This document shows positions 1-64,000 of a DNA stretch of 64,000 bases, piece after piece; within the stretch, counting starts at the first letter, position 1; every line of letters starts with the position of its first letter. Position numbers and translations under genes: made by a program. The DNA is from an uncultured Chitinophagales bacterium (GTDB lineage: Bacteria > Bacteroidota > Bacteroidia > Chitinophagales > JADIYW01), in contig CAZBED010000005.1 in assembly GCA_964490845.1 (NCBI GenBank), positions 24,168 to 88,167 on the forward strand. Reading direction: 5' to 3'. The notes under the pieces are model-generated. The model was not told the DNA's origin, did no database searches, and saw nothing but the letters and a program-made list of their open reading frames with translations.

Positions 1-1286
1 ATGTACAAACAGCCATCGACAAACTACAATCTATGCAACTGTCCAACGGCGCGCTGAGTTACTGGCAAGGCAGTGGCAGCGAATCGTGGTGGGCTACTAT
101 TTATGCCGCCCACTTTTTGCAGGAAGCACAAAAAGCGGGTTACACTGTTAATCAGAGTACCTTGTCCAGAATGTATGACTACCTGAACGCACGCCTGAAA
201 ACAAAGGAACTTGAATTTATGTATTATTCAGACGGCAGTAAAAAGGAAGTAGTCAAAACGGAAATCCCTTACAGTTTGTATGTACTTGCGTTGGCCGATG
301 AGGTAAAAATGCCGAATCTCAATTATTACAAATCCAACCCCGGTTTACTTACACAAAGCGGGCGTTACCTGATTGCATCCGCCTTCGCTTTATCGGGCGA
401 TAAAAAGAAATTTTATCAGATGCTACCTAAGGGATATGTCAGTGAACAAACAGACCCTGCCTTCAGCGGTAATTTCTACTCCAATTTTCGCGACATGGCT
501 CTGGTGCTGAATACACTGTTGGAGGCCGACCCTAAAAATTCGCAAATCAACTACATGGCAAAACAGGTAGCACAACAACTAATGAGCCGGCAACACCTTA
601 ATACACAGGAGAATGTATTCGGATTCTTAGCAATGGGAAAAATTGCACACGCCGCTAATAAAGGGTCTGCAACAGCGACTGTAGTTTCCAACGGAAAAAC
701 CATTGGCACATTTGACGGCAAGCATGAACTCATACTTTCAAATAAGTTGCTGTCCGGCAATACGCTCAGCATCAATACCGGTGGCAGCGGAAAAGTATTT
801 TATTTCTGGGAAATGGAAGGCATACCAACAGCAGGCATTAACAAAGAAGAAGATAATTTTCTGGAAGTACGCCGAAAATACTTAGACAGAAATGGCAAGG
901 AAGTAAAAGCTGCATTTTTCCAGAACGATTTGGTGGCGGTGGAAATTGCAATACGCAGCACCAACGGTATCAACGTGCCTAACGTGGCCATTACCGATTT
1001 GTTGCCGGCAGGCTTTGAAATTGAGAATGCACGTATAACGGAAATACCGCAATTAGCCTGGCTAAAGACAGACGCACAGCCTGAATACAAGGATATACGC
1101 GACGACCGTATTAATCTGATTGTCACCGCTACTCCGAAAATAACGAAGTACTATTATCTGTGCAGGGCTGTGTCCTTAGGTACATTTAATGTTGGGCAGA
1201 TAGGCGCCGATGCCATGTACCGTGGTGAATATCATTCCTATAACGGTGCAAGAACGATTTCGGTGAGCAGGAAAGTGAATTTGTAA
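1..1286 (+). CDS. alpha-2-macroglobulin family protein, C-terminal ~425 aa (5' end outside window)
   Basis: Frame 3 is open from the window edge (VQTAIDKLQS precedes the listed Met). SYWQGSGSESWWATIYAAHFLQEAQKAGY resembles the thioester-domain region of bacterial A2M. A beta-rich C-terminal domain follows. Confidence 0.75.
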   Translation, partial: VQTAIDKLQSMQLSNGALSYWQGSGSESWWATIYAAHFLQEAQKAGYTVNQSTLSRMYDYLNARLKTKELEFMYYSDGSKKEVVKTEIPYSLYVLALADEVKMPNLNYYKSNPGLLTQSGRYLIASAFALSGDKKKFYQMLPKGYVSEQTDPAFSGNFYSNFRDMALVLNTLLEADPKNSQINYMAKQVAQQLMSRQHLNTQENVFGFLAMGKIAHAANKGSATATVVSNGKTIGTFDGKHELILSNKLLSGNTLSINTGGSGKVFYFWEMEGIPTAGINKEEDNFLEVRRKYLDRNGKEVKAAFFQNDLVAVEIAIRSTNGINVPNVAITDLLPAGFEIENARITEIPQLAWLKTDAQPEYKDIRDDRINLIVTATPKITKYYYLCRAVSLGTFNVGQIGADAMYRGEYHSYNGARTISVSRKVNL

Positions 1287-1403
1287 TGTAATTATAGTCA
1301 TTAATGCTGATTGAGAGAACAGAATTTTTTAAGTATCATTCTTAACTTATTTTGTATCAGGCCATAGCACTTGCCTGCATTTCCTGAAATAGAATTAATC
1401 CAT

Positions 1404-1446
1404 CTCTTACTTTTTTTATCAAACGCTCGTTTGGTAAGAGTTTTTC
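1404..1446 (+). terminator. candidate rho-independent terminator after the A2M gene
   Basis: CTCTTAC (1404-1410) pairs with GTAAGAG (1434-1440). An inner CAAAC-gctc-GTTTG hairpin lies between them. TTTTTCTTTATTTTT follows. Confidence 0.35.
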
Positions 1447-1448
1447 TT

Positions 1449-1456
1449 TATTTTTG
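1449..1456 (+). promoter_or_regulatory. candidate Bacteroidetes-type -7 box (TATTTTTG)
   Basis: Exact match to TAnnTTTG, 19 nt upstream of ATG 1475. The only upstream TTTG (1430-1433) gives a short 15-nt spacer. Confidence 0.25.
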
Positions 1457-1474
1457 TTCCATAAAAAGCAAGAA

Positions 1475-2245
1475 ATGTTCCAGGCAGATTTATTTAAAGA
1501 CAAGATTGTATTAGTGACAGGCGGAGGCAGTGGTATCGGATATACCATCGCGAAACAATATTTACAGACAGGCGCCATCGTCTACATCGCCTCCAGAAAC
1601 ACCGAAAAGATTGAAAAAGCGATAGGTGAATTGAGTGCATTTGGTGATGTGCGCAGCGCTATTGCCGACATCAGAGAACCGGAGCAGATACAGGCGCTCG
1701 CAGATAAAATAAAGCATGATTCAGGCAGACTGGATATACTAATCAACAATGCAGGCGGCCAGTTTCCAGCAGCTGCGGAAAATATTTCTTTCAACGGCTT
1801 CCGCGCTGTAGTGACCAACAATCTGATTGGTACCTTTTATGTGACACAGATTATGGCAAAGACATTTTTTATTCCTCAGAAGGAAGGAAATATCGTCAAT
1901 ATCATTGCGAATATTTACAGGGGATTTCCGGGAATGGCACATACAGGCGCCGCGCGCGCAGGTGTAGACAACCTTACCAAAACCTTATCCATTGAATGGG
2001 TACGTTACAACATACGGGTAAACGCGGTAGCTCCGGGCATTATTTTATCATCCGGGCTGGACACCTACCCTCCTGCCATCTTGAAAGGTATAACCGACGG
2101 CATTCCGAATAAACGTATGGGTACGATGGAAGAAGTAGGATGGCCTGTTCTCTTTCTCTCCTCTCCGATGGCTTCCTATATCACCGGCGAAACATTGTAT
2201 GTGGATGGCGGAAACCGGCTTTGGGGTGACCAGTGGAAGATGTGA
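1475..2245 (+). CDS. SDR family oxidoreductase (2,4-dienoyl-CoA / trans-2-enoyl-CoA reductase-like)
   Basis: VTGGGSGIG Rossmann motif, NNAG, and overall SDR length. Start moved from TTG 1454 to ATG 1475 (MFQADLFKDKIVLVTGGG). Confidence 0.85.
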   Translation: MFQADLFKDKIVLVTGGGSGIGYTIAKQYLQTGAIVYIASRNTEKIEKAIGELSAFGDVRSAIADIREPEQIQALADKIKHDSGRLDILINNAGGQFPAAAENISFNGFRAVVTNNLIGTFYVTQIMAKTFFIPQKEGNIVNIIANIYRGFPGMAHTGAARAGVDNLTKTLSIEWVRYNIRVNAVAPGIILSSGLDTYPPAILKGITDGIPNKRMGTMEEVGWPVLFLSSPMASYITGETLYVDGGNRLWGDQWKM

Positions 2246-2362
2246 AAGCCCACGTTAACGGGTGATACTTTGGAATAAAGGCCTCGTTAACGAAAAAATT
2301 ACTTACTTTTCTTCTTCCGGAAGTTTAAAATACTTTCGTATTATTATTTACCTACCGTTTGC

Positions 2363-3715
2363 ATGCAAATCAAAGGAACATACCGTGAAATATGGCAGAT
2401 TGCCTTTCCCATCATTCTGGGTAGTCTTGCAAACAGCATCAATCAGCTGATTGATACGGCATTTCTTGGCCATTACAGTAAGATATCTTTAGATGCTGTA
2501 ACGTTAAGCGGTATTTTTTTCTTCAATATCACTTTTATTGCTGGCGGTTTTGCAAGAGGCGCACAGGTGATGATTGCACGTCACAACGGAGAATTACAAT
2601 ACTCCAAAATTGGTGTCGCTTTCGACCACTTACTGACATTTTCCGCTCTGCTTTCCGTCATCATTATGTTCTTTTTTGTATGGGCGTCACCGGCTATCGT
2701 AACTATATCCGTAAAATCAACAGCGATACAACAGGAAGCTTTAACCTATTTAAAATTTATGAATATCGGCGTACCGGCAGCGGTATTCAGCTTTTGTTTT
2801 AATGCCTTTTATTCCGGAATCGGAAAAACAAAAATTATCACCTATGCCACGTTGCTGATGGGCATCACCAACATCATCTTAGGCTATATACTTATTTTCG
2901 GAAAACTTGGCCTGCCGGCAATGGGTATCAAAGGTGCCGCCATTGCAACCACCATCGCGAACGTTGTCTTATTTTTAGTTTACCTCCTCTATTTTATCCG
3001 GCAGCAACATCATAAAATGTATGGCGTTTTTCAGTTCAGGGTTTTGAAAATCATGCAATTCCGCAAAATGATTGATTTGTCGGTTCCTATTGTTTTACAA
3101 AACCTGATTGGCATCACTTCCTGGCAATATTTCTTCTTGTGTGTAGAAAAGCTTGGAGAGCATGAACTGGCGGTTTCTGGCATTCTCAAGAGTCTCTTTG
3201 TCTTTTTGGGTATTCCCGTCTGGAGCCTGGGAAGTGCCGGCAATACCATTATCAGCAACATTATTGGCCAACAAAAATTAGGAGAAGTGATTCCGGCGCT
3301 CAAAAAAGTAATTCTTGTTACCGTAAGCATTTCTTTATCACTTAATCTCTTCATTCTTTTATTTCCCCGGCCTGTTTTATCATTATTTACTAATGATCTG
3401 GAACTGATAAAAGATTGCATCCCCCCGTTTTACACACTGATGATAGCATTGCTGTTTTTTTCATCAGCAATGATTATGAATCAGGGAATTATTGGTACTG
3501 GCGCCACCAAGATACCTGCTTTGGTTGAACTTTTGTGCTGCTTTTCATATATAGGATATTGTTATTACTTTATTCAGCTTAAAGGAAGTCCGTTATATAT
3601 TGCCTGGGGCTGTGAGGTGGTTTATTGGTTTTCATTGCTTACTTTTACTACAGTTTATTGGGGAAGCGGCATATGGAAAAAATTTGTCAGACAAATAGAT
3701 ACAATTACAACGTAA
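2363..3715 (+). CDS. MATE family efflux transporter
   Basis: 450 aa and about 12 hydrophobic segments. N-terminal IWQIAFPIILGSLANSINQLIDTAFLGH is typical of MATE/NorM-like proteins. Confidence 0.85.
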   Translation: MQIKGTYREIWQIAFPIILGSLANSINQLIDTAFLGHYSKISLDAVTLSGIFFFNITFIAGGFARGAQVMIARHNGELQYSKIGVAFDHLLTFSALLSVIIMFFFVWASPAIVTISVKSTAIQQEALTYLKFMNIGVPAAVFSFCFNAFYSGIGKTKIITYATLLMGITNIILGYILIFGKLGLPAMGIKGAAIATTIANVVLFLVYLLYFIRQQHHKMYGVFQFRVLKIMQFRKMIDLSVPIVLQNLIGITSWQYFFLCVEKLGEHELAVSGILKSLFVFLGIPVWSLGSAGNTIISNIIGQQKLGEVIPALKKVILVTVSISLSLNLFILLFPRPVLSLFTNDLELIKDCIPPFYTLMIALLFFSSAMIMNQGIIGTGATKIPALVELLCCFSYIGYCYYFIQLKGSPLYIAWGCEVVYWFSLLTFTTVYWGSGIWKKFVRQIDTITT

Positions 3716-3716
3716 T

Positions 3717-4457
3717 ATGACAACAGGAAAAAAGGAATGGTTTGAACTTTGGTTTGATTCTCCATTCTATCATATTTTATATAAAAACAGGAATCAGGAA
3801 GAAGCACATCAGTTTATTGATGCCGTCTTAAAGCACCTGAGTATTGAATATGGCAGTATTTTAGACCTGGCGTGCGGTAAGGGAAGGCATGCCTATTATC
3901 TGGCACAAAAGGGATTTGATGTAGTGGGTTTGGATTTATCGCCGGAAAGCATTCAGTATGCCAATACCATGTATCAGCTGGACAATCTGGAATTTTATGT
4001 ACACGACATGCGACTGCCTTTCCGGATAAATTATTTTGATTACATTTTTAATTTTTTTACGAGTCTGGGCTATTTTAATGACCTTAGAGAAAATGAAAAG
4101 GTTTTTGAAAGCATGCATTCCGGATTAAAAGATAACGGCCATATACTGATTGATTTTATGAATACGGAAAAAGTCATCAAAAACCTCGTGGCCAGAGAAA
4201 ACAAACTGATAGACGGATACCATTTTTACATTCGGAGAGAAGTCGTCAACGGAAAAATAATCAAGCACATACAAGTGGAAAAGGAAGAAAAGATGTGGGT
4301 CTTCCGGGAGGAAGTACAGGCGCTGATGCAGCATCATTTTCATACTTTCTTAAACAACACCGGGTTTACTTTAATTAAAGAATCCGGAGATTATCATTTA
4401 AATTCGTTTAACCCAAAAACATCCGACAGATATATTTTGTTAGCAAAGAAAAAATAA
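3717..4457 (+). CDS. class I SAM-dependent methyltransferase
   Basis: Motif I ILDLACGKGRHAYYLAQKGFDVVGLDLS. Starts 1 nt after the MATE stop. Confidence 0.85.
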   Translation: MTTGKKEWFELWFDSPFYHILYKNRNQEEAHQFIDAVLKHLSIEYGSILDLACGKGRHAYYLAQKGFDVVGLDLSPESIQYANTMYQLDNLEFYVHDMRLPFRINYFDYIFNFFTSLGYFNDLRENEKVFESMHSGLKDNGHILIDFMNTEKVIKNLVARENKLIDGYHFYIRREVVNGKIIKHIQVEKEEKMWVFREEVQALMQHHFHTFLNNTGFTLIKESGDYHLNSFNPKTSDRYILLAKKK

Positions 4458-4460
4458 GGT

Positions 4461-5108
4461 ATGAGTAAATTAATAGTGATTATCGGTGCCGGCCCGGGTA
4501 TAGCGCAGGGAGTGGCGGAAAAATTCGGCAAAAACGGATTTTCTGTGGCGCTGATATCCAGAAGAAAAGAAAAATTAGAAAAACTTACGGCGGAACTGAA
4601 GCAAAAAGGTATAGACGCACATGATTTTGCGGCTGATGCCGGAGATGCAGAATCCATGAAAGACGCCTTTAACCAGATATGGGAGAAATGGAATGATATT
4701 GATGTAGTGCATTACAACGTGGCAAAAATAAAAATGGTGAATATCGCCAATGAAACGGCGGATGGCCTCACGCGCGACTTTAAAGTAAATGTAGCGGGTG
4801 TGCTGACGATGTTGAATCTGGTGTTATCGGATATGGAAAAGAAAGGGGAAGGCACCATATTACTTACCGGCGGAGGATTTGCCATACAGCCAGACCCGCA
4901 GTTCGGTTCGCTGGCTATTGGAAAGGCTGCTCTCCGAAACCTCGCCAATTCGTTGCACATCGCCTTAAAGCCGAAAAACATTTTTGTCGGCACAGTAACG
5001 GTTTGTGGTTTTGTGAAACCGGATGCAAAAAAACACAATCCGTCAAATATTGCCGACCAGTTCTGGAAATTATACACCGAACGCAACGAATTTGAAATCC
5101 AGTATTAA
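4461..5108 (+). CDS. SDR family NAD(P)-dependent oxidoreductase (short, 215 aa)
   Basis: N-terminal VIIGAGPGIAQGVAEKFGKNGFSVALISRR Rossmann fold. Starts 3 nt after the preceding stop. Confidence 0.8.
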   Translation: MSKLIVIIGAGPGIAQGVAEKFGKNGFSVALISRRKEKLEKLTAELKQKGIDAHDFAADAGDAESMKDAFNQIWEKWNDIDVVHYNVAKIKMVNIANETADGLTRDFKVNVAGVLTMLNLVLSDMEKKGEGTILLTGGGFAIQPDPQFGSLAIGKAALRNLANSLHIALKPKNIFVGTVTVCGFVKPDAKKHNPSNIADQFWKLYTERNEFEIQY

Positions 5109-5138
5109 TAACCATTATTCGTTAAAAAAACAGATATT

Positions 5139-5324
5139 ATGGAAAAACGAAAAATAATTATCCTGTCCGTTTTATTGTCGCTGACAATTGGTAACTATTT
5201 CAGGATAAACAATACTGCCGCCATTCGAACGGTGGATTTTCTTTCCATATTTGTCATCGGTTTACTGGCTGGAATCCTTATTCAGGTATTCATTCATGCA
5301 ATAAGAAATAAAAAACAGCCATGA
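5139..5324 (+). CDS. small two-TM membrane protein (61 aa), unknown function
   Basis: Two hydrophobic helices. Its stop overlaps the next ATG (ATGA at 5321-5324), which suggests translational coupling and a real gene. Confidence 0.5.
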   Translation: MEKRKIIILSVLLSLTIGNYFRINNTAAIRTVDFLSIFVIGLLAGILIQVFIHAIRNKKQP

Positions 5325-6304
5325 GATATTCCCTGCTGCTGATGGTGTTGATGTATGGTTTTAACTCCTTTTCTAAAGGATTACCATCTTTTAACACGGC
5401 TGAGCAACCGGCAGCACCGGATTATTCGGATACCAAATACTGGAGCGCACTCCCCTTTCGCAAAGATGCCGCAGATCTGACACCTAAAAGCGAACAATGG
5501 GTAAACGATTCCCTCAAACAGGTAGATGTTTTTTATGTATATCCGACCTTATACTCGAAAGGAAAAACGTGGAATGCGGATGTAAATAATAAACAGCTCA
5601 ACAAACGGCTGGACCACCTGCCTGTAAAATACCAGGCATCCGTTTTTAACCAGGTAGGCCGGGTGTATGCACCAAGATACAGGCAGGCAATTGTAAAATG
5701 TTTTTTTGATACTACAGACAATGCCACGAAAGCGTTGGACTTCGCATACGACGACGTAAAGCGGGCATTTGAATATTATCTGAAGCACTACAACAACGGA
5801 CGGCCCATTATCATCGCGTCACACAGCCAGGGCACTACACATTGCCGCCGGCTGATAAAAGATTTTTTTGACACCCCGGAAATGAAAGCGAAACTGGTAT
5901 GCGCTTATATCGTCGGTTATGAAGTCAACAAAGAAAACTACCAAGTGCTTACACCCTGCAAAGATGCTGCCGAGACGAACTGCTACGTAACATGGTCCAC
6001 GTTTAAAGATGGTTTTATATACACAGATAAGTTGAAATATTTTGGAAATGTTTGTATAAATCCAGTTTCCTGGAAATCAGATACCCTTTCGGCTATTTCT
6101 TCTGGCGGTATTCTGTTAAATGTAAACCGCAAAAAACATTTCACTACCGAAGCACGCATCTATCAATCTTATTTATGGGCGAAAACCAACCTGACCTTCA
6201 TGCGAAAAAAAGAAGTACTTCACCTGGTGGATTATAACCTCTTCTGGTGGGATATTCGAAAAAATGTATCTCTGCGTGTGAGTGAATACCTGAAAGAAAA
6301 TTGA
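5321..6304 (+). CDS. secreted alpha/beta-hydrolase-like protein (DUF3089-like)
   Basis: Signal-peptide-like N-terminus. VFYVYPT, APRYRQA and the nucleophile-elbow-like IIASHSQGT match my recollection of the DUF3089 family. Confidence 0.6.
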   Translation: MRYSLLLMVLMYGFNSFSKGLPSFNTAEQPAAPDYSDTKYWSALPFRKDAADLTPKSEQWVNDSLKQVDVFYVYPTLYSKGKTWNADVNNKQLNKRLDHLPVKYQASVFNQVGRVYAPRYRQAIVKCFFDTTDNATKALDFAYDDVKRAFEYYLKHYNNGRPIIIASHSQGTTHCRRLIKDFFDTPEMKAKLVCAYIVGYEVNKENYQVLTPCKDAAETNCYVTWSTFKDGFIYTDKLKYFGNVCINPVSWKSDTLSAISSGGILLNVNRKKHFTTEARIYQSYLWAKTNLTFMRKKEVLHLVDYNLFWWDIRKNVSLRVSEYLKEN

Positions 6305-6398
6305 CTTTATCTACAAATCTGATATTTCTCAGTTTTATCAATTGCTATTTGTTGTATTTTTAATTGGTAAATTGTCGTTATCAATTTAGTATCAGAAT

Positions 6399-8141
6399 AT
6401 GTCTGCAATTTTAAACACTCATTCCTCCATCGTACCTAATGTACAGGATTATAACACTTTGTACAACTCCTTTGACTGGAATAAGGAATGCAGCCAGCTT
6501 AACGGGCTTCCCGATAATCAGGGTATCAATATTGCCTTTGAAGCCATAGAACGGCACGCCTGCAGCCATCTCAAAAATACGGTTGCCCTGCGCTGGATAA
6601 AAAAAGACAATAGCGTTCAGGACTTTACCTATAACGATTTACACCACCTGACTTCCAAATTCGCAAATGTGCTGAATACCCTCGGAATACAAAAGGGTGA
6701 ACGCGTTTTTTCATTTACTGGCCGCATTCCAGAATTGTATATTACGGCATTAGGAACCCTCAAAAAAACAGCCGTTTATTGCCCCTTATTCTCTGTATTT
6801 GGCCCTGAGCCGGTTTGGCAACGCCTTAGTAAAGGAGATGCTAAGATATTGGTTACTACCCGTATACAATATGAAAAGAAAATTATGGCAATATGGGATA
6901 AATTGCCGGCATTGCAATACATCCTGCTTACGGATATTGAAGAACATATTTCAGATAATGTGCTTTCCTTCTCAAAATTAATGGAAGCATCCGCTTTGGA
7001 ATTTATTATTCCTCCCACTTCGCCTGATGATCCGGCGTTACTGCATTTTACCAGTGGCACTACCGGCATGCCAAAAGGCGCCTTGCATGTTCACAATGCG
7101 GTGCTTACTCACTATATCACCGGAAAATATGTACTCGATTTTCATGAAGGCGATAGCTACTGGTGTACCGCCGATCCCGGATGGGTAACGGGTACTTCCT
7201 ATGGTATTATTTCTCCCTTTGTAAATGGGGTGACGAATATTATTGATGAAGAAGAATTTGATGCAGTACGATGGTATACCATTTTGCAAAATCAAAAGGT
7301 AAACATTTGGTATACAGCGCCAACAGCTATCCGGCGCCTGATGCGGCTAACAATACAGCCACGTGAGCAATTTAATCTGGAAAACCTTCGACTGATTTTA
7401 AGTGTAGGCGAACCGCTGAATCCCGAAGCTGTTATCTGGGCGCAAAAAACATTTGGTGTTCCCATATTAGATAACTGGTGGCAGACGGAAACAGGCGGCA
7501 TAATGATGGCGAATTACCGTTCTATGCCGGTCAGGCCCGGATCTATGGGAAAACCACTGCCGGGGGTACATGCAGCGATTGCTGAAGAAACGGCAGACGG
7601 ACTGTCATTTATTTCCGAACCCGATAAAAGCGGCCACCTCGTCTTGAAAAAAGGATTTCCTTCTTTGTTCAGAACTTATTTACACGAAGAAGAACGTTAC
7701 AACAAATGTTTTCGCGGTGATTGGTATATGTCTGGTGATTTGGCAAAAAAAGATGCGGATGGTTATTTCTGGTTTGTAGGCAGGGCTGATGATATCATCA
7801 AAACATCCGGACATATGGTAGGGCCGTTTGAAGTGGAGAGTGTCTTAATGGAACACCCCGCTGTGGCTGAAGCCGCTATAATCGGCAAACCGGATCCTGC
7901 TATCGGAGAATTGGTCAAGGCGTTTATTGTATTAAAAACTGGTTCTACTCCGGATGATGCTACTAAACTTGATATCATGGGGTTTGCACGAAAAAAAATG
8001 GGCCCGGCAGTTGCACCAAAAGAAATTTCATTTATCGATAATCTACCCAAAACCAAAAGCGGCAAAATACTGCGACGCCTGTTAAAAGCTAGAGAGCTCG
8101 GTTTGCCGGAAGGCGATTTATCTACCTTAGAACAATCCTGA
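6399..8141 (+). CDS. AMP-forming acyl-CoA/acyl-carrier ligase (acetyl-CoA synthetase-like)
   Basis: Adenylate-forming motifs FTSGTTGMPKG, YWCTADPGWVTG, GDWYMSGD and PKTKSGKILRR. 580 aa. Confidence 0.85.
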   Translation: MSAILNTHSSIVPNVQDYNTLYNSFDWNKECSQLNGLPDNQGINIAFEAIERHACSHLKNTVALRWIKKDNSVQDFTYNDLHHLTSKFANVLNTLGIQKGERVFSFTGRIPELYITALGTLKKTAVYCPLFSVFGPEPVWQRLSKGDAKILVTTRIQYEKKIMAIWDKLPALQYILLTDIEEHISDNVLSFSKLMEASALEFIIPPTSPDDPALLHFTSGTTGMPKGALHVHNAVLTHYITGKYVLDFHEGDSYWCTADPGWVTGTSYGIISPFVNGVTNIIDEEEFDAVRWYTILQNQKVNIWYTAPTAIRRLMRLTIQPREQFNLENLRLILSVGEPLNPEAVIWAQKTFGVPILDNWWQTETGGIMMANYRSMPVRPGSMGKPLPGVHAAIAEETADGLSFISEPDKSGHLVLKKGFPSLFRTYLHEEERYNKCFRGDWYMSGDLAKKDADGYFWFVGRADDIIKTSGHMVGPFEVESVLMEHPAVAEAAIIGKPDPAIGELVKAFIVLKTGSTPDDATKLDIMGFARKKMGPAVAPKEISFIDNLPKTKSGKILRRLLKARELGLPEGDLSTLEQS

Positions 8142-8142
8142 A

Positions 8143-9144
8143 ATGACTGAACAACCAATGATACAAAATGATTTACTGGAAGAGGAAGCCCTGCATCTGC
8201 TTTATCAGATGAAACTCATCCGGCGATTTGAGGAAAAGGCGGCTGAACTATATACGAAAACTCAGATACGCGGGTTTCTACATTTATACATCGGAGAGGA
8301 GGCAGTGGCGGTAGGCGTATCACAGGCACTGAACGAACAGGATATTGTACTGGCTACTTATCGGGAACATGGCCATGCGTTGACACGAAATATTTCTCCC
8401 AAAAAAATCATGGCAGAGATGTTTGGCAAACAGGAAGGATGTAGTGGCGGCAGAGGCGGTTCTATGCATTTATTTGATAAAGAAAAGAACTTTTACGGTG
8501 GTAATGCAATTGTTGCGGGACATATCCCTATAGCTGTTGGCATGGCGCTGGCTGCCAGAAAACAGAAACAGGATAAAATAGTAACTTGTTTTTTTGGTGA
8601 AGGTGCAATGGCTGAAGGAGAATTTCATGAAGCCATGAATCTGGCAGCCTTATGGAAAGTGCCTGTATTATTCATATGCGAAAATAACATGTATGCCATG
8701 GGCACCGCTATTCAATATACCCATGCATCAAAGGAGTTAGACAAAAGAGGTCACGATTACGGCATAGCATCAGCATCGGTGGATGGTATGGATATTCTGA
8801 AAGTTAGGGAGGCCGCCAACAAAGCAGTAGCTTATGTGCGAACCACTGGCAATCCCTATTTTCTGGTGGCAAATACCTATAGGTTCAGGGCGCACTCCAT
8901 GTTTGATGCAGAATTATACCGGGAAAAAAGTGAAGTAGAAGAATGGAAATACCGCGACCCTATTATACTCTTGAAGCAATATATGTTCGACAATCAGTTA
9001 ATCAATGAAACTATCCTTTCTGCAATTGACTCAAAAATTGAAAAGGAGATTCAGGAAGCCACTGATTATGCGGAAACAGCTACCTGGGAACCTGTAGAAC
9101 GTCTGACAAAATTTGTGTACAGCGAAAAAGAGAAGCATGAGTGA
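8143..9144 (+). CDS. 2-oxoacid (pyruvate/acetoin-type) dehydrogenase E1 component, alpha subunit, TPP-dependent
   Basis: [25 protein letters not shown], and the TPP motif [35 protein letters not shown]. Confidence 0.9.
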
Positions 9145-10129
9145 CAGCCCTGTAAAAATCACCTACCGAGAAGCCCTGAAGCAAGGGCTGAGAACAGCAT
9201 TGCAAAATGATGATAAAGTATTCCTGATGGGGGAAGATGTTGGCCGATATGGCGGCGCCTTTGCCATCAGCAAAGGATTGCTCCAGGAATTTGGGGAAGA
9301 CAGGATTATGGATGTCCCGCTTTCCGAATCAGGATTTGTGGGTGCAGGAATTGGCGCAGCACTGAACGGTATGCGGCCGATAGTTGAAATTATGACCGTT
9401 AATTTCAGTTTACTGGCATTAGACCAGATTTTCAATAATGCCGCTACATTCAGTCACATGACCAACGGACAACTGGGTGTTCCGGTTGTCATAAGAATCG
9501 GATGCGGCATTGGACGGCAACTGGCCGCACAGCATTCACATAGCTGGGAGTCGTTTTTCGCACACGTGCCCGGACTTATTGTGCTGGCAGCAGGTACACA
9601 CCGGGATGCAAGGGGAATGTTAGCGGCAGCCTTACAACAGCAAAACCCCGTTATTCTTTTTGAATATACATTTTTGCTCAACATGGAAGCGGAACTAGAG
9701 ACAGATTCAAGTATTATTGACATTAGTGAAGCAAACATATTGCGCAGAGGCAGCGATATTTCCATTATCACCTATGGCGGTGCCGTTCATAAATGTTTGG
9801 CTGCGGCCAAAGAGCTGGAAAATATCGGAATCGACGTGGAAGTGGTGGACATAAGGGTTCTAAGGCCATTAGATGAAGCCACTATACTCGCTTCCGTTGC
9901 AAAGACTCATAAAGCCTTAATCGTGGAAGATGCCTGGCGTTCCGTGAGCATCTCTTCTGAAATTAGTGCGCGTATTACTGAAAACGCATTTTATGAACTG
10001 GATGCGCCGGTACACCGGTTGTGCGGCCTGGAAGTACCCATTCCCTATCCTAAACATCTGGAAGAAGCATCTGTACCGCAGATAACAGATATTGTAAACC
10101 GCGTAAAGAAAATACTGCATCATGATTGA
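9137..10129 (+). CDS. 2-oxoacid dehydrogenase E1 component, beta subunit
   Basis: [11 protein letters not shown]...[15 protein letters not shown]...[11 protein letters not shown] is a typical transketolase-like E1beta. ATG 9137 overlaps the E1alpha stop (ATGAGTGA). Confidence 0.9.
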
Positions 10130-11306
10130 GTTTAAAATGCCCAGTCTCGGAGCTGACATGGAAGACGGCATTCTGCGTGAATGGAAGGTGAAGCCGGGTG
10201 ATACCGTCAAACGAGGTGATATCATTGCCTCTGTAGAAGTACAAAAAGGCAATATAGATATCGAATGTTTTGATGATGGCACGATAACAAAATTACTGGT
10301 CAGCGAAAACGAAAAAGTGCCTGTAGGTATCGTTATGGCATTAATTCAGCCAATAAACGAGCACCTAACAAGCAAAGAAACGACTGTTCCTTTAGTAAAG
10401 ACAAAAAGAGATGAAACTGTAATACCTGATATCAAACAGGAAACAAAAACAGAGGCTATCCTTACCGATAACATAACTACCACCGCCATAAAAGCAACAC
10501 CGCTGGCAAAAAGAATAGCGGCGGAAAATCAAATTGATATATCCACACTGAAAGGAAGTGGCGATGAAGGAGCGATTACCAAAGAAGATGTGGAAAAAGC
10601 AATTAACGAACGAACCGTATTGCCGGTTATCTCTCATTTGACGCCCGCAGAAAACATACGACTGGCAGTAGCTGCCGCTATGAGCAGATCCAACCGCGAG
10701 ATACCACATTATTATCTGGAAAAAAAGATAGATGTTACCAAAGCATTAGCATGGCTTACTGAGCAGAATGCTCAAAGACCAATACAACAACGCCTGTTGC
10801 AGGTCGTGTTGTTTTTAAAGGCAAGCGCCAGAGCACTTCGGGATGTTCCGGAATTAAATGCTGTATGGGAAAATGGATTACAAAAGAAAGAGGGTATTCA
10901 TATCGGGTTTGTCGTTTCACTCAAAGGCGGTGGCATTATGGTACCGGCTATTCATGACGTGGATAAAAAGAGTTTGGATGAAATCATGGCATCGCTGAAC
11001 GATTTGATACCAAGAGCGCGGGCTTTAAAACTGAGAAGTTCTGAACTCAGCGATTCCACTATCACGATGACCAGTTTGGGAGAAGGCGGTGCAGACAAGG
11101 TGTATGGTGTTATCTATCCGCCGCAGGTTGCCATCATTGGCGTTGGGGGCATTCTGAAAGAAATAATGGCTTTAAACGGAGAAAACCGTGAACATGCGTA
11201 TATTTACGCTACACTGGCAGGTGACCACCGGGCTACCGACGGGCTAACAGGCAGTAAATTTTTAGCGGCATTCCATCATTACTTACAACAACCGGAATCC
11301 TTATGA
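10122..11306 (+). CDS. dihydrolipoamide acyltransferase (E2 component)
   Basis: N-terminal lipoyl domain (Lys42), subunit-binding domain [23 protein letters not shown], and a catalytic domain with DHRATDG. ATG overlaps the E1beta stop (ATGATTGA). Confidence 0.9.
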
Positions 11307-11548
11307 ATGAACAAACGATAAAAGATGCAGTAATCGCTATTCTGCTGAACATTGCACCGGATGCGGATACGGCTTCAATAACAGATGAGACCAATTTCCG
11401 CACTGATCTTGGAATGGATTCCTTTGATTTCCTGCAATTAATGACTGCTGTCAGTGAAAAATTTGAACTGGATATTCCCGAACAGGATTATGCCAATGTA
11501 TCAACACTGAAATATTTAACCGATTATATTGTAGCAAAGAAAGTTTAA
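11303..11548 (+). CDS. stand-alone acyl carrier protein
   Basis: 81 aa and acidic. Phosphopantetheine attachment motif DLGMDSFDFLQL. ATGA overlap with the E2 stop. Confidence 0.8.
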   Translation: MNEQTIKDAVIAILLNIAPDADTASITDETNFRTDLGMDSFDFLQLMTAVSEKFELDIPEQDYANVSTLKYLTDYIVAKKV

Positions 11549-11551
11549 CGA

Positions 11552-12145
11552 ATGAATGAGCTTCTGAGATGCCTGAAAGATACAGACGTGAGTATTTTTC
11601 ATTTCATCAATCAAACGATAGCTAATCCTGTATTTGACGTCCTGATGCCTTTGTTGAGAACGGCCACCACCTGGATTCCGCTGTATATTATTTTAAGTGC
11701 GTATGTAATTCACACCCGTAAAAGAGAAGCCTGGGTTTATATACTGTATATGTTGATTGCATTTGCATTAGCAGATTCAATAACACACAATATCCTAAAG
11801 CCGTTTTTTAACCGGTCACGCCCCTGCTATAATGAATTCATTTCAGTCCGGCTATTAGTGAGCCATTGCGGTGGCAGATTAGGTTTTCCATCCACTCATG
11901 CATCCAATCATATGGCCATGGCACTCAGTATCCTGCTAAGCAGCATTTTTTCAAATAAATGGATAAACCTTAGCTGGATTTTTTGGGCAGCAATTATTGG
12001 ATTCGCTCAGATATACGTCGGGTTGCACTACCCCTCCGATATTATCGCAGGCTTTATAACAGGCAGTATACTGGCATACATAAATTTCAAACTGGTATTA
12101 CCGGCACTAAAAGCCAGACACTATAAGTTTATCCAAAAAAAATAA
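11552..12145 (+). CDS. PAP2 superfamily (lipid) phosphatase, membrane protein
   Basis: The three PAP2 motifs KPFFNRSRP, PSTHAS and LHYPSD lie within a polytopic membrane protein. Starts 3 nt after the ACP stop. Confidence 0.8.
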   Translation: MNELLRCLKDTDVSIFHFINQTIANPVFDVLMPLLRTATTWIPLYIILSAYVIHTRKREAWVYILYMLIAFALADSITHNILKPFFNRSRPCYNEFISVRLLVSHCGGRLGFPSTHASNHMAMALSILLSSIFSNKWINLSWIFWAAIIGFAQIYVGLHYPSDIIAGFITGSILAYINFKLVLPALKARHYKFIQKK

Positions 12146-12156
12146 GAGAAAAATTG

Positions 12157-12231
12157 GGACAACGATGGGGTTCGAACCCACGACCCTCGGAACCACAATC
12201 CGATGCTCTAACCAACTGAGCTACGATGTCC
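12157..12231 (-). tRNA. tRNA-His (anticodon GTG)
   Basis: The reverse complement folds as a cloverleaf. The anticodon stem TCGGA/TCCGA flanks loop TTGTGGT (GTG). T arm is GTGGG-TTCGAAC-CCCAT. An extra 5' G can pair with C73, as in bacterial tRNA-His. There is one U-U mismatch in the acceptor stem, and CCA is not fully encoded. Confidence 0.85.
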
Positions 12232-12327
12232 ATTTACATTATAAGAACGGACTGCAAAGATAGAATTTTATTTTAAAAACAGAAATTCTGGTTTTTTTAC
12301 TTAAGAAATACTTAATGTAGAAAGAAA

Positions 12328-12357
12328 AAAGCCGACTCATATCAACGAGACGGCTTT
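12328..12357 (-). terminator. rho-independent terminator downstream of ahcY
   Basis: The minus strand reads AAAGCCGTCTC-gttgatat-GAGTCGGCTTT, with one internal mismatch. TTTTTTCTTT follows. Confidence 0.5.
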
Positions 12358-12399
12358 TATAAGATGCTAAAACAAGTTCAGCATGACGATGCATATCTA

Positions 12400-13728
12400 C
12401 TAGTATCTATAGTACTCCGGTTTGTAAGGACCAGCCACAGGAATGTTCAAATAAGCACTTTGTTCAGGAGTTAATTCATCCAGTTCCACGCCTATCTTAG
12501 CCAGGTGTAAACGGGCAACTTTTTCATCTAAATGCTTTGGTAACATGTACACCTTGTTTTCGTATTTGTCAGCGTTAGCCCACAACTCTAACTGAGCAAT
12601 CACCTGATTGGAGAAAGAGTTAGACATTACAAAGGAAGGGTGACCGGTAGCGCAACCTAAGTTCACTAAACGACCTTCAGCCAGCAAGATGATGTCTTTA
12701 CCGTCAATGGTATATAAATCAACCTGTGGTTTGATGGTGTTTTTAGTATGACCGTAGTTTGTGTTCAACCAGGCAACATCAATCTCGATGTCAAAGTGGC
12801 CTATGTTACAAACAATCGCTTTATCTTTCATGGATTTGAAATGTTCACCTGTGATGATGTCACGACAACCTGTAGTTGTCACGATAATGTCCGCTTCTTT
12901 TACCGCATCTTTCATTTTTTTCACTTCAAAACCTTCCATGGCAGCCTGTAATGCACAAATCGGGTCGATTTCTGTAATGATGACGCGAGCACCGGCACCA
13001 CGTAATGATTCCGCAGAACCTTTACCTACGTCACCAAAACCGGCAACCACCGCCACTTTACCTGCAATCATTACATCAGTAGCACGACGGATCGCATCTA
13101 CACAACTTTCACGGCAGCCGTATTTGTTGTCAAATTTGGATTTTGTAACCGAATCGTTGATATTGATAGCCGGAATCAGTAAAGTTCCGTGCTCCATTCT
13201 TTCGTATAAACGGTGAACCCCTGTAGTGGTTTCTTCCGATAAACCTCTGATGCCTTTCGCCAGTTCAGGATAGTTATCAAACACCATATTGGTTAAGTCG
13301 CCGCCGTCATCCAGAATCATATTTAACGGACGGTCAGGAGAACCAAAGAACAAAGTTTGTTCGATGCACCAGTTGAATTCTTCTTCATTCAGGCCTTTCC
13401 ATGCAAATACCGGAATACCGGCAGCAGCAATGGCAGCGGCAGCGTGGTCCTGAGTAGAGAAAATGTTGCAGGAAGACCAGGTCACTTCTGCGCCTAAAGC
13501 CACCAACGTTTCAATCAACACTGCCGTTTGAATCGTCATGTGTAAGCAACCCGCGATACGAGCACCTTTTAAAGGCTGAGAAGGACCAAATTCTTCACGA
13601 AGTGCCATTAAACCAGGCATTTCCGCTTCAGCAAGCGTTATTTCTTTGCGACCCCATTCTGCAAGGGACATGTCTTTAACTTTGTATTTCAAGCTAAAGT
13701 CAATAGAGGATGATGTAGTAGTTGACAT
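12400..13728 (-). CDS. ahcY: adenosylhomocysteinase
   Basis: Near-textbook sequence: [31 protein letters not shown]-binding [10 protein letters not shown], and the C-terminal YRY tail. 442 aa. Confidence 0.97.
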
Positions 13729-13747
13729 ATTTTTTGTTTTGTTGACG

Positions 13748-13755
13748 CAAAATTA
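13748..13755 (-). promoter_or_regulatory. candidate -7 box TAATTTTG for ahcY
   Basis: Exact TAnnTTTG on the minus strand, about 20 nt upstream of the ahcY ATG. The -33 region is only T-rich (CTTTTTAT). Confidence 0.35.
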
Positions 13756-13768
13756 CATCATCGTATTT

Positions 13769-14078
13769 AATAAAAAGTTGTCTTGTGGCAAGAAATGAAA
13801 ATGTCTGAATATTGATTTTTCATAAGTGTTTGTATTAGAATCATTCTCAGCAGAGTATCCTGAAAGGTACTCTGCGTTTGTAATTACTACGCAGAGTCCT
13901 CTACGAGAGACTCTGCTATGAAATAAAAAGTTGTCTTGTGGCAAGAAATGAAAATGTCTGAATATTGATTTTCATAAGTGTTTGTATTAGAATCATTCTC
14001 AGCAGAGTATCCTGAAAGGTACTCTGCGCTTGTAATGACTACGCAGAGTCCTCTACGAGAGACTCTGCTATGAAATAA
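13769..14078. repeat. head-to-tail tandem duplication (153 + 152 bp, ~98% identical) carrying four GCAGAGT-arm hairpins
   Basis: Unit 1 is 13774-13926 and unit 2 is 13927-14078. They differ by one T in a T-run and two substitutions. AATAA microhomology lies at 13769-13773 and at each unit end. Hairpins in unit 1 are GCAGAGTA-N10-TACTCTGC (13850-13875) and GCAGAGTC-N10-GACTCTGC (13891-13916). Confidence 0.9.
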
Positions 14079-14119
14079 GAGACGTAACCGCAATATCAGG
14101 AAGAAAATTGGTTTAAATA

Positions 14120-14151
14120 TTTGGAAATATGTCGGGTTGCCTCTATTTTTG
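14120..14151 (+). promoter_or_regulatory. candidate Bacteroidetes sigma-A promoter (TTTG-N20-TATTTTTG) for the deacetylase/formyltransferase operon
   Basis: TTTG at 14120-14123 and an exact TAnnTTTG at 14144-14151. ATG 14195 lies 44 nt downstream. Confidence 0.4.
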
Positions 14152-14194
14152 GTTGTGAGATTTATTTTCACGATTTTTGAGTGAATCTACCGAT

Positions 14195-15118
14195 ATGATA
14201 AGAAATTTTCTGTTTCATCGTGTATATCCGGAACGGGATATTCTGTGGGACCCCATGGATGTAAAACTTTTTGAGAAATGCATCAAGCATCTTTCCGGCA
14301 ATTACGATGTCGTCCGTATTGAAGATTTGGTCAAATCGGGGAATATACAGGGCAGAAACAAATACGCTACCATCAATTTTGACGACGGCTACAAAGACAA
14401 TATTGACTATGCCGCCGACATACTGGAAAAATACCACTGCAAGGCTTCCTTTTATGTGGTGACGGATTGCATTGACAGAAACGTGCCGACGTGGACTCAT
14501 GTGTTAGAGCATACCTTCCAGCACACGAAACATTCCAGAATCGATTTAAACTACGATTTTTTAGCTCCTGAATTACGAGTATCGGAACTAAAGACAAAAG
14601 AAGAAAGGATAGCCTATGTCAAGAAGCTGAAACCTTTTTTAAAGAATATATCCCACGCAAACAGGACGGAAGTGCTGGAAAATGTGGTAAAGAGCTTTTC
14701 CGATGCCGAGTTGCCCAAATTAATGATGAACTGGGATGACCTGAAACAACTCCACCAGGCAGGCCATTACATCGGCTCCCACACCGTAACACATTGCATG
14801 CTCGGAACAATGGACAATCTCGACGAAATAAGATATGAACTGCAGCATTCCGCTCAAACTATACAACAGCATCTCGGCTATTTTCCGGTGACCATATCCT
14901 ATCCCGTTGGAAGTTTCAACGAAACCACCAAAAAGCTAAGCAAAGAAGCCGGTTATGAAATCGGCCTGGCTGTCAAACAAAATACCTACGATCCGCAAAA
15001 AGACGATGTGTTTGAAATCCCCAGGATAGAACTGTATAATGAACCCTGGTGGAAAACCAGACTAAGAATCACAAACACACTTGAAAATATAAAAACATTA
15101 ATCGGTTATAAGAAATGA
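14195..15118 (+). CDS. polysaccharide deacetylase (NodB/CE4) family protein
   Basis: NodB motifs INFDDGYKDN and GSHTVTHCML. Start moved from TTG 14177 to ATG 14195. Confidence 0.85.
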   Translation: MIRNFLFHRVYPERDILWDPMDVKLFEKCIKHLSGNYDVVRIEDLVKSGNIQGRNKYATINFDDGYKDNIDYAADILEKYHCKASFYVVTDCIDRNVPTWTHVLEHTFQHTKHSRIDLNYDFLAPELRVSELKTKEERIAYVKKLKPFLKNISHANRTEVLENVVKSFSDAELPKLMMNWDDLKQLHQAGHYIGSHTVTHCMLGTMDNLDEIRYELQHSAQTIQQHLGYFPVTISYPVGSFNETTKKLSKEAGYEIGLAVKQNTYDPQKDDVFEIPRIELYNEPWWKTRLRITNTLENIKTLIGYKK

Positions 15119-15918
15119 AAATTGTTCTCTGGATAGGCAACGAATCCAACCAAAAGGCACTGGCGAATAAGATACAGGCGCAATACCCTATTAGTGGTAT
15201 TATTCTGGAAAGCAGAAAGACCAAAACCAAAATCACCCTGGCTAAGATTATAGAAAAAGTAGTGGAAAAACTGTTTTTAAAAGCTATTGCTGACGCATGG
15301 TGGGGAATGAAACGCTACTACAATGACATTTATCCCGACTATCCTCAGGTAAAAACGATTGATGTGGAAAACATCAACTCCCAGGCTGCTTTTGATTTCA
15401 CAACAGAACTAGCGCCGGATTTAATTATCGTTTCCGGTACGAGATTATTAAAAGAAAAGATGTTGTCCATAAAACCGGATATAGGTATATTGAATCTACA
15501 TACTGGCTTGTCCCCTTATGTAAAGGGCGGACCGAACTGTACCAACTGGTGTATTGCCACTAAACAATATCACCTTATCGGCAATACCATTATGTGGATC
15601 GATTTGGGAATTGATACCGGCAATATCATCACCACTGAATTTACAGCATTTGACGGCAATGAGAGTTTACTGGACGTTCATAAGAAGGTAATGGATCATG
15701 CACATCAACTATATATGAAAGCCATCGGGTTTCTGATAAACGGCAATCATTCCAATGTAAAACAAAACGACATCGCTAAAGGCACCACCTACTATACCCG
15801 GCAGTGGGGCCTGAAAGAAAAAATCAGGCTGGTATGGAACATGAAAGACTTCCGCAAGAGCATAAAATCCGGAGCAACTGAAAGACTGAAAAAAGATATT
15901 GTCACCGTTCCGATTTAA
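15115..15918 (+). CDS. formyltransferase catalytic-domain protein (Fmt/ArnA N-terminal-domain-like)
   Basis: PDLIIVSGTRLL...ILNLHTGLSPYVKGG matches the N-x-H...SLLP..RG-type formyltransferase core. A downstream Asp-containing loop is IDLGIDTGNII. ATGA overlap with the deacetylase stop. Confidence 0.75.
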   Translation: MKIVLWIGNESNQKALANKIQAQYPISGIILESRKTKTKITLAKIIEKVVEKLFLKAIADAWWGMKRYYNDIYPDYPQVKTIDVENINSQAAFDFTTELAPDLIIVSGTRLLKEKMLSIKPDIGILNLHTGLSPYVKGGPNCTNWCIATKQYHLIGNTIMWIDLGIDTGNIITTEFTAFDGNESLLDVHKKVMDHAHQLYMKAIGFLINGNHSNVKQNDIAKGTTYYTRQWGLKEKIRLVWNMKDFRKSIKSGATERLKKDIVTVPI

Positions 15919-16011
15919 GGATGCACGCAGGATAATTATTTTAACTTATCGATTTGTATCTTCACCAAATGAAATATGTTTGGAGAGAATACCATTTAAT
16001 TAAAATAAAAA

Positions 16012-16457
16012 GTGAAAATAGTGAAAAACTATAAGCAATATAATGACCAATATTTTTCAAGGTGGGCACCTGTATATGACGTATTTGAAATTCTCCTGGC
16101 TGATGTCCGAAGAGATATTACAAAAACAATCCATCCCGTCGGCAAATCAGTTTTAGATGTTGGAACCGGAGCCTGGGATTACACGATATGCCATTAGAAA
16201 TAAGAACTTTAGTATTAAAGGAAGTAAAACGAGTTTTAAAAAGTAACGGAAAACTATTCATCTTAGATTATGATTTACCCCAAAACGATTTTCTAGGAAC
16301 TGTTTCATCTCACTTGATTAATCTACTTGAGAGTAAATACTACCTTGATTTTATTAAAGCTGATTTTGAGTCTTACCTGAGTACACTTGGATTTAAAATG
16401 GAGAAAAAAACAAACTATCTGTTTGGATATTTAAGATTTATCACCCTGACCAAATAA
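16012..16457 (+). pseudogene. class I SAM-dependent methyltransferase remnant (internal deletion plus frame change)
   Basis: Frame 1 encodes the N-terminus through motif I (SVLDVGTG), then stops at 16195-16197. Frame 3 continues from SLGLHDMPLEIRTLVLKEVKRVLKSNGKLFILDYD (post-motif III to the C-terminus). Roughly 60-75 codons between the two parts are missing. Confidence 0.6.
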
Positions 16458-16477
16458 AGTTTTTACCCCTGAAGTTT

Positions 16478-17044
16478 TCATCGAATATTCTTCTTAATCC
16501 TACTCAGGGAAGTCGGCGTCACCCCGATAAAGGAAGCGAGGTATTTCTGCGGAATGGACTGCAGCAATTCCGGTTTATTCAATAAATCAAGATAGCGTTG
16601 TTCTGCCGAATCGCGCTGCAGGGCGGTAAAGCGTTGCAGCAGATGCAATATCACATCCTCCCAGAATTTGCGCATCATCTCCTGCATTTTCGGATGAGTA
16701 ACATACAATTTATTCAGTTCAGCTTTAGGCAGATACAAGACTTCGCTGTCCTCAATGGCCTGCAGGAAATAATTGGTAGGCGTTTCACTGATGAAGCTGT
16801 AAATTTCAATAGCAGATGAGTGTTTGAGTGCAAACCAGACAGATACTTCCACTTCATCCAGCAAATAATATAACCGCAAACAGCCTCTTTGCACAAAAAT
16901 CAAGTCTTTGCAGATTTCGCCCTGCATCAGCACGAACTCATTTTTTTTGATTTTTTTTAACCTGAATTTGTTGACAATATCCTCTAATTCCGCGTCCGGA
17001 AGCGGCACGTAATCATTAAAGAATTTTTTTAGCTCTGCGGACAT
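16478..17044 (-). CDS. Crp/Fnr family transcriptional regulator
   Basis: cNMP-binding beta-roll (FVLMQGEICKDLIFVQRGCLRLYY) and a C-terminal HTH (QKYLASFIGVTPTSLSRIKK). Start placed at ATG 17042-17044 (MSAELKKFF). Confidence 0.85.
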   Translation of the reverse strand: MSAELKKFFNDYVPLPDAELEDIVNKFRLKKIKKNEFVLMQGEICKDLIFVQRGCLRLYYLLDEVEVSVWFALKHSSAIEIYSFISETPTNYFLQAIEDSEVLYLPKAELNKLYVTHPKMQEMMRKFWEDVILHLLQRFTALQRDSAEQRYLDLLNKPELLQSIPQKYLASFIGVTPTSLSRIKKNIR

Positions 17045-17088
17045 AATTGACACTTCAAACATAAATAAAAAAATGCTATTTTTATAAT

Positions 17089-17958
17089 ATGAACATAGAT
17101 GAATGGAAATCAAAAGGCCAATACACCAAAGTGTATGGACATTCCGTTTTTAACATTCATCTACAACATAACCAACCAACCATCGCCTTCTTACATGGCT
17201 ACCCGTCTGCATCATTCGATTATTATAAAGTCCTGCCCTTTATAGAAAAGGATTACTCCTGTATTATTCACGACCATTTAGGTTTCGGGCTATCCGATAA
17301 GCCTGTTCAGTATTCTTATTCCCTGATTGAACAGGCCGAAATTGCGATGGAATTATGGAAGCAGCTAGGCCTGAAAGAAATTCATCTGGTCTCACATGAT
17401 TACGGGACAACCGTTGCAAATGAAATCATAGTACGCAGTCAGCAAGGCTTCGAACCTGTAAAACTAAAATCAGTCACTTTTTGTAATGGCAGCATGCATA
17501 TTGAACTGGCACACTTGAAACTTGTTCAAAAATTGCTGAAGCACCCGGTTTGGGGTAAATATATCGTTGCCATGATGAACAAACACACTTTTATCAAAAC
17601 CATGCAGGATATCTGGTTTGACAAAAAATTATGTGATTTAAATGAAATGAATGAACTGTGGAAGCTGATGCAGCTTAATGCAGGAAAAGATGTCTTGCAT
17701 AAAATATCTCAGTATAATAACGAACGCGTGAAATACTGGCATCGCTGGATACCGGCGCTGACGCAATTAGATATTCCAACCCACATACTGTGGGCACAGC
17801 AGGATCCAATCGCGGTGAAAGCCATTGCGGAGCAATTACAAAAAGAAATACCTAATTCAGTTTATACTAAAATAGACAACTGCGGGCACTACCCAATGCT
17901 GGAAAAACCGGAAGAATGGGGTAAAAAAATGACAGCATTTATAGCAGGTATTAATTAA
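17089..17958 (+). CDS. alpha/beta hydrolase (Asp-nucleophile, epoxide hydrolase / MEST-like)
   Basis: HGYPSASFDY plus nucleophile elbow VSHDYGT, and a C-terminal GHYPMLE histidine motif. Confidence 0.8.
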   Translation: MNIDEWKSKGQYTKVYGHSVFNIHLQHNQPTIAFLHGYPSASFDYYKVLPFIEKDYSCIIHDHLGFGLSDKPVQYSYSLIEQAEIAMELWKQLGLKEIHLVSHDYGTTVANEIIVRSQQGFEPVKLKSVTFCNGSMHIELAHLKLVQKLLKHPVWGKYIVAMMNKHTFIKTMQDIWFDKKLCDLNEMNELWKLMQLNAGKDVLHKISQYNNERVKYWHRWIPALTQLDIPTHILWAQQDPIAVKAIAEQLQKEIPNSVYTKIDNCGHYPMLEKPEEWGKKMTAFIAGIN

Positions 17959-19171
17959 AAAACTTTTCTTTCGCTACCAATTTTTCTATCAGCATAGTTG
18001 CAACCGTATCGCCGGTTGCATTTAACAACGTTACAATGGGATCAACGAGAGTACCAATAATCATCACGACCGGCAGCACTTCTATTGGGAAACCATAGGC
18101 AGCCACTACCATCAGCTCTCCGGCATAGCCGCCGCTGGGAATGCCGCCTTCCACTATGCTAACTATCACACTGACACCTAAAGCAATCAGGACAGTATCT
18201 ATTCCCGTTAACGGTTTATGCAGAATGGCAAAGACTACTGCAATTTTTACAATGGACGAAATACTCGAACCGTCTTTGTGTAACGTTGCACCGAGAGGAA
18301 CAACGATACTGCTGACCTGATCAGATATTTTCATTTTCTTTGCTGCTTCAAGATTAGCAGGAATGGTGGCAATACTGCTGCAGGTTCCTAACGCCGTTGC
18401 AGATGGAATAACATTGTTTGTCCAGTATCTCTTTATTCCATTCCGTCCGTCTGCCAAAAATGCGTAAAAACTGAACAAAACCACATAGTAGAAGATACAA
18501 AAACCATAGCACAACGCCAGCGCACTGGCATAAGCTCCGAATAATTTCGGTCCAAAAACCCCAACCTGATATGCAAAGTATGCACCTAATCCTATTGGTG
18601 CAAATGCCATGATATATGATAGTAACTTCTTCATCACTTCATTTCCGGCATTCAGAAATTTATGGAAGGCGGCAGCGGGTTCTCCGGCTCTTGCCGTAGC
18701 GAGGCCCGTTAATACGGAAAATAAAATCAATGCCAGCATACTTTTCCTGGATAGCAAATGGAAGAAATCGCCGACTGTCAGTAATTCGGTTATTTGCTCA
18801 CCCATCGTTTGTGCCTGTATTTTTTCAGTTAAAGCGGCAATCGGAATATCGCCGGAAAAAGGAAACAACCAAACAGCAATAATAGCTAAAAATGCTGCGA
18901 TTAGAAGGGTACTTAAAAATATCAGTAACATCACACGAATCACTTTGCCAAATTTTTTCCCGGACTCAATATTGGCAAATGCCGAAGTAATGGCAAAGAA
19001 TATTAACGGAACAACAGCTGTAAAAATAAGATTCAGAAAAATGTCTCCCACAGGCTTGATGATTTCCACGCGTTTATCTAATATCAGTCCAACCACACTG
19101 CCTGCAGCGATACCGGCCAATAGCAATATGATACTTTTATAGTATTGAAAAAAAGATGGATTTTGTTGCAT
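17951..19171 (-). CDS. dicarboxylate/amino acid:cation symporter (DAACS family)
   Basis: 406-aa polytopic protein with GTCSSIATIPAN and GATLHKDGSSI motifs typical of GltP/DctA-type carriers. Confidence 0.9.
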   Translation of the reverse strand: MQQNPSFFQYYKSIILLLAGIAAGSVVGLILDKRVEIIKPVGDIFLNLIFTAVVPLIFFAITSAFANIESGKKFGKVIRVMLLIFLSTLLIAAFLAIIAVWLFPFSGDIPIAALTEKIQAQTMGEQITELLTVGDFFHLLSRKSMLALILFSVLTGLATARAGEPAAAFHKFLNAGNEVMKKLLSYIMAFAPIGLGAYFAYQVGVFGPKLFGAYASALALCYGFCIFYYVVLFSFYAFLADGRNGIKRYWTNNVIPSATALGTCSSIATIPANLEAAKKMKISDQVSSIVVPLGATLHKDGSSISSIVKIAVVFAILHKPLTGIDTVLIALGVSVIVSIVEGGIPSGGYAGELMVVAAYGFPIEVLPVVMIIGTLVDPIVTLLNATGDTVATMLIEKLVAKEKFFN

Positions 19172-19184
19172 AATGAATGATAAT

Positions 19185-19991
19185 TTATCGTGTTAACAGG
19201 CCGGCATCCAGCACAAAAGATGAACCGGTCACAAAACGGGCTTTTTCAGAAGCCAGAAAAACAACCGCATTAGCGACATCTTCCGGTTCTACCCAGGGTA
19301 CATCTATCAGATTTCCGGCAGAACGTTCCGCTATCTCCTGCGCAGTTGTTCCTTCCAAAAAGGCCAATCCGTCATTCATGGGTGTGTTGACACCAGTTGG
19401 ATGTAATGCAATCACACGAACATTGAACGGCGCCAATTCAATTGCCCAGGATTTTGTCAGGCCGGTCAATCCCCATTTGGAGGCGGCATAATGGCTCAGG
19501 CGATTCATGCCTCGCAGACCGGCAATCGAAGAGTTATTGATAATGACCCCTGATTTCTGTTCTTTAAAGATAGGTACCACCCGTCGCGCAACCAACCACG
19601 CTCCTTTCAGGTTAATATCAATCATGGCATCCCATTCCTCTTCGGTCAATTCATCTACCAAACCATACGCACAGATTCCCGCGTTATTGAACAAAATATC
19701 AATCTTGCCGAAAAATGCTTTCACATTGTTAACAGCGTGTGTAATATTTTCATCGTTGCGTACGTCCCCGCGATATACTTCGCAGGAAACACCCAACGCC
19801 TCGCACTCTGTCTTCAAGGTTTGCAAATCGTCCTCAGAACCCATAGAATAGCCGGGATATGCCATAGGCCGGGCGATATCAAATGCAGCGATATGTACAC
19901 CTTCTTTCGCCAGAGCCAATGCCGATGCCCTGCCTTGTCCGTGTGCCGCCCCGGTTACAAAGGCAACTTTTCCTTTCAAATCTGAACTCAT
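19185..19991 (-). CDS. SDR family oxidoreductase (carveol-dehydrogenase / mycofactocin-coupled-SDR-like subfamily)
   Basis: VTGAAHGQGRASALALAKEG, an insertion DIARPMAYPGYSMGSEDDLQTL, NNAG, and S...YAASK. Confidence 0.85.
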   Translation of the reverse strand: MSSDLKGKVAFVTGAAHGQGRASALALAKEGVHIAAFDIARPMAYPGYSMGSEDDLQTLKTECEALGVSCEVYRGDVRNDENITHAVNNVKAFFGKIDILFNNAGICAYGLVDELTEEEWDAMIDINLKGAWLVARRVVPIFKEQKSGVIINNSSIAGLRGMNRLSHYAASKWGLTGLTKSWAIELAPFNVRVIALHPTGVNTPMNDGLAFLEGTTAQEIAERSAGNLIDVPWVEPEDVANAVVFLASEKARFVTGSSFVLDAGLLTR

Positions 19992-20000
19992 AATGTGCTG

Positions 20001-20534
20001 TTATTTTTTAAATGGTAAATAGGAAAACAAATATTCGTCAATATCCGTATTAATGGCATTACTGAAAACATTGGTGGCTATCATTTGCCCCGCAAACGCA
20101 ATCAACTCTACCAGTTGCGGTGTAGTGTATAATTCACTGACCCGGACAAATAACTCGTCAGAAACCTTCCCTTGTTTCAGTGAAATCTCGCTGCCAAAAT
20201 CAAGCAGCAACTGTTCCTGTTCCGTTAACATCAACTCATCCGGCTTTTCCCCGTTATCGATAATAATTTTTCTGAAGAAAGTTGTGCACAATGGACAATT
20301 GCTTCCTTTGGAGATGGAAAAAGCGAATAAATAGGCCAGCCGTTCTCCTGTTATTGCTTTTATCCTTTCATACAACGTATACCATTCCATATATACTTCA
20401 AAAGCGACCTTTGAATACCCTAAGGTGGCTTTCATGTTGGTAATTCTTGCATTATAGTTATGCTTGTGCAATTCGTAAGCTGCAATTGTTTCCGATGGCG
20501 TTTCATGGAGAGGCAATGGTTGTATTCTTGACAT
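20001..20534 (-). CDS. carboxymuconolactone decarboxylase / AhpD-like family protein
   Basis: All-helical 177-aa protein with a CxxC-type motif (GSNCPLCTTFF), as in AhpD-like proteins. Confidence 0.65.
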   Translation of the reverse strand: MSRIQPLPLHETPSETIAAYELHKHNYNARITNMKATLGYSKVAFEVYMEWYTLYERIKAITGERLAYLFAFSISKGSNCPLCTTFFRKIIIDNGEKPDELMLTEQEQLLLDFGSEISLKQGKVSDELFVRVSELYTTPQLVELIAFAGQMIATNVFSNAINTDIDEYLFSYLPFKK

Positions 20535-20593
20535 AAACTATACTAAGTTAGTAGAGTAAATATAAAAAATTATAAAGACATTACAGCAATTAG

Positions 20594-20601
20594 TTAATTT
20601 T
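20594..20601 (+). promoter_or_regulatory. candidate -7 box TAATTTTG upstream of ftcD
   Basis: Exact TAnnTTTG 9 nt before ATG 20611. No clear -33 TTTG. Confidence 0.25.
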
Positions 20602-20610
20602 GTTTCATTC

Positions 20611-21576
20611 ATGTTTTTAGCAGAAGACCAACTCATAGAATGTGTGCCTAATTTTTCGGAAGGAAGAAATCAAACTACCATTGATGCGATTGCAACCGTC
20701 ATTAAAAAAATTGCCGGTGTTAAACTGATGCATGTGGATGCCGGTTATGATGCCAACAGAACAGTTTACACTTTTGCCGGAAAGCCTCTGTCCGTTCTGG
20801 AAGCGGCCTATCAGGCTCTTAAGACTGCAAATGAACGGATAGACATGCGTTTGCAAAAAGGTGAACATCCGCGGATGGGCGCCTGTGATGTTTGTCCGCT
20901 GATACCCCTGCAGCATATTTCCATGGAAGAGGTAGCGGAGCTTTCAAAACAATTGGGCAAACGTATCGGTGATTTAGGAATACCTGTGTATTTGTACGAA
21001 TATTCAGCAAGTTCACCCGAAAGAAAAAGTCTATCATTTCTGCGCAAGGGGGAATATGAAAGCATTTCCCAGAAGATACAACATCAGGAGTGGAAACCGG
21101 ATTTCGGCCCTTCCCTTTTCAATGAAAAATTTGGCATGATGGCGCTGGGAGCACGCAAGTTTCTGATAGCTTACAATGTAAACCTGAAGAGTAAAGATCT
21201 GAGCATTGCAAAAAAAATAGCGCAGGATATCCGTGAAATTCGCACAAAGAATGACGGATCTTATGAAAGCAACCTGTTACAGCATGTGAGAGCCATCGGC
21301 TGGTGGATGGATGAATTTCAATGCACACAGGTCTCCACCAATATTACAGATATCATTGCCAGTCCTTTGATTGAGGTGTTTGACTGCATCCGGAAGATTA
21401 GCGGAAATTATGGTGTTGAAGTGAATGGAAGCGAATTGATTGGCCTGGTTCCGGAGCTTGCGTTACGGCATCCCCGTATGTCTGTTGGGGAAGCTGCAAA
21501 CTATCTTGGTCTGGATGCGGTAAAACCTTTCAATATCCGGGAAAGAGTGATAGAATACAACCTGCGGGAAGTTTAA
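20611..21576 (+). CDS. ftcD: glutamate formimidoyltransferase (stand-alone formiminotransferase domain)
   Basis: The hallmark N-terminus LIECVPNFSEGRN and a two-subdomain length of 321 aa. No cyclodeaminase domain is attached. Confidence 0.9.
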   Translation: MFLAEDQLIECVPNFSEGRNQTTIDAIATVIKKIAGVKLMHVDAGYDANRTVYTFAGKPLSVLEAAYQALKTANERIDMRLQKGEHPRMGACDVCPLIPLQHISMEEVAELSKQLGKRIGDLGIPVYLYEYSASSPERKSLSFLRKGEYESISQKIQHQEWKPDFGPSLFNEKFGMMALGARKFLIAYNVNLKSKDLSIAKKIAQDIREIRTKNDGSYESNLLQHVRAIGWWMDEFQCTQVSTNITDIIASPLIEVFDCIRKISGNYGVEVNGSELIGLVPELALRHPRMSVGEAANYLGLDAVKPFNIRERVIEYNLREV

Positions 21577-21646
21577 CAAACTTTTAAGTACCTCTTTGTT
21601 TCAAGAATGGCAAATAACTGCTAACTTAACCTTACAATTTTCTGAT

Positions 21647-22186
21647 ATGACAAAGTATATCCTGTTTTTAGCTGCCGGCGCTGCATTCTGGACATTGATG
21701 GAGTATATTATCCATCGTTTTCTTGGACATCAGAAAAAAGGGAAACAGATCATCAAAAAGGAGCACCAGCGTCACCATGCGGAAGCACATTATTTCGCAC
21801 CAATAATTAAGAAAATTGCGTTGGCCACCGTTGTGCTATCTTTTACCACGTTGGCAACAGGGCTTCTTTTTAACTTTAAAACGGGTTTTACATTTTCACT
21901 AGGATTTGCCGGCATGTATTTTATCTACGAAATCACACACCGACGGTTCCACATCCGGGAGCCGCTCATTCGGTACGGACTAAGAATGCGCAAACATCAT
22001 TTTTATCATCATTTTGGAAACCCAAATGTTAATCACGGTGTGACAACCGCACTATGGGACAGAATATTCGGTACTTTCCAAAAACCTACTATCGTGAAAG
22101 TGCCCAGTAAAATGGCAATGACATGGCTGAAAGACAACAACCAAAAACTAAAGCCAAAATATCAGAAGCATTTCAACATGCATTAA
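21647..22186 (+). CDS. fatty acid hydroxylase / sterol desaturase superfamily protein (small, membrane)
   Basis: Histidine boxes HRFLGH, HQRHH and HHFYHH. Start moved from TTG 21596 to ATG 21647 (MTKYILFL). Confidence 0.7.
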   Translation: MTKYILFLAAGAAFWTLMEYIIHRFLGHQKKGKQIIKKEHQRHHAEAHYFAPIIKKIALATVVLSFTTLATGLLFNFKTGFTFSLGFAGMYFIYEITHRRFHIREPLIRYGLRMRKHHFYHHFGNPNVNHGVTTALWDRIFGTFQKPTIVKVPSKMAMTWLKDNNQKLKPKYQKHFNMH

Positions 22187-22256
22187 TGACGTTCATTTAA
22201 TCTTTTTTGCGCCGGAATTAAAAGTATTCTTTGCACCTTTGCAATAATACACCTGC

Positions 22257-23156
22257 ATGAACCATCCCATTCTTCTTTTTGGACTGTTTTTACTGGGAAT
22301 TGCTGCTCAATTTTTTAGCTTCATCCCCAAAGACCTGTTCCGGAAGATAAACAAATTCATCATTTTTGTTCCGCTTCCCGCCATCACCTTATCCAAGATT
22401 CCTCACTTAAATATCACTCAGGAAGTCATCTACCCCATCGCATCTGCATGGATAATTTTTTTTATGAGTATCCTCTATGCATTTGCTGCCGCTAAATTCC
22501 TGAAATGGGATAAAAAAACGATTGCATGTATCATTTTATGCTGCGGGCTTGGCAATACGTCATTTGTCGGCTTTCCCATTTTGAGTTATTTTTATGGCGA
22601 ACAAAGCATCCGGTATGCCATTTTTGTGGATCAGCCCGGTAGCTTTTTGATTATGTCAACACTGGGAGTGTTGATTGCAGCCTATTTCAGTTCTTCCGAT
22701 TACACACAGAAAGATATTATCAAACGCCTCTTAAAATTTCCGCCATTCCTTGTGTTTATCGTTGCTTTGTTTATTCCCGAAAATTACATTGAGGGAAATA
22801 TCCTAAACACACTTGAACCTACCGGCATGCTGATGATTCCACTCGCGATGCTATCACTTGGCCTTCAGTTTAAATGGCATCTGAAAGAAATTGCGTGGCG
22901 CAATTTTTTTGCCGGAATTTTCTATAAATTAATATTAGCCCCGTTGGTTATTTTTGTACTCTTCTTCCTTATTCTAGACAAACGAACTGAGTTGCACACT
23001 ATATCTGTACTGGAATGTGCCATGCCGCCGATGATTACCTCATCTATTATGGCTACAGAATATGAACTGGATGAAAAGCTTGCAAATGCATTGCCTACAC
23101 TGGGTATTTTATTTTCAATCCCCACCTTATTTTTCTGGAAATGGATATTGGGTTGA
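22257..23156 (+). CDS. AEC (auxin efflux carrier) family transporter
   Basis: 299-aa polytopic membrane protein. Its repeat halves and LGNTSFVGFPI motif are typical of AEC permeases. Confidence 0.75.
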   Translation: MNHPILLFGLFLLGIAAQFFSFIPKDLFRKINKFIIFVPLPAITLSKIPHLNITQEVIYPIASAWIIFFMSILYAFAAAKFLKWDKKTIACIILCCGLGNTSFVGFPILSYFYGEQSIRYAIFVDQPGSFLIMSTLGVLIAAYFSSSDYTQKDIIKRLLKFPPFLVFIVALFIPENYIEGNILNTLEPTGMLMIPLAMLSLGLQFKWHLKEIAWRNFFAGIFYKLILAPLVIFVLFFLILDKRTELHTISVLECAMPPMITSSIMATEYELDEKLANALPTLGILFSIPTLFFWKWILG

Positions 23157-23158
23157 AG

Positions 23159-23794
23159 TCATTCAATTTCCTTCAACACATCAATAATCGATAGATACAT
23201 AGTATCAAAATAATCAGGAATAGCTGATTCTTTAACCCAAATGGCTTGTTCTATATCTTCTTCCAACTGCGGTATTAAATCTGCTTCAAAATCAGTCTCC
23301 ATCTTAAACCAGTACGAAACTTTTAATGCCAGTTCATCATCAATAAAGTAAGAATGATAAGTAGCTGTGTTTTTTAGTTTTCTGAAGTGAATCGGTGCGA
23401 TGATACGCACATTCTCTATTCCCGTTTCTTCGATTACTTCTCTCACGGCGGCCTGTTCTATCGTTTCACCTTTGTCTATTTTTCCTTTCGGCAAATCCCA
23501 AAAACCTCTTCTATGAATCAGCAACACCTCTCCTTTTGAATTTTTAACTACGCCACCGGCAGCCTCAATACATCTGAAGAAAGAGCATACTTCCTTAAAA
23601 ACCATATCTGTATCATTATGAAACAGAATAATATTGTTCCGGTTCTCGTTATTTAGAATAATTCTTAAAGTATTCTTAAAATTTTCTTTGGAGGTGTAGG
23701 CTTCAATGATAAAATCTTCATGCATTAAATTTTCCACAAAAGCCGGATTTTGACACAGGTAAACTACCTTGTTATTGATAAAAAGTTTATACAT
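23159..23794 (-). CDS. NUDIX hydrolase with N-terminal extension
   Basis: Nudix box GKIDKGETIEQAAVREVIEETG. Confidence 0.85.
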   Translation of the reverse strand: MYKLFINNKVVYLCQNPAFVENLMHEDFIIEAYTSKENFKNTLRIILNNENRNNIILFHNDTDMVFKEVCSFFRCIEAAGGVVKNSKGEVLLIHRRGFWDLPKGKIDKGETIEQAAVREVIEETGIENVRIIAPIHFRKLKNTATYHSYFIDDELALKVSYWFKMETDFEADLIPQLEEDIEQAIWVKESAIPDYFDTMYLSIIDVLKEIE

Positions 23795-23849
23795 TTACGA
23801 TACCTAATTTTAGAGATTATTATTCATCCTTCTGCTCACACTTATACGC

Positions 23850-24506
23850 ATGGAAAACAACGCATATAAAGAAAAACTCGCAGAGTATCTGCTGCAAATA
23901 AAAGCAATTCAACTGAACACACAAAATCCTTTTACCTGGGCGAGTGGCATGAAGTCACCGGTATATTGTGATAATCGAAAGTTACTCTCCTATCCGGAAG
24001 TGAGAAATTTTGTAAAAGAAGGATTAATCAGCCTGGTAAATGAATATTTCCCGCATACCGATTGTATAGCCGGAGTAGCCACAGCCGGCATACCGCATGG
24101 AGCCATTATTGCAGATGCCTTAAACCTGCCGTTTATTTATGTCCGGTCCAAACCTAAAGAACATGGGCTGACTAATACCATTGAAGGAGATTTGCGGCAC
24201 GGCCAGCGCGTGTTAGTGGTAGAAGATACCATTTCAACGGGAGGCAGTTCCTTAAAAGCAGTAAGCGACCTGCGTTTGGCTGGCGCTGAAGTCATAGGAA
24301 TGATTGCTATCTACAAATACGGATTTGAATCGGCGAAACAGCGGTTCGATGCAGAAGGTGTGGTTTTAAAAACGCTGACAAATTACGAATTTCTGATTCG
24401 CGTTGCAGCCAAGGATGGTTATATTTCTACTGATGAATTAAGCACCTTAAATACCTGGCAAGCTAATCCTCAGGACTGGTGGCATAATCAACAACAAGCT
24501 CAATAA
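23850..24506 (+). CDS. pyrE: orotate phosphoribosyltransferase
   Basis: FTWASGMKSPVYCDNR and the PRPP loop VLVVEDTISTGGS. Confidence 0.93.
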   Translation: MENNAYKEKLAEYLLQIKAIQLNTQNPFTWASGMKSPVYCDNRKLLSYPEVRNFVKEGLISLVNEYFPHTDCIAGVATAGIPHGAIIADALNLPFIYVRSKPKEHGLTNTIEGDLRHGQRVLVVEDTISTGGSSLKAVSDLRLAGAEVIGMIAIYKYGFESAKQRFDAEGVVLKTLTNYEFLIRVAAKDGYISTDELSTLNTWQANPQDWWHNQQQAQ

Positions 24507-24517
24507 AAAACTGTGAC

Positions 24518-25135
24518 ATGCTCTTATCCATTAACCTATTAAGCTGGCAAACCTGGGCAGTGCCGTTAATTGGCGCTTTCATTGGCTGGATTACTAACTG
24601 GTTAGCCATTAAAATGCTGTTTCACCCGAGAAAACCTTTCAAGGTATTATTTATTACCTTTCATGGAATATTCCCAAAAAACAAACCACGTATAGCCGAA
24701 AAGCTTGGAACAATTGTTGAAAGGGATCTAATCAACTTTTCTGACATAAAGGAAAGAATGCAGGACACGGACGCGTTGAATCATTTCAAGGAAGAGATAG
24801 CCATTCGGGTAGATAATGCGATTCGGGACAGAATTGAAAAAAGCGCTTTACTGGATGCCATTGTTCCTGACCAACTGATACAAAGCGTACATAAAACAAT
24901 TGTGACTGAAATTGAAAGAAACCTTCCTACTGTAATCGATTCTTCCATCACTAAAATTGAACAAAAATTAGATATCCAGAAACTCGTACAAAATAAAGTA
25001 GCAAATTTCTCCGACGAACGTCTGGAACAATTGCTTCTGGATATCACTTCGAAAGAATTCCGCTTCATTGAAATAATCGGCGGTGTCCTTGGTTTTATAA
25101 TAGGAATTATACAACTACTGATCAGTGCGTTGTAA
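24518..25135 (+). CDS. DUF445 family membrane-associated protein
   Basis: GAFIGWITNWLAIKMLFHPRKP N-terminus and a C-terminal hydrophobic helix, as in YheB/DUF445 proteins. Confidence 0.6.
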   Translation: MLLSINLLSWQTWAVPLIGAFIGWITNWLAIKMLFHPRKPFKVLFITFHGIFPKNKPRIAEKLGTIVERDLINFSDIKERMQDTDALNHFKEEIAIRVDNAIRDRIEKSALLDAIVPDQLIQSVHKTIVTEIERNLPTVIDSSITKIEQKLDIQKLVQNKVANFSDERLEQLLLDITSKEFRFIEIIGGVLGFIIGIIQLLISAL

Positions 25136-25149
25136 TATACATTTGCGCG

Positions 25150-28100
25150 TTACTTTATAATGGTAACCGTTCCTTTCTTTGAAAGCAATTTCCCGTTATA
25201 GCAGGTAAAACTAACCACATAAACATATGCATCCGACAATGCTGCTCCCCCTTTATACATGCCATCCCAGCAGTCATTTTCATCCAGTGCCTCAAACACT
25301 TTCTCTCCCCAACGATTGAAGATGGTCATTTTGTAATTTGTCAGTTTGGGCGGAGACATAATACCAAAACAATCATTCACTCCGTCTCTGTTAGGAGAAA
25401 ACGCATTAGGCATATAGATGAAATCTTCCGTGCATTCGTCAATCAATCGGACTAAAACTGTATCGGAATTAACACAATTATTAGTATCTCTGACTGTAAC
25501 GCTATATTGTGTTGTTGCCTTAATAATTGTTGTTGGATTTTGTATACTGTCATTACTGACCTGATCAGAAGGAATCCAGTTAAACGTTAAAGGCATTGAT
25601 CCATTTGCAGTCAGCTGAACCTCTTGTTCGTATTTTGCATCCGCAATATCTGAAGTGGCATTGACGACAGGTAACGGATGAACAGTAACTTTTAAAATAT
25701 CATTTACCTTACAATTATTTCCATAAGTGATTTCAAAAGGTACATTCGTATTGGACAGGTTATTGAATGTAAAAGTGGAATTCGTATTGGTTGTCACCGT
25801 ACTTCCGTTCATCCATTTTATTGTAAAATCAGGGTCAGGAGTAGCATTTATCAATAAATCAACGGCTTGAGAATCCTTCTGACAATACGACACTATTGGT
25901 TTGGTATAGGTAACCTTATTCAGATTGACGATAATCGAATTACTTGTGGCTGTTTTTGGATTAGCACATGCCGCATTACTGGTAACAATCACCTTCACTT
26001 CGTCATTACTGCTCAAATTGGATGCTGTAAATTGAGCACTATTGGTTCCCACAGGATTAGAATTCAACAACCATTGATACGTCGGATTTGAACCGGCATC
26101 AACCGGAGTCGCTTTAAATGTTACAATATCTCCCGGACATAAATCTGTCTTACTGGCTGTAATCGTTACGGATGGCGACAGCACATTGGTAACTGTAAGA
26201 TTTAAACGTACAGTACTATCACATCCCAGCGAAGTCTGTAAAACCACAGAAAAATTTCCCGTCTGGTTAAAGGTTTGGGAGCCGATTCGCACACTATCAT
26301 CCGAACAGATTGATTTATTCACGGTTGTTGATTTGGTTGGTTTTACCAGAACAAACGAGGTTGTTGTGCCTGTACAGCCATTCGTTGTTCCAGTAACCGT
26401 ATAGGTTTGTGAAGTGCTCAATATAGGTGTAGTAACATTCGGGCCATTGCCCAATCCGCCTGTCCAACTGTAAGTTGTTGCACCATTGGCAGCCAGTCCT
26501 GCAGTTTGACCACTGCATATACTCGGATTATTTACTGTTACTGACGGATTTAATTTTACCGTTACACTCGCGGTAGCAGTCCCTGTACACCCGTTCGCAG
26601 TTCCTGTAACGGTATACGTCTGATTAGATGATAAAGCCGGTGTGCTGACTGTTGTACCACTCCCCAAACCACCAGACCAGATATATGTAGCAGCGCCCGC
26701 AGCGGTAAGTGAAGCCGTTTGTCCATCACAGATACTCGGTGAATTCACGGTTACAGCCGGATTAGGTGTAACATTAACAGTAGCTGTTGCCGTTCCGGTA
26801 CACCCATTGGTGGTTCCGGTAACTGTATATGACATTGTTGAGTTCAATGCCGGTGTTGTCGCCGGATTGCCGCTTAAGCCGCCCGACCAGATATAAGTTG
26901 TTGCTCCGTTTGCATTCAATACAGTTGTCAGGCCACTGCAAATCGTAGAATTGTTAACGGTAACAACAGGATTGGGCTTTACAGTTACTGTAGATATAGC
27001 CGTTCCGGTACATCCATTCGTAGTTCCGGTAACAGTATATGTTGTAGTGGTATTCAGTGCAGGGGTTGTAACCGGATTACCACTTAATCCACCCGTCCAG
27101 ATATACGTTGTCGCACCATTTGCTGTAAGTGCAGCTGTTTGGCCGCTGCAAATTGCAGGACTGTTTACATTAACAATAGGATTGGGAGTAACTGTTACTG
27201 TCGCTACTGCCGTACCTGTACAGCCACTTGTCGTTCCTGTTACAGTATACGTTTGAGTACCTGACAATGCAGGAGTTGTTGCAGGATTACCACTCAAGCC
27301 ACCCGTCCAGGTATAAGTGGTACCTCCACTGGCAGTCAGGACAGCGGTTTGTCCATCACATATTGTCGGGCTATTGACAACGATTAACAAATTTGTACTG
27401 ACATTAACAGTAGCAACAGCTGTACCCGTACAGCCATTTGTAGTTCCGGTTACTGTATAAGTTTGAGTACTGGTCAATAGCGGAGTTGTTGCCGGATTGC
27501 CACTCAGGCCACCCGTCCAGGTATATGAGGCTGCGCCATTGGCGGTTAGTGTAGCAGTTTGATTATTACATATTGTTGGACTATTAACTGTCACAATAGG
27601 GTTAGGTTTAACTGTTACTGTTGCTACAGCTGTACCTGTACATCCATTTGTTGTCCCTGTTACAGTATAAGTAGTAGTGGTATTTAAGGCCGGTGTTGTC
27701 GCCGGATTCCCGTTAAGTCCGCCTGTCCAGCTATATGTTGCTGCACCATTGGCTGTCAGTGAAGCTACTTGGCCGTTGCAGATACTCGGGCTATTGACTG
27801 TTACTGTTGGATTCGGTTTCACGGTTACTGTTGCCGATGCTGTTCCGGTACATCCGTTTGTAGTTCCTGTAACAGTATATGTAGTCGTGGAATTCAACGA
27901 CGGTATTGTTGCAGGGTTACCACTTAATCCTCCAGTCCAACTGTACGTTGTCGCACCATTTGCTGTTAATGAAGTTGTCTGGCCATCACAAATACTTGGG
28001 CTGTTAACTGTTACTATTGGATTTGGCTTTACAGTTACCGTTGCCACTGCTGTTCCGGTACACCCATTTGTTGTTCCGGTTACTGTGTAGGTAGTGGTAC

Positions 28101-31100
28101 TGTTCAATGCCGGTGTTGTTGCCGGATTGCCACTCAAGCCACCCGTCCAGGAATATGTAGTTGCCCCATTGGCTGTTAGCGAGACAGTCTGTCCGTCGCA
28201 GATACTCGGGCTATTTACTGTAACTGTTGGATTTGGTTTTACGGTAACTGTTGCCACTGCTGTACCTGTACATCCGTTTGTAGTTCCAGTAACAGTATAA
28301 GTAGTTGTAGAATTCAATAACGGTGTTGTTGCAGGGTTACCACTTAATCCTCCAGTCCAGATATATGTCGTTGCACCATTGGCTGTAAGTATGGCTGTTT
28401 GCGCACTACAAATGGATGGGCTATTCACCGTTACTGTTGGATTTGGTTTTACGGTAACTGTTGCCACTGCTGTACCTGTACATCCGTTTGTTGTTCCGGT
28501 TACCGTATAAGTGGTTGTGGTATTCAACACAGGAGTCGTTGACGGATTGCCACTCAAGCCTCCAGTTCATGCATATGTCGTTGCTCCATTGGCTGTAAGT
28601 GTAGTTGTTTGTCCATCACAGATACTCGGACTATTCACAGTTACGGTTGGATTAAGTTTTATAGTAACAGTTGCCACTGCCGTTCCGGTACATCCATTGG
28701 TCGTTCCTGTAACGGTGTAAGTAGTAGTTGTATTTAATACAGGCGTTGTTGTAGGATTGCCACTCAGGCCTCCTGTCCATGTATAGGTCGTTGCCCCATT
28801 GGTTGTCAGTATAGCTGTCTGGCCGTCACAGATACTCGGGCTATTTACCGTAACGGTTGGATTTGGTTTTACGGTAACTGTTGCTACTGCTGTTCCGGTA
28901 CATCCACCCGTAGTTCCAGTAACAGTATAAGTGGCAGTGGTATTTAAAGCAGGTGTAGTTGCAGGGTTACCGCTTAATCCGCCCGTCCACGTATAGGTGG
29001 TCGCACCATTAGCTGTAAGTGTAGTTGTTTGCCCGCTGCAAATACTAGGGCTGTTTACCGTAACGGAAAGGCTTGGCGCAACAGTAACCGTAGCCACTGC
29101 CGTACCTGTACAACCGTTTAATGTGCCTGTAACCGTATAGGTGGTGGTTGAAGTCAAAGCAGGTGTTGTTGCCGGATTTCCACTCAATCCGCTTGTCCAG
29201 GTATAAGTAGTCGCACCGTTTGCAGTCAATGTTGCAGCCTGATTATTACAAACCGTAGGGCTATTGACTGTTACAGATGGATTAGGTTTTATTGTAATGG
29301 TAACCGGATTACTTGTTTTAGGATTGTTGGAAACACAAGTAAGGCTACTGGTTAGCCTAACCGTTATTACATCCCCTGAAGCAAACGTAGTGCTGGTATA
29401 TGTATTACCTCCGGCTCCAACCGGATTACCATTCAGGTACCATTGGTAGGCAGGTGCTGCTCCGCCATTTGTCGGATTTGCAGTTAATGTGAGTGACTGA
29501 GCATTGCAAATAGGTGTATTACCGCTTATGGTTACATCCACGGGTGAAGGTGTTGTAACTACCATGGTAATGATATTGCTTATTGCTGTATTAGGAACGG
29601 CACAGGCAGAATTGCTTGTCAGTTGTACCTTTATCTGGTCGTTGTTATTGAGTGTTGATGAGGTAAAGGTATTACTGTTAGTGCCAACGGGGTTATTATT
29701 TAAATACCATTGATAAGCCGGCACAGTGCCGCCATTGGTTGGAGTTGCCGTAAAAGTAACTGATGTTCCCGGACATATATTATTACTAGAAGCTACGATG
29801 GATACCGTTGGAGGTTGAGTCGTAACGGAAATCGTTTTAGTAGATGTTACCAAACAACCTCTGTCGCTTTTTACCGTCAGGGACACCGTTTTTACACCGC
29901 CGGTAGAATATGTCACCGTTGGAGGATTTTGTCCGATGAAAGTCGCCGGTGTTGCTCCTGCGCCAAAATTCCATGTCCAACTTGTCAGCGATCCGGAAGG
30001 TGGCGGAGTTGAAGCATCAGTGTAAGTGATAGCTTCACCAATACAAATGATATCGTCTGCATCACTGTCATTGATAGTAGCTGTTGGCCCCTGAATTTCG
30101 GCAGTGCCGCCAAAGGACACGTTAAAACCATTTCCTGTAGAGGTAAAATTATTAATTCCGAGGGCGTATGTCTCCCCGGCTGCTACAGTCAATTGTTTTA
30201 AAAAATTATCCTGACCTGCCGCACATCCTCCATCTTCAGAAACATCCGTAGCTGTTGTATTCAACCCTGTTGTCCAGTTTGGCGGACATTGGGAAGCCTC
30301 GCACCGTTGAACTGTTTTACCGGTACAGTTACCCACTCCGTTGGGCAATTTATATACCACGAAATCCAGGTCATCATCCGGATTAGACGGACTAAGTACA
30401 AAAGTAAATGTTCCAGCTGTCTTGAAAGTAAAAACATACCATGCTGAATTCGTTTCTACATTAAACGGACTAAAAATTGGATCATACCCCAAACAGGCCG
30501 CACTATTCATTTCTGATGTATTGGAACCGGCACCACTGACAGCAGGCACAGAAAAACTATTCTTATCACACAATACAACAGCAGTATTACAATCGCTCAT
30601 AGGTGAAGGCACAGGATTGAAGTTATTCACGCACAATTGAAACGTACCGGTATTTGCATTTGCGGCATCTACGCGTATCAGATAAGTTACCCCAATAGTC
30701 AATCCACCTTTATAAACCTGAATTATATTTTGTCCGGCAGGGGCTGAACCACATACCAATTCATTTAACGAACCACCGCATACACCGCTATATAACGTTA
30801 CCTGTGGTCTTGCTAATGTTCCGCCTACCGGACTACCCTGATTTCCATTAACTATAATGGTAATATCCGACGCCGTCGCCACAAATTTATACCAAACATC
30901 CGTAACGGTTCCACCCCAGCATAGGGCAGCAGAATATCCGCCCCCTGTTGCCACATCATCTGTAGCTCCTGTCAATGTACCATAAGCAGGAGCGGAACAG
31001 AAATTACTGACATTAGAAAGGAGAGTTGCATTCGAACATCCATCATTGGCAGGTTGTGCTAAAATAGACAACACCCCTATCAGCAGGGGCAGTAGTATGA

Positions 31101-31113
31101 TTATTTTTTTCAT
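25150..31113 (-). pseudogene. giant T9SS type-B (gliding-motility-associated C-terminal domain) repeat adhesin, one reading frame interrupted by a single in-frame TGA (28567-28569)
   Basis: ORFs 28567..31113 and 25150..28557 are in the same frame. The listed Met of the downstream ORF is a TTG Leu inside the repeat consensus GGLSGNP. The N-terminus has a signal peptide, two Cys-rich domains and a PKD-like domain. Three QW(Y/L)LN-type Ig-like domains and 14 repeats of 70 aa are also present. The C-terminus is PNAFSPNRDGVNDCF...IFNRWGEKVF...WDG, a T9SS type-B CTD. Confidence 0.85.
26344..29289 (-). repeat. 14 tandem 210-213-bp coding repeats (70-71 aa Ig-like modules)
   Basis: The unit is KPNPTVTVNSPSICDGQTxSLTANGATTYxWTGGLSGNPATTPALNxTTTYTVTGTTNGCTGTAVATVTV. 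It repeats 14 times head-to-tail with very high DNA identity. The plus-strand mirror ORFs show the same periodicity. Confidence 0.95.
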
Positions 31114-31192
31114 ATGAAATGTGATGTACTAAAAATACTAAAAAATCAAAACTTTATCCGTATTTGGAGATAAAAAAGAGAGATTGTGGATT

Positions 31193-32779
31193 TTATTCTG
31201 CCATCAAAGCAAAAATCTCATCAATTATTGCCCATGGGGTAGGTTCAAACGCTGTAATAACACCTTTTACATTGAGTTCGGTTAGTTTTCTGGTGGTAGT
31301 CTTACCGATGGAAACCACTGCCTGATTGTCTTTTTTCCCAAAAGAGGCAAAGTAAGCCTGAGCACTCATGGGGCTGGTGAAAACCAATATGTTTTCGTCA
31401 CGATTTTGTACCATTTTTTTAGGTTGATTTTCATAAACCACCAATGTTTCGATATCGGCATTCTTTTCCAGTTTCTTCTGAATGCTTTGCATCGATTGCT
31501 TGGCCTGCGGGAATACTATTTTACCGGAAGCAATAGCATCAAATTCACCGGCAATATGCGTTAAATCACTCCCGGTTCCAATAAAATCAACGGTGAATCC
31601 TAATTCAAAAATAGCTTGAGCAGTTCCTTGGTTGATGGCAGCCAGTTTGGTATTCGTGAGCTTATCTTTACCTATCTTCTCAAAGAAAAATCTGACTCCG
31701 TTTTTACTGCTAAAAAAGAGCCAGTTTGCATCCTGTAGAAAATAAAAATCAACAGGTGTAAATTCAATCAATGACTCATTGCTTACAGTATACCGATGCG
31801 CTTCCAAAACACGTTTCAGGTAATCATCTTCCTTTAATTCTGAGGAAATGAAGACTGATGAAACCTTGTTTTTTTTCAATCCGGAAACAATAGCAGATGA
31901 ATAATATTGATCATCCGCCTGTATAACTTTATGTAAACGTTTTGGAATACTATCCCAGGAAGCTGCCTGCGAAACCCAAACATCCAGCATATTGTTATTT
32001 CGTTCAGCATAAACACCTAATGGCATTTGACAGCCGCCTTCAAAATCATGCAGCAATCTGCGTTCTATATTGGTCAGCAAAGTGCTTTCTTCATCATTTA
32101 AGAGCATACATATCTGTTGCATGTCTGTATCCTTCTCTCTGATTTGAAAGGCCAATACGCCTTGCGCGGGAGCAGGAATAAACATAGGTGCCTTTAAATA
32201 TACTTTCTCAAATTCATCCAGATTTATATTTAATCGTTCCAGTCCCGCTGATGCTAATACAATAGCGTCGTATTGATTTTCATTCAGTTTGTTTACACGT
32301 GTCGGAACATTCCCTCTTAAATCCATCACTTCCAAATCCGGCCGCAATGCAAGCAACTGAGCCTTGCGCCTTGCCGAAGATGTGCCGACTTTTGCATGTG
32401 ATTTTAGTTTTAAAACCTTCGTATCATCTTTTGAATCTTTACGAATCAGCAAGATATCAAAAGGGTTCGCCCGTTTTGAATAAGCTGCGATGGTTAATCC
32501 TTCCGGAAATTCGGTTGGTAAATCTTTGCAGGAATGTACGGCCAAATCTATCTCACCGGCCAGTAGTGCATCTTCCAGTTCTTTGGTAAAAAAGCCTTTT
32601 CCTTCTATTTTATCAAAGCTCAGATTCCATTGTTGTGTGGCATCCCCTTTTGTTTTTATTATTTTTAATTCCACTTGATAACCGTTTGATTCAAGCACGG
32701 TTTTAGTAAAATTGGCCTGCCACAGTGCTAACTCACTGCCTCGTGTTCCGATAATAAGTGGAGATGATTTACCTTTCAT
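31193..32779 (-). CDS. hemC: bifunctional hydroxymethylbilane synthase / uroporphyrinogen-III synthase (HemC-HemD fusion)
   Basis: The N-terminal ~300 aa are HemC (IIGTRGSELALWQA, cofactor Cys motif EGGCQMPLG). The C-terminal ~220 aa show HemD-like half-repeats (FFSSKNGVRFF, VFTSPMSAQAYF, SIGKTTTRKL). Confidence 0.85.
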   Translation of the reverse strand: MKGKSSPLIIGTRGSELALWQANFTKTVLESNGYQVELKIIKTKGDATQQWNLSFDKIEGKGFFTKELEDALLAGEIDLAVHSCKDLPTEFPEGLTIAAYSKRANPFDILLIRKDSKDDTKVLKLKSHAKVGTSSARRKAQLLALRPDLEVMDLRGNVPTRVNKLNENQYDAIVLASAGLERLNINLDEFEKVYLKAPMFIPAPAQGVLAFQIREKDTDMQQICMLLNDEESTLLTNIERRLLHDFEGGCQMPLGVYAERNNNMLDVWVSQAASWDSIPKRLHKVIQADDQYYSSAIVSGLKKNKVSSVFISSELKEDDYLKRVLEAHRYTVSNESLIEFTPVDFYFLQDANWLFFSSKNGVRFFFEKIGKDKLTNTKLAAINQGTAQAIFELGFTVDFIGTGSDLTHIAGEFDAIASGKIVFPQAKQSMQSIQKKLEKNADIETLVVYENQPKKMVQNRDENILVFTSPMSAQAYFASFGKKDNQAVVSIGKTTTRKLTELNVKGVITAFEPTPWAIIDEIFALMAE

Positions 32780-32816
32780 AAAACAGTTTGCAACTGTAAT
32801 TATACAAACATATTAT

Positions 32817-34064
32817 TTAAGGTCTGAATTTTTTATTCAGCAACGATTTTTTGGAAGCTTTAAAAGGCAAGGCGATGTATTTCTCCTCCATATATGCCAT
32901 TACTTTTTCCAATACTTCCTTTGAGCCGGCATCCAGTTTTTCTATATCTTTTCTAAATGCGAGATTAAGGGCTCTGTCCTTTATAGTCTTAACTTCATTT
33001 GGTATATCTGCCAATGCCAGTTCCAGCCTTCTTTCTTTGTGCAATTCGCGGAAGGTGATAATGAATTCTTCGAGCATCGCTTCTGCTTTATACAACTCCC
33101 CTTTTCTGAATTGCATATTTTCTTTCGCTTTTTTCTCTAAAGAAGCCACATCAATATAATCTACATTCTTCAGTTCTATAATCTCATCTTCCACATCTTG
33201 CGGAACTGCCAAATCAACGATAGTTACCTTTCTGTTTGCCGGAATTATTTTATCAAAAATATCTTTTGTCAGTACCGCATAATTAGCACCCGTACACGTC
33301 AGGATAATATCTACATCTTCATTATGCTGTGTCAGTTTTTCGAGCGGCAAGGCTTTACCGTTTTTGAAACGTGCCGCCAATTCTTCCGCTTTGCTTAATG
33401 TACGGTTATAAACACATACATTTTCAATACCGTTTTTCACCAAAAGGTTAGCCATTAAATTATTGGTTTGTCCGGCACCAATAATCAGCATCTTCGCATA
33501 TTTAAAAAAGTTTTTATCAAATAAACTTCTGAACGCGAGGGAAACAACGGATACCGGTTTCTCACCAATGCGTGTATCGCAATGGATTTTTTTAGCAAAC
33601 ACAATAGCCTGCTGATATGCCAGACGAATTTCATCACCACACAAATTGAACTTCTTACAGTTCATATAAGCGTTCTTTATTTGTCCTAAAATTTCTCGTT
33701 CACCAATAACCAGTGAGTCTAAAGAAGCGGCTACGCCCATAAAATGACGCATAGCATCTTCACCTTCAAAAACCAGCGCCTTGGTAAGGTGCAGATTAAG
33801 CAACTCTTTATTGAAATGTGGGTTTATAAATAAAAACAAGTCTTTCAGAAACTTGTTGTCAATTTTTTTATCGTTGGTAAATAAAAAGGTAACCCGATTG
33901 CAGGTATTGAGGTACAACAATTCATCTATACCAAAACTCTCTTTAAATTCTCTGAGACGATTAACCGGAAAGTCAGACGTATCTTCATCAGTAAGAAGAT
34001 AATCTTTCAGTCTGTTGACCTTGGCTGTTTTATGAGTAATAGTTACTACTTTGTAACGTTGCAC
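32817..34064 (-). CDS. hemA: glutamyl-tRNA reductase
   Basis: LNTCNRVTFLF active-site Cys motif and NAD-binding IIGAGQTN. The apparent start is GTG (34062-34064). Confidence 0.92.
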   Translation of the reverse strand: MQRYKVVTITHKTAKVNRLKDYLLTDEDTSDFPVNRLREFKESFGIDELLYLNTCNRVTFLFTNDKKIDNKFLKDLFLFINPHFNKELLNLHLTKALVFEGEDAMRHFMGVAASLDSLVIGEREILGQIKNAYMNCKKFNLCGDEIRLAYQQAIVFAKKIHCDTRIGEKPVSVVSLAFRSLFDKNFFKYAKMLIIGAGQTNNLMANLLVKNGIENVCVYNRTLSKAEELAARFKNGKALPLEKLTQHNEDVDIILTCTGANYAVLTKDIFDKIIPANRKVTIVDLAVPQDVEDEIIELKNVDYIDVASLEKKAKENMQFRKGELYKAEAMLEEFIITFRELHKERRLELALADIPNEVKTIKDRALNLAFRKDIEKLDAGSKEVLEKVMAYMEEKYIALPFKASKKSLLNKKFRP

Positions 34065-34116
34065 TTGCTTTTATTTTTCCTACTACAAATATGGCAATAT
34101 AATACTTAATAAAAAA

Positions 34117-34130
34117 ATGATTTAAATCAT
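34117..34130. promoter_or_regulatory. perfect 14-bp palindrome ATGATTTAAATCAT upstream of hemA (possible operator)
   Basis: The sequence is self-complementary. It lies 53 nt upstream of the hemA GTG and 26 nt downstream of the LysM gene stop. With no loop and an AT-only stem it is a poor terminator. Confidence 0.25.
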
Positions 34131-34155
34131 GTTTGCTAACCTAACAATAATATAA

Positions 34156-35151
34156 CTAATTAGGATATTCTATTTGCAGATAGCACTTCCCGTTTTGCAG
34201 CTGTAAGTCCTTCTTTACACCGAGCGAATAACGGACAATAACATGTTTATTTTCGTCTGTTTCGGGCAATTTGCCGATTACTTTTGCATAAACTACTTTG
34301 CTGTTGGTCAGGTTTTTTATCTTAATAACAGTTCCAATGGATAAGGTTTTATGCATGGCAAAATAGGTGGTTTCCATAGCGCCTAATGTAGTGGTCATAG
34401 GGGCGCCGGTACCTTTCTGCACCTGAATGGATTGTGTGGTTGCTTTTAATTTATAAGCCTTGCTCAACTCTTTCTGGCTTTCATTATTGGAAGCCTGAAT
34501 ATCCGGGGTTGTATCATCCGTCACAACAGTAGTTTCCGCTGATTCTTTTATCATCTCCCCTTTTGATACAGGTATTTCCGGCTGTTTTAATACTGGTTTC
34601 AAATCAATTTCCGGCTTTGTGTTGGTAACAACGGATGGTACGGGGGGTGTTTTTGCCGGAACTGATGCCATTTCCGGCTGGCTTACCAACAGCGAAGTAC
34701 CCACTTTTACATTGAGATCCGGTAAATTATTCCATTTTACGATATCTGTTACTGTAATGAAATATGTTTTAGCTATGGAATACAAGGTCTGTCCTTTTTC
34801 CACGGTGTGGTATTTAGTCGTTTTTGCTGCATTTTTTTCTTCAGCAACAACTTGGCCATTTCCTTTATTAGTCTTTGTTTTTGAGTCTGTTATATCTTTA
34901 CCTTTGATAGTTTTCGGGATACGGATGATTTGATCCGGCGAAATGCTGTTTTCTATCAGAGATGGGTTAATCTTAAGGATATCCACCTTAGTAACATTGT
35001 ATTTTTGGGCTATTTTAGTCAGTGTTTCACCAAATTTTACCACATGCATCTGATAATTAGAGCTTTTAGCTGTCGTTTTAATGGCATTCTGGCTGACAAC
35101 GGAAAGAGTTGTAACCCCAAAAATGATAAAAAAAAGAATGAATCTGCTCAT
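34156..35151 (-). CDS. LysM peptidoglycan-binding domain protein (two LysM repeats, secreted)
   Basis: Signal peptide. LysM motifs HVVKFGETLTKIAQKYNVTKVDILKINP and HTVEKGQTLYSIAKTYFITVTDIVKWNNL. A Pro/Thr-rich linker and a C-terminal beta domain follow. Confidence 0.8.
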   Translation of the reverse strand: MSRFILFFIIFGVTTLSVVSQNAIKTTAKSSNYQMHVVKFGETLTKIAQKYNVTKVDILKINPSLIENSISPDQIIRIPKTIKGKDITDSKTKTNKGNGQVVAEEKNAAKTTKYHTVEKGQTLYSIAKTYFITVTDIVKWNNLPDLNVKVGTSLLVSQPEMASVPAKTPPVPSVVTNTKPEIDLKPVLKQPEIPVSKGEMIKESAETTVVTDDTTPDIQASNNESQKELSKAYKLKATTQSIQVQKGTGAPMTTTLGAMETTYFAMHKTLSIGTVIKIKNLTNSKVVYAKVIGKLPETDENKHVIVRYSLGVKKDLQLQNGKCYLQIEYPN

Positions 35152-35293
35152 ATGACAAGATTAAGGGACAAAAATGAGTCTTTCTGCAATTGAAACCTTT
35201 CAAACTTTTCAACAATAGTTTACACCTATTTTATTGAGGATATTAGGTTTCGCCAATATAACGTTACTTTTGACAAACAAATTTTATACCATT

Positions 35294-36046
35294 TTGAAGA
35301 TTTTAGGCATCATTCCGGCGCGTTACGCATCCTCCCGGTTTCCGGGAAAACCTTTGGCGGATATTGCAGGAAAACCTATGATAGTGCGTGTTTATGAGCA
35401 ATGTAATAAGGCTAATAGCATTAGCGATATTGTTGTTGCCACTGACGATACTCGAATCTATGATGTCGTGGAAAAATTTGGGGGAAATGTGATTATGACA
35501 TCCGAACATCATCTGAATGGAACATCCAGATGTGCTGAAGTACTGGAAAACTATAAAATCAGTGAAAAATTTGATGTTGTTATTAATATTCAAGGCGATG
35601 AACCCATCATTCAGCCTGAGCAGCTGGACGAATTAGCGTCCCTGTTTTCCGACAATGATATTAAACTGGGTACTTTAGTAAAAAAAGAAACCGATTTCTC
35701 ACAATTGAGAAACAGGCATATTGTAAAAGCAACATTAGATAATAACATGTATGCAATGACATTCTGGAGGGTCAGTTCGGACGAGAATCTGATCCATACT
35801 ATTCAGAAGGAAGGGTTCTTTTACAAACATATTGGCATCTATGGCTTTAAGGCAAATACACTCAGAAAAATAGTTGAGCTGCCACCCACAGAAAATGAGC
35901 AGGAATTACATTTGGAACAATATCGATGGCTGGATAACGGTTATCAGGTAAAAACCGGCATTACTCAATTTGAAAGTATCAGTGTTGATACACCGGAAGA
36001 TGCAGAAAGAGTTTCTGCTATCATAAAGCATTCACCGACTGTTTAG
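35294..36046 (+). CDS. kdsB: 3-deoxy-manno-octulosonate cytidylyltransferase
   Basis: GIIPARYASSRFPGKPLADIAGKPMI and IQGDEPII motifs. The start is probably TTG 35294 (MKILGIIPARY) rather than the track's TTG 35234. There is no in-frame ATG. Confidence 0.88.
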   Translation: MKILGIIPARYASSRFPGKPLADIAGKPMIVRVYEQCNKANSISDIVVATDDTRIYDVVEKFGGNVIMTSEHHLNGTSRCAEVLENYKISEKFDVVINIQGDEPIIQPEQLDELASLFSDNDIKLGTLVKKETDFSQLRNRHIVKATLDNNMYAMTFWRVSSDENLIHTIQKEGFFYKHIGIYGFKANTLRKIVELPPTENEQELHLEQYRWLDNGYQVKTGITQFESISVDTPEDAERVSAIIKHSPTV

Positions 36047-37136
36047 CAATCAACGGCGACAATGCCACTCCCATTCCATTGCAAGACATAATATAGTGTG
36101 TATAATCATTCAGCTGTTTTACAACAGGCCGCTTATCCGGTGAGAAGCCCATAATTCCCTGCCAGGTATGTTCAATCTCAAAGTTGATACCGGGTATAAT
36201 GATATTCTGCAACTTCGCTTCCAGTTCCTGAATAATTGTTGGATTAGCTGAAAATACTGTTGTCTGTTCAGTTTCAAAATCCAGGTTTCTGCCGCCACCA
36301 AACAACACTCTGTTGCCGACATTCCTGAAATAATAAAATCCCTCATCAAAATGAAAACTGCCTTTAAATGGCAACTTATCAATTTCATTGGTAATAATGA
36401 CCTGCCCCCTGCCCGGCAACACCTGCTCTTCCGGAAACAATTCATTTATAAAAGCATTGGTACATACCAGAATCTTTTCCGCTATTAACTGAAAAGTTCC
36501 GTTCCTTTCTGTATGTACTTCCATTTTATTATCCGTAATGCTTTTTACATTTGCGCCGGATAGAATCAGAATATTATTCTCGGACAGAAGCTGCCAGTAA
36601 TTCAACATCGTCTTGCCTGAATCAATCTGCATCTCCGGAGCACAAAACAGCAACTGCGATACCTCTTGAGAGAAACCGTATATCTTTATTTTATCAGATG
36701 CATCAGAAAATACAGGAAACTTAAAAACCGGCTGCAATCGTTCATTCAGATAATTTATTTCATCCGATGCAAGAGGTACGCGCTGTTTCTGCAGTATCAG
36801 TTCATATCCGCCAAAAGCAGTAACATCAGCCCGATCATTCCCGAGGCGTTCGTGAAGAATCTGGTAGCCTTCATAACGCTGCGCTACCAGTTCGACGGCC
36901 TGCTGTTCTCCCATGAGATTCATATCATACAAAATCTCAGTAGGTGAACCGAAACACATAAACCCTGCATTTTTCGAAGATGCACCTGTTGGAAATGTGC
37001 CGCGTTCCAATACGATGATTTTGGCATTCGGATATTTCAAGCGCAGTTCAACTGCAACACTGCAACCCATGATACCAGCTCCCACTATTACAAAATCTGC
37101 AGACTGATAACTGTTTATTTCCCAAAATGAAAGCAT
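36021..37136 (-). CDS. FAD-dependent oxidoreductase (DAO family)
   Basis: N-terminal dinucleotide fold DFVIVGAGIMGCSVAVEL. 371 aa. The 3' end overlaps the kdsB 3' end by 26 bp (convergent). Confidence 0.8.
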   Translation of the reverse strand: MLSFWEINSYQSADFVIVGAGIMGCSVAVELRLKYPNAKIIVLERGTFPTGASSKNAGFMCFGSPTEILYDMNLMGEQQAVELVAQRYEGYQILHERLGNDRADVTAFGGYELILQKQRVPLASDEINYLNERLQPVFKFPVFSDASDKIKIYGFSQEVSQLLFCAPEMQIDSGKTMLNYWQLLSENNILILSGANVKSITDNKMEVHTERNGTFQLIAEKILVCTNAFINELFPEEQVLPGRGQVIITNEIDKLPFKGSFHFDEGFYYFRNVGNRVLFGGGRNLDFETEQTTVFSANPTIIQELEAKLQNIIIPGINFEIEHTWQGIMGFSPDKRPVVKQLNDYTHYIMSCNGMGVALSPLIAKQSVNAL

Positions 37137-37197
37137 TGAAAAAAATATAGCGAAATTGACTAAAGTTGTATAAATTTAAATAACAAAACCGGAAATT

Positions 37198-37383
37198 ATG
37201 AAAAAATTACTGTCCTTAAAACTAATATTACTGCTTCTCAGTATTACTTCCCTATCGTTAACTACAACAAGTTGCGGCAAGAATGGAAAAGAACAATCCT
37301 GCAACAACGGACTTGACGACGATAGTGACGGATTTACAGACTGTGACGATGCAGACTGTGAGGGGTCAACAGCCTGTCTTTAA
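37198..37383 (+). CDS. small lipoprotein with one Asp-rich thrombospondin-type-3-like calcium-binding loop and 5 Cys
   Basis: Signal peptide ending LTTTSC (lipobox-like). The mature 35 aa contain CNNGLDDDSDGFTDCDDADCEGSTAC, which fits DxDxDGxxDxxD. Confidence 0.55.
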   Translation: MKKLLSLKLILLLLSITSLSLTTTSCGKNGKEQSCNNGLDDDSDGFTDCDDADCEGSTACL

Positions 37384-37416
37384 GTTTCATTACAGAATTA
37401 TTGGAAATTAAAAATG

Positions 37417-37490
37417 TGGAGAATATCGGATTCGAACCGATCGCCTCTTCACTGCCAGCGAAGCGCTCTAGCCAAATGAGCTAATTCCCC
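37417..37490 (-). tRNA. tRNA-Ala (anticodon GGC)
   Basis: Reverse complement GGGGAATTAGCTCATTTGGCTAGAGCG-CTTCG-CTGGCAG-TGAAG... has anticodon loop CTGGCAG. The G3-U70 wobble pair (Ala identity element) is present in the acceptor stem GGGGAAT/ATTCTCC. Confidence 0.9.
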
Positions 37491-37554
37491 AATAAAAAAT
37501 GAACGAATGCAAATATAAAAATTCCCTTTTAATCTATTTGCATTTATTGTCCGA

Positions 37555-38946
37555 TTATAATTGTTTTATTTCAGACACCAATTCTGTCAGTGCTTTTTTG
37601 GCATCGCCGAAAAACATGGAACATTTCGGGTCATAAAACAATAAATTGTCAATCCCTGCATAACCCGCATTCATGGATCGTTTGTTAACGACCACATGTT
37701 TCGCTTTATCCACTTCCAGAATAGGCATACCATATATTGGTGATGAAGGGTCTGTCTTTGCTGCCGGATTCACAACATCATTTGCACCCACAATTAATAC
37801 TACATCCGTCTGTTCGAACTCGGGGTTTATATCTTCCATCTCTACCAATTTATCATATTCCACATTCGACTCTGCCAATAATACGTTCATATGGCCCGGC
37901 ATACGTCCGGCGACAGGGTGAATGGCATATTTTACTTCAACACCCCTTTCTTCCAGAATTTTTTCCAGCTCATGAATAATATGCTGTGCCTGAGCCACCG
38001 CTAATCCGTATCCCGGAACGATAACGACCTTTTTAGAATAATTCAATAACACAGCCAGATCTGTCACCTGAATATCTTTTATGGTTCCGGTTGTCTCTGC
38101 TCCGCCTGTAGCACCGCTGCCACCGCCAAATGCACCGAAAATCACATTGCTCAACGGGCGGTTCATCGCCTTACACATTGCCAGTGTCAGCAATGTACCG
38201 GCGGAACCAACCAAAATACCACCAGTCAGCATCGGTTTATTATCATACAGGAAACCGCCAAATGCCGCAGCTAAACCTGTAAAAGAGTTTAATAAAGAAA
38301 TGACCACTGGCATATCTGCCCCGCCAATCGGAACGGTAAATAAAACACCATAGACAGCTGCAACAATAAACAACATCCAAATAATGCTAACCGGCAATGA
38401 CTGATGTAATAACACAACGGCTACAGCAAAGGCCAGCAAAAGCAGGAGAACAACATTGTTGAGGATATTATATTGCGGCAAACGAATTGGTTTGTTCATT
38501 TTACCGGCTAATTTCAGATAGGCGATGATGGAGCCGGAAAAAGAAACAGTTCCAATCACCATTCCTGCCACAATAAAGCTCAAGGCGGCCGGATTGCCCA
38601 GATTATGTTCAAACTCTGTCAAACCAATCAGCGCGGCGCAAGCGCCGCCCATACCGTTGAACATCGAAACGAGTTCCGGCATTTTGGTCATCTCTACTCG
38701 TTTTGCGGTAAGCCAGCCTATAGCAGACCCGATGGCTATAGCTCCAAAAATCAAAACCAATTTCAGTGTATTTCTGGAAGTATGTTCACTTTCAAATAAA
38801 AAGATGGTACCTAAAATGGCAACGGTCATACCGAAAGCGCCAATTAAGTTTCCTTTTCGGGCGGTTTTTGCATTGCCCATCATCTTCAGTCCGAGTACAA
38901 AAGTTACTGAACCTATCAAATAACATATCTCTAAGATTCCTTTCAT
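37555..38946 (-). CDS. pntB: NAD(P) transhydrogenase subunit beta
   Basis: A membrane domain plus a C-terminal NADP(H)-binding domain (VIVPGYGLAVAQAQH, GANDVVNPAA). 463 aa. Confidence 0.95.
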   Translation of the reverse strand: MKGILEICYLIGSVTFVLGLKMMGNAKTARKGNLIGAFGMTVAILGTIFLFESEHTSRNTLKLVLIFGAIAIGSAIGWLTAKRVEMTKMPELVSMFNGMGGACAALIGLTEFEHNLGNPAALSFIVAGMVIGTVSFSGSIIAYLKLAGKMNKPIRLPQYNILNNVVLLLLLAFAVAVVLLHQSLPVSIIWMLFIVAAVYGVLFTVPIGGADMPVVISLLNSFTGLAAAFGGFLYDNKPMLTGGILVGSAGTLLTLAMCKAMNRPLSNVIFGAFGGGSGATGGAETTGTIKDIQVTDLAVLLNYSKKVVIVPGYGLAVAQAQHIIHELEKILEERGVEVKYAIHPVAGRMPGHMNVLLAESNVEYDKLVEMEDINPEFEQTDVVLIVGANDVVNPAAKTDPSSPIYGMPILEVDKAKHVVVNKRSMNAGYAGIDNLLFYDPKCSMFFGDAKKALTELVSEIKQL

Positions 38947-39081
38947 ATAATATTAATTTGAAAATTTGAAGATTAGACAATTTGAAAATTACTAATCTCC
39001 AAACTTAAATCCGTTTTCCGATTTTATTATTAGTTGATGTGTCATTTTCAATTTTTCAAATTAGCACATCATCAAATTGTT
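38947..39081 (-). other. unusually long, AT-rich structured intercistronic spacer inside the pnt operon
   Basis: 135 bp between pntAB and pntB. Two hairpins are GATTAG-N15-CTAATC (38971-38997) and TGATGTG-N23-CACATCA (39035-39071). Their loops carry copies of the motif ATTTGAAAATT or its complement. At least 4 copies are present in total. Confidence 0.4.
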
Positions 39082-39384
39082 TTATTTTTTCTTAAACATT
39101 TCCAACATTCTGTCCGTCACCACAAAGCCACCCACCACATTGAGGGTGCCTAAAATAACGGCTAAAAATCCCAATATCAGACCCACTATATTTTCCGGAT
39201 CCGTATCCAGCATCACGATAATCGCTCCAACAATAACCACGCCGTGTATGGCATTTGCACCGGACATTAATGGTGTGTGTAAAACCGTAGGAACACCGCC
39301 AATCACTTCCACTCCAACAAAAATTGCGAGAATAATAAAGTAAATCATTTCCCGGTTCTGAACAAAAAAATCTAGTATTTCCAT
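39082..39384 (-). CDS. pntA: NAD(P) transhydrogenase subunit alpha part 2 (membrane)
   Basis: 100-aa three-TM protein with HTPLMSGANAIHG, positioned between pntAA and pntB. Confidence 0.9.
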   Translation of the reverse strand: MEILDFFVQNREMIYFIILAIFVGVEVIGGVPTVLHTPLMSGANAIHGVVIVGAIIVMLDTDPENIVGLILGFLAVILGTLNVVGGFVVTDRMLEMFKKK

Positions 39385-39409
39385 GTCTTAATTTATTTTA
39401 TTGCAATAA

Positions 39410-40528
39410 TTACTGAACTATACTTGGGTGTACTTTAACACCATTATGAACGATTAAACTACCTTTTGTAATCTCTTCTTCCATCTCCCATTTGAATCCA
39501 TCATTGGCAGCAAGGTGATATAGCAAAGTTTGAATATTTTTAGCATACAGGTCACTGGCATTCATCGGCAGTAAAGATGGAATATTACCTTCACCTATAA
39601 TGGTTACGCCATTTACACTAATTGTCTCATTTAATTTACTGCCAACAACATTTCCTCCCTGTTCCACTGCCATGTCTAAAATCACTGAACCGAATTTCAT
39701 GGATTTCACCATTTCTTCAGTAACGAGTACAGGTGCTTTTCTGCCGGGAATTAAAGCTGTGGTAATAACGATATCCGCTTCTGCAACATGCTTGCCGACC
39801 AACTCCTGTTGTTTTTTCAAAAACTCTTCAGATACACCTTTAACATACCCTCCTTCCATTTTAATGGTGTCATCTCCTTTTACCTCTATAAATTTTCCGC
39901 CCAAGGATTGCACCTGTTCTTTTGTTTCAGGGCGAATATCTGATACTTCCACGATGGCACCTAAACGCTTAGCTGTCGCGATGGCTTGTAATCCGGCTAC
40001 TCCGGCACCAAATATTACTACTTTGGATGGTTTAATGGTACCCGCGGCAGTAGTCATCATCGGTAATATTTTTCCAATCTGGTTGGCACACATCAGCACT
40101 GCTTTATAACCGGCTAAGTTAGCCTGAGAAGATAAAGCATCCATTTTCTGAGCACGGGAAATGCGGGGAACTGCATCCATCGAGAATGCAGAGATGCCTG
40201 CTTTCTCACACGCCGCAACCAGTTCAGTATTGGTGGCTGCCCACATAAATGAGATCAGTATCGCACCTCTTTTCATCAGGGCAATTTCATCCGCCTGAGG
40301 TGCATTTACTTTCAATACCACATCAGCGGAAGCATAAACCGTATTCTTATCGCTGACGATGGCCGCCCCGGCATTTTTATAGTCTTCATCATTAAAAAAA
40401 GAATTCAAACCGGCGCCTGCTTCTACATTCACAGAAAAACCTTTTGTGATTAAATCTTTTACGACCGCGGGAACCAATGCCACACGATTTTCTTTAAATT
40501 TGGTTTCTTTAGGAACGGCAATGATCAT
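39410..40528 (-). CDS. pntA: NAD(P) transhydrogenase subunit alpha part 1 (Re/Si-specific, alanine-dehydrogenase-like)
   Basis: IAVPKETKFKENRVALVP and NAD fold VVIFGAGVAGLQAIATAKRLGA. Start moved from TTG 40537 to ATG 40526-40528. Confidence 0.93.
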   Translation of the reverse strand: MIIAVPKETKFKENRVALVPAVVKDLITKGFSVNVEAGAGLNSFFNDEDYKNAGAAIVSDKNTVYASADVVLKVNAPQADEIALMKRGAILISFMWAATNTELVAACEKAGISAFSMDAVPRISRAQKMDALSSQANLAGYKAVLMCANQIGKILPMMTTAAGTIKPSKVVIFGAGVAGLQAIATAKRLGAIVEVSDIRPETKEQVQSLGGKFIEVKGDDTIKMEGGYVKGVSEEFLKKQQELVGKHVAEADIVITTALIPGRKAPVLVTEEMVKSMKFGSVILDMAVEQGGNVVGSKLNETISVNGVTIIGEGNIPSLLPMNASDLYAKNIQTLLYHLAANDGFKWEMEEEITKGSLIVHNGVKVHPSIVQ

Positions 40529-40662
40529 TGATATCAAAAATTTTGTGCTCTAAAATACGGATGTTAGGCGTTATATTTCAAAATGTTAATAAAAATTCAG
40601 GTTATCTTAAAATTAAAATGCGTGCATTGGAATCATAAAAACCGGAATCGTGTTATAAAGTG

Positions 40663-41286
40663 ATGAAAAAGCAGTTATTCATACCCTTGTCGTTTCTGTT
40701 TACCATTTGGGTGGTGAACATTTTCCAGTTTGTTTACCGGCTGGATTTGGGATACCTGGGGATTTACCCAAGAGATACGGCAACACTTTTTGGCATTTTT
40801 ACATCACCCATTATACATGGAAGCTGGGGGCATTTACTGTCCAATTCCATTCCTTTGTTGGTGCTGAGCCTGTTGTTATTCATCACCTATGAGCGTATAG
40901 CCGTTTGGGTTTGGACACTGAACTACCTTCTAACAGGATTGATGGTATGGCTGTTTGCCAGAGATTCTTACCACATCGGAGCCAGCGGAATTGTGTACGG
41001 GTTAGCCTCATTTTTATTATTCAGCGGTTTTTTCAGGATGGATATAAGATCCATTGCCGTATCCAGCGGGGTGGCCATATTTTATGGCGGAATGGTTTGG
41101 GGAATTTTTCCGCTGGAGCGAGGCATATCATGGGAGTCTCATTTATTCGGCGGGATAGCAGGACTGCTTTTAGCCTTCGTGTACCGGAATAAATTCAAAG
41201 ATGCCCTCATTGAAGCTCATGAAGAGGAAATGGTGCATAACAGAAAGACATTTGATGATTTCCTGAACGAGGAGAAACGAGACTAA
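40663..41286 (+). CDS. rhomboid family intramembrane serine protease
   Basis: WGHLLSN (HxxxN) and the catalytic GASGIVYG motif, with a downstream His in SHLFGGIAG. Six hydrophobic segments. Confidence 0.85.
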   Translation: MKKQLFIPLSFLFTIWVVNIFQFVYRLDLGYLGIYPRDTATLFGIFTSPIIHGSWGHLLSNSIPLLVLSLLLFITYERIAVWVWTLNYLLTGLMVWLFARDSYHIGASGIVYGLASFLLFSGFFRMDIRSIAVSSGVAIFYGGMVWGIFPLERGISWESHLFGGIAGLLLAFVYRNKFKDALIEAHEEEMVHNRKTFDDFLNEEKRD

Positions 41287-41292
41287 ACGGGG

Positions 41293-42456
41293 TTATTTAA
41301 AGGGGTTTCTTGCCGTATATTCAGGTGGTTTGATGCGTTTCAGAAAATACGGGAGAGATGCATTGATAAGACCGTTATTCATTTTTATATACGCATGCAA
41401 GGGGCTGGGGACAGCACCTATTGTTGTTTTAATTTCTGTGGCCGTTCGTCCGAAATGAATTTGTTTTTTCCTATTCTCAATAGCCATCTTCACAAAATCC
41501 AGCAACATGCGGTTATAGATTTTATATTCCTTATTCTTGTCATAATCCAGGCCTATATAATGCACGTGCATGGTATCGGAATCTACATTAAACAAACAGA
41601 CAAAACTGACCAGTTCATTAGCTTTAAAATATCCTGTAATACTGCATCTTTCGTCGTATGTAGCTTTCATTTGTTCAAAGAAATCAATATTCAAAACAGC
41701 CATATTAAATGCTACATGATTGACGACATTATTATACAACTTTGTCAGATTCATTTTCTGAGCACGTAGCTCTTCCATGGAAAAATCTTTGGATATAATC
41801 CCTGATGATACCGACAGCACTTTTTTAGTTCTGACCCTGTATTTGGAGGCCAAAGCATCTATGTAATCGTCAAAATTCATCCAGGAGGCATCTATGCTCA
41901 TAAAGATGTCAGGGTCTGTGACAAACGGGTGAAATGCGCTGTTATAGAAGTTCAAACATTTTTTCTCATCTGCCAGATAGATATTGGCTATCAGGAATGC
42001 GCTGGGTTTATTTTTCTTAAATGATTGATTGATTTTTTCAAATACCTGAGGAATATGCGGTATCACTGTAACATTATTTTTACAAATAATCCCTTTATCA
42101 CCTGTAAAAAACACATTCCCCAAATTGAGCAGCTTTGTTTTCTTATCAGCCATATACTTTCTGAAAGCTGTTTTAAGCGCATTGGAAGACTGCCCGGAAT
42201 AGTTTACCAGATTCCGGAAGGAAAAATCAAGCAGCTGTGTGTACAGCGCCGCGATAACTTGTTCATCTTTATACATCAGCGCATACCTGAATTCTATATC
42301 CGTATGGATGTTCTCAATAACTTTCAAAAAGGAATAGCTTTGATAGAAAGGCATATCCGGGTCTATGGAATCCCATAGTTCTTTATCGATATCCGACAAA
42401 GTGTCGACTATACGCAATGAATAATCCGTTTCTGATAGCTTTAAGCCTGACTGCAT
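41293..42456 (-). CDS. FemAB-like / GNAT-fold acyltransferase family protein (tentative)
   Basis: 387 aa. The overall pattern and C-terminal HFGRTATEIKTTIGA resemble Acetyltransf_6 (BioF2/FemAB-like) proteins. The call is by recollection only. Confidence 0.45.
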   Translation of the reverse strand: MQSGLKLSETDYSLRIVDTLSDIDKELWDSIDPDMPFYQSYSFLKVIENIHTDIEFRYALMYKDEQVIAALYTQLLDFSFRNLVNYSGQSSNALKTAFRKYMADKKTKLLNLGNVFFTGDKGIICKNNVTVIPHIPQVFEKINQSFKKNKPSAFLIANIYLADEKKCLNFYNSAFHPFVTDPDIFMSIDASWMNFDDYIDALASKYRVRTKKVLSVSSGIISKDFSMEELRAQKMNLTKLYNNVVNHVAFNMAVLNIDFFEQMKATYDERCSITGYFKANELVSFVCLFNVDSDTMHVHYIGLDYDKNKEYKIYNRMLLDFVKMAIENRKKQIHFGRTATEIKTTIGAVPSPLHAYIKMNNGLINASLPYFLKRIKPPEYTARNPFK

Positions 42457-42559
42457 AATCCGAACAAAGGTAACAACCGATTTAAATATTTGTTGTAATG
42501 TAGTAGCTTAGTAGTTATTTTTCAATATTTATTACTATTTTTAAGTATAAAATATAAGT

Positions 42560-43132
42560 ATGCTCGGATTTATTACTGGCCTGATTACAGCCAATGCCAG
42601 CGAATGGTACATTCACAAATACTGGCTGCACGGAAAAGGGAAGAACAAAAAAAGTATGTGGAGTTACCACTGGCACACACATCATCGCAAGGTGCTGGAA
42701 GAAAACTATGAGGACTCCGATTATAAACAGTCTATTTTTAAAGAGTTTAACGGCCAAACTCATGAAGTTCTGTCTTTAAGTGTTGCTGCCGCGGCGGTAG
42801 CTCCTTTACTGCCCATCGCTCCCGGGTTTACGATTGCCATGTGGCTTTCTCAGTATAATTATTACAGGGTACACAAGAAATCCCACTTAGACCCCGAGTG
42901 GGGCTATAAATACCTTCCCTGGCATTATGACCATCACATGGCTCCCGACCAGGATAAAAATTGGTGTGTCACCTTCCCTTTATGGGATTATGTGATGGGA
43001 ACCCGCTATGTTTATAAAGGCAGCGAACGGGAAAAAGTTGATATAGAAAGACGGTTACGTAAGGCTGCTGCGAAAGGAACGGAATATAAGATTTATCAGA
43101 AAAAACCTGCCGAAAAAGCGCATTTAAATTAA
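42560..43132 (+). CDS. fatty acid hydroxylase superfamily protein (small di-iron membrane hydroxylase; paralog of 21647..22186)
   Basis: His boxes HKYWLH, HWHTHH and HYDHH, with a C-terminal WDYVMGT (compare WDRIFGT in the paralog). Confidence 0.6.
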   Translation: MLGFITGLITANASEWYIHKYWLHGKGKNKKSMWSYHWHTHHRKVLEENYEDSDYKQSIFKEFNGQTHEVLSLSVAAAAVAPLLPIAPGFTIAMWLSQYNYYRVHKKSHLDPEWGYKYLPWHYDHHMAPDQDKNWCVTFPLWDYVMGTRYVYKGSEREKVDIERRLRKAAAKGTEYKIYQKKPAEKAHLN

Positions 43133-43235
43133 ATCATTTTGCTACTTTTTTCAGGCAAAATCCCCTTTAGTCCGTAAAGGCAAATAAATAATTGTAAATT
43201 TTGATTTTTGTAGAAATGTTAACAGTTTAACGTCG

Positions 43236-43243
43236 TATTTTTG
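43236..43243 (+). promoter_or_regulatory. candidate -7 box TATTTTTG upstream of the ABC exporter
   Basis: Exact TAnnTTTG 19 nt before GTG 43263. The nearest TTTG (43207-43210) gives a long 25-nt spacer. Confidence 0.25.
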
Positions 43244-43262
43244 TTTTCAAATTTTAAATAAC

Positions 43263-45086
43263 GTGGCAGTAGTAGTAGATGCATTTAAAGATACGGATAA
43301 GAAGATTACCAAAGAACGTATAAAAAACAGCTTACGACTTTTTGAATTTATAAAACCCCATAAATATTTTTTCATCAGTGGTATGGTTCTGTTGGGCCTG
43401 TCGAGCATCACGGTACTGGCATTTCCCTACTTTCTCCCCAAACTGGCTGATATTGCACAGGGCATCCCGATGCATATTCTCCAAAAGGCTGACGGTACCT
43501 TTTTAATCAACTGTTATACCAGATATGACCTGATAAGACTTCTTTTTATAGTACTGATATTACAAAGTTTCTTATCATTCTTCAGGGTGTACATATTTGC
43601 ACAGGTCAATGAGCGGGTAATATTTGATATACGAAGAAAATTATACGACAAGATTATCTGCCTGCCGATTGATTTTTTTGAAAAGAACCGGGTAGGTGAG
43701 CTTATCAGCCGGATTTCAACCGATATCATCACCATACAGGAAGCCTTATCAATCAACCTGGCTGAATTCTTCCGGCAGATTATCACATTCATCGGAGGCG
43801 TTGCTTTCATTTTCATATTATCCAAAAATCTCACCTTTTTCATACTCTATACCGTTCCGATACTTGTCATATCCGCTGTTGTCTTTGGCAGAATCATCCG
43901 AAATATCGCATATGATACGCAAAAAGCACTGGCAGAATCCAATGTGGTGGTGGAGGAGACATTCCACAACATCAATATCGTTAAAGCCTACGTGAATGAA
44001 TTTTTCGAGAGCAACCGGTACCTAAGCAAAATCAGCCATGTTAAAAAACTTGCCTTACGGTCAGCCTCCTACCGTGCAGCTTTTATCTCTTTTCTGATTA
44101 TGGGAATGTTCGGGGTGCTGGTTTTAATCTTATACAAAGCCAGCGGACAAGTGGAGGATAAACTGATGACCGTTGGGGAACTGCTGCAGTTCATTACCTT
44201 TACAATATTCATCGCTGCATCTCTGGCGGGCATGGGAGAATTGCTGGGAAAAATTATATCATCTTTAGGCGCATCCGACAGGCTGATCAGCATTTTATCG
44301 ATAGACCAGGAAACAACTTCTACCGGCATACAACCCCAAAAAGTGAACGGTGTAGTAGCTTTTAAAAATGTACATTTCCATTATCCTTCAAGACCGGATA
44401 TGGAGGTACTGAACAACATATCTTTTGAAATAAATAAAGGAGAAAAAATAGCGCTGGTAGGTGCATCGGGTGCCGGAAAATCAACCATCTTACAGTTATT
44501 GTTACGGTTTTATCAAACAAATAACGGAGAAATACTGATTGACGGAAAAAGTATTTATAGTTTCGATGTTCAGCAACTCCGTGCCAATATCGCACTGGTA
44601 CCTCAGGAAGTATTACTGTTTGGCGGAACTATCCGCGAAAACCTTTTGTACGGCAAATTAAATGCAACGGAAGAAGAACTGATATATGCCGCAAAAAAAG
44701 CAAATGCCTGGGAATTCATTTCTAAATTTCCAGACGGGCTGGAGACCATAGTGGGTGAACGCGGAGTAAAACTATCCGGCGGCCAGCGCCAGCGAATTGC
44801 TATTGCCAGAGCCATTCTGAAAGACCCTGCCATTTTACTCTTAGACGAAGCCACCAGTGCATTGGATGCAGAATCTGAAAAGCTGGTGCAAGGTGCATTA
44901 GACAGCCTGATGGAAGGACGCACAACTATAATTATCGCGCACCGTTTATCTACTATCAGAAATGTAGATAAAATTCTCGTTTTAAATCACGGTATGATAG
45001 TGGAAGAAGGAAATCATCATCAGTTAAGCCTGATGGAAGAAGGGTTGTACAGCAACTTACTGAAACTGCAATATCAGTTAAACTAA
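43263..45086 (+). CDS. ABC transporter permease/ATP-binding fusion (MsbA-like exporter)
   Basis: A six-TM domain, then Walker A GASGAGKST, signature LSGGQRQR and Walker B ILLLDEATSALD. The apparent start is GTG. Confidence 0.9.
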   Translation: MAVVVDAFKDTDKKITKERIKNSLRLFEFIKPHKYFFISGMVLLGLSSITVLAFPYFLPKLADIAQGIPMHILQKADGTFLINCYTRYDLIRLLFIVLILQSFLSFFRVYIFAQVNERVIFDIRRKLYDKIICLPIDFFEKNRVGELISRISTDIITIQEALSINLAEFFRQIITFIGGVAFIFILSKNLTFFILYTVPILVISAVVFGRIIRNIAYDTQKALAESNVVVEETFHNINIVKAYVNEFFESNRYLSKISHVKKLALRSASYRAAFISFLIMGMFGVLVLILYKASGQVEDKLMTVGELLQFITFTIFIAASLAGMGELLGKIISSLGASDRLISILSIDQETTSTGIQPQKVNGVVAFKNVHFHYPSRPDMEVLNNISFEINKGEKIALVGASGAGKSTILQLLLRFYQTNNGEILIDGKSIYSFDVQQLRANIALVPQEVLLFGGTIRENLLYGKLNATEEELIYAAKKANAWEFISKFPDGLETIVGERGVKLSGGQRQRIAIARAILKDPAILLLDEATSALDAESEKLVQGALDSLMEGRTTIIIAHRLSTIRNVDKILVLNHGMIVEEGNHHQLSLMEEGLYSNLLKLQYQLN

Positions 45087-45088
45087 CA

Positions 45089-45706
45089 TTACTCAATTTT
45101 GTTATGCATCAAGATGGCATTATTCAGCTTGAGGCCGATGATATCGCAGGTCCCGTTTTCAATAACGGCATCCAGTTCTGCATCCAGCTCTCCTATCACA
45201 GTATTGGTTGTTCGGTTATATCCGGACAATTTTAATTTACCTCTGTTGTTATGAATGGTACCACCATACATGGCATTCACACCATCTTTTTTCTTAATAA
45301 AGGCAGTTACCAAAACCTTTGTGCCGTTTTCAAAAGAATACGAAAATGGAACTTTTGTCAGTAAAACCAAGTCCCTGATGGCGATATATACCTCTATCTT
45401 CTTTTCCGGGTCGTATAATTTAATGATATAAAACTGGTCGTTATTAATCATATTCATGCCACTATCCATCGCATGTTCAATCGGATATCTGGTAGCGTCT
45501 ATACCCTTAAAATCTCGCCCCATCACACTTCCAAAAGCGACAAACTCTTTTTTTACAATTTTATTCAGATAACTCGAATCTATGGCTTCTTCCACTTCTA
45601 TCTGTTGTTTTGACAACTTCAGCTGATAACGGTATTTGTAGAGTACCAGAAATAGTACAAGAAGTAATAATGGAATAGCTTTGAGAAGCGAACTCTTAAA
45701 TTTCAT
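45089..45706 (-). CDS. hypothetical N-terminally anchored protein
   Basis: 205-aa ORF with a single N-terminal TM helix. No motif recognised. Confidence 0.45.
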   Translation of the reverse strand: MKFKSSLLKAIPLLLLVLFLVLYKYRYQLKLSKQQIEVEEAIDSSYLNKIVKKEFVAFGSVMGRDFKGIDATRYPIEHAMDSGMNMINNDQFYIIKLYDPEKKIEVYIAIRDLVLLTKVPFSYSFENGTKVLVTAFIKKKDGVNAMYGGTIHNNRGKLKLSGYNRTTNTVIGELDAELDAVIENGTCDIIGLKLNNAILMHNKIE

Positions 45707-45767
45707 CCCTTAAAGGTAATTTAAAATTTATACTTATTTAAATTCAGCAAAAATAATGGATTGATTT

Positions 45768-46817
45768 TCAAACTACAAAACGATTGACCGAAATTTCAGG
45801 TAAAATATGAACATTGCCGGCCAAATACTGAACAAAATGGTTTGAAAAATATGGTGACAATGACACACCTTTTGTACCCATCCCGTTAAATATGTATACG
45901 TTATGATATTCCGGGTGCCGGCCAATAACCGGCCTTCGGTCTTTAATGGTTGGCCTAACAGCGGCTCTTTCTTCTACAATTTTATACTCACATGCTATCA
46001 TTTTAGCTAATTTGTCTTTCAATTCCTTTCTGCCAGCTTCCGTTACCTTTTCCGACAGATCGTCCCAGCTAAACGTAGAGCCCACATTATAGGTATTATT
46101 TGCTTTAGGAATGACAAATACATTCTTATTTAACACATTTTTCAGGTTCAGTTTTTCTGAATGAATTACCAAATGCTCACCTTTTGCAACGGTAAAAGGA
46201 ATAAAATCAAACCAGGGATTCAGCGACGCCTGATAACCTTCGCAAAAAATTATCCCTTTTGCTGTGACATCTTTATACTGCATACTGCTGCCCATTCTCA
46301 TATAACCTGAAACAAATCGTTCTTCCAGCAGCTGCCGGTTCTTTTTGAGGCGGTTTCTAAATGATTTGACAAACAAAGGAACATCCATCCAACAGGCCTG
46401 CTGAATAACGCCAGCCTGAAACGGTGCATACAGAGTAGTATCTTTTATATCAATAATATCCCCCAGATAGTTCTGATATTCCTCAGCCCCTTGTTTTGTC
46501 CTCCAAATCCTGACATCATCCGCTGATGAAAAAAGCTTGAGCATTTCTACCTCATAAAAAAATGAAACACTCAGCTCTTTTTCAAGAAACCGGTAAGTGG
46601 ATTTCGCAAATGGCAATAACTCATCTATCATCCACGATTTCACCATTCTTCTGCCTGTAATGGGATTAATAACCCCCGCGGCGATGTTAGATGAAGAATT
46701 AGGGTTGAATTCATCAATAACCAAAATTTTTTTACTCGCCTGTAAAAGAAAATGAGCAACCATGCTGCCTGCAATCCCCTGCCCTACTATAATATAATCT
46801 ACTTTAGACGGTATCAT
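45768..46817 (-). CDS. FAD-dependent oxidoreductase, likely the stand-alone MnmC oxidoreductase-domain equivalent
   Basis: DYIIVGQGIAGSMVAHFL dinucleotide fold of the DAO family. The ATG overlaps the mnmD stop (ATGA). The gene order mirrors the domain order of fused MnmC. Confidence 0.6.
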   Translation of the reverse strand: MIPSKVDYIIVGQGIAGSMVAHFLLQASKKILVIDEFNPNSSSNIAAGVINPITGRRMVKSWMIDELLPFAKSTYRFLEKELSVSFFYEVEMLKLFSSADDVRIWRTKQGAEEYQNYLGDIIDIKDTTLYAPFQAGVIQQACWMDVPLFVKSFRNRLKKNRQLLEERFVSGYMRMGSSMQYKDVTAKGIIFCEGYQASLNPWFDFIPFTVAKGEHLVIHSEKLNLKNVLNKNVFVIPKANNTYNVGSTFSWDDLSEKVTEAGRKELKDKLAKMIACEYKIVEERAAVRPTIKDRRPVIGRHPEYHNVYIFNGMGTKGVSLSPYFSNHFVQYLAGNVHILPEISVNRFVV

Positions 46818-47491
46818 ATTCTTTTTATTGCTCTTGTCATTTCCCGTTTTCCAATTGGGCCGGGAAGCCGCTCCACTGTAAATCCGGCACTTTTCATTAT
46901 TCGTTTCACCTCACCCTTAGCACAATAGGTCACCAGCACACCGGCTGGTTTCAATGCTGTATACATACTGTCAAAAATAGACTTTGTCCACAGCTCCGGC
47001 TGTGCTGATGGAGCGAACGCGTCAAAATATATTAAATCAAACTGATGGAAAAATTGTACATCTTCAATACGCATATTACATTTCCGTAGGGAAAAGAAGG
47101 GAGTAATCACCTTATCTGCCTCCCACTCAGCCGTATAGATATCTTTAAACAATAAATCATTATCCCTGTCTGCAAGGACAGATTCATAATTCAACTGAGG
47201 ATATATTGTATTTTCAACAGGATACTTTTCAATAGCTGTATATTTTATGTGCACCTTATTTTTCTCAGCTTCAACAGCAGTCAGTAAAGTATTTAATCCT
47301 GTACCGAAACCAATTTCCAGTAGGGATAAAGATGAAGGTTTATCACGATGAATCTTAAACTGAAGGCCGGCATGAATGAATACATGTCTCGATTCCTGTA
47401 AAGCGCCATGTACTGAATGATACTGTTCGTCAAATTCCTTACTGTAAAGAGAAGCACTACCATCCTTTGTTTTAACAAGTTCAGGTGTCAT
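46814..47491 (-). CDS. mnmD: tRNA (5-methylaminomethyl-2-thiouridine)(34)-methyltransferase
   Basis: TKDGSASLYSKEFDEQYHSVHGALQESRHVFI and LEIGFGTGLN...FDAFAP match the MnmC methyltransferase-domain family. Confidence 0.8.
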   Translation of the reverse strand: MTPELVKTKDGSASLYSKEFDEQYHSVHGALQESRHVFIHAGLQFKIHRDKPSSLSLLEIGFGTGLNTLLTAVEAEKNKVHIKYTAIEKYPVENTIYPQLNYESVLADRDNDLLFKDIYTAEWEADKVITPFFSLRKCNMRIEDVQFFHQFDLIYFDAFAPSAQPELWTKSIFDSMYTALKPAGVLVTYCAKGEVKRIMKSAGFTVERLPGPIGKREMTRAIKRI

Positions 47492-50400
47492 TACTGTTTG
47501 AGTAATTTCGAATAGTAATTATGTTCACCGGCCTGAATTTGCAGAAAATATGTACCATTGCTCCATTTTGCAAAGTCTTTTATGCCCAATGGATTAGGGC
47601 CGTTAGACAATAGCATCCTGGCAGAAAACTGCAGCTGTCCAGAAACATTGTAAATACTTACAACGGAATTCATCGGAATTTTATTTTTAAAGTCTACGAC
47701 AATATCATCGCCGGAAACATACGCCTTAACAAAAGATGTATTTTGTAAAACGCCCACATTGGAGGTAAAGGAAACAGAGTCTATCAGACTATAATTTACG
47801 GTATTATTATACTCAACCATCTTTATCCGGTAGTAAAATACCCCTACCGTTGCATTCAGTTCATGCAGAAAATTATACAATGTGGTGTTGGTAGAAATCA
47901 CACCGGCGGGAACGGTGTCAATATCAATAAACGTAATTCCGTCAAAAGAATACTGTACGACGAACTCTTTACTGTTTACCTCTTTGGTTGTTTTCCATTC
48001 GAGGTATACATCGTCATTAATTTTTTGTACGGAAAAATCAATCATATTAATATTCTTGATGGCATCCGCATCTTGCTTGGTGCTCATCAGGTAAAATTCA
48101 CCCAAAGTATCCGTATTAAATTCTACATAATAACCGCCCAGATACGGATAAAACTGAATTTCATCCGGTGAATAATATTTGTAATAAGACCTGACATGGT
48201 TATCTACGACATCCAAATTAGTATTAAGGCCAACGTATCTCAACAAACCGATATCTCCCATGCGATGGATGGAGTCTTCTGCTAATGTAAATGCGGTATA
48301 TTCATCATTCAGTACATACAAACGGAGTTTAAAATTTCCCACCACCTGATTCTGAGGTTTTATCACCCAATTGCGCGGCAGGATGTTTTTATTTGTAAAA
48401 TCTTTGTGTTTAGAACTGCTGGCTTCATATCCAAATGCTATATTTCCCAATATCTTGTTATCATCATACAAATCAGCCACCAATCTTCCATTTCTGTAAA
48501 ACGAAATCCACCCATTACCTGTGGATACCTGAGAAACATAGGCAGAATCTTTAGATGCTATTGTTTGATAATCTTTCAACACATGTATATCATCAATTCC
48601 CAATCCTTCTGAAACGGAAAAATTATCCGAGAGCAGATGTATTCTGCAAATAAAACTGCTGCTGTCATCCAGTAAGTTCAGCGGTACAGTCGCATTTGCC
48701 GTTTGCCACGGAAAAACAATATTGTCCCAGTAAGGTTTATTGTGGCTTCCATTATACCAATTTAACCCGCAGTTATAACAACCCAGTCTGTTCCAGGTAT
48801 TCCCGTCAGTCGAATATTCCACATACGCGGAATCCGATTCAGACTGCATTACTGAAATGAAATGGAATGAGATCAACGGATCAGATGTCAGGCCGGAAAA
48901 ATCCATACACCCCAGATACAGGTAGGAATCTTCATTAAAGTTATATCCTTTGCCGGCGCCGGTAGTCCATGCTTTGTTGTCCTGCGCCGCATTGTTGATA
49001 TTAAATTTTGATGGAGCAGTCCAAACCCAGGAATTATGTACCCCTTCAGAATACAGGTTGCCGTTATTCGTCTCGAAATCATTATAATAAGGGAATTCAT
49101 CTATAGTAGGCATAACGATAACAGAGAAGGTATTTATAGAATCATTTTGTTTGTACCTGTCGCCTGGATTAGACGTCCATACTTGAAGTGAATATGTTCC
49201 GGGAGTGGTGTAATTAAACAACGTATTGAAAACATACGTTACGGTATCATTAGTGTTAACAGGGCCGGCAATGACCTCGCTCACTGTCGGATTATTATCA
49301 ACCTTGTAAAAAACGGGAAGATTGTTAATCACCTGTCCTGAGTTATTTTTAATCTTCACCGTAATGGGTTGTCCCGTCAGGTTTTTAGTACAATTTATTT
49401 TGCGAACAGCTAAATCAACCATCGCCACGTCTTTACCGGCCACATATAAGCTGAAGTCATCGAAAGAATAACCGCCGTCTGCAAATGGCGTTGAACCGGA
49501 TTTAGAACCTGATTGTACAATTTTTAATTGAGTGGAAGCAGAAAATTTCTGATTATGCTCCACTTTCAACTTCTGAAACAAATTCAGCTCTTTTACATTT
49601 TTGTAAACAGACGGGTCTTCTTTATTGGCATACAAATCATATAAGAATATCCAGGGCTTAGTATCGTCTCCTCTGGCATAAACAGAATCGATACCATCCG
49701 GCTCATTGCGACTCATATAATTAAAATCCAGAAAAATAATGGAATCAATATAATTGGACAGGTTGTAATTAAAAATCAGTTCATTTCTCTTGGAAGGGGC
49801 TGCGCCGATATAATTATCCAGAGATACGGCTCTGTTACCAGTTCTTGAAAATAAATTCCCCTCATCTGACCGGAACCTTCCACCGACTTCCGGAGTATAA
49901 TCCGCGTACTCCAGACCGTTTATACCATATGTATTATAGGACAATGTTGAATTGGTCGATTCAAATGATTCCGAAAAAGGAAGGCTTATCGGCGGGTTGG
50001 GTATATGTTTCAGCGCATAAACAAGGGTATCATTCAGTGTATTGTTATCCCCACCTGCCAGACTCGTCCATGCTGAAATAATATAGGTTCCGATGGCACT
50101 CATATCTTCGCTGACATTAAATCTCATAATGGAAGTATCACCGGCGGTAAGGACATCAGTAAGAACAGCGCTCCGAACAGCTCCATTATTAATTTTGTAA
50201 TATACTGTCATGGAATTCTGTGTGGCTGTTCCATAGTTTTTTATGATAAAGGAGAGTTTCTGAGTGGCGGTTAAAGCCGTAGAGGTAAATTTCCTGCCAA
50301 TTCCCGGTTTATACATGTCAAATACGCCGACATCATTTAATGTGCTACACACATTTGGAAGTGTGGTAAAAGGTTTTCCAAGACTATGATTACCCTCAAA

Positions 50401-52734
50401 TCCGTTTTTAATGGTGGAAATGGAATACATGTATAACTTTCCGTTCGTCAGATTATTAATGGTAAAAGTCAGTAAACTTGTTTCGCCTGCCAGTACCCAA
50501 ACACTGTCTGTAAATAAGTAAACCCTATAACCCGTTGCACCCGTTACAGCCGGCCAACTGATTTTTACCGTTCGGTCACAAACCGTATGACCTATCGACG
50601 GATAATAAATCTGCGAACCAACAGAAAAAGTGGAAGCGGAGGAATCGATGTTATTGCCGGATGTAATTTTCACAAGACAATTCTTACTCAATGTCAAAGG
50701 AACCGTCCAATTATAGCTTTGATTCGACAACTGATAATTATTGACTACGGTCTGCCATGTTGCACCGCTATCAGCAGAAAACTGAATAGTACAAAGTGAG
50801 TCAATACCGTTTCTAATCCATTTAATAACAGAAGAAGAACCGGCATCTAAGAATTCGCCCCCATTGGGATGCGTTAGCTCAATTTGTCTTTTTGTTGTAG
50901 CATAAGTAACTGAATAATCCTGCGGGCCGAATGGTACATTGCTGCCTTTTACAACAATCTTATATGTACCGGCCTGCGGAAAGTCAATCGTTACCTGTTC
51001 TATATTATTCAGGTTGTCAACACCTCTGGTGGCTGCGTTTTTATATTGCACGGGATTCAATTTCCAAGGCAGTACCGTGTCACCCGCCGGGGTTACTAAT
51101 TTTAAATCGAGATCATTCACCAACGCCTTTGACGCAATGGGACTCCCCTCTTTATCCGTCCAATCCAGGGTGATACTCAATTTCAACAAGCCAGATGGCA
51201 AAGTAATGTTATGTGTTTTAAATTGTCCCTGACCAGCATTGTCTTCAAAAAACTGGTTATTATCCAATGCAACCACTGCGCTTAAAATATTCGGAATTCC
51301 GAAACCATAAATATAATCCGGGCCCGGTTTACCTAAATCTCTGGCTGTATTGCATAGTAAAGCTTTCACCAGCGAGGCATTTGGCAAGGTGCCAAATTGT
51401 TGTTTATATTTCTGATGCAGCAGGGCTGCCAGGCCTGCTACCTGTGGCGCCGCGAAGGAAGAGCCGTATGCTATAGCTGGAATCACATTATTGGGGCCAA
51501 CAGTCCCGACCTGAAATCCTTTTGCCACCAATTCAGGCTTTAACCTTCCGTCTGCCGTTGGTCCTCTTCCGCTATTTTCTATAATTCGTTCGTTTGGAAA
51601 CAACCACCCTACCGTAATAGAATTCTTACATCCCTGAAACCCTATATCCACCGAGCTGAAGGTATCTGACACTACACAACCAACGGCTGTATTACCAACG
51701 GCAACAACGGGCAATATTGTCGGATGCTGGTGGGCCACCTTATCTAAATCCGATGCTTCGGGAATATATAAGCCGGATTCGTAGCAATTTGTAGGCGCAA
51801 AGTTGTAAGAGTGATTGGAGATATCAACGGAATATGATGTTTTCCCGTCAATAATTTCCTGTACAATATCGTTGGCAACATCCCAGTAAAACAGGTTACA
51901 TCTGGGTGCTATCGAATAATGCTGAAAATAATTACCGCCGGCACCGATAACGCCGGCGACATAAGTTGGGTGTAGCATGGCTGACAAATAGCTATACTCC
52001 TTATCAACCACAAAATTCCTGTTTTGTGGCAATTCAAAATTAACTCCTACCGCTCCTTCATCCCAAACACCCACTTTTATGCCTTCGCCTTTCAGGTTAA
52101 AATTAAAAGGTTGTTGTTCCTGCACCTGATTTACTCCCATCATTAAACCACCTTCGTAATAGAGCATGTTTTTTTTCTCGTAATATCGGCCAATGAAAGT
52201 GACAAAGGGCAACTCCGCCAATTGCCTGAGCTGTCGTTTGTTGACATATGCCGAAAAATGATTATTCTTTGCATCATATTGCAGCATACTGACCCCTAAC
52301 TTTTGAGTGGCAGCCCCGAGGGTCTGTTTATTTACAGAAGGGGCAATCATCACATTTACTGCATTAACATCGGTTTCGGATTCACTGAGTGATAACTGGA
52401 GTTTAGATTCAGGCGTAAGATAGCCGATTCGGTCAAAAGCTACGTTTTGCAATATATCAGCAGTATTTTCGCTCTTTGTGGCAATCAGATAATAGCCCTC
52501 TCCCAGATACGACTGTACCTGAATATTATTTTGTGTAAGGTATTCGGATGAATTTATTTTGGGCAATACCACAAGAAAATCTTGATTGTCGCACCGGAAA
52601 GCATCGAAGTTATATCTGGACTGAGTGGCATTGAGTTCTACGGGATTAATATCAACCAGCTTAAAGTTAGTTTTTGGGAACAACTGTATGCTGACTGTGA
52701 TAAAAAAGAGCAACAAAGGGAAACGCTTTGTCAT
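47491..52734 (-). CDS. S8 (subtilisin) family peptidase, 1747 aa, with T9SS type-A C-terminal sorting domain
   Basis: Signal peptide. Catalytic triad contexts are VGVWDEG (Asp), HPTYVAGVIG (His) and GSSFAAPQVAGLAALL (Ser). The LVNDLDL beta-domain and Fn3-like modules follow. The C-terminus is SIYNVSGQL...GTYFLQI...KLLKQ. The stop TAA overlaps the mnmD ATG (TAATG). Confidence 0.85.
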   Translation of the reverse strand: MTKRFPLLLFFITVSIQLFPKTNFKLVDINPVELNATQSRYNFDAFRCDNQDFLVVLPKINSSEYLTQNNIQVQSYLGEGYYLIATKSENTADILQNVAFDRIGYLTPESKLQLSLSESETDVNAVNVMIAPSVNKQTLGAATQKLGVSMLQYDAKNNHFSAYVNKRQLRQLAELPFVTFIGRYYEKKNMLYYEGGLMMGVNQVQEQQPFNFNLKGEGIKVGVWDEGAVGVNFELPQNRNFVVDKEYSYLSAMLHPTYVAGVIGAGGNYFQHYSIAPRCNLFYWDVANDIVQEIIDGKTSYSVDISNHSYNFAPTNCYESGLYIPEASDLDKVAHQHPTILPVVAVGNTAVGCVVSDTFSSVDIGFQGCKNSITVGWLFPNERIIENSGRGPTADGRLKPELVAKGFQVGTVGPNNVIPAIAYGSSFAAPQVAGLAALLHQKYKQQFGTLPNASLVKALLCNTARDLGKPGPDYIYGFGIPNILSAVVALDNNQFFEDNAGQGQFKTHNITLPSGLLKLSITLDWTDKEGSPIASKALVNDLDLKLVTPAGDTVLPWKLNPVQYKNAATRGVDNLNNIEQVTIDFPQAGTYKIVVKGSNVPFGPQDYSVTYATTKRQIELTHPNGGEFLDAGSSSVIKWIRNGIDSLCTIQFSADSGATWQTVVNNYQLSNQSYNWTVPLTLSKNCLVKITSGNNIDSSASTFSVGSQIYYPSIGHTVCDRTVKISWPAVTGATGYRVYLFTDSVWVLAGETSLLTFTINNLTNGKLYMYSISTIKNGFEGNHSLGKPFTTLPNVCSTLNDVGVFDMYKPGIGRKFTSTALTATQKLSFIIKNYGTATQNSMTVYYKINNGAVRSAVLTDVLTAGDTSIMRFNVSEDMSAIGTYIISAWTSLAGGDNNTLNDTLVYALKHIPNPPISLPFSESFESTNSTLSYNTYGINGLEYADYTPEVGGRFRSDEGNLFSRTGNRAVSLDNYIGAAPSKRNELIFNYNLSNYIDSIIFLDFNYMSRNEPDGIDSVYARGDDTKPWIFLYDLYANKEDPSVYKNVKELNLFQKLKVEHNQKFSASTQLKIVQSGSKSGSTPFADGGYSFDDFSLYVAGKDVAMVDLAVRKINCTKNLTGQPITVKIKNNSGQVINNLPVFYKVDNNPTVSEVIAGPVNTNDTVTYVFNTLFNYTTPGTYSLQVWTSNPGDRYKQNDSINTFSVIVMPTIDEFPYYNDFETNNGNLYSEGVHNSWVWTAPSKFNINNAAQDNKAWTTGAGKGYNFNEDSYLYLGCMDFSGLTSDPLISFHFISVMQSESDSAYVEYSTDGNTWNRLGCYNCGLNWYNGSHNKPYWDNIVFPWQTANATVPLNLLDDSSSFICRIHLLSDNFSVSEGLGIDDIHVLKDYQTIASKDSAYVSQVSTGNGWISFYRNGRLVADLYDDNKILGNIAFGYEASSSKHKDFTNKNILPRNWVIKPQNQVVGNFKLRLYVLNDEYTAFTLAEDSIHRMGDIGLLRYVGLNTNLDVVDNHVRSYYKYYSPDEIQFYPYLGGYYVEFNTDTLGEFYLMSTKQDADAIKNINMIDFSVQKINDDVYLEWKTTKEVNSKEFVVQYSFDGITFIDIDTVPAGVISTNTTLYNFLHELNATVGVFYYRIKMVEYNNTVNYSLIDSVSFTSNVGVLQNTSFVKAYVSGDDIVVDFKNKIPMNSVVSIYNVSGQLQFSARMLLSNGPNPLGIKDFAKWSNGTYFLQIQAGEHNYYSKLLKQ

Positions 52735-52784
52735 AGAATATAAGATTTAGTATAAATATAGGATTTTTTGTTCTTAAAAGCCAA

Positions 52785-55169
52785 TCATTTCATTTCCACA
52801 ATTGTGATTCCGTCACCGCCAAATTGCTCTTTTTCATAGTAAAATTTCTCCACATGGGGGTATTTCTTCAGGTAAAACTGGACTGCCTGCTTTAAGGCAC
52901 CGGTGCCTCTGCCGTGAATAATTTTAATGTGATGGATTCCGTACATGATGGCTCTGTCCATAAAATTATCCAGCGCCGTAATCGCCTCATCTTTCAGAAG
53001 GCCTCGTATATCCAGATTATAATCAAATTCACTCTTTTCAAGCAGTATTCTGGAAGAGTAGACATTTCGTTTAGGTTCTTGTAATTTCTTTTCCTGACCA
53101 ACCAGAACAAGCTTACGGATATTGACTTTTGTCTGCAGATTACTAAAAGAGACCAGAGCAATATTATTCTTTACCTCCAATACCCTACCCGTTTCTGTGC
53201 CGTCTTCCAGTTTCACGACTGATCCAACTTCTATCGCAGCATCTGAATGATGTGGATTGTCAGACGTATCATCATCCAGTTTTTTTTCTATTTGTTCCCT
53301 TTGTTCATCTATATATTTCCTGACTCCAATAAATTTCGACTTCTCGCTCTTCTGCTCTTTCCAAATTCGCATTTCATTTTCCAGGTTTCTGCTTTCTGTA
53401 TTGAACCTGTCCAGTAATCGCGCTTCGTATTGCTTTAACAATCGTTTTTTTTCTTTATCCAGTTCTCTATTCAACTGCTCATAACTTTTTGTCAAGTCGA
53501 CAAGTTGTGTTTCTTTTGCCTGTACATTTTTTCGCAGGCCTTTGATAAAATGTTTCTCCGTCTGAATGTCGTTCAATACCTCCTCCAGCGCTTTCTTGTT
53601 GCCACCGGTTTTTTGTTCCGCGTTTTTTATAATATAATCCGGAAGACCTGACTTTTTGGCAATTTCAAATGTAAATGAACTTCCCGGCTGACCCGACTGT
53701 AACTGGTAAAGCGGTTTCAGGTTTTTACTATCAAACGCCATTGCACCGCTCTGCATATTTTCCGTATTAGCGGCAAATACCTTTAAATTATTAAAGTGGG
53801 TGGTTACTACACCAAATACCTTTTTCTGATGTATTTGTTCCAGAATGGCTTCCGCCATAGGTCCTCCTAATGCAGGATCTGTTCCCATTCCCATCTCATC
53901 AATCAGCACCAGAGATCCGGAGTTGGCATGCAACAGAAAATAATTCATATTCGTCAGGTGTGAGCTGTAGGTACTCAAATCATTTTCTATAGACTGCTCA
54001 TCGCCGATATCAACAAACAACTGGTCAAAGACGGTCATCACCGAATTTTCCTTAGCCGGAATCAGCATTCCGAACTGCAGCATCAGTTGTATCAATCCTA
54101 TTGATTTCAGGACAATCGACTTACCGCCCGCATTTGGGCCGGAAATAACAATAATCCTGCTGTTTTCGTCCAGTAAAACAGTATTATCTATTATTGGTTT
54201 GTGTTGCTTCTGATGATGAAAGTAGAGTACCGGATGGACAAATTCCCTCAGGTATATTTTTCTATCGGAGGTTAGCTCAGGCATTGAACATTTATAATGA
54301 ACAGCAAAATAGGCTTTAGCACGTAATACGTCCAATTCACCCATCAATACCTGCAACGTTTCTATATTCTCCTTATGCGGCTGAATATATCGGGTTAACT
54401 GTATCAGTATTTTCTGTATCTCTCTTCGTTCATCCAAATATAATTGTGAAAGTTCATTGTTGATGTACACTGTTTCATTAGGCTCGATATAAGTGATATT
54501 GCCATTGTCGCTTTCATCAGTAATCAATCCTTTAATACTTCGTTTATATTCCGACTTCACGGATAATACGCGCCTGCCATCCCGAATCGTTTCCTCCGTT
54601 TCCGCTAAATAATTATGTTGTTTATAATGATTGACTGCCTTTCTGAATACAGCGTTTATTTCCTGAATTTTATCATGGATATGCTTTCTTATTCTTGATA
54701 ATTCAGGTGTCGCGTTTTCTTTTACCGTTTCTTTATCCAGATCAATCACCTTCGATATGGCAGCAATCAAACCTGTTTCAATACTGTGCACTGAAACCAT
54801 CTCAGCCAGGTTCGGATATAATTGCTGACGTGCCTTGGGGGTAAAAAAACGAAAAAGTTCGGTAACGGCACTCAGCGAATAATAAAGTTCCGTCAATTCT
54901 TTTACATCAAGATAATAATTGTCGATAGATAGTTTATGAAGAAACGGTAAATCATTAAACCCGTATTGCGGAAGCGGTGAATCATTTTCAATAATTTCTT
55001 TTACTTCTTTTACACAATGCAGCCTGCGGCTCAACTCCGGGATAATATTGATAAAGTCCTGCTGCTGCAGTAATTTTTTTCCCAGTGTACCCGAACATAA
55101 ATTATCTAATTCCTTCAGCACAAATGGAAAGTCTAGTTTTTGCAGCGTATTTTTCGGATAAATATTCAT
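52785..55169 (-). CDS. mutS2: endonuclease MutS2 (MutS domain plus C-terminal Smr)
   Basis: Walker A GPNAGGKS and DEMGMGTDP, then a coiled-coil and a Smr domain (LDIRGLLKDEAI...IIHGRGTGALK). Start placed at ATG 55167-55169. Confidence 0.92.
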   Translation of the reverse strand: MNIYPKNTLQKLDFPFVLKELDNLCSGTLGKKLLQQQDFINIIPELSRRLHCVKEVKEIIENDSPLPQYGFNDLPFLHKLSIDNYYLDVKELTELYYSLSAVTELFRFFTPKARQQLYPNLAEMVSVHSIETGLIAAISKVIDLDKETVKENATPELSRIRKHIHDKIQEINAVFRKAVNHYKQHNYLAETEETIRDGRRVLSVKSEYKRSIKGLITDESDNGNITYIEPNETVYINNELSQLYLDERREIQKILIQLTRYIQPHKENIETLQVLMGELDVLRAKAYFAVHYKCSMPELTSDRKIYLREFVHPVLYFHHQKQHKPIIDNTVLLDENSRIIVISGPNAGGKSIVLKSIGLIQLMLQFGMLIPAKENSVMTVFDQLFVDIGDEQSIENDLSTYSSHLTNMNYFLLHANSGSLVLIDEMGMGTDPALGGPMAEAILEQIHQKKVFGVVTTHFNNLKVFAANTENMQSGAMAFDSKNLKPLYQLQSGQPGSSFTFEIAKKSGLPDYIIKNAEQKTGGNKKALEEVLNDIQTEKHFIKGLRKNVQAKETQLVDLTKSYEQLNRELDKEKKRLLKQYEARLLDRFNTESRNLENEMRIWKEQKSEKSKFIGVRKYIDEQREQIEKKLDDDTSDNPHHSDAAIEVGSVVKLEDGTETGRVLEVKNNIALVSFSNLQTKVNIRKLVLVGQEKKLQEPKRNVYSSRILLEKSEFDYNLDIRGLLKDEAITALDNFMDRAIMYGIHHIKIIHGRGTGALKQAVQFYLKKYPHVEKFYYEKEQFGGDGITIVEMK

Positions 55170-55239
55170 CACCGTGTTTATTGATAATTTTAATCCACTG
55201 TACAATACAGTAAAACGGAGCTTGTTTTAACAGGTAAAG

Positions 55240-56025
55240 CTAATGATACATTTTTAAAATGGAGTCGGTCAGTAAACTGTAAATCTGAAATAAATGTTCG
55301 TCTTCCTTTTTTAAAATTTGAAGGTGCTTATCTATTATCTCAGTATCCTTTCTTTTTGCAGGACCGGTTTGCGCATTTTTAGGCGAAATGGTATCAATCT
55401 TGGTAATAGTTTCATGAATCAGCGGCAACAATAGTTGATAATCCAACTGATGCTTTTCACAATAATCCTGCGCAAGGGCAAATAAATGATTGGAAAAATT
55501 ATTGACAAAAACCGCTGCAATATGCAGGTGTTTCCTTTGCTCATCGGTGTATTCATACACTTTATTGCTCAGCACCTTCGCCAGCGCCATCAGTTCATCT
55601 TTAAATCCGGCGTTGTCAGATGTAATCAGAAAAGGTACCTGCGCAATATCTATTTTCTTCGTTTTGGAGAAGGATTGTAAGGGATAAAAAATTCCAGCGT
55701 TTTTTGCACCGTCAAATACATCCAATCCAACCGAGCCGGACGTGTGCACCACTTTTATATCCGGCTTCTTTGTCAGTATTACTTTTGACAAATCTTTGAT
55801 AACATCATCTTTGACGGCAAAAATCAACAAATCCACTTCCAAATCCAATTCGTTCAGGTCACAACTGTAAATAGAATTGGACTGCCACGCCAGAACTTCG
55901 GAATGGTCGCAGGTCTGGCTGTATATCTGCCTTACAATAATCCCCTTTTGAGCAAAAGCTTTTGCAAGGTGTGTCGCCACATTTCCGCTTCCAATGAATG
56001 ATATTTTCCGGATACTGCTTTTCAA
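55240..56025 (-). CDS. Rossmann-like plus DUF2520 domain protein
   Basis: ISFIGSGNVATHLAKAF NADP-type fold and a helical C-terminal domain. The apparent start is TTG, 9 nt after the ccmF stop. Confidence 0.6.
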   Translation of the reverse strand: MKSSIRKISFIGSGNVATHLAKAFAQKGIIVRQIYSQTCDHSEVLAWQSNSIYSCDLNELDLEVDLLIFAVKDDVIKDLSKVILTKKPDIKVVHTSGSVGLDVFDGAKNAGIFYPLQSFSKTKKIDIAQVPFLITSDNAGFKDELMALAKVLSNKVYEYTDEQRKHLHIAAVFVNNFSNHLFALAQDYCEKHQLDYQLLLPLIHETITKIDTISPKNAQTGPAKRKDTEIIDKHLQILKKEDEHLFQIYSLLTDSILKMYH

Positions 56026-56034
56026 AATGAAACT

Positions 56035-58443
56035 TTAATCCAACTGGTTCTCCCGCTTACGCCTAATGATACTCATTAATATACCGGATACCATGATAAA
56101 ACATCCCAGCCACAAGACATTGATAAGCGGAAAACGTATAGCTTTCATAATGATGTATTTGTTGAGTTTCTGTTCTACCAGAATTTGCAGCTTGTTTTCT
56201 TCCGTAAGAATTTTTATCAGAGAAAAGCTTACATTTTTATCCTCCGCTTTCGCAGGTATGCTGGTAGCTACAACTTCTCTTACCAGATAAACGGGTTCTA
56301 TATAATAGGTGGTATCCAACGAAATATATTTCATTCGTGCGCCAATGGCTATGTCTTTTGGTTTCTTTTCAAACCCTTTTATATCGGCATCAGGATTGAT
56401 GCCTTCGAGTACTACCATACAACGGGAGGCAGTTATTGTATCGCCCACACTAATGGTATATGTTTCTTCTGTGGTGGAAGGCACCTCAGACCCATCCTCT
56501 CTTAACGGTGCGGAGGTGATATGCGTATACAAATCAGACCATAATGTTTTCCTTGTGGAAGGCACAGGATTGTTACCCATCTTACTGTTAAATAAAATAT
56601 TAGGATGCAGGACAAAGGAGTTAGTGACTTTTCCTTTTTTATCCAGCTCTTCATAACGAACATTAAAATAAATATTCTGTGCGGAGGATGAATCTCCTAA
56701 ATAAGTGACCCTGTATTTACCCATCTGCTCTGGTTCATTTTGATAAAGCAGTACATTTTCCGCGATGTCTTTATCGGAAAACCCTTTCCCGTAATCAATT
56801 CCAAACTTATTCACGGACAATACTTCCTGCCTGCCTTGTGAAATCAGGATTCCAATCAACATAACGGCAAATCCTATGTGCGACACGGAGCCACCAGAAA
56901 TTTTCCATTTTCCCTTTAAGACCTGAAAAATATACTGTGCATTGGCAAAAACTGAAAAAAGACTACAAAAAACAAGCATGATAAACGCGGGTGCATGCAA
57001 CTTAAAAGATACACACACAATAACTGACAATACTAAAGAAATTATGATTACAGGAATCAATTGTTTTATAATCTTTACAGGATCGGATTTTTTGTATTTA
57101 AAAAATTGTGTTACCGCAGAACCAAACGCCACCAGAACAGCCATCCAGATCTGTACGTTGTTATAGTGGCTTTTAATATCTGACGGAGGCGCTAATTTTG
57201 TATTAAAGACTTTATTAAGTACAGGGAAAGAGGTCAGTACAATAATGTGTACCGAAGCAAATATAAAAACCAGAGAACCGATAAAGAGCCAAAATTCTCT
57301 GGAGGACAATTGTTCCTCTTCATTTTTAGAAGGAATTTGCTTTTTATACATTCTTTCGGCGAACAAATAGACAGCAGGCAGTATGAATACCAGAAGTGTG
57401 ACTACTAATTGTCCGCTCATACCCATATCGGTAAATGAATGCACGGAAGCATCTCCCAGCACACCGCTTTTGGTCAAGAAGGAAGAATATAAGACCAACA
57501 GAAAGCCACCTATAAAAAAGATGTATGTTGCATGCAGGGAATATCCGGTATGCTTGTATGCCATGAGCGTATGTATGCCCGCAGCCAGCACCAGCCAGGG
57601 AACCAAAGACGCATTTTCAACCGGGTCCCATGCCCAAAAACCACCGAAGCTCAAGGCCTCATATGCCCATGCGCCACCCATTAATATTCCGGTACCCAAT
57701 ATCATCAGGGCAAATAAACTCCACGGCAACACGGGTTTTACCCAATCCGTAAAATTACGCACCCATAATGAAGCAAGTGCAAAAGCTGCCGGAATCGTAC
57801 AAGCGGCAAACCCTAAAAATAAAGTCGGTGGATGAATAACCATCCAGTAATTTTGCAAGGAAGGATTAAGGCCCGTACCATCTTCCGGCACCCAGTCAGG
57901 ATTCATTTTAAAAACAGGAATATCCATAGTGTCCTTCATCAGCGCGAAAGGACTGGAACCCAGTTTATATCCGAAGATGTAAATACCGAGCAACATAGAT
58001 CCCAGCATCACCTGTGCCAGTGCAACGATACTCAATACCGGGCTCTCCCATTCTCTGGCTTTAAAAATTAGCACACAGCCCAGGATACCATGCCAGAACA
58101 TCCAAAGTAACGTACTGCCCTCCTGTCCGCTCCACATGGCGGAAAACTGGTAATAAGTGGGCAAAGACTTTGAAGTATGTTCCCAGACATATTTATACTC
58201 AAAAAAATGATTATGGATAATGAGCAGCAGACTGCCTAAGACACCCAAAACGGAAACGGCATGCAGGATATACATTTTTCTTCCAAAGCTGATCCAGGGA
58301 TGCGACTTTATAACGTCGTTCCGGTTAATGGTAGCAATGTAATACGCTATACAAGCGGCTAGAGAAGAAACAAAAGAAAGAATTATCAAAAAATGCCCGA
58401 CTTTCCCAAACAATATATGTTGACCTAAAGCGTGAATATTCAT
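56035..58443 (-). CDS. ccmF: heme lyase / cytochrome c maturation protein CcmF
   Basis: The WWD-type heme-handling motif GGFWAWDPVENASLVPWL and the CcmF-like N-terminal SAMWSGQEGSTLLW. 802-aa polytopic protein. Confidence 0.85.
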   Translation of the reverse strand: MNIHALGQHILFGKVGHFLIILSFVSSLAACIAYYIATINRNDVIKSHPWISFGRKMYILHAVSVLGVLGSLLLIIHNHFFEYKYVWEHTSKSLPTYYQFSAMWSGQEGSTLLWMFWHGILGCVLIFKAREWESPVLSIVALAQVMLGSMLLGIYIFGYKLGSSPFALMKDTMDIPVFKMNPDWVPEDGTGLNPSLQNYWMVIHPPTLFLGFAACTIPAAFALASLWVRNFTDWVKPVLPWSLFALMILGTGILMGGAWAYEALSFGGFWAWDPVENASLVPWLVLAAGIHTLMAYKHTGYSLHATYIFFIGGFLLVLYSSFLTKSGVLGDASVHSFTDMGMSGQLVVTLLVFILPAVYLFAERMYKKQIPSKNEEEQLSSREFWLFIGSLVFIFASVHIIVLTSFPVLNKVFNTKLAPPSDIKSHYNNVQIWMAVLVAFGSAVTQFFKYKKSDPVKIIKQLIPVIIISLVLSVIVCVSFKLHAPAFIMLVFCSLFSVFANAQYIFQVLKGKWKISGGSVSHIGFAVMLIGILISQGRQEVLSVNKFGIDYGKGFSDKDIAENVLLYQNEPEQMGKYRVTYLGDSSSAQNIYFNVRYEELDKKGKVTNSFVLHPNILFNSKMGNNPVPSTRKTLWSDLYTHITSAPLREDGSEVPSTTEETYTISVGDTITASRCMVVLEGINPDADIKGFEKKPKDIAIGARMKYISLDTTYYIEPVYLVREVVATSIPAKAEDKNVSFSLIKILTEENKLQILVEQKLNKYIIMKAIRFPLINVLWLGCFIMVSGILMSIIRRKRENQLD

Positions 58444-58491
58444 AATATAACGGGGATGAAGAGTGAGCGGTAAGCAATATGCAGCCGGCGA

Positions 58492-58896
58492 TTATATATT
58501 TTTTCCATTATTTGCCTCGGCTTCTCTGTTTTTATATTTAGATGGGCATTTCAGCAGAATTTCATTCGCCTCAAAAACATCTCCTTTCATTTTTCCGGTT
58601 ATCACTATCTTTTCTGACCGTTCAATGTCTCTGGGTTTGGCTTTTAAGACAATCACTTTTTTCTCTACTTTTTTTTCATCAATGACATACATGGAAAATT
58701 TATTCGGATCTTCAGTCGGATTGTATTCAATGGCTTTTTCCTTATTGAGATATCCGACTACCGTAAATTCTTTCCCTTTCTTTGCGTATGAAGATTCAAA
58801 ACTATCATAACGGCTAAACCCTTTACCCAGCATGACGGTCAGAGAAGCCACCAAAACGGCAATAAAAAGCAGGGCAATAATATGTGTACGTTTCAT
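58492..58896 (-). CDS. ccmE: cytochrome c maturation heme chaperone CcmE, CxxxY variant
   Basis: N-terminal membrane anchor and an OB-fold-sized body. The C-terminal VFEANEILLKCPSKY aligns with the E. coli region V..AKEVLAKHDENY, with Cys117 (58546-58548) in place of the heme-binding His. Confidence 0.75.
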   Translation of the reverse strand: MKRTHIIALLFIAVLVASLTVMLGKGFSRYDSFESSYAKKGKEFTVVGYLNKEKAIEYNPTEDPNKFSMYVIDEKKVEKKVIVLKAKPRDIERSEKIVITGKMKGDVFEANEILLKCPSKYKNREAEANNGKNI

Positions 58897-58992
58897 AAAA
58901 CTCAGTTCTGATTAAAATGCATTCAAAAATACGCCACTTTCAGCTATTTTAGACATTTTGAAGGTTATATAATTTTAAACCTGCACAAATAT

Positions 58993-59029
58993 AAAAACCT
59001 GACTGTATCAAAATGCAGTCAGGTTTTTT
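58993..59029 (-). terminator. bidirectional rho-independent terminator downstream of folE
   Basis: Perfect 9-bp stem ACCTGACTG / CAGTCAGGT (58997-59005 / 59016-59024). It is flanked by A5 on one side and T6 on the other. Confidence 0.55.
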
Positions 59030-59065
59030 AGGATATTCAATTTGTTCTTAAGTTATTGATATTCT

Positions 59066-59665
59066 TTAAGATAATTTTGCACTGATTAATTTAACAAATT
59101 CAGAGCGGGTAGCCTGCTTTTCAAATTCGCCGGTAAATGCAGAAGTTGTAGTGGTGGAGTTTTGTTTTTGTACTCCGCGCATCATCATACACATGTGTTT
59201 GGCCTCTATGACCACGGCCACACCCAATGGATTTAGAGCATCCTGAATGCAATCCCTGATTTGTGTGGTCAGTCGTTCCTGTACCTGTAAGCGGCGTGCA
59301 TAGGCATCCACTACCCGTGCAATTTTGCTGAGGCCGGTAATCGTACCGTTCGGAATATAAGCCACATGTGCTTTACCGAAAAACGGAAGCATGTGATGTT
59401 CGCACATAGAGTACAGCTCAATATCTTTTACAATAACCATCTCTTTCTGATCTTCATGAAAAAGAGCAGATTGCAGGATAGATTTCGGGTCAATGGTATA
59501 TCCATGCGTAATGTATTGCATCGCTTTCCCAACCCTGTGTGGCGTTTTTAATAACCCTTCACGGGTAGGATCCTCTCCTATCAATTTCAGGATTTCTGTG
59601 TAATGCTGCTCTAATGTTGGATTGGGGGTAATGACCATTCCGTTGTTTAATACCATATCGTCCAT
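59066..59665 (-). CDS. folE: GTP cyclohydrolase I
   Basis: [32 protein letters not shown] and QVQERLT are signature FolE sequences. Confidence 0.95.
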
Positions 59666-59733
59666 GTTTTAAAGATACAAAAACAATAAAACATGTAAAA
59701 ATGAATTTTGTTTTACAATCGGCCAAATATAAA

Positions 59734-59777
59734 ATCCCGCAGATATACGAATAAAAATGTACGTATTTCTGCGGGAT
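59734..59777 (-). terminator. rho-independent terminator downstream of ssb
   Basis: Perfect 10-bp stem ATCCCGCAGA / TCTGCGGGAT (59734-59743 / 59768-59777). On the minus strand TTTTATATTT follows. Confidence 0.6.
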
Positions 59778-59791
59778 AAATGAAAAGAAAC

Positions 59792-60130
59792 TTAGTTTTT
59801 CTTGCTCAACAAAAGGAAGTCGCTGGCTACTATCTCTGTGAGGTAGCGTTTGTTGCCGTTCTTATCATCGTACTGGCGATACGTGATTTTCCCGTTTATG
59901 GCAATTTCACTTCCTTTGTCCAGATACTTTTCGACCGTTTCCGCCTGCTTGCCCCATACCACGACGTTATGCCATTGAGTTTGCTGCTGACGCTCGCCTT
60001 TATTGTCATAATAATAGTCGGACGTAGCGATGCTGAAGGTGGCCATTTTTTTGTCTTGTCCAAAAGTTTTGATTTCCGGTTTTTTTCCCAAGTTTCCGAT
60101 TAACTGTACTTGATTTCTGATTGCTGACAT
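59792..60130 (-). CDS. ssb: single-stranded DNA-binding protein (short form, no acidic C-terminal tail)
   Basis: OB-fold SSB pattern NQVQLIGNLGKKPE...TQWHNVVVWGKQAE. 112 aa, ending LLLSKKN. Confidence 0.88.
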   Translation of the reverse strand: MSAIRNQVQLIGNLGKKPEIKTFGQDKKMATFSIATSDYYYDNKGERQQQTQWHNVVVWGKQAETVEKYLDKGSEIAINGKITYRQYDDKNGNKRYLTEIVASDFLLLSKKN

Positions 60131-60315
60131 GTTGTTTAATTTTAATTACGTTAAAAAATCAATTTATACTCAAGCATTGACAAGGTTGTTTTCGCGATTA
60201 AGTACATTCTACTTGTTTGCTGCTTTCACCCATTGAGAGACAAACAGTCCACGGATTCCATAAATTTTTGGAAATATTTTTTTGAAAAAATTACAAGTAT
60301 TTAAAAATCAATAGA

Positions 60316-61053
60316 TTAGGGAAGAATTTTTTTTATCATTTTTTGGTACAGTTCCGTTTCATGTACATTAAAATGATCTGCATCGGGTATTTCTATAAAG
60401 TAGTTTCCTGCTTTTAAGAGCGGAATCAACCGTTTGGATAATGCAATGGGAATGAGTTTATCCTTAGTGCCATGGAAAATATACGTCTCGCAGGTAACTT
60501 CTTTCAAATACCGGTCATTTTCCAGTTTAAATTTCAGTCGTTTGAAAGGGAATAATTTCACTTTATGCCGGAATAAATCCGGCATATTGTAATAAGGAGA
60601 AATCAGGATAAGCTTTTCCGGGCGGATTTTAACTGCTAGATTGCTGGCTAATGCCGTACCAAGAGAACGGCCTACAAGTACAACCTTGCCACTGTAGTTT
60701 AATGCTTCCAGCGACTTACGATAAGTCGTCTCTACCACCCGATACAGTAAATCTTCAGTCAGCCGTCCTTTACTTTTTCCATATGACGGATAGTCCATAA
60801 TGACGACATCATATTGCTGCTGAATAAAGATATCTGCTTTAGGTAAGTGGTATTGTATATGATTTAAAGTGCCATGCAGAAAAAAAACAAGGCCTTTGCT
60901 TTCAGATGCCTTCAGATGGACAGCATTAATACGGTACTTGTGTTCCTCAATAAAAAAATCAAATGTAAACTCTGTCAGCGGATGTTTCGACTGAAACTGA
61001 AATTTTGCCGGTAAACGTTTTGGCTGAAAGATAATAGTTCGAGCGAGGAGCAT
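60316..61053 (-). CDS. alpha/beta hydrolase
   Basis: HG oxyanion motif FFLHGT, nucleophile elbow VGRSLGT, and a C-terminal DADHF His motif. Confidence 0.75.
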   Translation of the reverse strand: MLLARTIIFQPKRLPAKFQFQSKHPLTEFTFDFFIEEHKYRINAVHLKASESKGLVFFLHGTLNHIQYHLPKADIFIQQQYDVVIMDYPSYGKSKGRLTEDLLYRVVETTYRKSLEALNYSGKVVLVGRSLGTALASNLAVKIRPEKLILISPYYNMPDLFRHKVKLFPFKRLKFKLENDRYLKEVTCETYIFHGTKDKLIPIALSKRLIPLLKAGNYFIEIPDADHFNVHETELYQKMIKKILP

Positions 61054-61113
61054 TTCTAAAAATAAAAAAAGGCCTGGAAAAATCCAAGCCCAAGATTCTT
61101 AGTTCAGACTTAG

Positions 61114-61731
61114 TTACTTTAATAAGTCTTCTATATACTGCATAAATTCAGGATCATTGACAGAGGTTCTCGGCGCTACGGAAGCGACGATATTTCCTTT
61201 TCTGTCAATGATGAATTTTTGGTAATTCCATTTAATCGGCGCATCCAGCACGCCATTTTCATTCTTATCGGTCAGGTATTTGTATAAAGGAGCGATGTCT
61301 TTTCCTTTCACTGATATTTTGGAAAACATGGGAAAAGTAACCCCGTAATTTTTATTACAGAAGGATTTGATTTCGGCATCGTTTAAAGGCTCCTGGCCCA
61401 TAAAATTATTTTCGGGAAAACCCAAAACAACTATGCCCTTGTCTTTGTATTTTTTATAAAAAGCCTCAAGTTCGGAAAACTGCCCCACCAATCCGCATTG
61501 GCTGGCGGTGTTTACAATCACTACTATTTTTCCTTTGTACTGAGAAAGTGAAACTTCCTTTCCATCAATATCTATCACCGTAAAATCATGAACGGTTTTA
61601 CCGGATAACGCACCTGCTACACTGGCTTCGGCTTTGGTGCTGCCGGTAGCATTACAACTAATTGTAACAGCAAGAAGCATTACAATGATAAGAGTTAATT
61701 TAGCTGATTTGTATTTCATATTCTTTAGCAT
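61114..61731 (-). CDS. glutathione peroxidase (Cys-type) with signal/lipoprotein-like N-terminus
   Basis: VNTASQCGLVGQ (Cys encoded by TGC), FPENNFMGQEP and KWNYQKF motifs. Confidence 0.9.
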   Translation of the reverse strand: MLKNMKYKSAKLTLIIVMLLAVTISCNATGSTKAEASVAGALSGKTVHDFTVIDIDGKEVSLSQYKGKIVVIVNTASQCGLVGQFSELEAFYKKYKDKGIVVLGFPENNFMGQEPLNDAEIKSFCNKNYGVTFPMFSKISVKGKDIAPLYKYLTDKNENGVLDAPIKWNYQKFIIDRKGNIVASVAPRTSVNDPEFMQYIEDLLK

Positions 61732-61985
61732 ATGTTATAAACAACAATTAAAGATGTTTCGTTCAAAAGTAGCTTATTTTTTAACAATAATCATCTTATA
61801 TAACCTTGTTTAGCATAAATACTCAAATATCATTCCAAACAGGAGATTTCTTGAAACTCCTTTAAAAAAATCACATCAACTCGTCCTATTTTTTATCGTT
61901 CGCCATCATTTTAGCATCAATATTTATTGTAATTTGTGTGAATTTTGTGCGTAGTTTATATAGATAACCTTATTATACCGGATTT

Positions 61986-62717
61986 ATGGAATACATTAGT
62001 AGTGACAAACAATATATGGAGTCGAAGAACACTGAAACCAGAAAATTCCATATCCTTATTGTAGATAAGGATAAAGCCGCCATCGAGCAGACGATTAAAT
62101 CTTTCAAAACTGATAATTTTAAATTCACTGAGGTTACCAAAACCAAAGACCTTGTCAGTGTTATAAAAAAAGAAAAACCCGACCTGGTTATACTGGAAGT
62201 TGACCTGAATGAAGCGGACGGTATAGAAATCTGCTGGGATATCCGGGCAGATGCCGCTTTAGTAAAACTGCCTGTGATGTTCTTTTCTGGCCGTGCGGAC
62301 GATTTTACACAAATCACCGCTTTTGAAGCCGGTGCAGATGAATTCATCTCCAAGGCTTCCCGCTCCAGGCTCTTTTCTCATCGGATAAAGGCATTATTGC
62401 GCCGCAGTTACGACAAAGAAGAAGCACCGAAAGAAATCAAAAAATTCGGCAACCTGGAGATTGACGAGGAGCAGGTGATGATTTATAAAAAAGGAGAGCC
62501 TCTCAAGCTTTCCAAAAAAGAATTTCAGCTGGTGGTACTCCTCACCTCCCGGCCGGGCAAAGTCTTTAAACGCAACTATATCCTCCTCAAAGTTTGGGGC
62601 GACGATATCATTGTCGGTGACCGGAATATAGATACACACATCAAAAAAATCAGGAAGAAAGTCGGCAAGCAACATATTGAAACCGTCCGTGGTATCGGCT
62701 ATAAATTCATTCCTTAA
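61986..62717 (+). CDS. response regulator transcription factor (OmpR/PhoB-type winged helix)
   Basis: Receiver domain (ILIVDKD, LEVDLNEADG, FFSGR, ISKA) plus a C-terminal wHTH (LSKKEFQLVVLL...VRGIGYKF). The start could instead be ATG 62016. No histidine kinase is adjacent. Confidence 0.85.
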   Translation: MEYISSDKQYMESKNTETRKFHILIVDKDKAAIEQTIKSFKTDNFKFTEVTKTKDLVSVIKKEKPDLVILEVDLNEADGIEICWDIRADAALVKLPVMFFSGRADDFTQITAFEAGADEFISKASRSRLFSHRIKALLRRSYDKEEAPKEIKKFGNLEIDEEQVMIYKKGEPLKLSKKEFQLVVLLTSRPGKVFKRNYILLKVWGDDIIVGDRNIDTHIKKIRKKVGKQHIETVRGIGYKFIP

Positions 62718-62929
62718 ACTTAAACTTTTCCACCTTATCTTATATTACTGATTATTCATCAGGCATTAAATCATTTAATTGCATTATATTTTTAATAAAT
62801 TGATTATCAAATATTTATAACATTGCGCTTGTTTTTTATCATAGAAATCTCAAAAGATTGATGTTAATAAAAACCAATTGCTATTCATATGCTAAAAGTT
62901 TAATTTGAATCAAATAAAATCAACTACTT

Positions 62930-63340
62930 ATGAATGCAAGAGTTTTTACAGCAGCCTTAGCAGGCGCAGTAGCCTATTTCCTTTTAGGATGGCTTTTTTA
63001 TGGTTTTTTACTTCCGGATTTCTACGCTGCCCATTCCCTGCACTATGAAGGGCTGGAAAAAATGCCGCCCAACTTCATCGGTATATTTGTGTCCGGTTTC
63101 GCCTTTACTTTATTGTTAGCTATTATTTTCAGTAATTGGGCAAATATAAATACCTATAAAAACGGGGCATTGGCAGGTGCCACTATTTCTCTGTTAGTTG
63201 CTCTGAGTTTAGATTTAGGAATGTGGGCGACCATGAATCTTTACGGCAGACAGGTGGTTATTGCCGATGTGCTGGTGAACGCCATCATGGGTGCTGTTAT
63301 CGGCGCTGTAGTTGCAGGTGTGCTGGGCTACAAGAAATAG
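62930..63340 (+). CDS. small integral membrane protein (DUF1761-like)
   Basis: 136 aa with four hydrophobic segments. The N-terminus AALAGAVAYFLLGWLFYG resembles DUF1761, by recollection. Confidence 0.5.
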   Translation: MNARVFTAALAGAVAYFLLGWLFYGFLLPDFYAAHSLHYEGLEKMPPNFIGIFVSGFAFTLLLAIIFSNWANINTYKNGALAGATISLLVALSLDLGMWATMNLYGRQVVIADVLVNAIMGAVIGAVVAGVLGYKK

Positions 63341-63366
63341 TACATTCCGCATATTATAAACGTAAT

Positions 63367-63394
63367 AAAGGCAACATCGGCGTTGCCTTTTTTC
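63367..63394 (+). terminator. rho-independent terminator
   Basis: AAAGGCAAC-atcggc-GTTGCCTTT is a perfect 9-bp stem running into TTTTTTC. Confidence 0.6.
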
Positions 63395-63521
63395 ATTATA
63401 CCCTAATAAATCTGCTACCAGAAGACAGAGCAGCGAACAAGAACCCAATCATCTGCCAACAGGTGGGCAGATACTTCCTCATTCCCACGGATTTTAGTAT
63501 GTTTGTATAAATACATCCACT

Positions 63522-64000
63522 ATGAGCCAGATAAAAAACAACCTTGTTATTATTACCGGAGCCGGATCGGGCATAGGACGCGCCCTGACACTGCAAACAG
63601 CCGCGGAAGGAGCAAAGGTAATTGCCTGTGATGTAAAAGAAAGCAGCCTCGACGAAACTATACAGCTCGCCCAGCACAAACCTGAAAAATATATACTGGA
63701 TGTAGCCAGTGCCGAACAAATAACATATTTCGCTGATGAAATACTGCGGAAATACCCGAATGAAGAGATTATACTCATCAACAATGCGGGCGTCGGACTG
63801 GCTTCAGGAACGTTTGCAGAAACCCCATTGGAGGATTTTGAATGGCTGATGAATATCAATCTCTGGGGCGTGGTGCGCATGACAAAAGCCTTCCTGCCTC
63901 ACCTGCTAAAGCAAAATAAAGGACATATCGTCAACATTTCAAGTGTGTTCGGCATTGCAGGTATGCCAACGAACTCCGCCTATTGCACGGCTAAATTCGG
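63522..64000 (+). CDS. SDR family oxidoreductase, N-terminal ~159 aa (3' end outside window); absent from the supplied ORF track
   Basis: My own translation from ATG 63522 reads MSQIKNNLVIITGAGSGIGRALTL...LINNAGVG...NISSVFGIAGMPTNSAYCTAKF. This gives TGxxxGIG, NNAG and S-YxxxK. The frame is open to the window end. Confidence 0.85.
   Translation, partial: MSQIKNNLVIITGAGSGIGRALTLQTAAEGAKVIACDVKESSLDETIQLAQHKPEKYILDVASAEQITYFADEILRKYPNEEIILINNAGVGLASGTFAETPLEDFEWLMNINLWGVVRMTKAFLPHLLKQNKGHIVNISSVFGIAGMPTNSAYCTAKF

Follow-up and report, generated by a model that had tools for sequence, protein, structure and literature searches.

The transfer of an acyl group from a lipoyl-bearing E2 to a stand-alone acyl carrier protein (ACP) is known from the quinocarcin (QncN/L/M) and scleric acid (SclQ1-4) systems, in which glycolyl-ACP is the product. 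The sequence-only reading of the locus described here had pointed to a precedent of this kind, and it is real. As in the present locus, the genes for a ThDP-dependent E1, an E2 acyltransferase with a lipoyl group and a stand-alone ACP lie together, and E3 is absent from the cluster. Unlike it, the Qnc and Scl genes are embedded in NRPS gene clusters of actinomycetes, of which the scl cluster also encodes a PPTase. The glycolyl unit is formed there from ketose phosphates, and an Acs-like ligase is missing. Compared with the descriptions of these systems, the present locus encodes PDH-type E1α/E1β and an acetate-specific ligase, has no biosynthetic neighbours and occurs in more than 10 phyla as well as on plasmids. 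A similar concept is found in citrate lyase, where an AMP-forming acetate ligase (CitC) places the acetyl group on the thiol of a carrier reserved for it (CitD), which in turn serves a partner enzyme. However, other protein families are involved, lyase subunits are not part of the present locus, and the prosthetic group of CitD differs, being 2'-(5''-phosphoribosyl)-3'-dephospho-CoA.

The single enzymes resemble better-known ones. The pyruvate dehydrogenase (PDH) complex of the alphaproteobacterial/mitochondrial type (pdhA-pdhB-pdhC-lpdA) shares the heterotetrameric E1 and the lipoyl, PSBD and catalytic domains of E2 and forms the sister clade in trees, whereas the cassette includes an Acs-like gene and an ACP as an obligate member, and most of its loci lack lpd in the operon. 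The acetoin dehydrogenase AcoABC[L] shares the E1α/β and lipoyl-E2 architecture and the acetyl transfer chemistry, but the locus has an ACP and a ligase and no acoR, acoX or butanediol dehydrogenase. The ligase has the acetate pocket, hinge Asp, Gly524, Arg584 and catalytic Lys in common with AcsA-type acetyl-CoA synthetase (Bacillus AcsA, 9g79). It differs at Arg526, one of three Arg residues that are described as highly conserved and on which CoA binding and the thioester-forming step depend.

Composition and spread of the cassette

Within the window, i.e. the whole stretch of 64,000 nucleotides that was analysed, positions 6399-11548 hold one copy of a self-contained five-gene unit of ligase, E1α, E1β, E2 and an 81-aa ACP. 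A PAP2 gene follows, and the six + strand genes were verified in an ORF check; coordinates and junctions matched the sequence-only reading exactly, and its six protein identities were confirmed by Pfam and NCBIfam. The block is made up of two separate things, the five-gene cassette and the PAP2 gene of a host operon.

The AcsA-like, acetate-specific and AMP-forming ligase (580 aa; 6399-8141) ends with TGA at 8139-8141, and the ATG of E1α (TPP-binding subunit, 333 aa; 8143-9144) follows at 8143. The E1α stop overlaps the start of E1β (330 aa; 9137-10129) as ATGAGTGA at 9137-9144, E1β overlaps E2 (394 aa; 10122-11306) as ATGATTGA at 10122-10129, and the E2 stop overlaps the start of the ACP (11303-11548) as ATGA at 11303-11306. 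Between the ACP stop and the PAP2 ATG at 11552 lie 3 nt. The sole intergenic gap of the block (94 nt, + strand, 6305-6398) is the leader or promoter region and the 5' insertion boundary of the cassette; neither an Rfam element nor a convincing FNR box was found in it.

The reference set comprised 80 loci from the GTDB species-representative genome collection, in which the genes were sought by tblastn and HMM searches. About 80 species genomes, spread over more than 10 phyla, show the same gene order, as do plasmids. Among the 80 loci, Bacteroidota, Acidobacteriota, Chloroflexota, Verrucomicrobiota, Cyanobacteria, Planctomycetota, Desulfobacterota, Actinomycetota, Alphaproteobacteria, Binatia and others are represented, and plasmid-borne copies occur in Desulfotalea, Rhodococcus, Leisingera and Burkholderia. 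E1β was found in 77 of the 78 evaluable loci, E1α in 72 of 73 and the ligase in 63 of 65. The cassette is thus a conserved, horizontally mobile unit of five genes which moves closed on plasmids.

The ACP (PF00550) was present in 77 of 78 evaluable loci. Of 75 independent loci, which represent many phyla, 59 shared the -4 nt overlap of E2 stop and ACP start, a coupling far above chance. In a reciprocal test with an ACP profile, the cassette was found at 4/4 loci and all matches lay at the cassette end. The ACP is therefore an integral, obligate partner of E1/E2 and ligase and not a fortuitous neighbour, as had been considered under a duller reading of the genes as an acetoin operon (acoABC plus acs). 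It scored below all AcpP cut-offs (NCBIfam) and has a signature of its own (IAPE...DIDSFD...IPE.DY). No fusion to E2 or ligase was seen, a point against the ACP shuttle proposed below; the best 120 ACP relatives were all stand-alone.

All catalytic motifs had been called intact. This holds for Lys42 of the lipoyl domain and His369 in DHRATDG of E2 as well as for Asp39-Ser40 (DSFD) of the ACP, all of which are invariant among the relatives; the TPP motif of E1α, however, reads G-E-G in the window (D or E across the clade), and the third PAP2 motif is non-canonical.

Insertion into a host operon

Related Chitinophagales without the cassette share the backbone SDR-MatE-methyltransferase-SDR-DUF3089-PAP2-tRNA-His-AdoHcyase, so the cassette is an insertion between DUF3089 (327 aa, PF11288; 5321-6304, + strand) and PAP2 (a membrane phosphatase of 197 aa, PF01569; 11552-12145, + strand). 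In three loci without the cassette (L103, L104 and L105), PAP2 orthologues directly follow DUF3089 (L103 and L104) or an SDR. The 3' end of DUF3089 aligns with L103 through the stop codon and diverges beyond it, and DUF3089 was also seen upstream of the cassette in another locus, L084. The convergent tRNA-His (GTG; 12156-12230, - strand; ARAGORN and Rfam) marks the operon boundary and follows PAP2 in L103 and L081, too.

PAP2 adjoined the cassette in 0/80 reference-genome loci and stayed behind the ACP only in close relatives, down to 65% E2 identity. Of the proposed co-occurrence with the E1/E2 clade, the part concerning the ACP was thus borne out, while PAP2 has to be dropped as a member of the unit, since it is missing in 80/80 reference loci and present without the cassette in relatives. 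It is a bystander because the cassette sits between two genes of an older operon, and the 3-nt spacing is a by-product of the insertion, DUF3089 and PAP2 being contiguous in cassette-less relatives. In its third motif (C3), the usual Ser-Arg is replaced by Ala-Gln, which is invariant in this PAP2 family; His159 and Asp163 are retained. The mobile cassette and its insertion are the part of the explanation in which we have high confidence.

Properties of the dehydrogenase and the ligase

E1α (PF00676) exceeded the cut-off of TIGR03182 (444 vs 394) and E1β (Transket_pyr and Transketolase_C) that of NF006667 (383 vs 321). E2 has the Pfam domains Biotin_lipoyl, E3_binding and 2-oxoacid_dh, but fell below all NCBIfam E2 equivalog cut-offs (225 vs 445 for the PDH E2 equivalog), and it ends 2 residues earlier at the C-terminus than reference E2s do. 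Its PSBD is invariant among cassette relatives. The closest PDB relatives are human PDH E1α for E1α and mitochondrial E2 for E2. In trees, E1α, E1β and E2 form their own clade apart from annotated acetoin operons and canonical pdhABC-lpd, the E1α clade having canonical PDH, rather than Aco, as its sister. Identity to canonical PDH was 43% for E1α and 33% for E2.

No homologue of Lpd, LipB or LplA was detected across the 64-kb window (tblastn, E ≤ 1). The earlier remark that E3 is missing is correct for the window, but it marks nothing special, as E2 retains a canonical E3/E1-binding domain and lpd adjoins the ACP in some lineages (two loci); in three other loci, lipB or lplA follows the ACP. 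E3 is probably the general dihydrolipoamide dehydrogenase of the cell, acting in trans.

The ligase (AMP-binding and AMP-binding_C in Pfam) scored 877 bits against the acetate--CoA ligase equivalog NF003313 (cut-off 729), and its best PDB match was AcsA 9g79 with 550 bits over full length. The acetate pocket V310/T311/V386/W414 is invariant in 68/68 cassette ligases, and so are G524, R584 and K609 (n = 68). Trp414 sets acetate specificity. All 68 have Met or Leu in place of Arg526 (Met473 in the window copy), and further clade switches relative to AcsA are T412N, Y263F, S267T and M253T. True Acs needs Arg526 for the CoA step: variants at the equivalent position had a 130-326-fold lower kcat, and an Ala variant was not saturable with CoA. 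The residue touches the phosphate of the acyl-adenylate and not CoA itself. Carrier-protein-loading adenylating enzymes usually retain its equivalent, too. For both reasons, its loss is no specific signature of ACP use. CoA may still be the substrate of the ligase, since the equivalog cut-off is exceeded and Arg584, the contact of the CoA 3'-phosphate, is kept.

Possible role of the carrier protein

In the mechanism we prefer, pyruvate (or an acetyl donor close to it) would be oxidatively decarboxylated by E1 and the lipoyl arm of E2 acetylated. From there, E2 would pass the acetyl group on to the cognate holo-ACP, whose phosphopantetheine thiol would accept it in place of CoA or beside it, and the ligase would interconvert acetyl-S-ACP with AMP and PPi and free acetate with ATP. 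Because E2 would load the ACP and the ligase would act on the same thioester, the ACP may be a private, protein-bound CoA surrogate joining both enzymes. The ACP as thiol acceptor, pyruvate as substrate and the direction of flux are what we infer here. Judged by the sequences, the conserved acetate pocket including Trp414 speaks for acetyl chemistry and the universal change of Arg526 to Met or Leu for an altered thiol step, and the Qnc and Scl systems offer a precedent for the transfer from E2 to an ACP. This shuttle is a tentative proposal that we regard as possible, though on balance doubtful.

A conventional supply of acetyl-CoA, from pyruvate by E1/E2 and from acetate by the AcsA-like enzyme, is rather unlikely. 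The ACP would then be an accessory and not the acetyl acceptor; it might serve, for instance, in regulation, in assembly or stability, or as the source of octanoyl groups in E2 lipoylation. PGAP/NCBIfam names (acetate--CoA ligase and pdhA), the retained Arg584 and full adenylation machinery and the ordinary catalytic domain of E2 fit this, and mitochondrial ACPs acting as structural subunits rank among the nearest relatives of the ACP in the PDB. It leaves the 4-nt E2-ACP coupling across more than 10 phyla without a reason, however, and the universal loss of Arg526 unexplained. Octanoyl-ACP is the substrate of LipB, and lipB or lplA lies directly 3' of the ACP in several loci; yet these are only 3/80, none of the cassette genes would provide for octanoate synthesis on the ACP, and the pocket of the ligase is of a size for acetate.

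That acetyl-ACP or a short acyl-ACP from pyruvate and acetate primes a lipid or small-molecule pathway with PAP2 involved, as first proposed, is distinctly improbable. The Qnc and Scl precedent of E1/E2 loading an ACP for biosynthesis, the tight conservation of the ACP, a nearby Aas-like gene (AMP-binding/PP-binding/acyltransferase) in one locus and the persistence of PAP2 in the close relatives argue for it, but conserved KS, AT, condensation, PPTase or lipid-synthesis genes are lacking beside the cassette in at least 80 loci, and among 139 nearest neighbours each Pfam family occurred in at most 4. Such a role is therefore without contextual support; PAP2 is an older backbone gene found without the cassette, which occurs elsewhere without PAP2, and plasmids carry the closed five-gene unit. 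Least probable is catabolism of acetoin or 2,3-butanediol, with AcoABC cleaving acetoin to acetyl-CoA and acetaldehyde and Acs recovering the acetaldehyde-derived acetate. Gene sizes similar to acoABC, the compatible acetyl chemistry, the link of AcsA to acetoin use in Bacillus and an SDR (possibly an acetoin reductase) whose gene precedes that of the ligase in about 5 loci are in its favour. Against this, E1α, E1β and E2 branch apart from three annotated acetoin operons, which have acoR/acoX, lpdA and butanediol dehydrogenase. E1α of the window was 52-70% identical within the cassette clade and 35-37% to these operons, and E2 43-64% and 21-30%, respectively; with 43%, E1α is closer to canonical PDH than to the acetoin operons. 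The window contains no acoR, acoX, butanediol dehydrogenase or aldehyde dehydrogenase, and the ACP would be left unexplained.

As a whole, the preferred explanation (mobile cassette, insertion, bystander PAP2, E3 in trans and ACP shuttle) appears plausible, if somewhat short of probable. PpsA (12), PRTase (13), USP (10), P-type ATPase (10), Hsp20 (8) and BON (8) were neighbours among the 80 loci, and 42/80 had at least one of these stress/hypoxia markers. Plasmid copies adjoin ppsA, pfkB, USP, Hsp20 and a GAF sensor kinase. This context was not seen in the present window, and an enrichment of FNR boxes was not found. The low-oxygen lxa island of B. cenocepacia is analogous, with AckA/Pta instead. 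An NADH-producing dehydrogenase would be an unexpected enzyme under hypoxia, which counts against the preferred explanation. The cassette is widespread and apparently new to the literature, in which no publication describing it was found, and it may be used under oxygen limitation or dormancy.

A five-gene cassette within an older Chitinophagales operon

The six co-directional genes on the plus strand that the sequence-only reading had delimited were borne out, with their overlaps, by the ORF listing and by direct reading of the junctions. The window itself has the appearance of a Bacteroidota (Chitinophagales) genome. The first gene (6399-8141) encodes an AcsA-like ligase with a score of 877 bits on NF003313 (acetate--CoA ligase; cut-off 729). 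It is followed by E1alpha (8143-9144; PF00676; TIGR03182 444, cut-off 394), E1beta (9137-10129; PF02779 and PF02780; NF006667 383, above cut-off), E2 (10122-11306; PF00364 Biotin_lipoyl, PF02817 E3_binding and PF00198 2-oxoacid_dh), an ACP of 81 aa (11303-11548; PF00550 PP-binding, 4e-11) and a gene with a match to Pfam PAP2 (11552-12145). These profile matches show the domains of a type II ACP and of 2-oxoacid dehydrogenase E1alpha/E1beta and E2. The E2 scored below every NCBIfam E2 equivalog cut-off, and the ACP below those of all AcpP models (TIGR00517 45.9 vs 70.45), so that by score it is not the housekeeping AcpP. K42, H369 and D373 of E2 were invariant in the alignment of relatives; D39 and S40 of the ACP, its Asp-Ser phosphopantetheine attachment site, are likewise invariant.

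All catalytic motifs had been regarded as intact. This holds for the lipoyl Lys, DHRxxDG and the Asp-Ser of the ACP, but the Mg/TPP motif of E1alpha reads G-E-G and the third PAP2 motif is noncanonical. In the PAP2 protein, C1 (K83...R90-P91; canonical KX6RP) and C2 (P113-S114-T-H116; canonical PSGH) are present. H159 and D163 of C3 (canonical SRX5HX3D) are kept, with A152-Q153 at the position of SR; this Ala-Gln pair is invariant throughout the family, as are C1, C2 and the His and Asp of C3. The protein scored far under the UppP and PgpB equivalog cut-offs.

PAP2 had also been counted as a member of the unit, which did not hold, as no PAP2 match was found beside the cassette in 80/80 loci. 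Only close relatives (81%, 69% and 65% E2 identity) have the gene behind the ACP, and in a relative with 63% E2 identity it does not lie beside the cassette. The PAP2 family itself is spread Chitinophagales-wide. In three cassette-less loci (L103, L104 and L105), PAP2 comes immediately after a DUF3089 or an SDR gene. The cassette-less backbone reads SDR-MatE-methyltransferase-SDR-DUF3089-PAP2-tRNA-His-AdoHcyase, the last two on the minus strand, and corresponds to 1475-13728 in the window (L103 2244-9222; L105 3326-7573). In a DNA alignment, the 3' end of the window's DUF3089 gene and the 5' end of its PAP2 gene both matched the contiguous junction of L103. Because DUF3089 and PAP2 are contiguous without the cassette and the L103 junction matches on both sides, the cassette (~6305-11551) constitutes an insertion into an older operon. 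The insertion is old, with neither border repeats nor a GC or GC3 anomaly of the cassette found. Judging from these junctions, the 3-nt spacing between ACP and PAP2 is a trace of insertion history and not of shared function. PAP2 and the lipase-like DUF3089 protein might act jointly on a lipid. The locus is a clean case of a metabolic cassette inside a pre-existing operon, in which close gene spacing gave a false hint of a functional link.

Elsewhere in the window, CHU_C/Ig_7 T9SS cargo proteins are encoded at 25150-26835 and 28567-31113. The ~1.7 kb between them (26836-28566) contain no ATG-initiated ORF of at least 90 aa and no Rfam match. Further downstream come a hemC-hemD gene fusion (31193-32779) and the transhydrogenase genes pntAB (37555-40528), followed on the minus strand by an ORF of 1747 aa (47491-52734) and two ORFs of ~800 aa each (52785-55169 and 56035-58443).

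Distribution and affiliation of the cassette

At least 585 stretches encode a relative of the E2, and 80 loci were fetched from species-representative genomes through an alignment of E2 relatives. Presence of the other genes was counted by profile and tblastn searches in evaluable loci only. E1beta was found in 77/78, E1alpha in 72/73, the AcsA-like ligase in 63/65 and the ACP in 77/78, in every case in the order ligase-E1alpha-E1beta-E2-ACP. The sole locus without ACP (L024) has also lost E1 and ligase. In 59/75 loci, the start of the ACP gene and the E2 stop share exactly 4 nt, and the ACP family shares the signature IAPE...R..LDIDSFD.L.F...IPE.DY. Reciprocally, when the ACP profile was the only query, the three ACPs obtained (four loci) each lay at the end of the same cassette. 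The loci belong to Bacteroidota, Acidobacteriota, Chloroflexota, Verrucomicrobiota, Cyanobacteria, Planctomycetota, Desulfobacterota, Actinomycetota, Alphaproteobacteria, Binatia and others. Plasmid copies occur in Desulfotalea psychrophila LSv54, Rhodococcus sp. DK17, Leisingera methylohalidivorans and Burkholderia savannae, where PGAP names the genes acsA, pdhA, 'alpha-ketoacid dehydrogenase subunit beta', 'dihydrolipoamide acetyltransferase family protein' and 'phosphopantetheine-binding protein' or 'acyl carrier protein'.

Some variants of the arrangement were observed. E1alpha and E1beta are fused in one 1998-nt gene in Leisingera cassettes (6953-8950 on the L. methylohalidivorans plasmid, L091), and a Desulfobacterales MAG carries the ACP in two tandem copies (L080 11227-11873). 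In three Chitinophagaceae/Bacteroidota loci, E2 and ACP are separated by a glucokinase gene (PF02685; L002 11206-12249, L004 11187-12209 and L007 11216-12235), and in several others small DUF5655 and Zn-ribbon genes stand between E1alpha and E1beta. An apparent E2-ACP fusion from ORF clustering (L026) turned out to be two genes in different frames, the long ORF being a high-GC artefact. No ACP fusions were found; the best 120 ACP-family proteins are all stand-alone.

The affiliation of the complex was studied against three annotated acetoin operons (acoR-acoX-acoABC; sigma54 regulator-lpdA-acoABC-butanediol dehydrogenase; acoABCL-acetoin reductase) and one canonical pdhABC-lpdA operon, all of them annotated and not biochemically characterised. 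In neighbour-joining distance trees, calculated without bootstraps, the cassette E1alpha, E1beta and E2 each formed one clade on a long stem, with the Bacteroidota copies clustering and the cassette E1 as sister to canonical PDH rather than Aco. The window's E1alpha shares 35-37% identity with Aco, 43% with PDH and 52-70% within the cassette; the corresponding values for E2 are 21-30%, 33% (Sphingobium pdhC) and 43-64%. Among plasmid relatives, cassette-type E1alpha proteins are 51-60% identical to the window protein, followed by alphaproteobacterial pdhA with ~44% and acetoin-type proteins with ~35-40%. An ordinary acetoin operon (acoABC with acs) had been put forward as the plain alternative. 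The E1 and E2 do not nest in the annotated acetoin operons by trees and identities, and none of the aco-type neighbours acoR, acoX, bdh and acoL was found in the window. A housekeeping PDH was rejected as well, with the E2 far below the cut-off of the PDH E2 model (TIGR01349, 225 vs 445) and in a clade separate from canonical pdhC. The lipoyl-Lys context was discarded as a clade marker as it varies inside the clade.

All cassette E2s, including that of the window (11295-11306), end two residues early with ...PESL or ...PEKL, whereas the reference PDH and Aco E2s extend to ...PLTLLA or ...PALILV. In E2 cores, the inter-trimer 'knob' is made up of the terminal hydrophobic residues, and the oligomeric state of the cassette E2 may differ from that of the reference E2s.

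The missing E3 had been pointed out before. Lpd, LipB and LplA homologues are indeed absent from the 64-kb window, but as a missing lpd is common in these operons, this is unremarkable. An lpd gene (Pyr_redox_2/Pyr_redox_dim) follows the ACP in Anaerolineales loci, with adjacent lpd in L027 and L033; in loci of Desulfuromonadaceae and Desulfobulbaceae, as on the Desulfotalea plasmid, the gene behind the ACP is lipB or lplA. Together with the canonical peripheral-subunit-binding domain kept in E2, these adjacencies support a genuine lipoate- and E3-dependent complex, for which E3 (Lpd) probably comes from elsewhere in the genome.

The ligase and the gene neighbourhood

Sixty-eight cassette ligases were aligned with E. 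coli Acs and AcsA (PDB 9g79). V310, T311, V386 and W414 of the acetate pocket as well as D517, G524, R584 and K609 were invariant in 68/68 sequences. Arg526, present in both references, is replaced in 68/68 cassette ligases by Met (49) or Leu (19), the window carrying Met473. The cassette ligase hence has the model score, the acetate pocket and the Lys609 of Acs/AcsA; of the conserved arginine trio it retains R584 and lacks R526, while the alignment is gappy at R191, where AcsA differs as well. According to published work, Trp414/416 determines acetate specificity, and with the pocket kept, the acyl group handled is almost certainly acetyl. Acs proteins show high conservation of R191, R526 and R584 (PMC10455477). 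R526 touches the phosphate of the acyl-adenylate and stabilises the thioester-forming conformation; Lys and Gln variants of the R526 equivalent showed a 130-326-fold reduced kcat, and the Ala variant was not saturated by CoA (PMC10455477). Given this role and the universal loss of R526, the alignment indicates that the second half-reaction is remodelled in this clade. A remodelled thiol step is compatible with another thiol partner but no proof of one.

No conserved sixth gene emerged when 954 flanking ORFs were clustered and the 139 closest neighbours were searched with Pfam; recurrent minus-strand 'families' (4, 5, 10 and 18) were recognised as shadow ORFs. Biosynthetic neighbours were found in none of 80 or more loci. 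Over the full flanks, phosphoribosyltransferase genes occur in 13/80 loci, PEP synthase in 12/80 (~0.3 expected for a single-copy gene), USP in 10/80 (19 genes), P-type ATPase in 10/80, and Hsp20 and BON in 8/80 each; CBS, nitroreductase and hemerythrin genes recur, too. At least one such marker is present in 42/80 loci and none in the window. The plasmid copies adjoin ppsA, a pfkB-family kinase, USP, Hsp20 and a GAF sensor kinase. These neighbourhoods resemble islands of the DosR or low-oxygen type. Comparable companions are present at the lxa locus of B. cenocepacia, which carries AckA/Pta in place of the cassette.

Upstream of the ligase, the best FNR/CRP box had on average 2.9 mismatches vs 3.2 in shuffled sequences, and no such box was found in the window. 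The leader contained no riboswitch or known RNA by Rfam, and sigma-70 promoter and terminator scans, whose models do not cover Bacteroidota promoters, did not exceed shuffles. From the neighbourhoods we infer, with moderate strength only, a use under oxygen limitation or dormancy, since the association is partial and absent in the window and the FNR box shows no clear enrichment.

Further genes were observed near single cassettes. On one metagenomic contig (L101), an Aas-like gene of 841 aa (8921-11446; AMP-binding/PP-binding/acyltransferase) lies just downstream of cassette and Hsp20. The closest relative (L081, 81% E2 identity) differs from the window in its flanking genes, with a catalase-peroxidase upstream and, a few kb downstream (12825-16120), a split pyruvate formate-lyase with its activase.

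Proposed acetyl transfer to a dedicated ACP

The best-supported reading of these data is an ACP shuttle. E1 would acetylate the lipoyl arm of E2 with pyruvate or a similar compound as the acetyl donor, and the acetyl group would move from E2 to the phosphopantetheine thiol of the translationally coupled ACP. The acetate-specific ligase would then interconvert acetyl-S-ACP and acetate with AMP+PPi/ATP. The ACP would thus serve as a private CoA surrogate, with Lpd from elsewhere in the genome reoxidising the lipoyl arm, and flux could run either way, towards ATP-yielding acetate formation or towards acetate activation. Transfer from a lipoyl-E2 to an ACP is known from QncN/L/M and SclQ1-4, and the cassette likewise combines E1, lipoyl-E2 and a stand-alone ACP. 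The QncN/L/M type is, however, embedded in an NRPS/PKS cluster, whereas the cassette has no biosynthetic neighbours in the 80 or more loci. CitC/CitD provide a precedent for an acetate ligase that charges a carrier protein.

The genes could also form a conventional CoA-dependent module with the ACP as an accessory. They could supply acetyl-ACP to a pathway encoded elsewhere, or serve acetoin catabolism. Each of these explanations leaves at least one of three features unexplained, namely the obligate coupling of the ACP, the mobility of a closed set of five genes and the universal loss of Arg526. A more specific form of the ACP shuttle, which we regard as improbable, is a CoA-independent energy-conserving shunt, in which the PDH-like complex would place acetyl on the ACP and the Arg526-remodelled ligase would run in reverse with AMP and PPi to yield ATP and acetate. 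If true, non-growing or oxygen-limited cells would possess a private substrate-level phosphorylation that functionally replaces Pta-AckA, and PEP synthase, which would often lie next to the cassette, could likewise turn AMP into ATP.

What is rated as new here is that a 2-oxoacid dehydrogenase complex comes with an ACP and a ligase of its own; no published account of the cassette was found in the full-text literature searched, most subscription journals lying outside its coverage. An ACP that truly substitutes for CoA in an energy-conserving route would be categorically new. The five proteins are small and soluble, and cultured hosts of the cassette comprise Desulfotalea psychrophila LSv54, Rhodococcus sp. 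DK17, Leisingera methylohalidivorans DSM 14336, Segetibacter koreensis DSM 18137 and Flavobacterium spp.

Because pipelines at present annotate the genes as acsA, pdhA and 'phosphopantetheine-binding protein', they enter metabolic reconstructions unnoticed as a normal PDH together with an Acs, which touches many environmental MAGs and strict anaerobes. In the textbook view, 2-oxoacid dehydrogenase complexes depend on CoA. A large, phylogenetically scattered and plasmid-borne clade in which a carrier protein and an acetate ligase are constant companions points to another wiring, in which pyruvate-derived acetyl units could ride on a protein-bound thiol, apart from the CoA pool.
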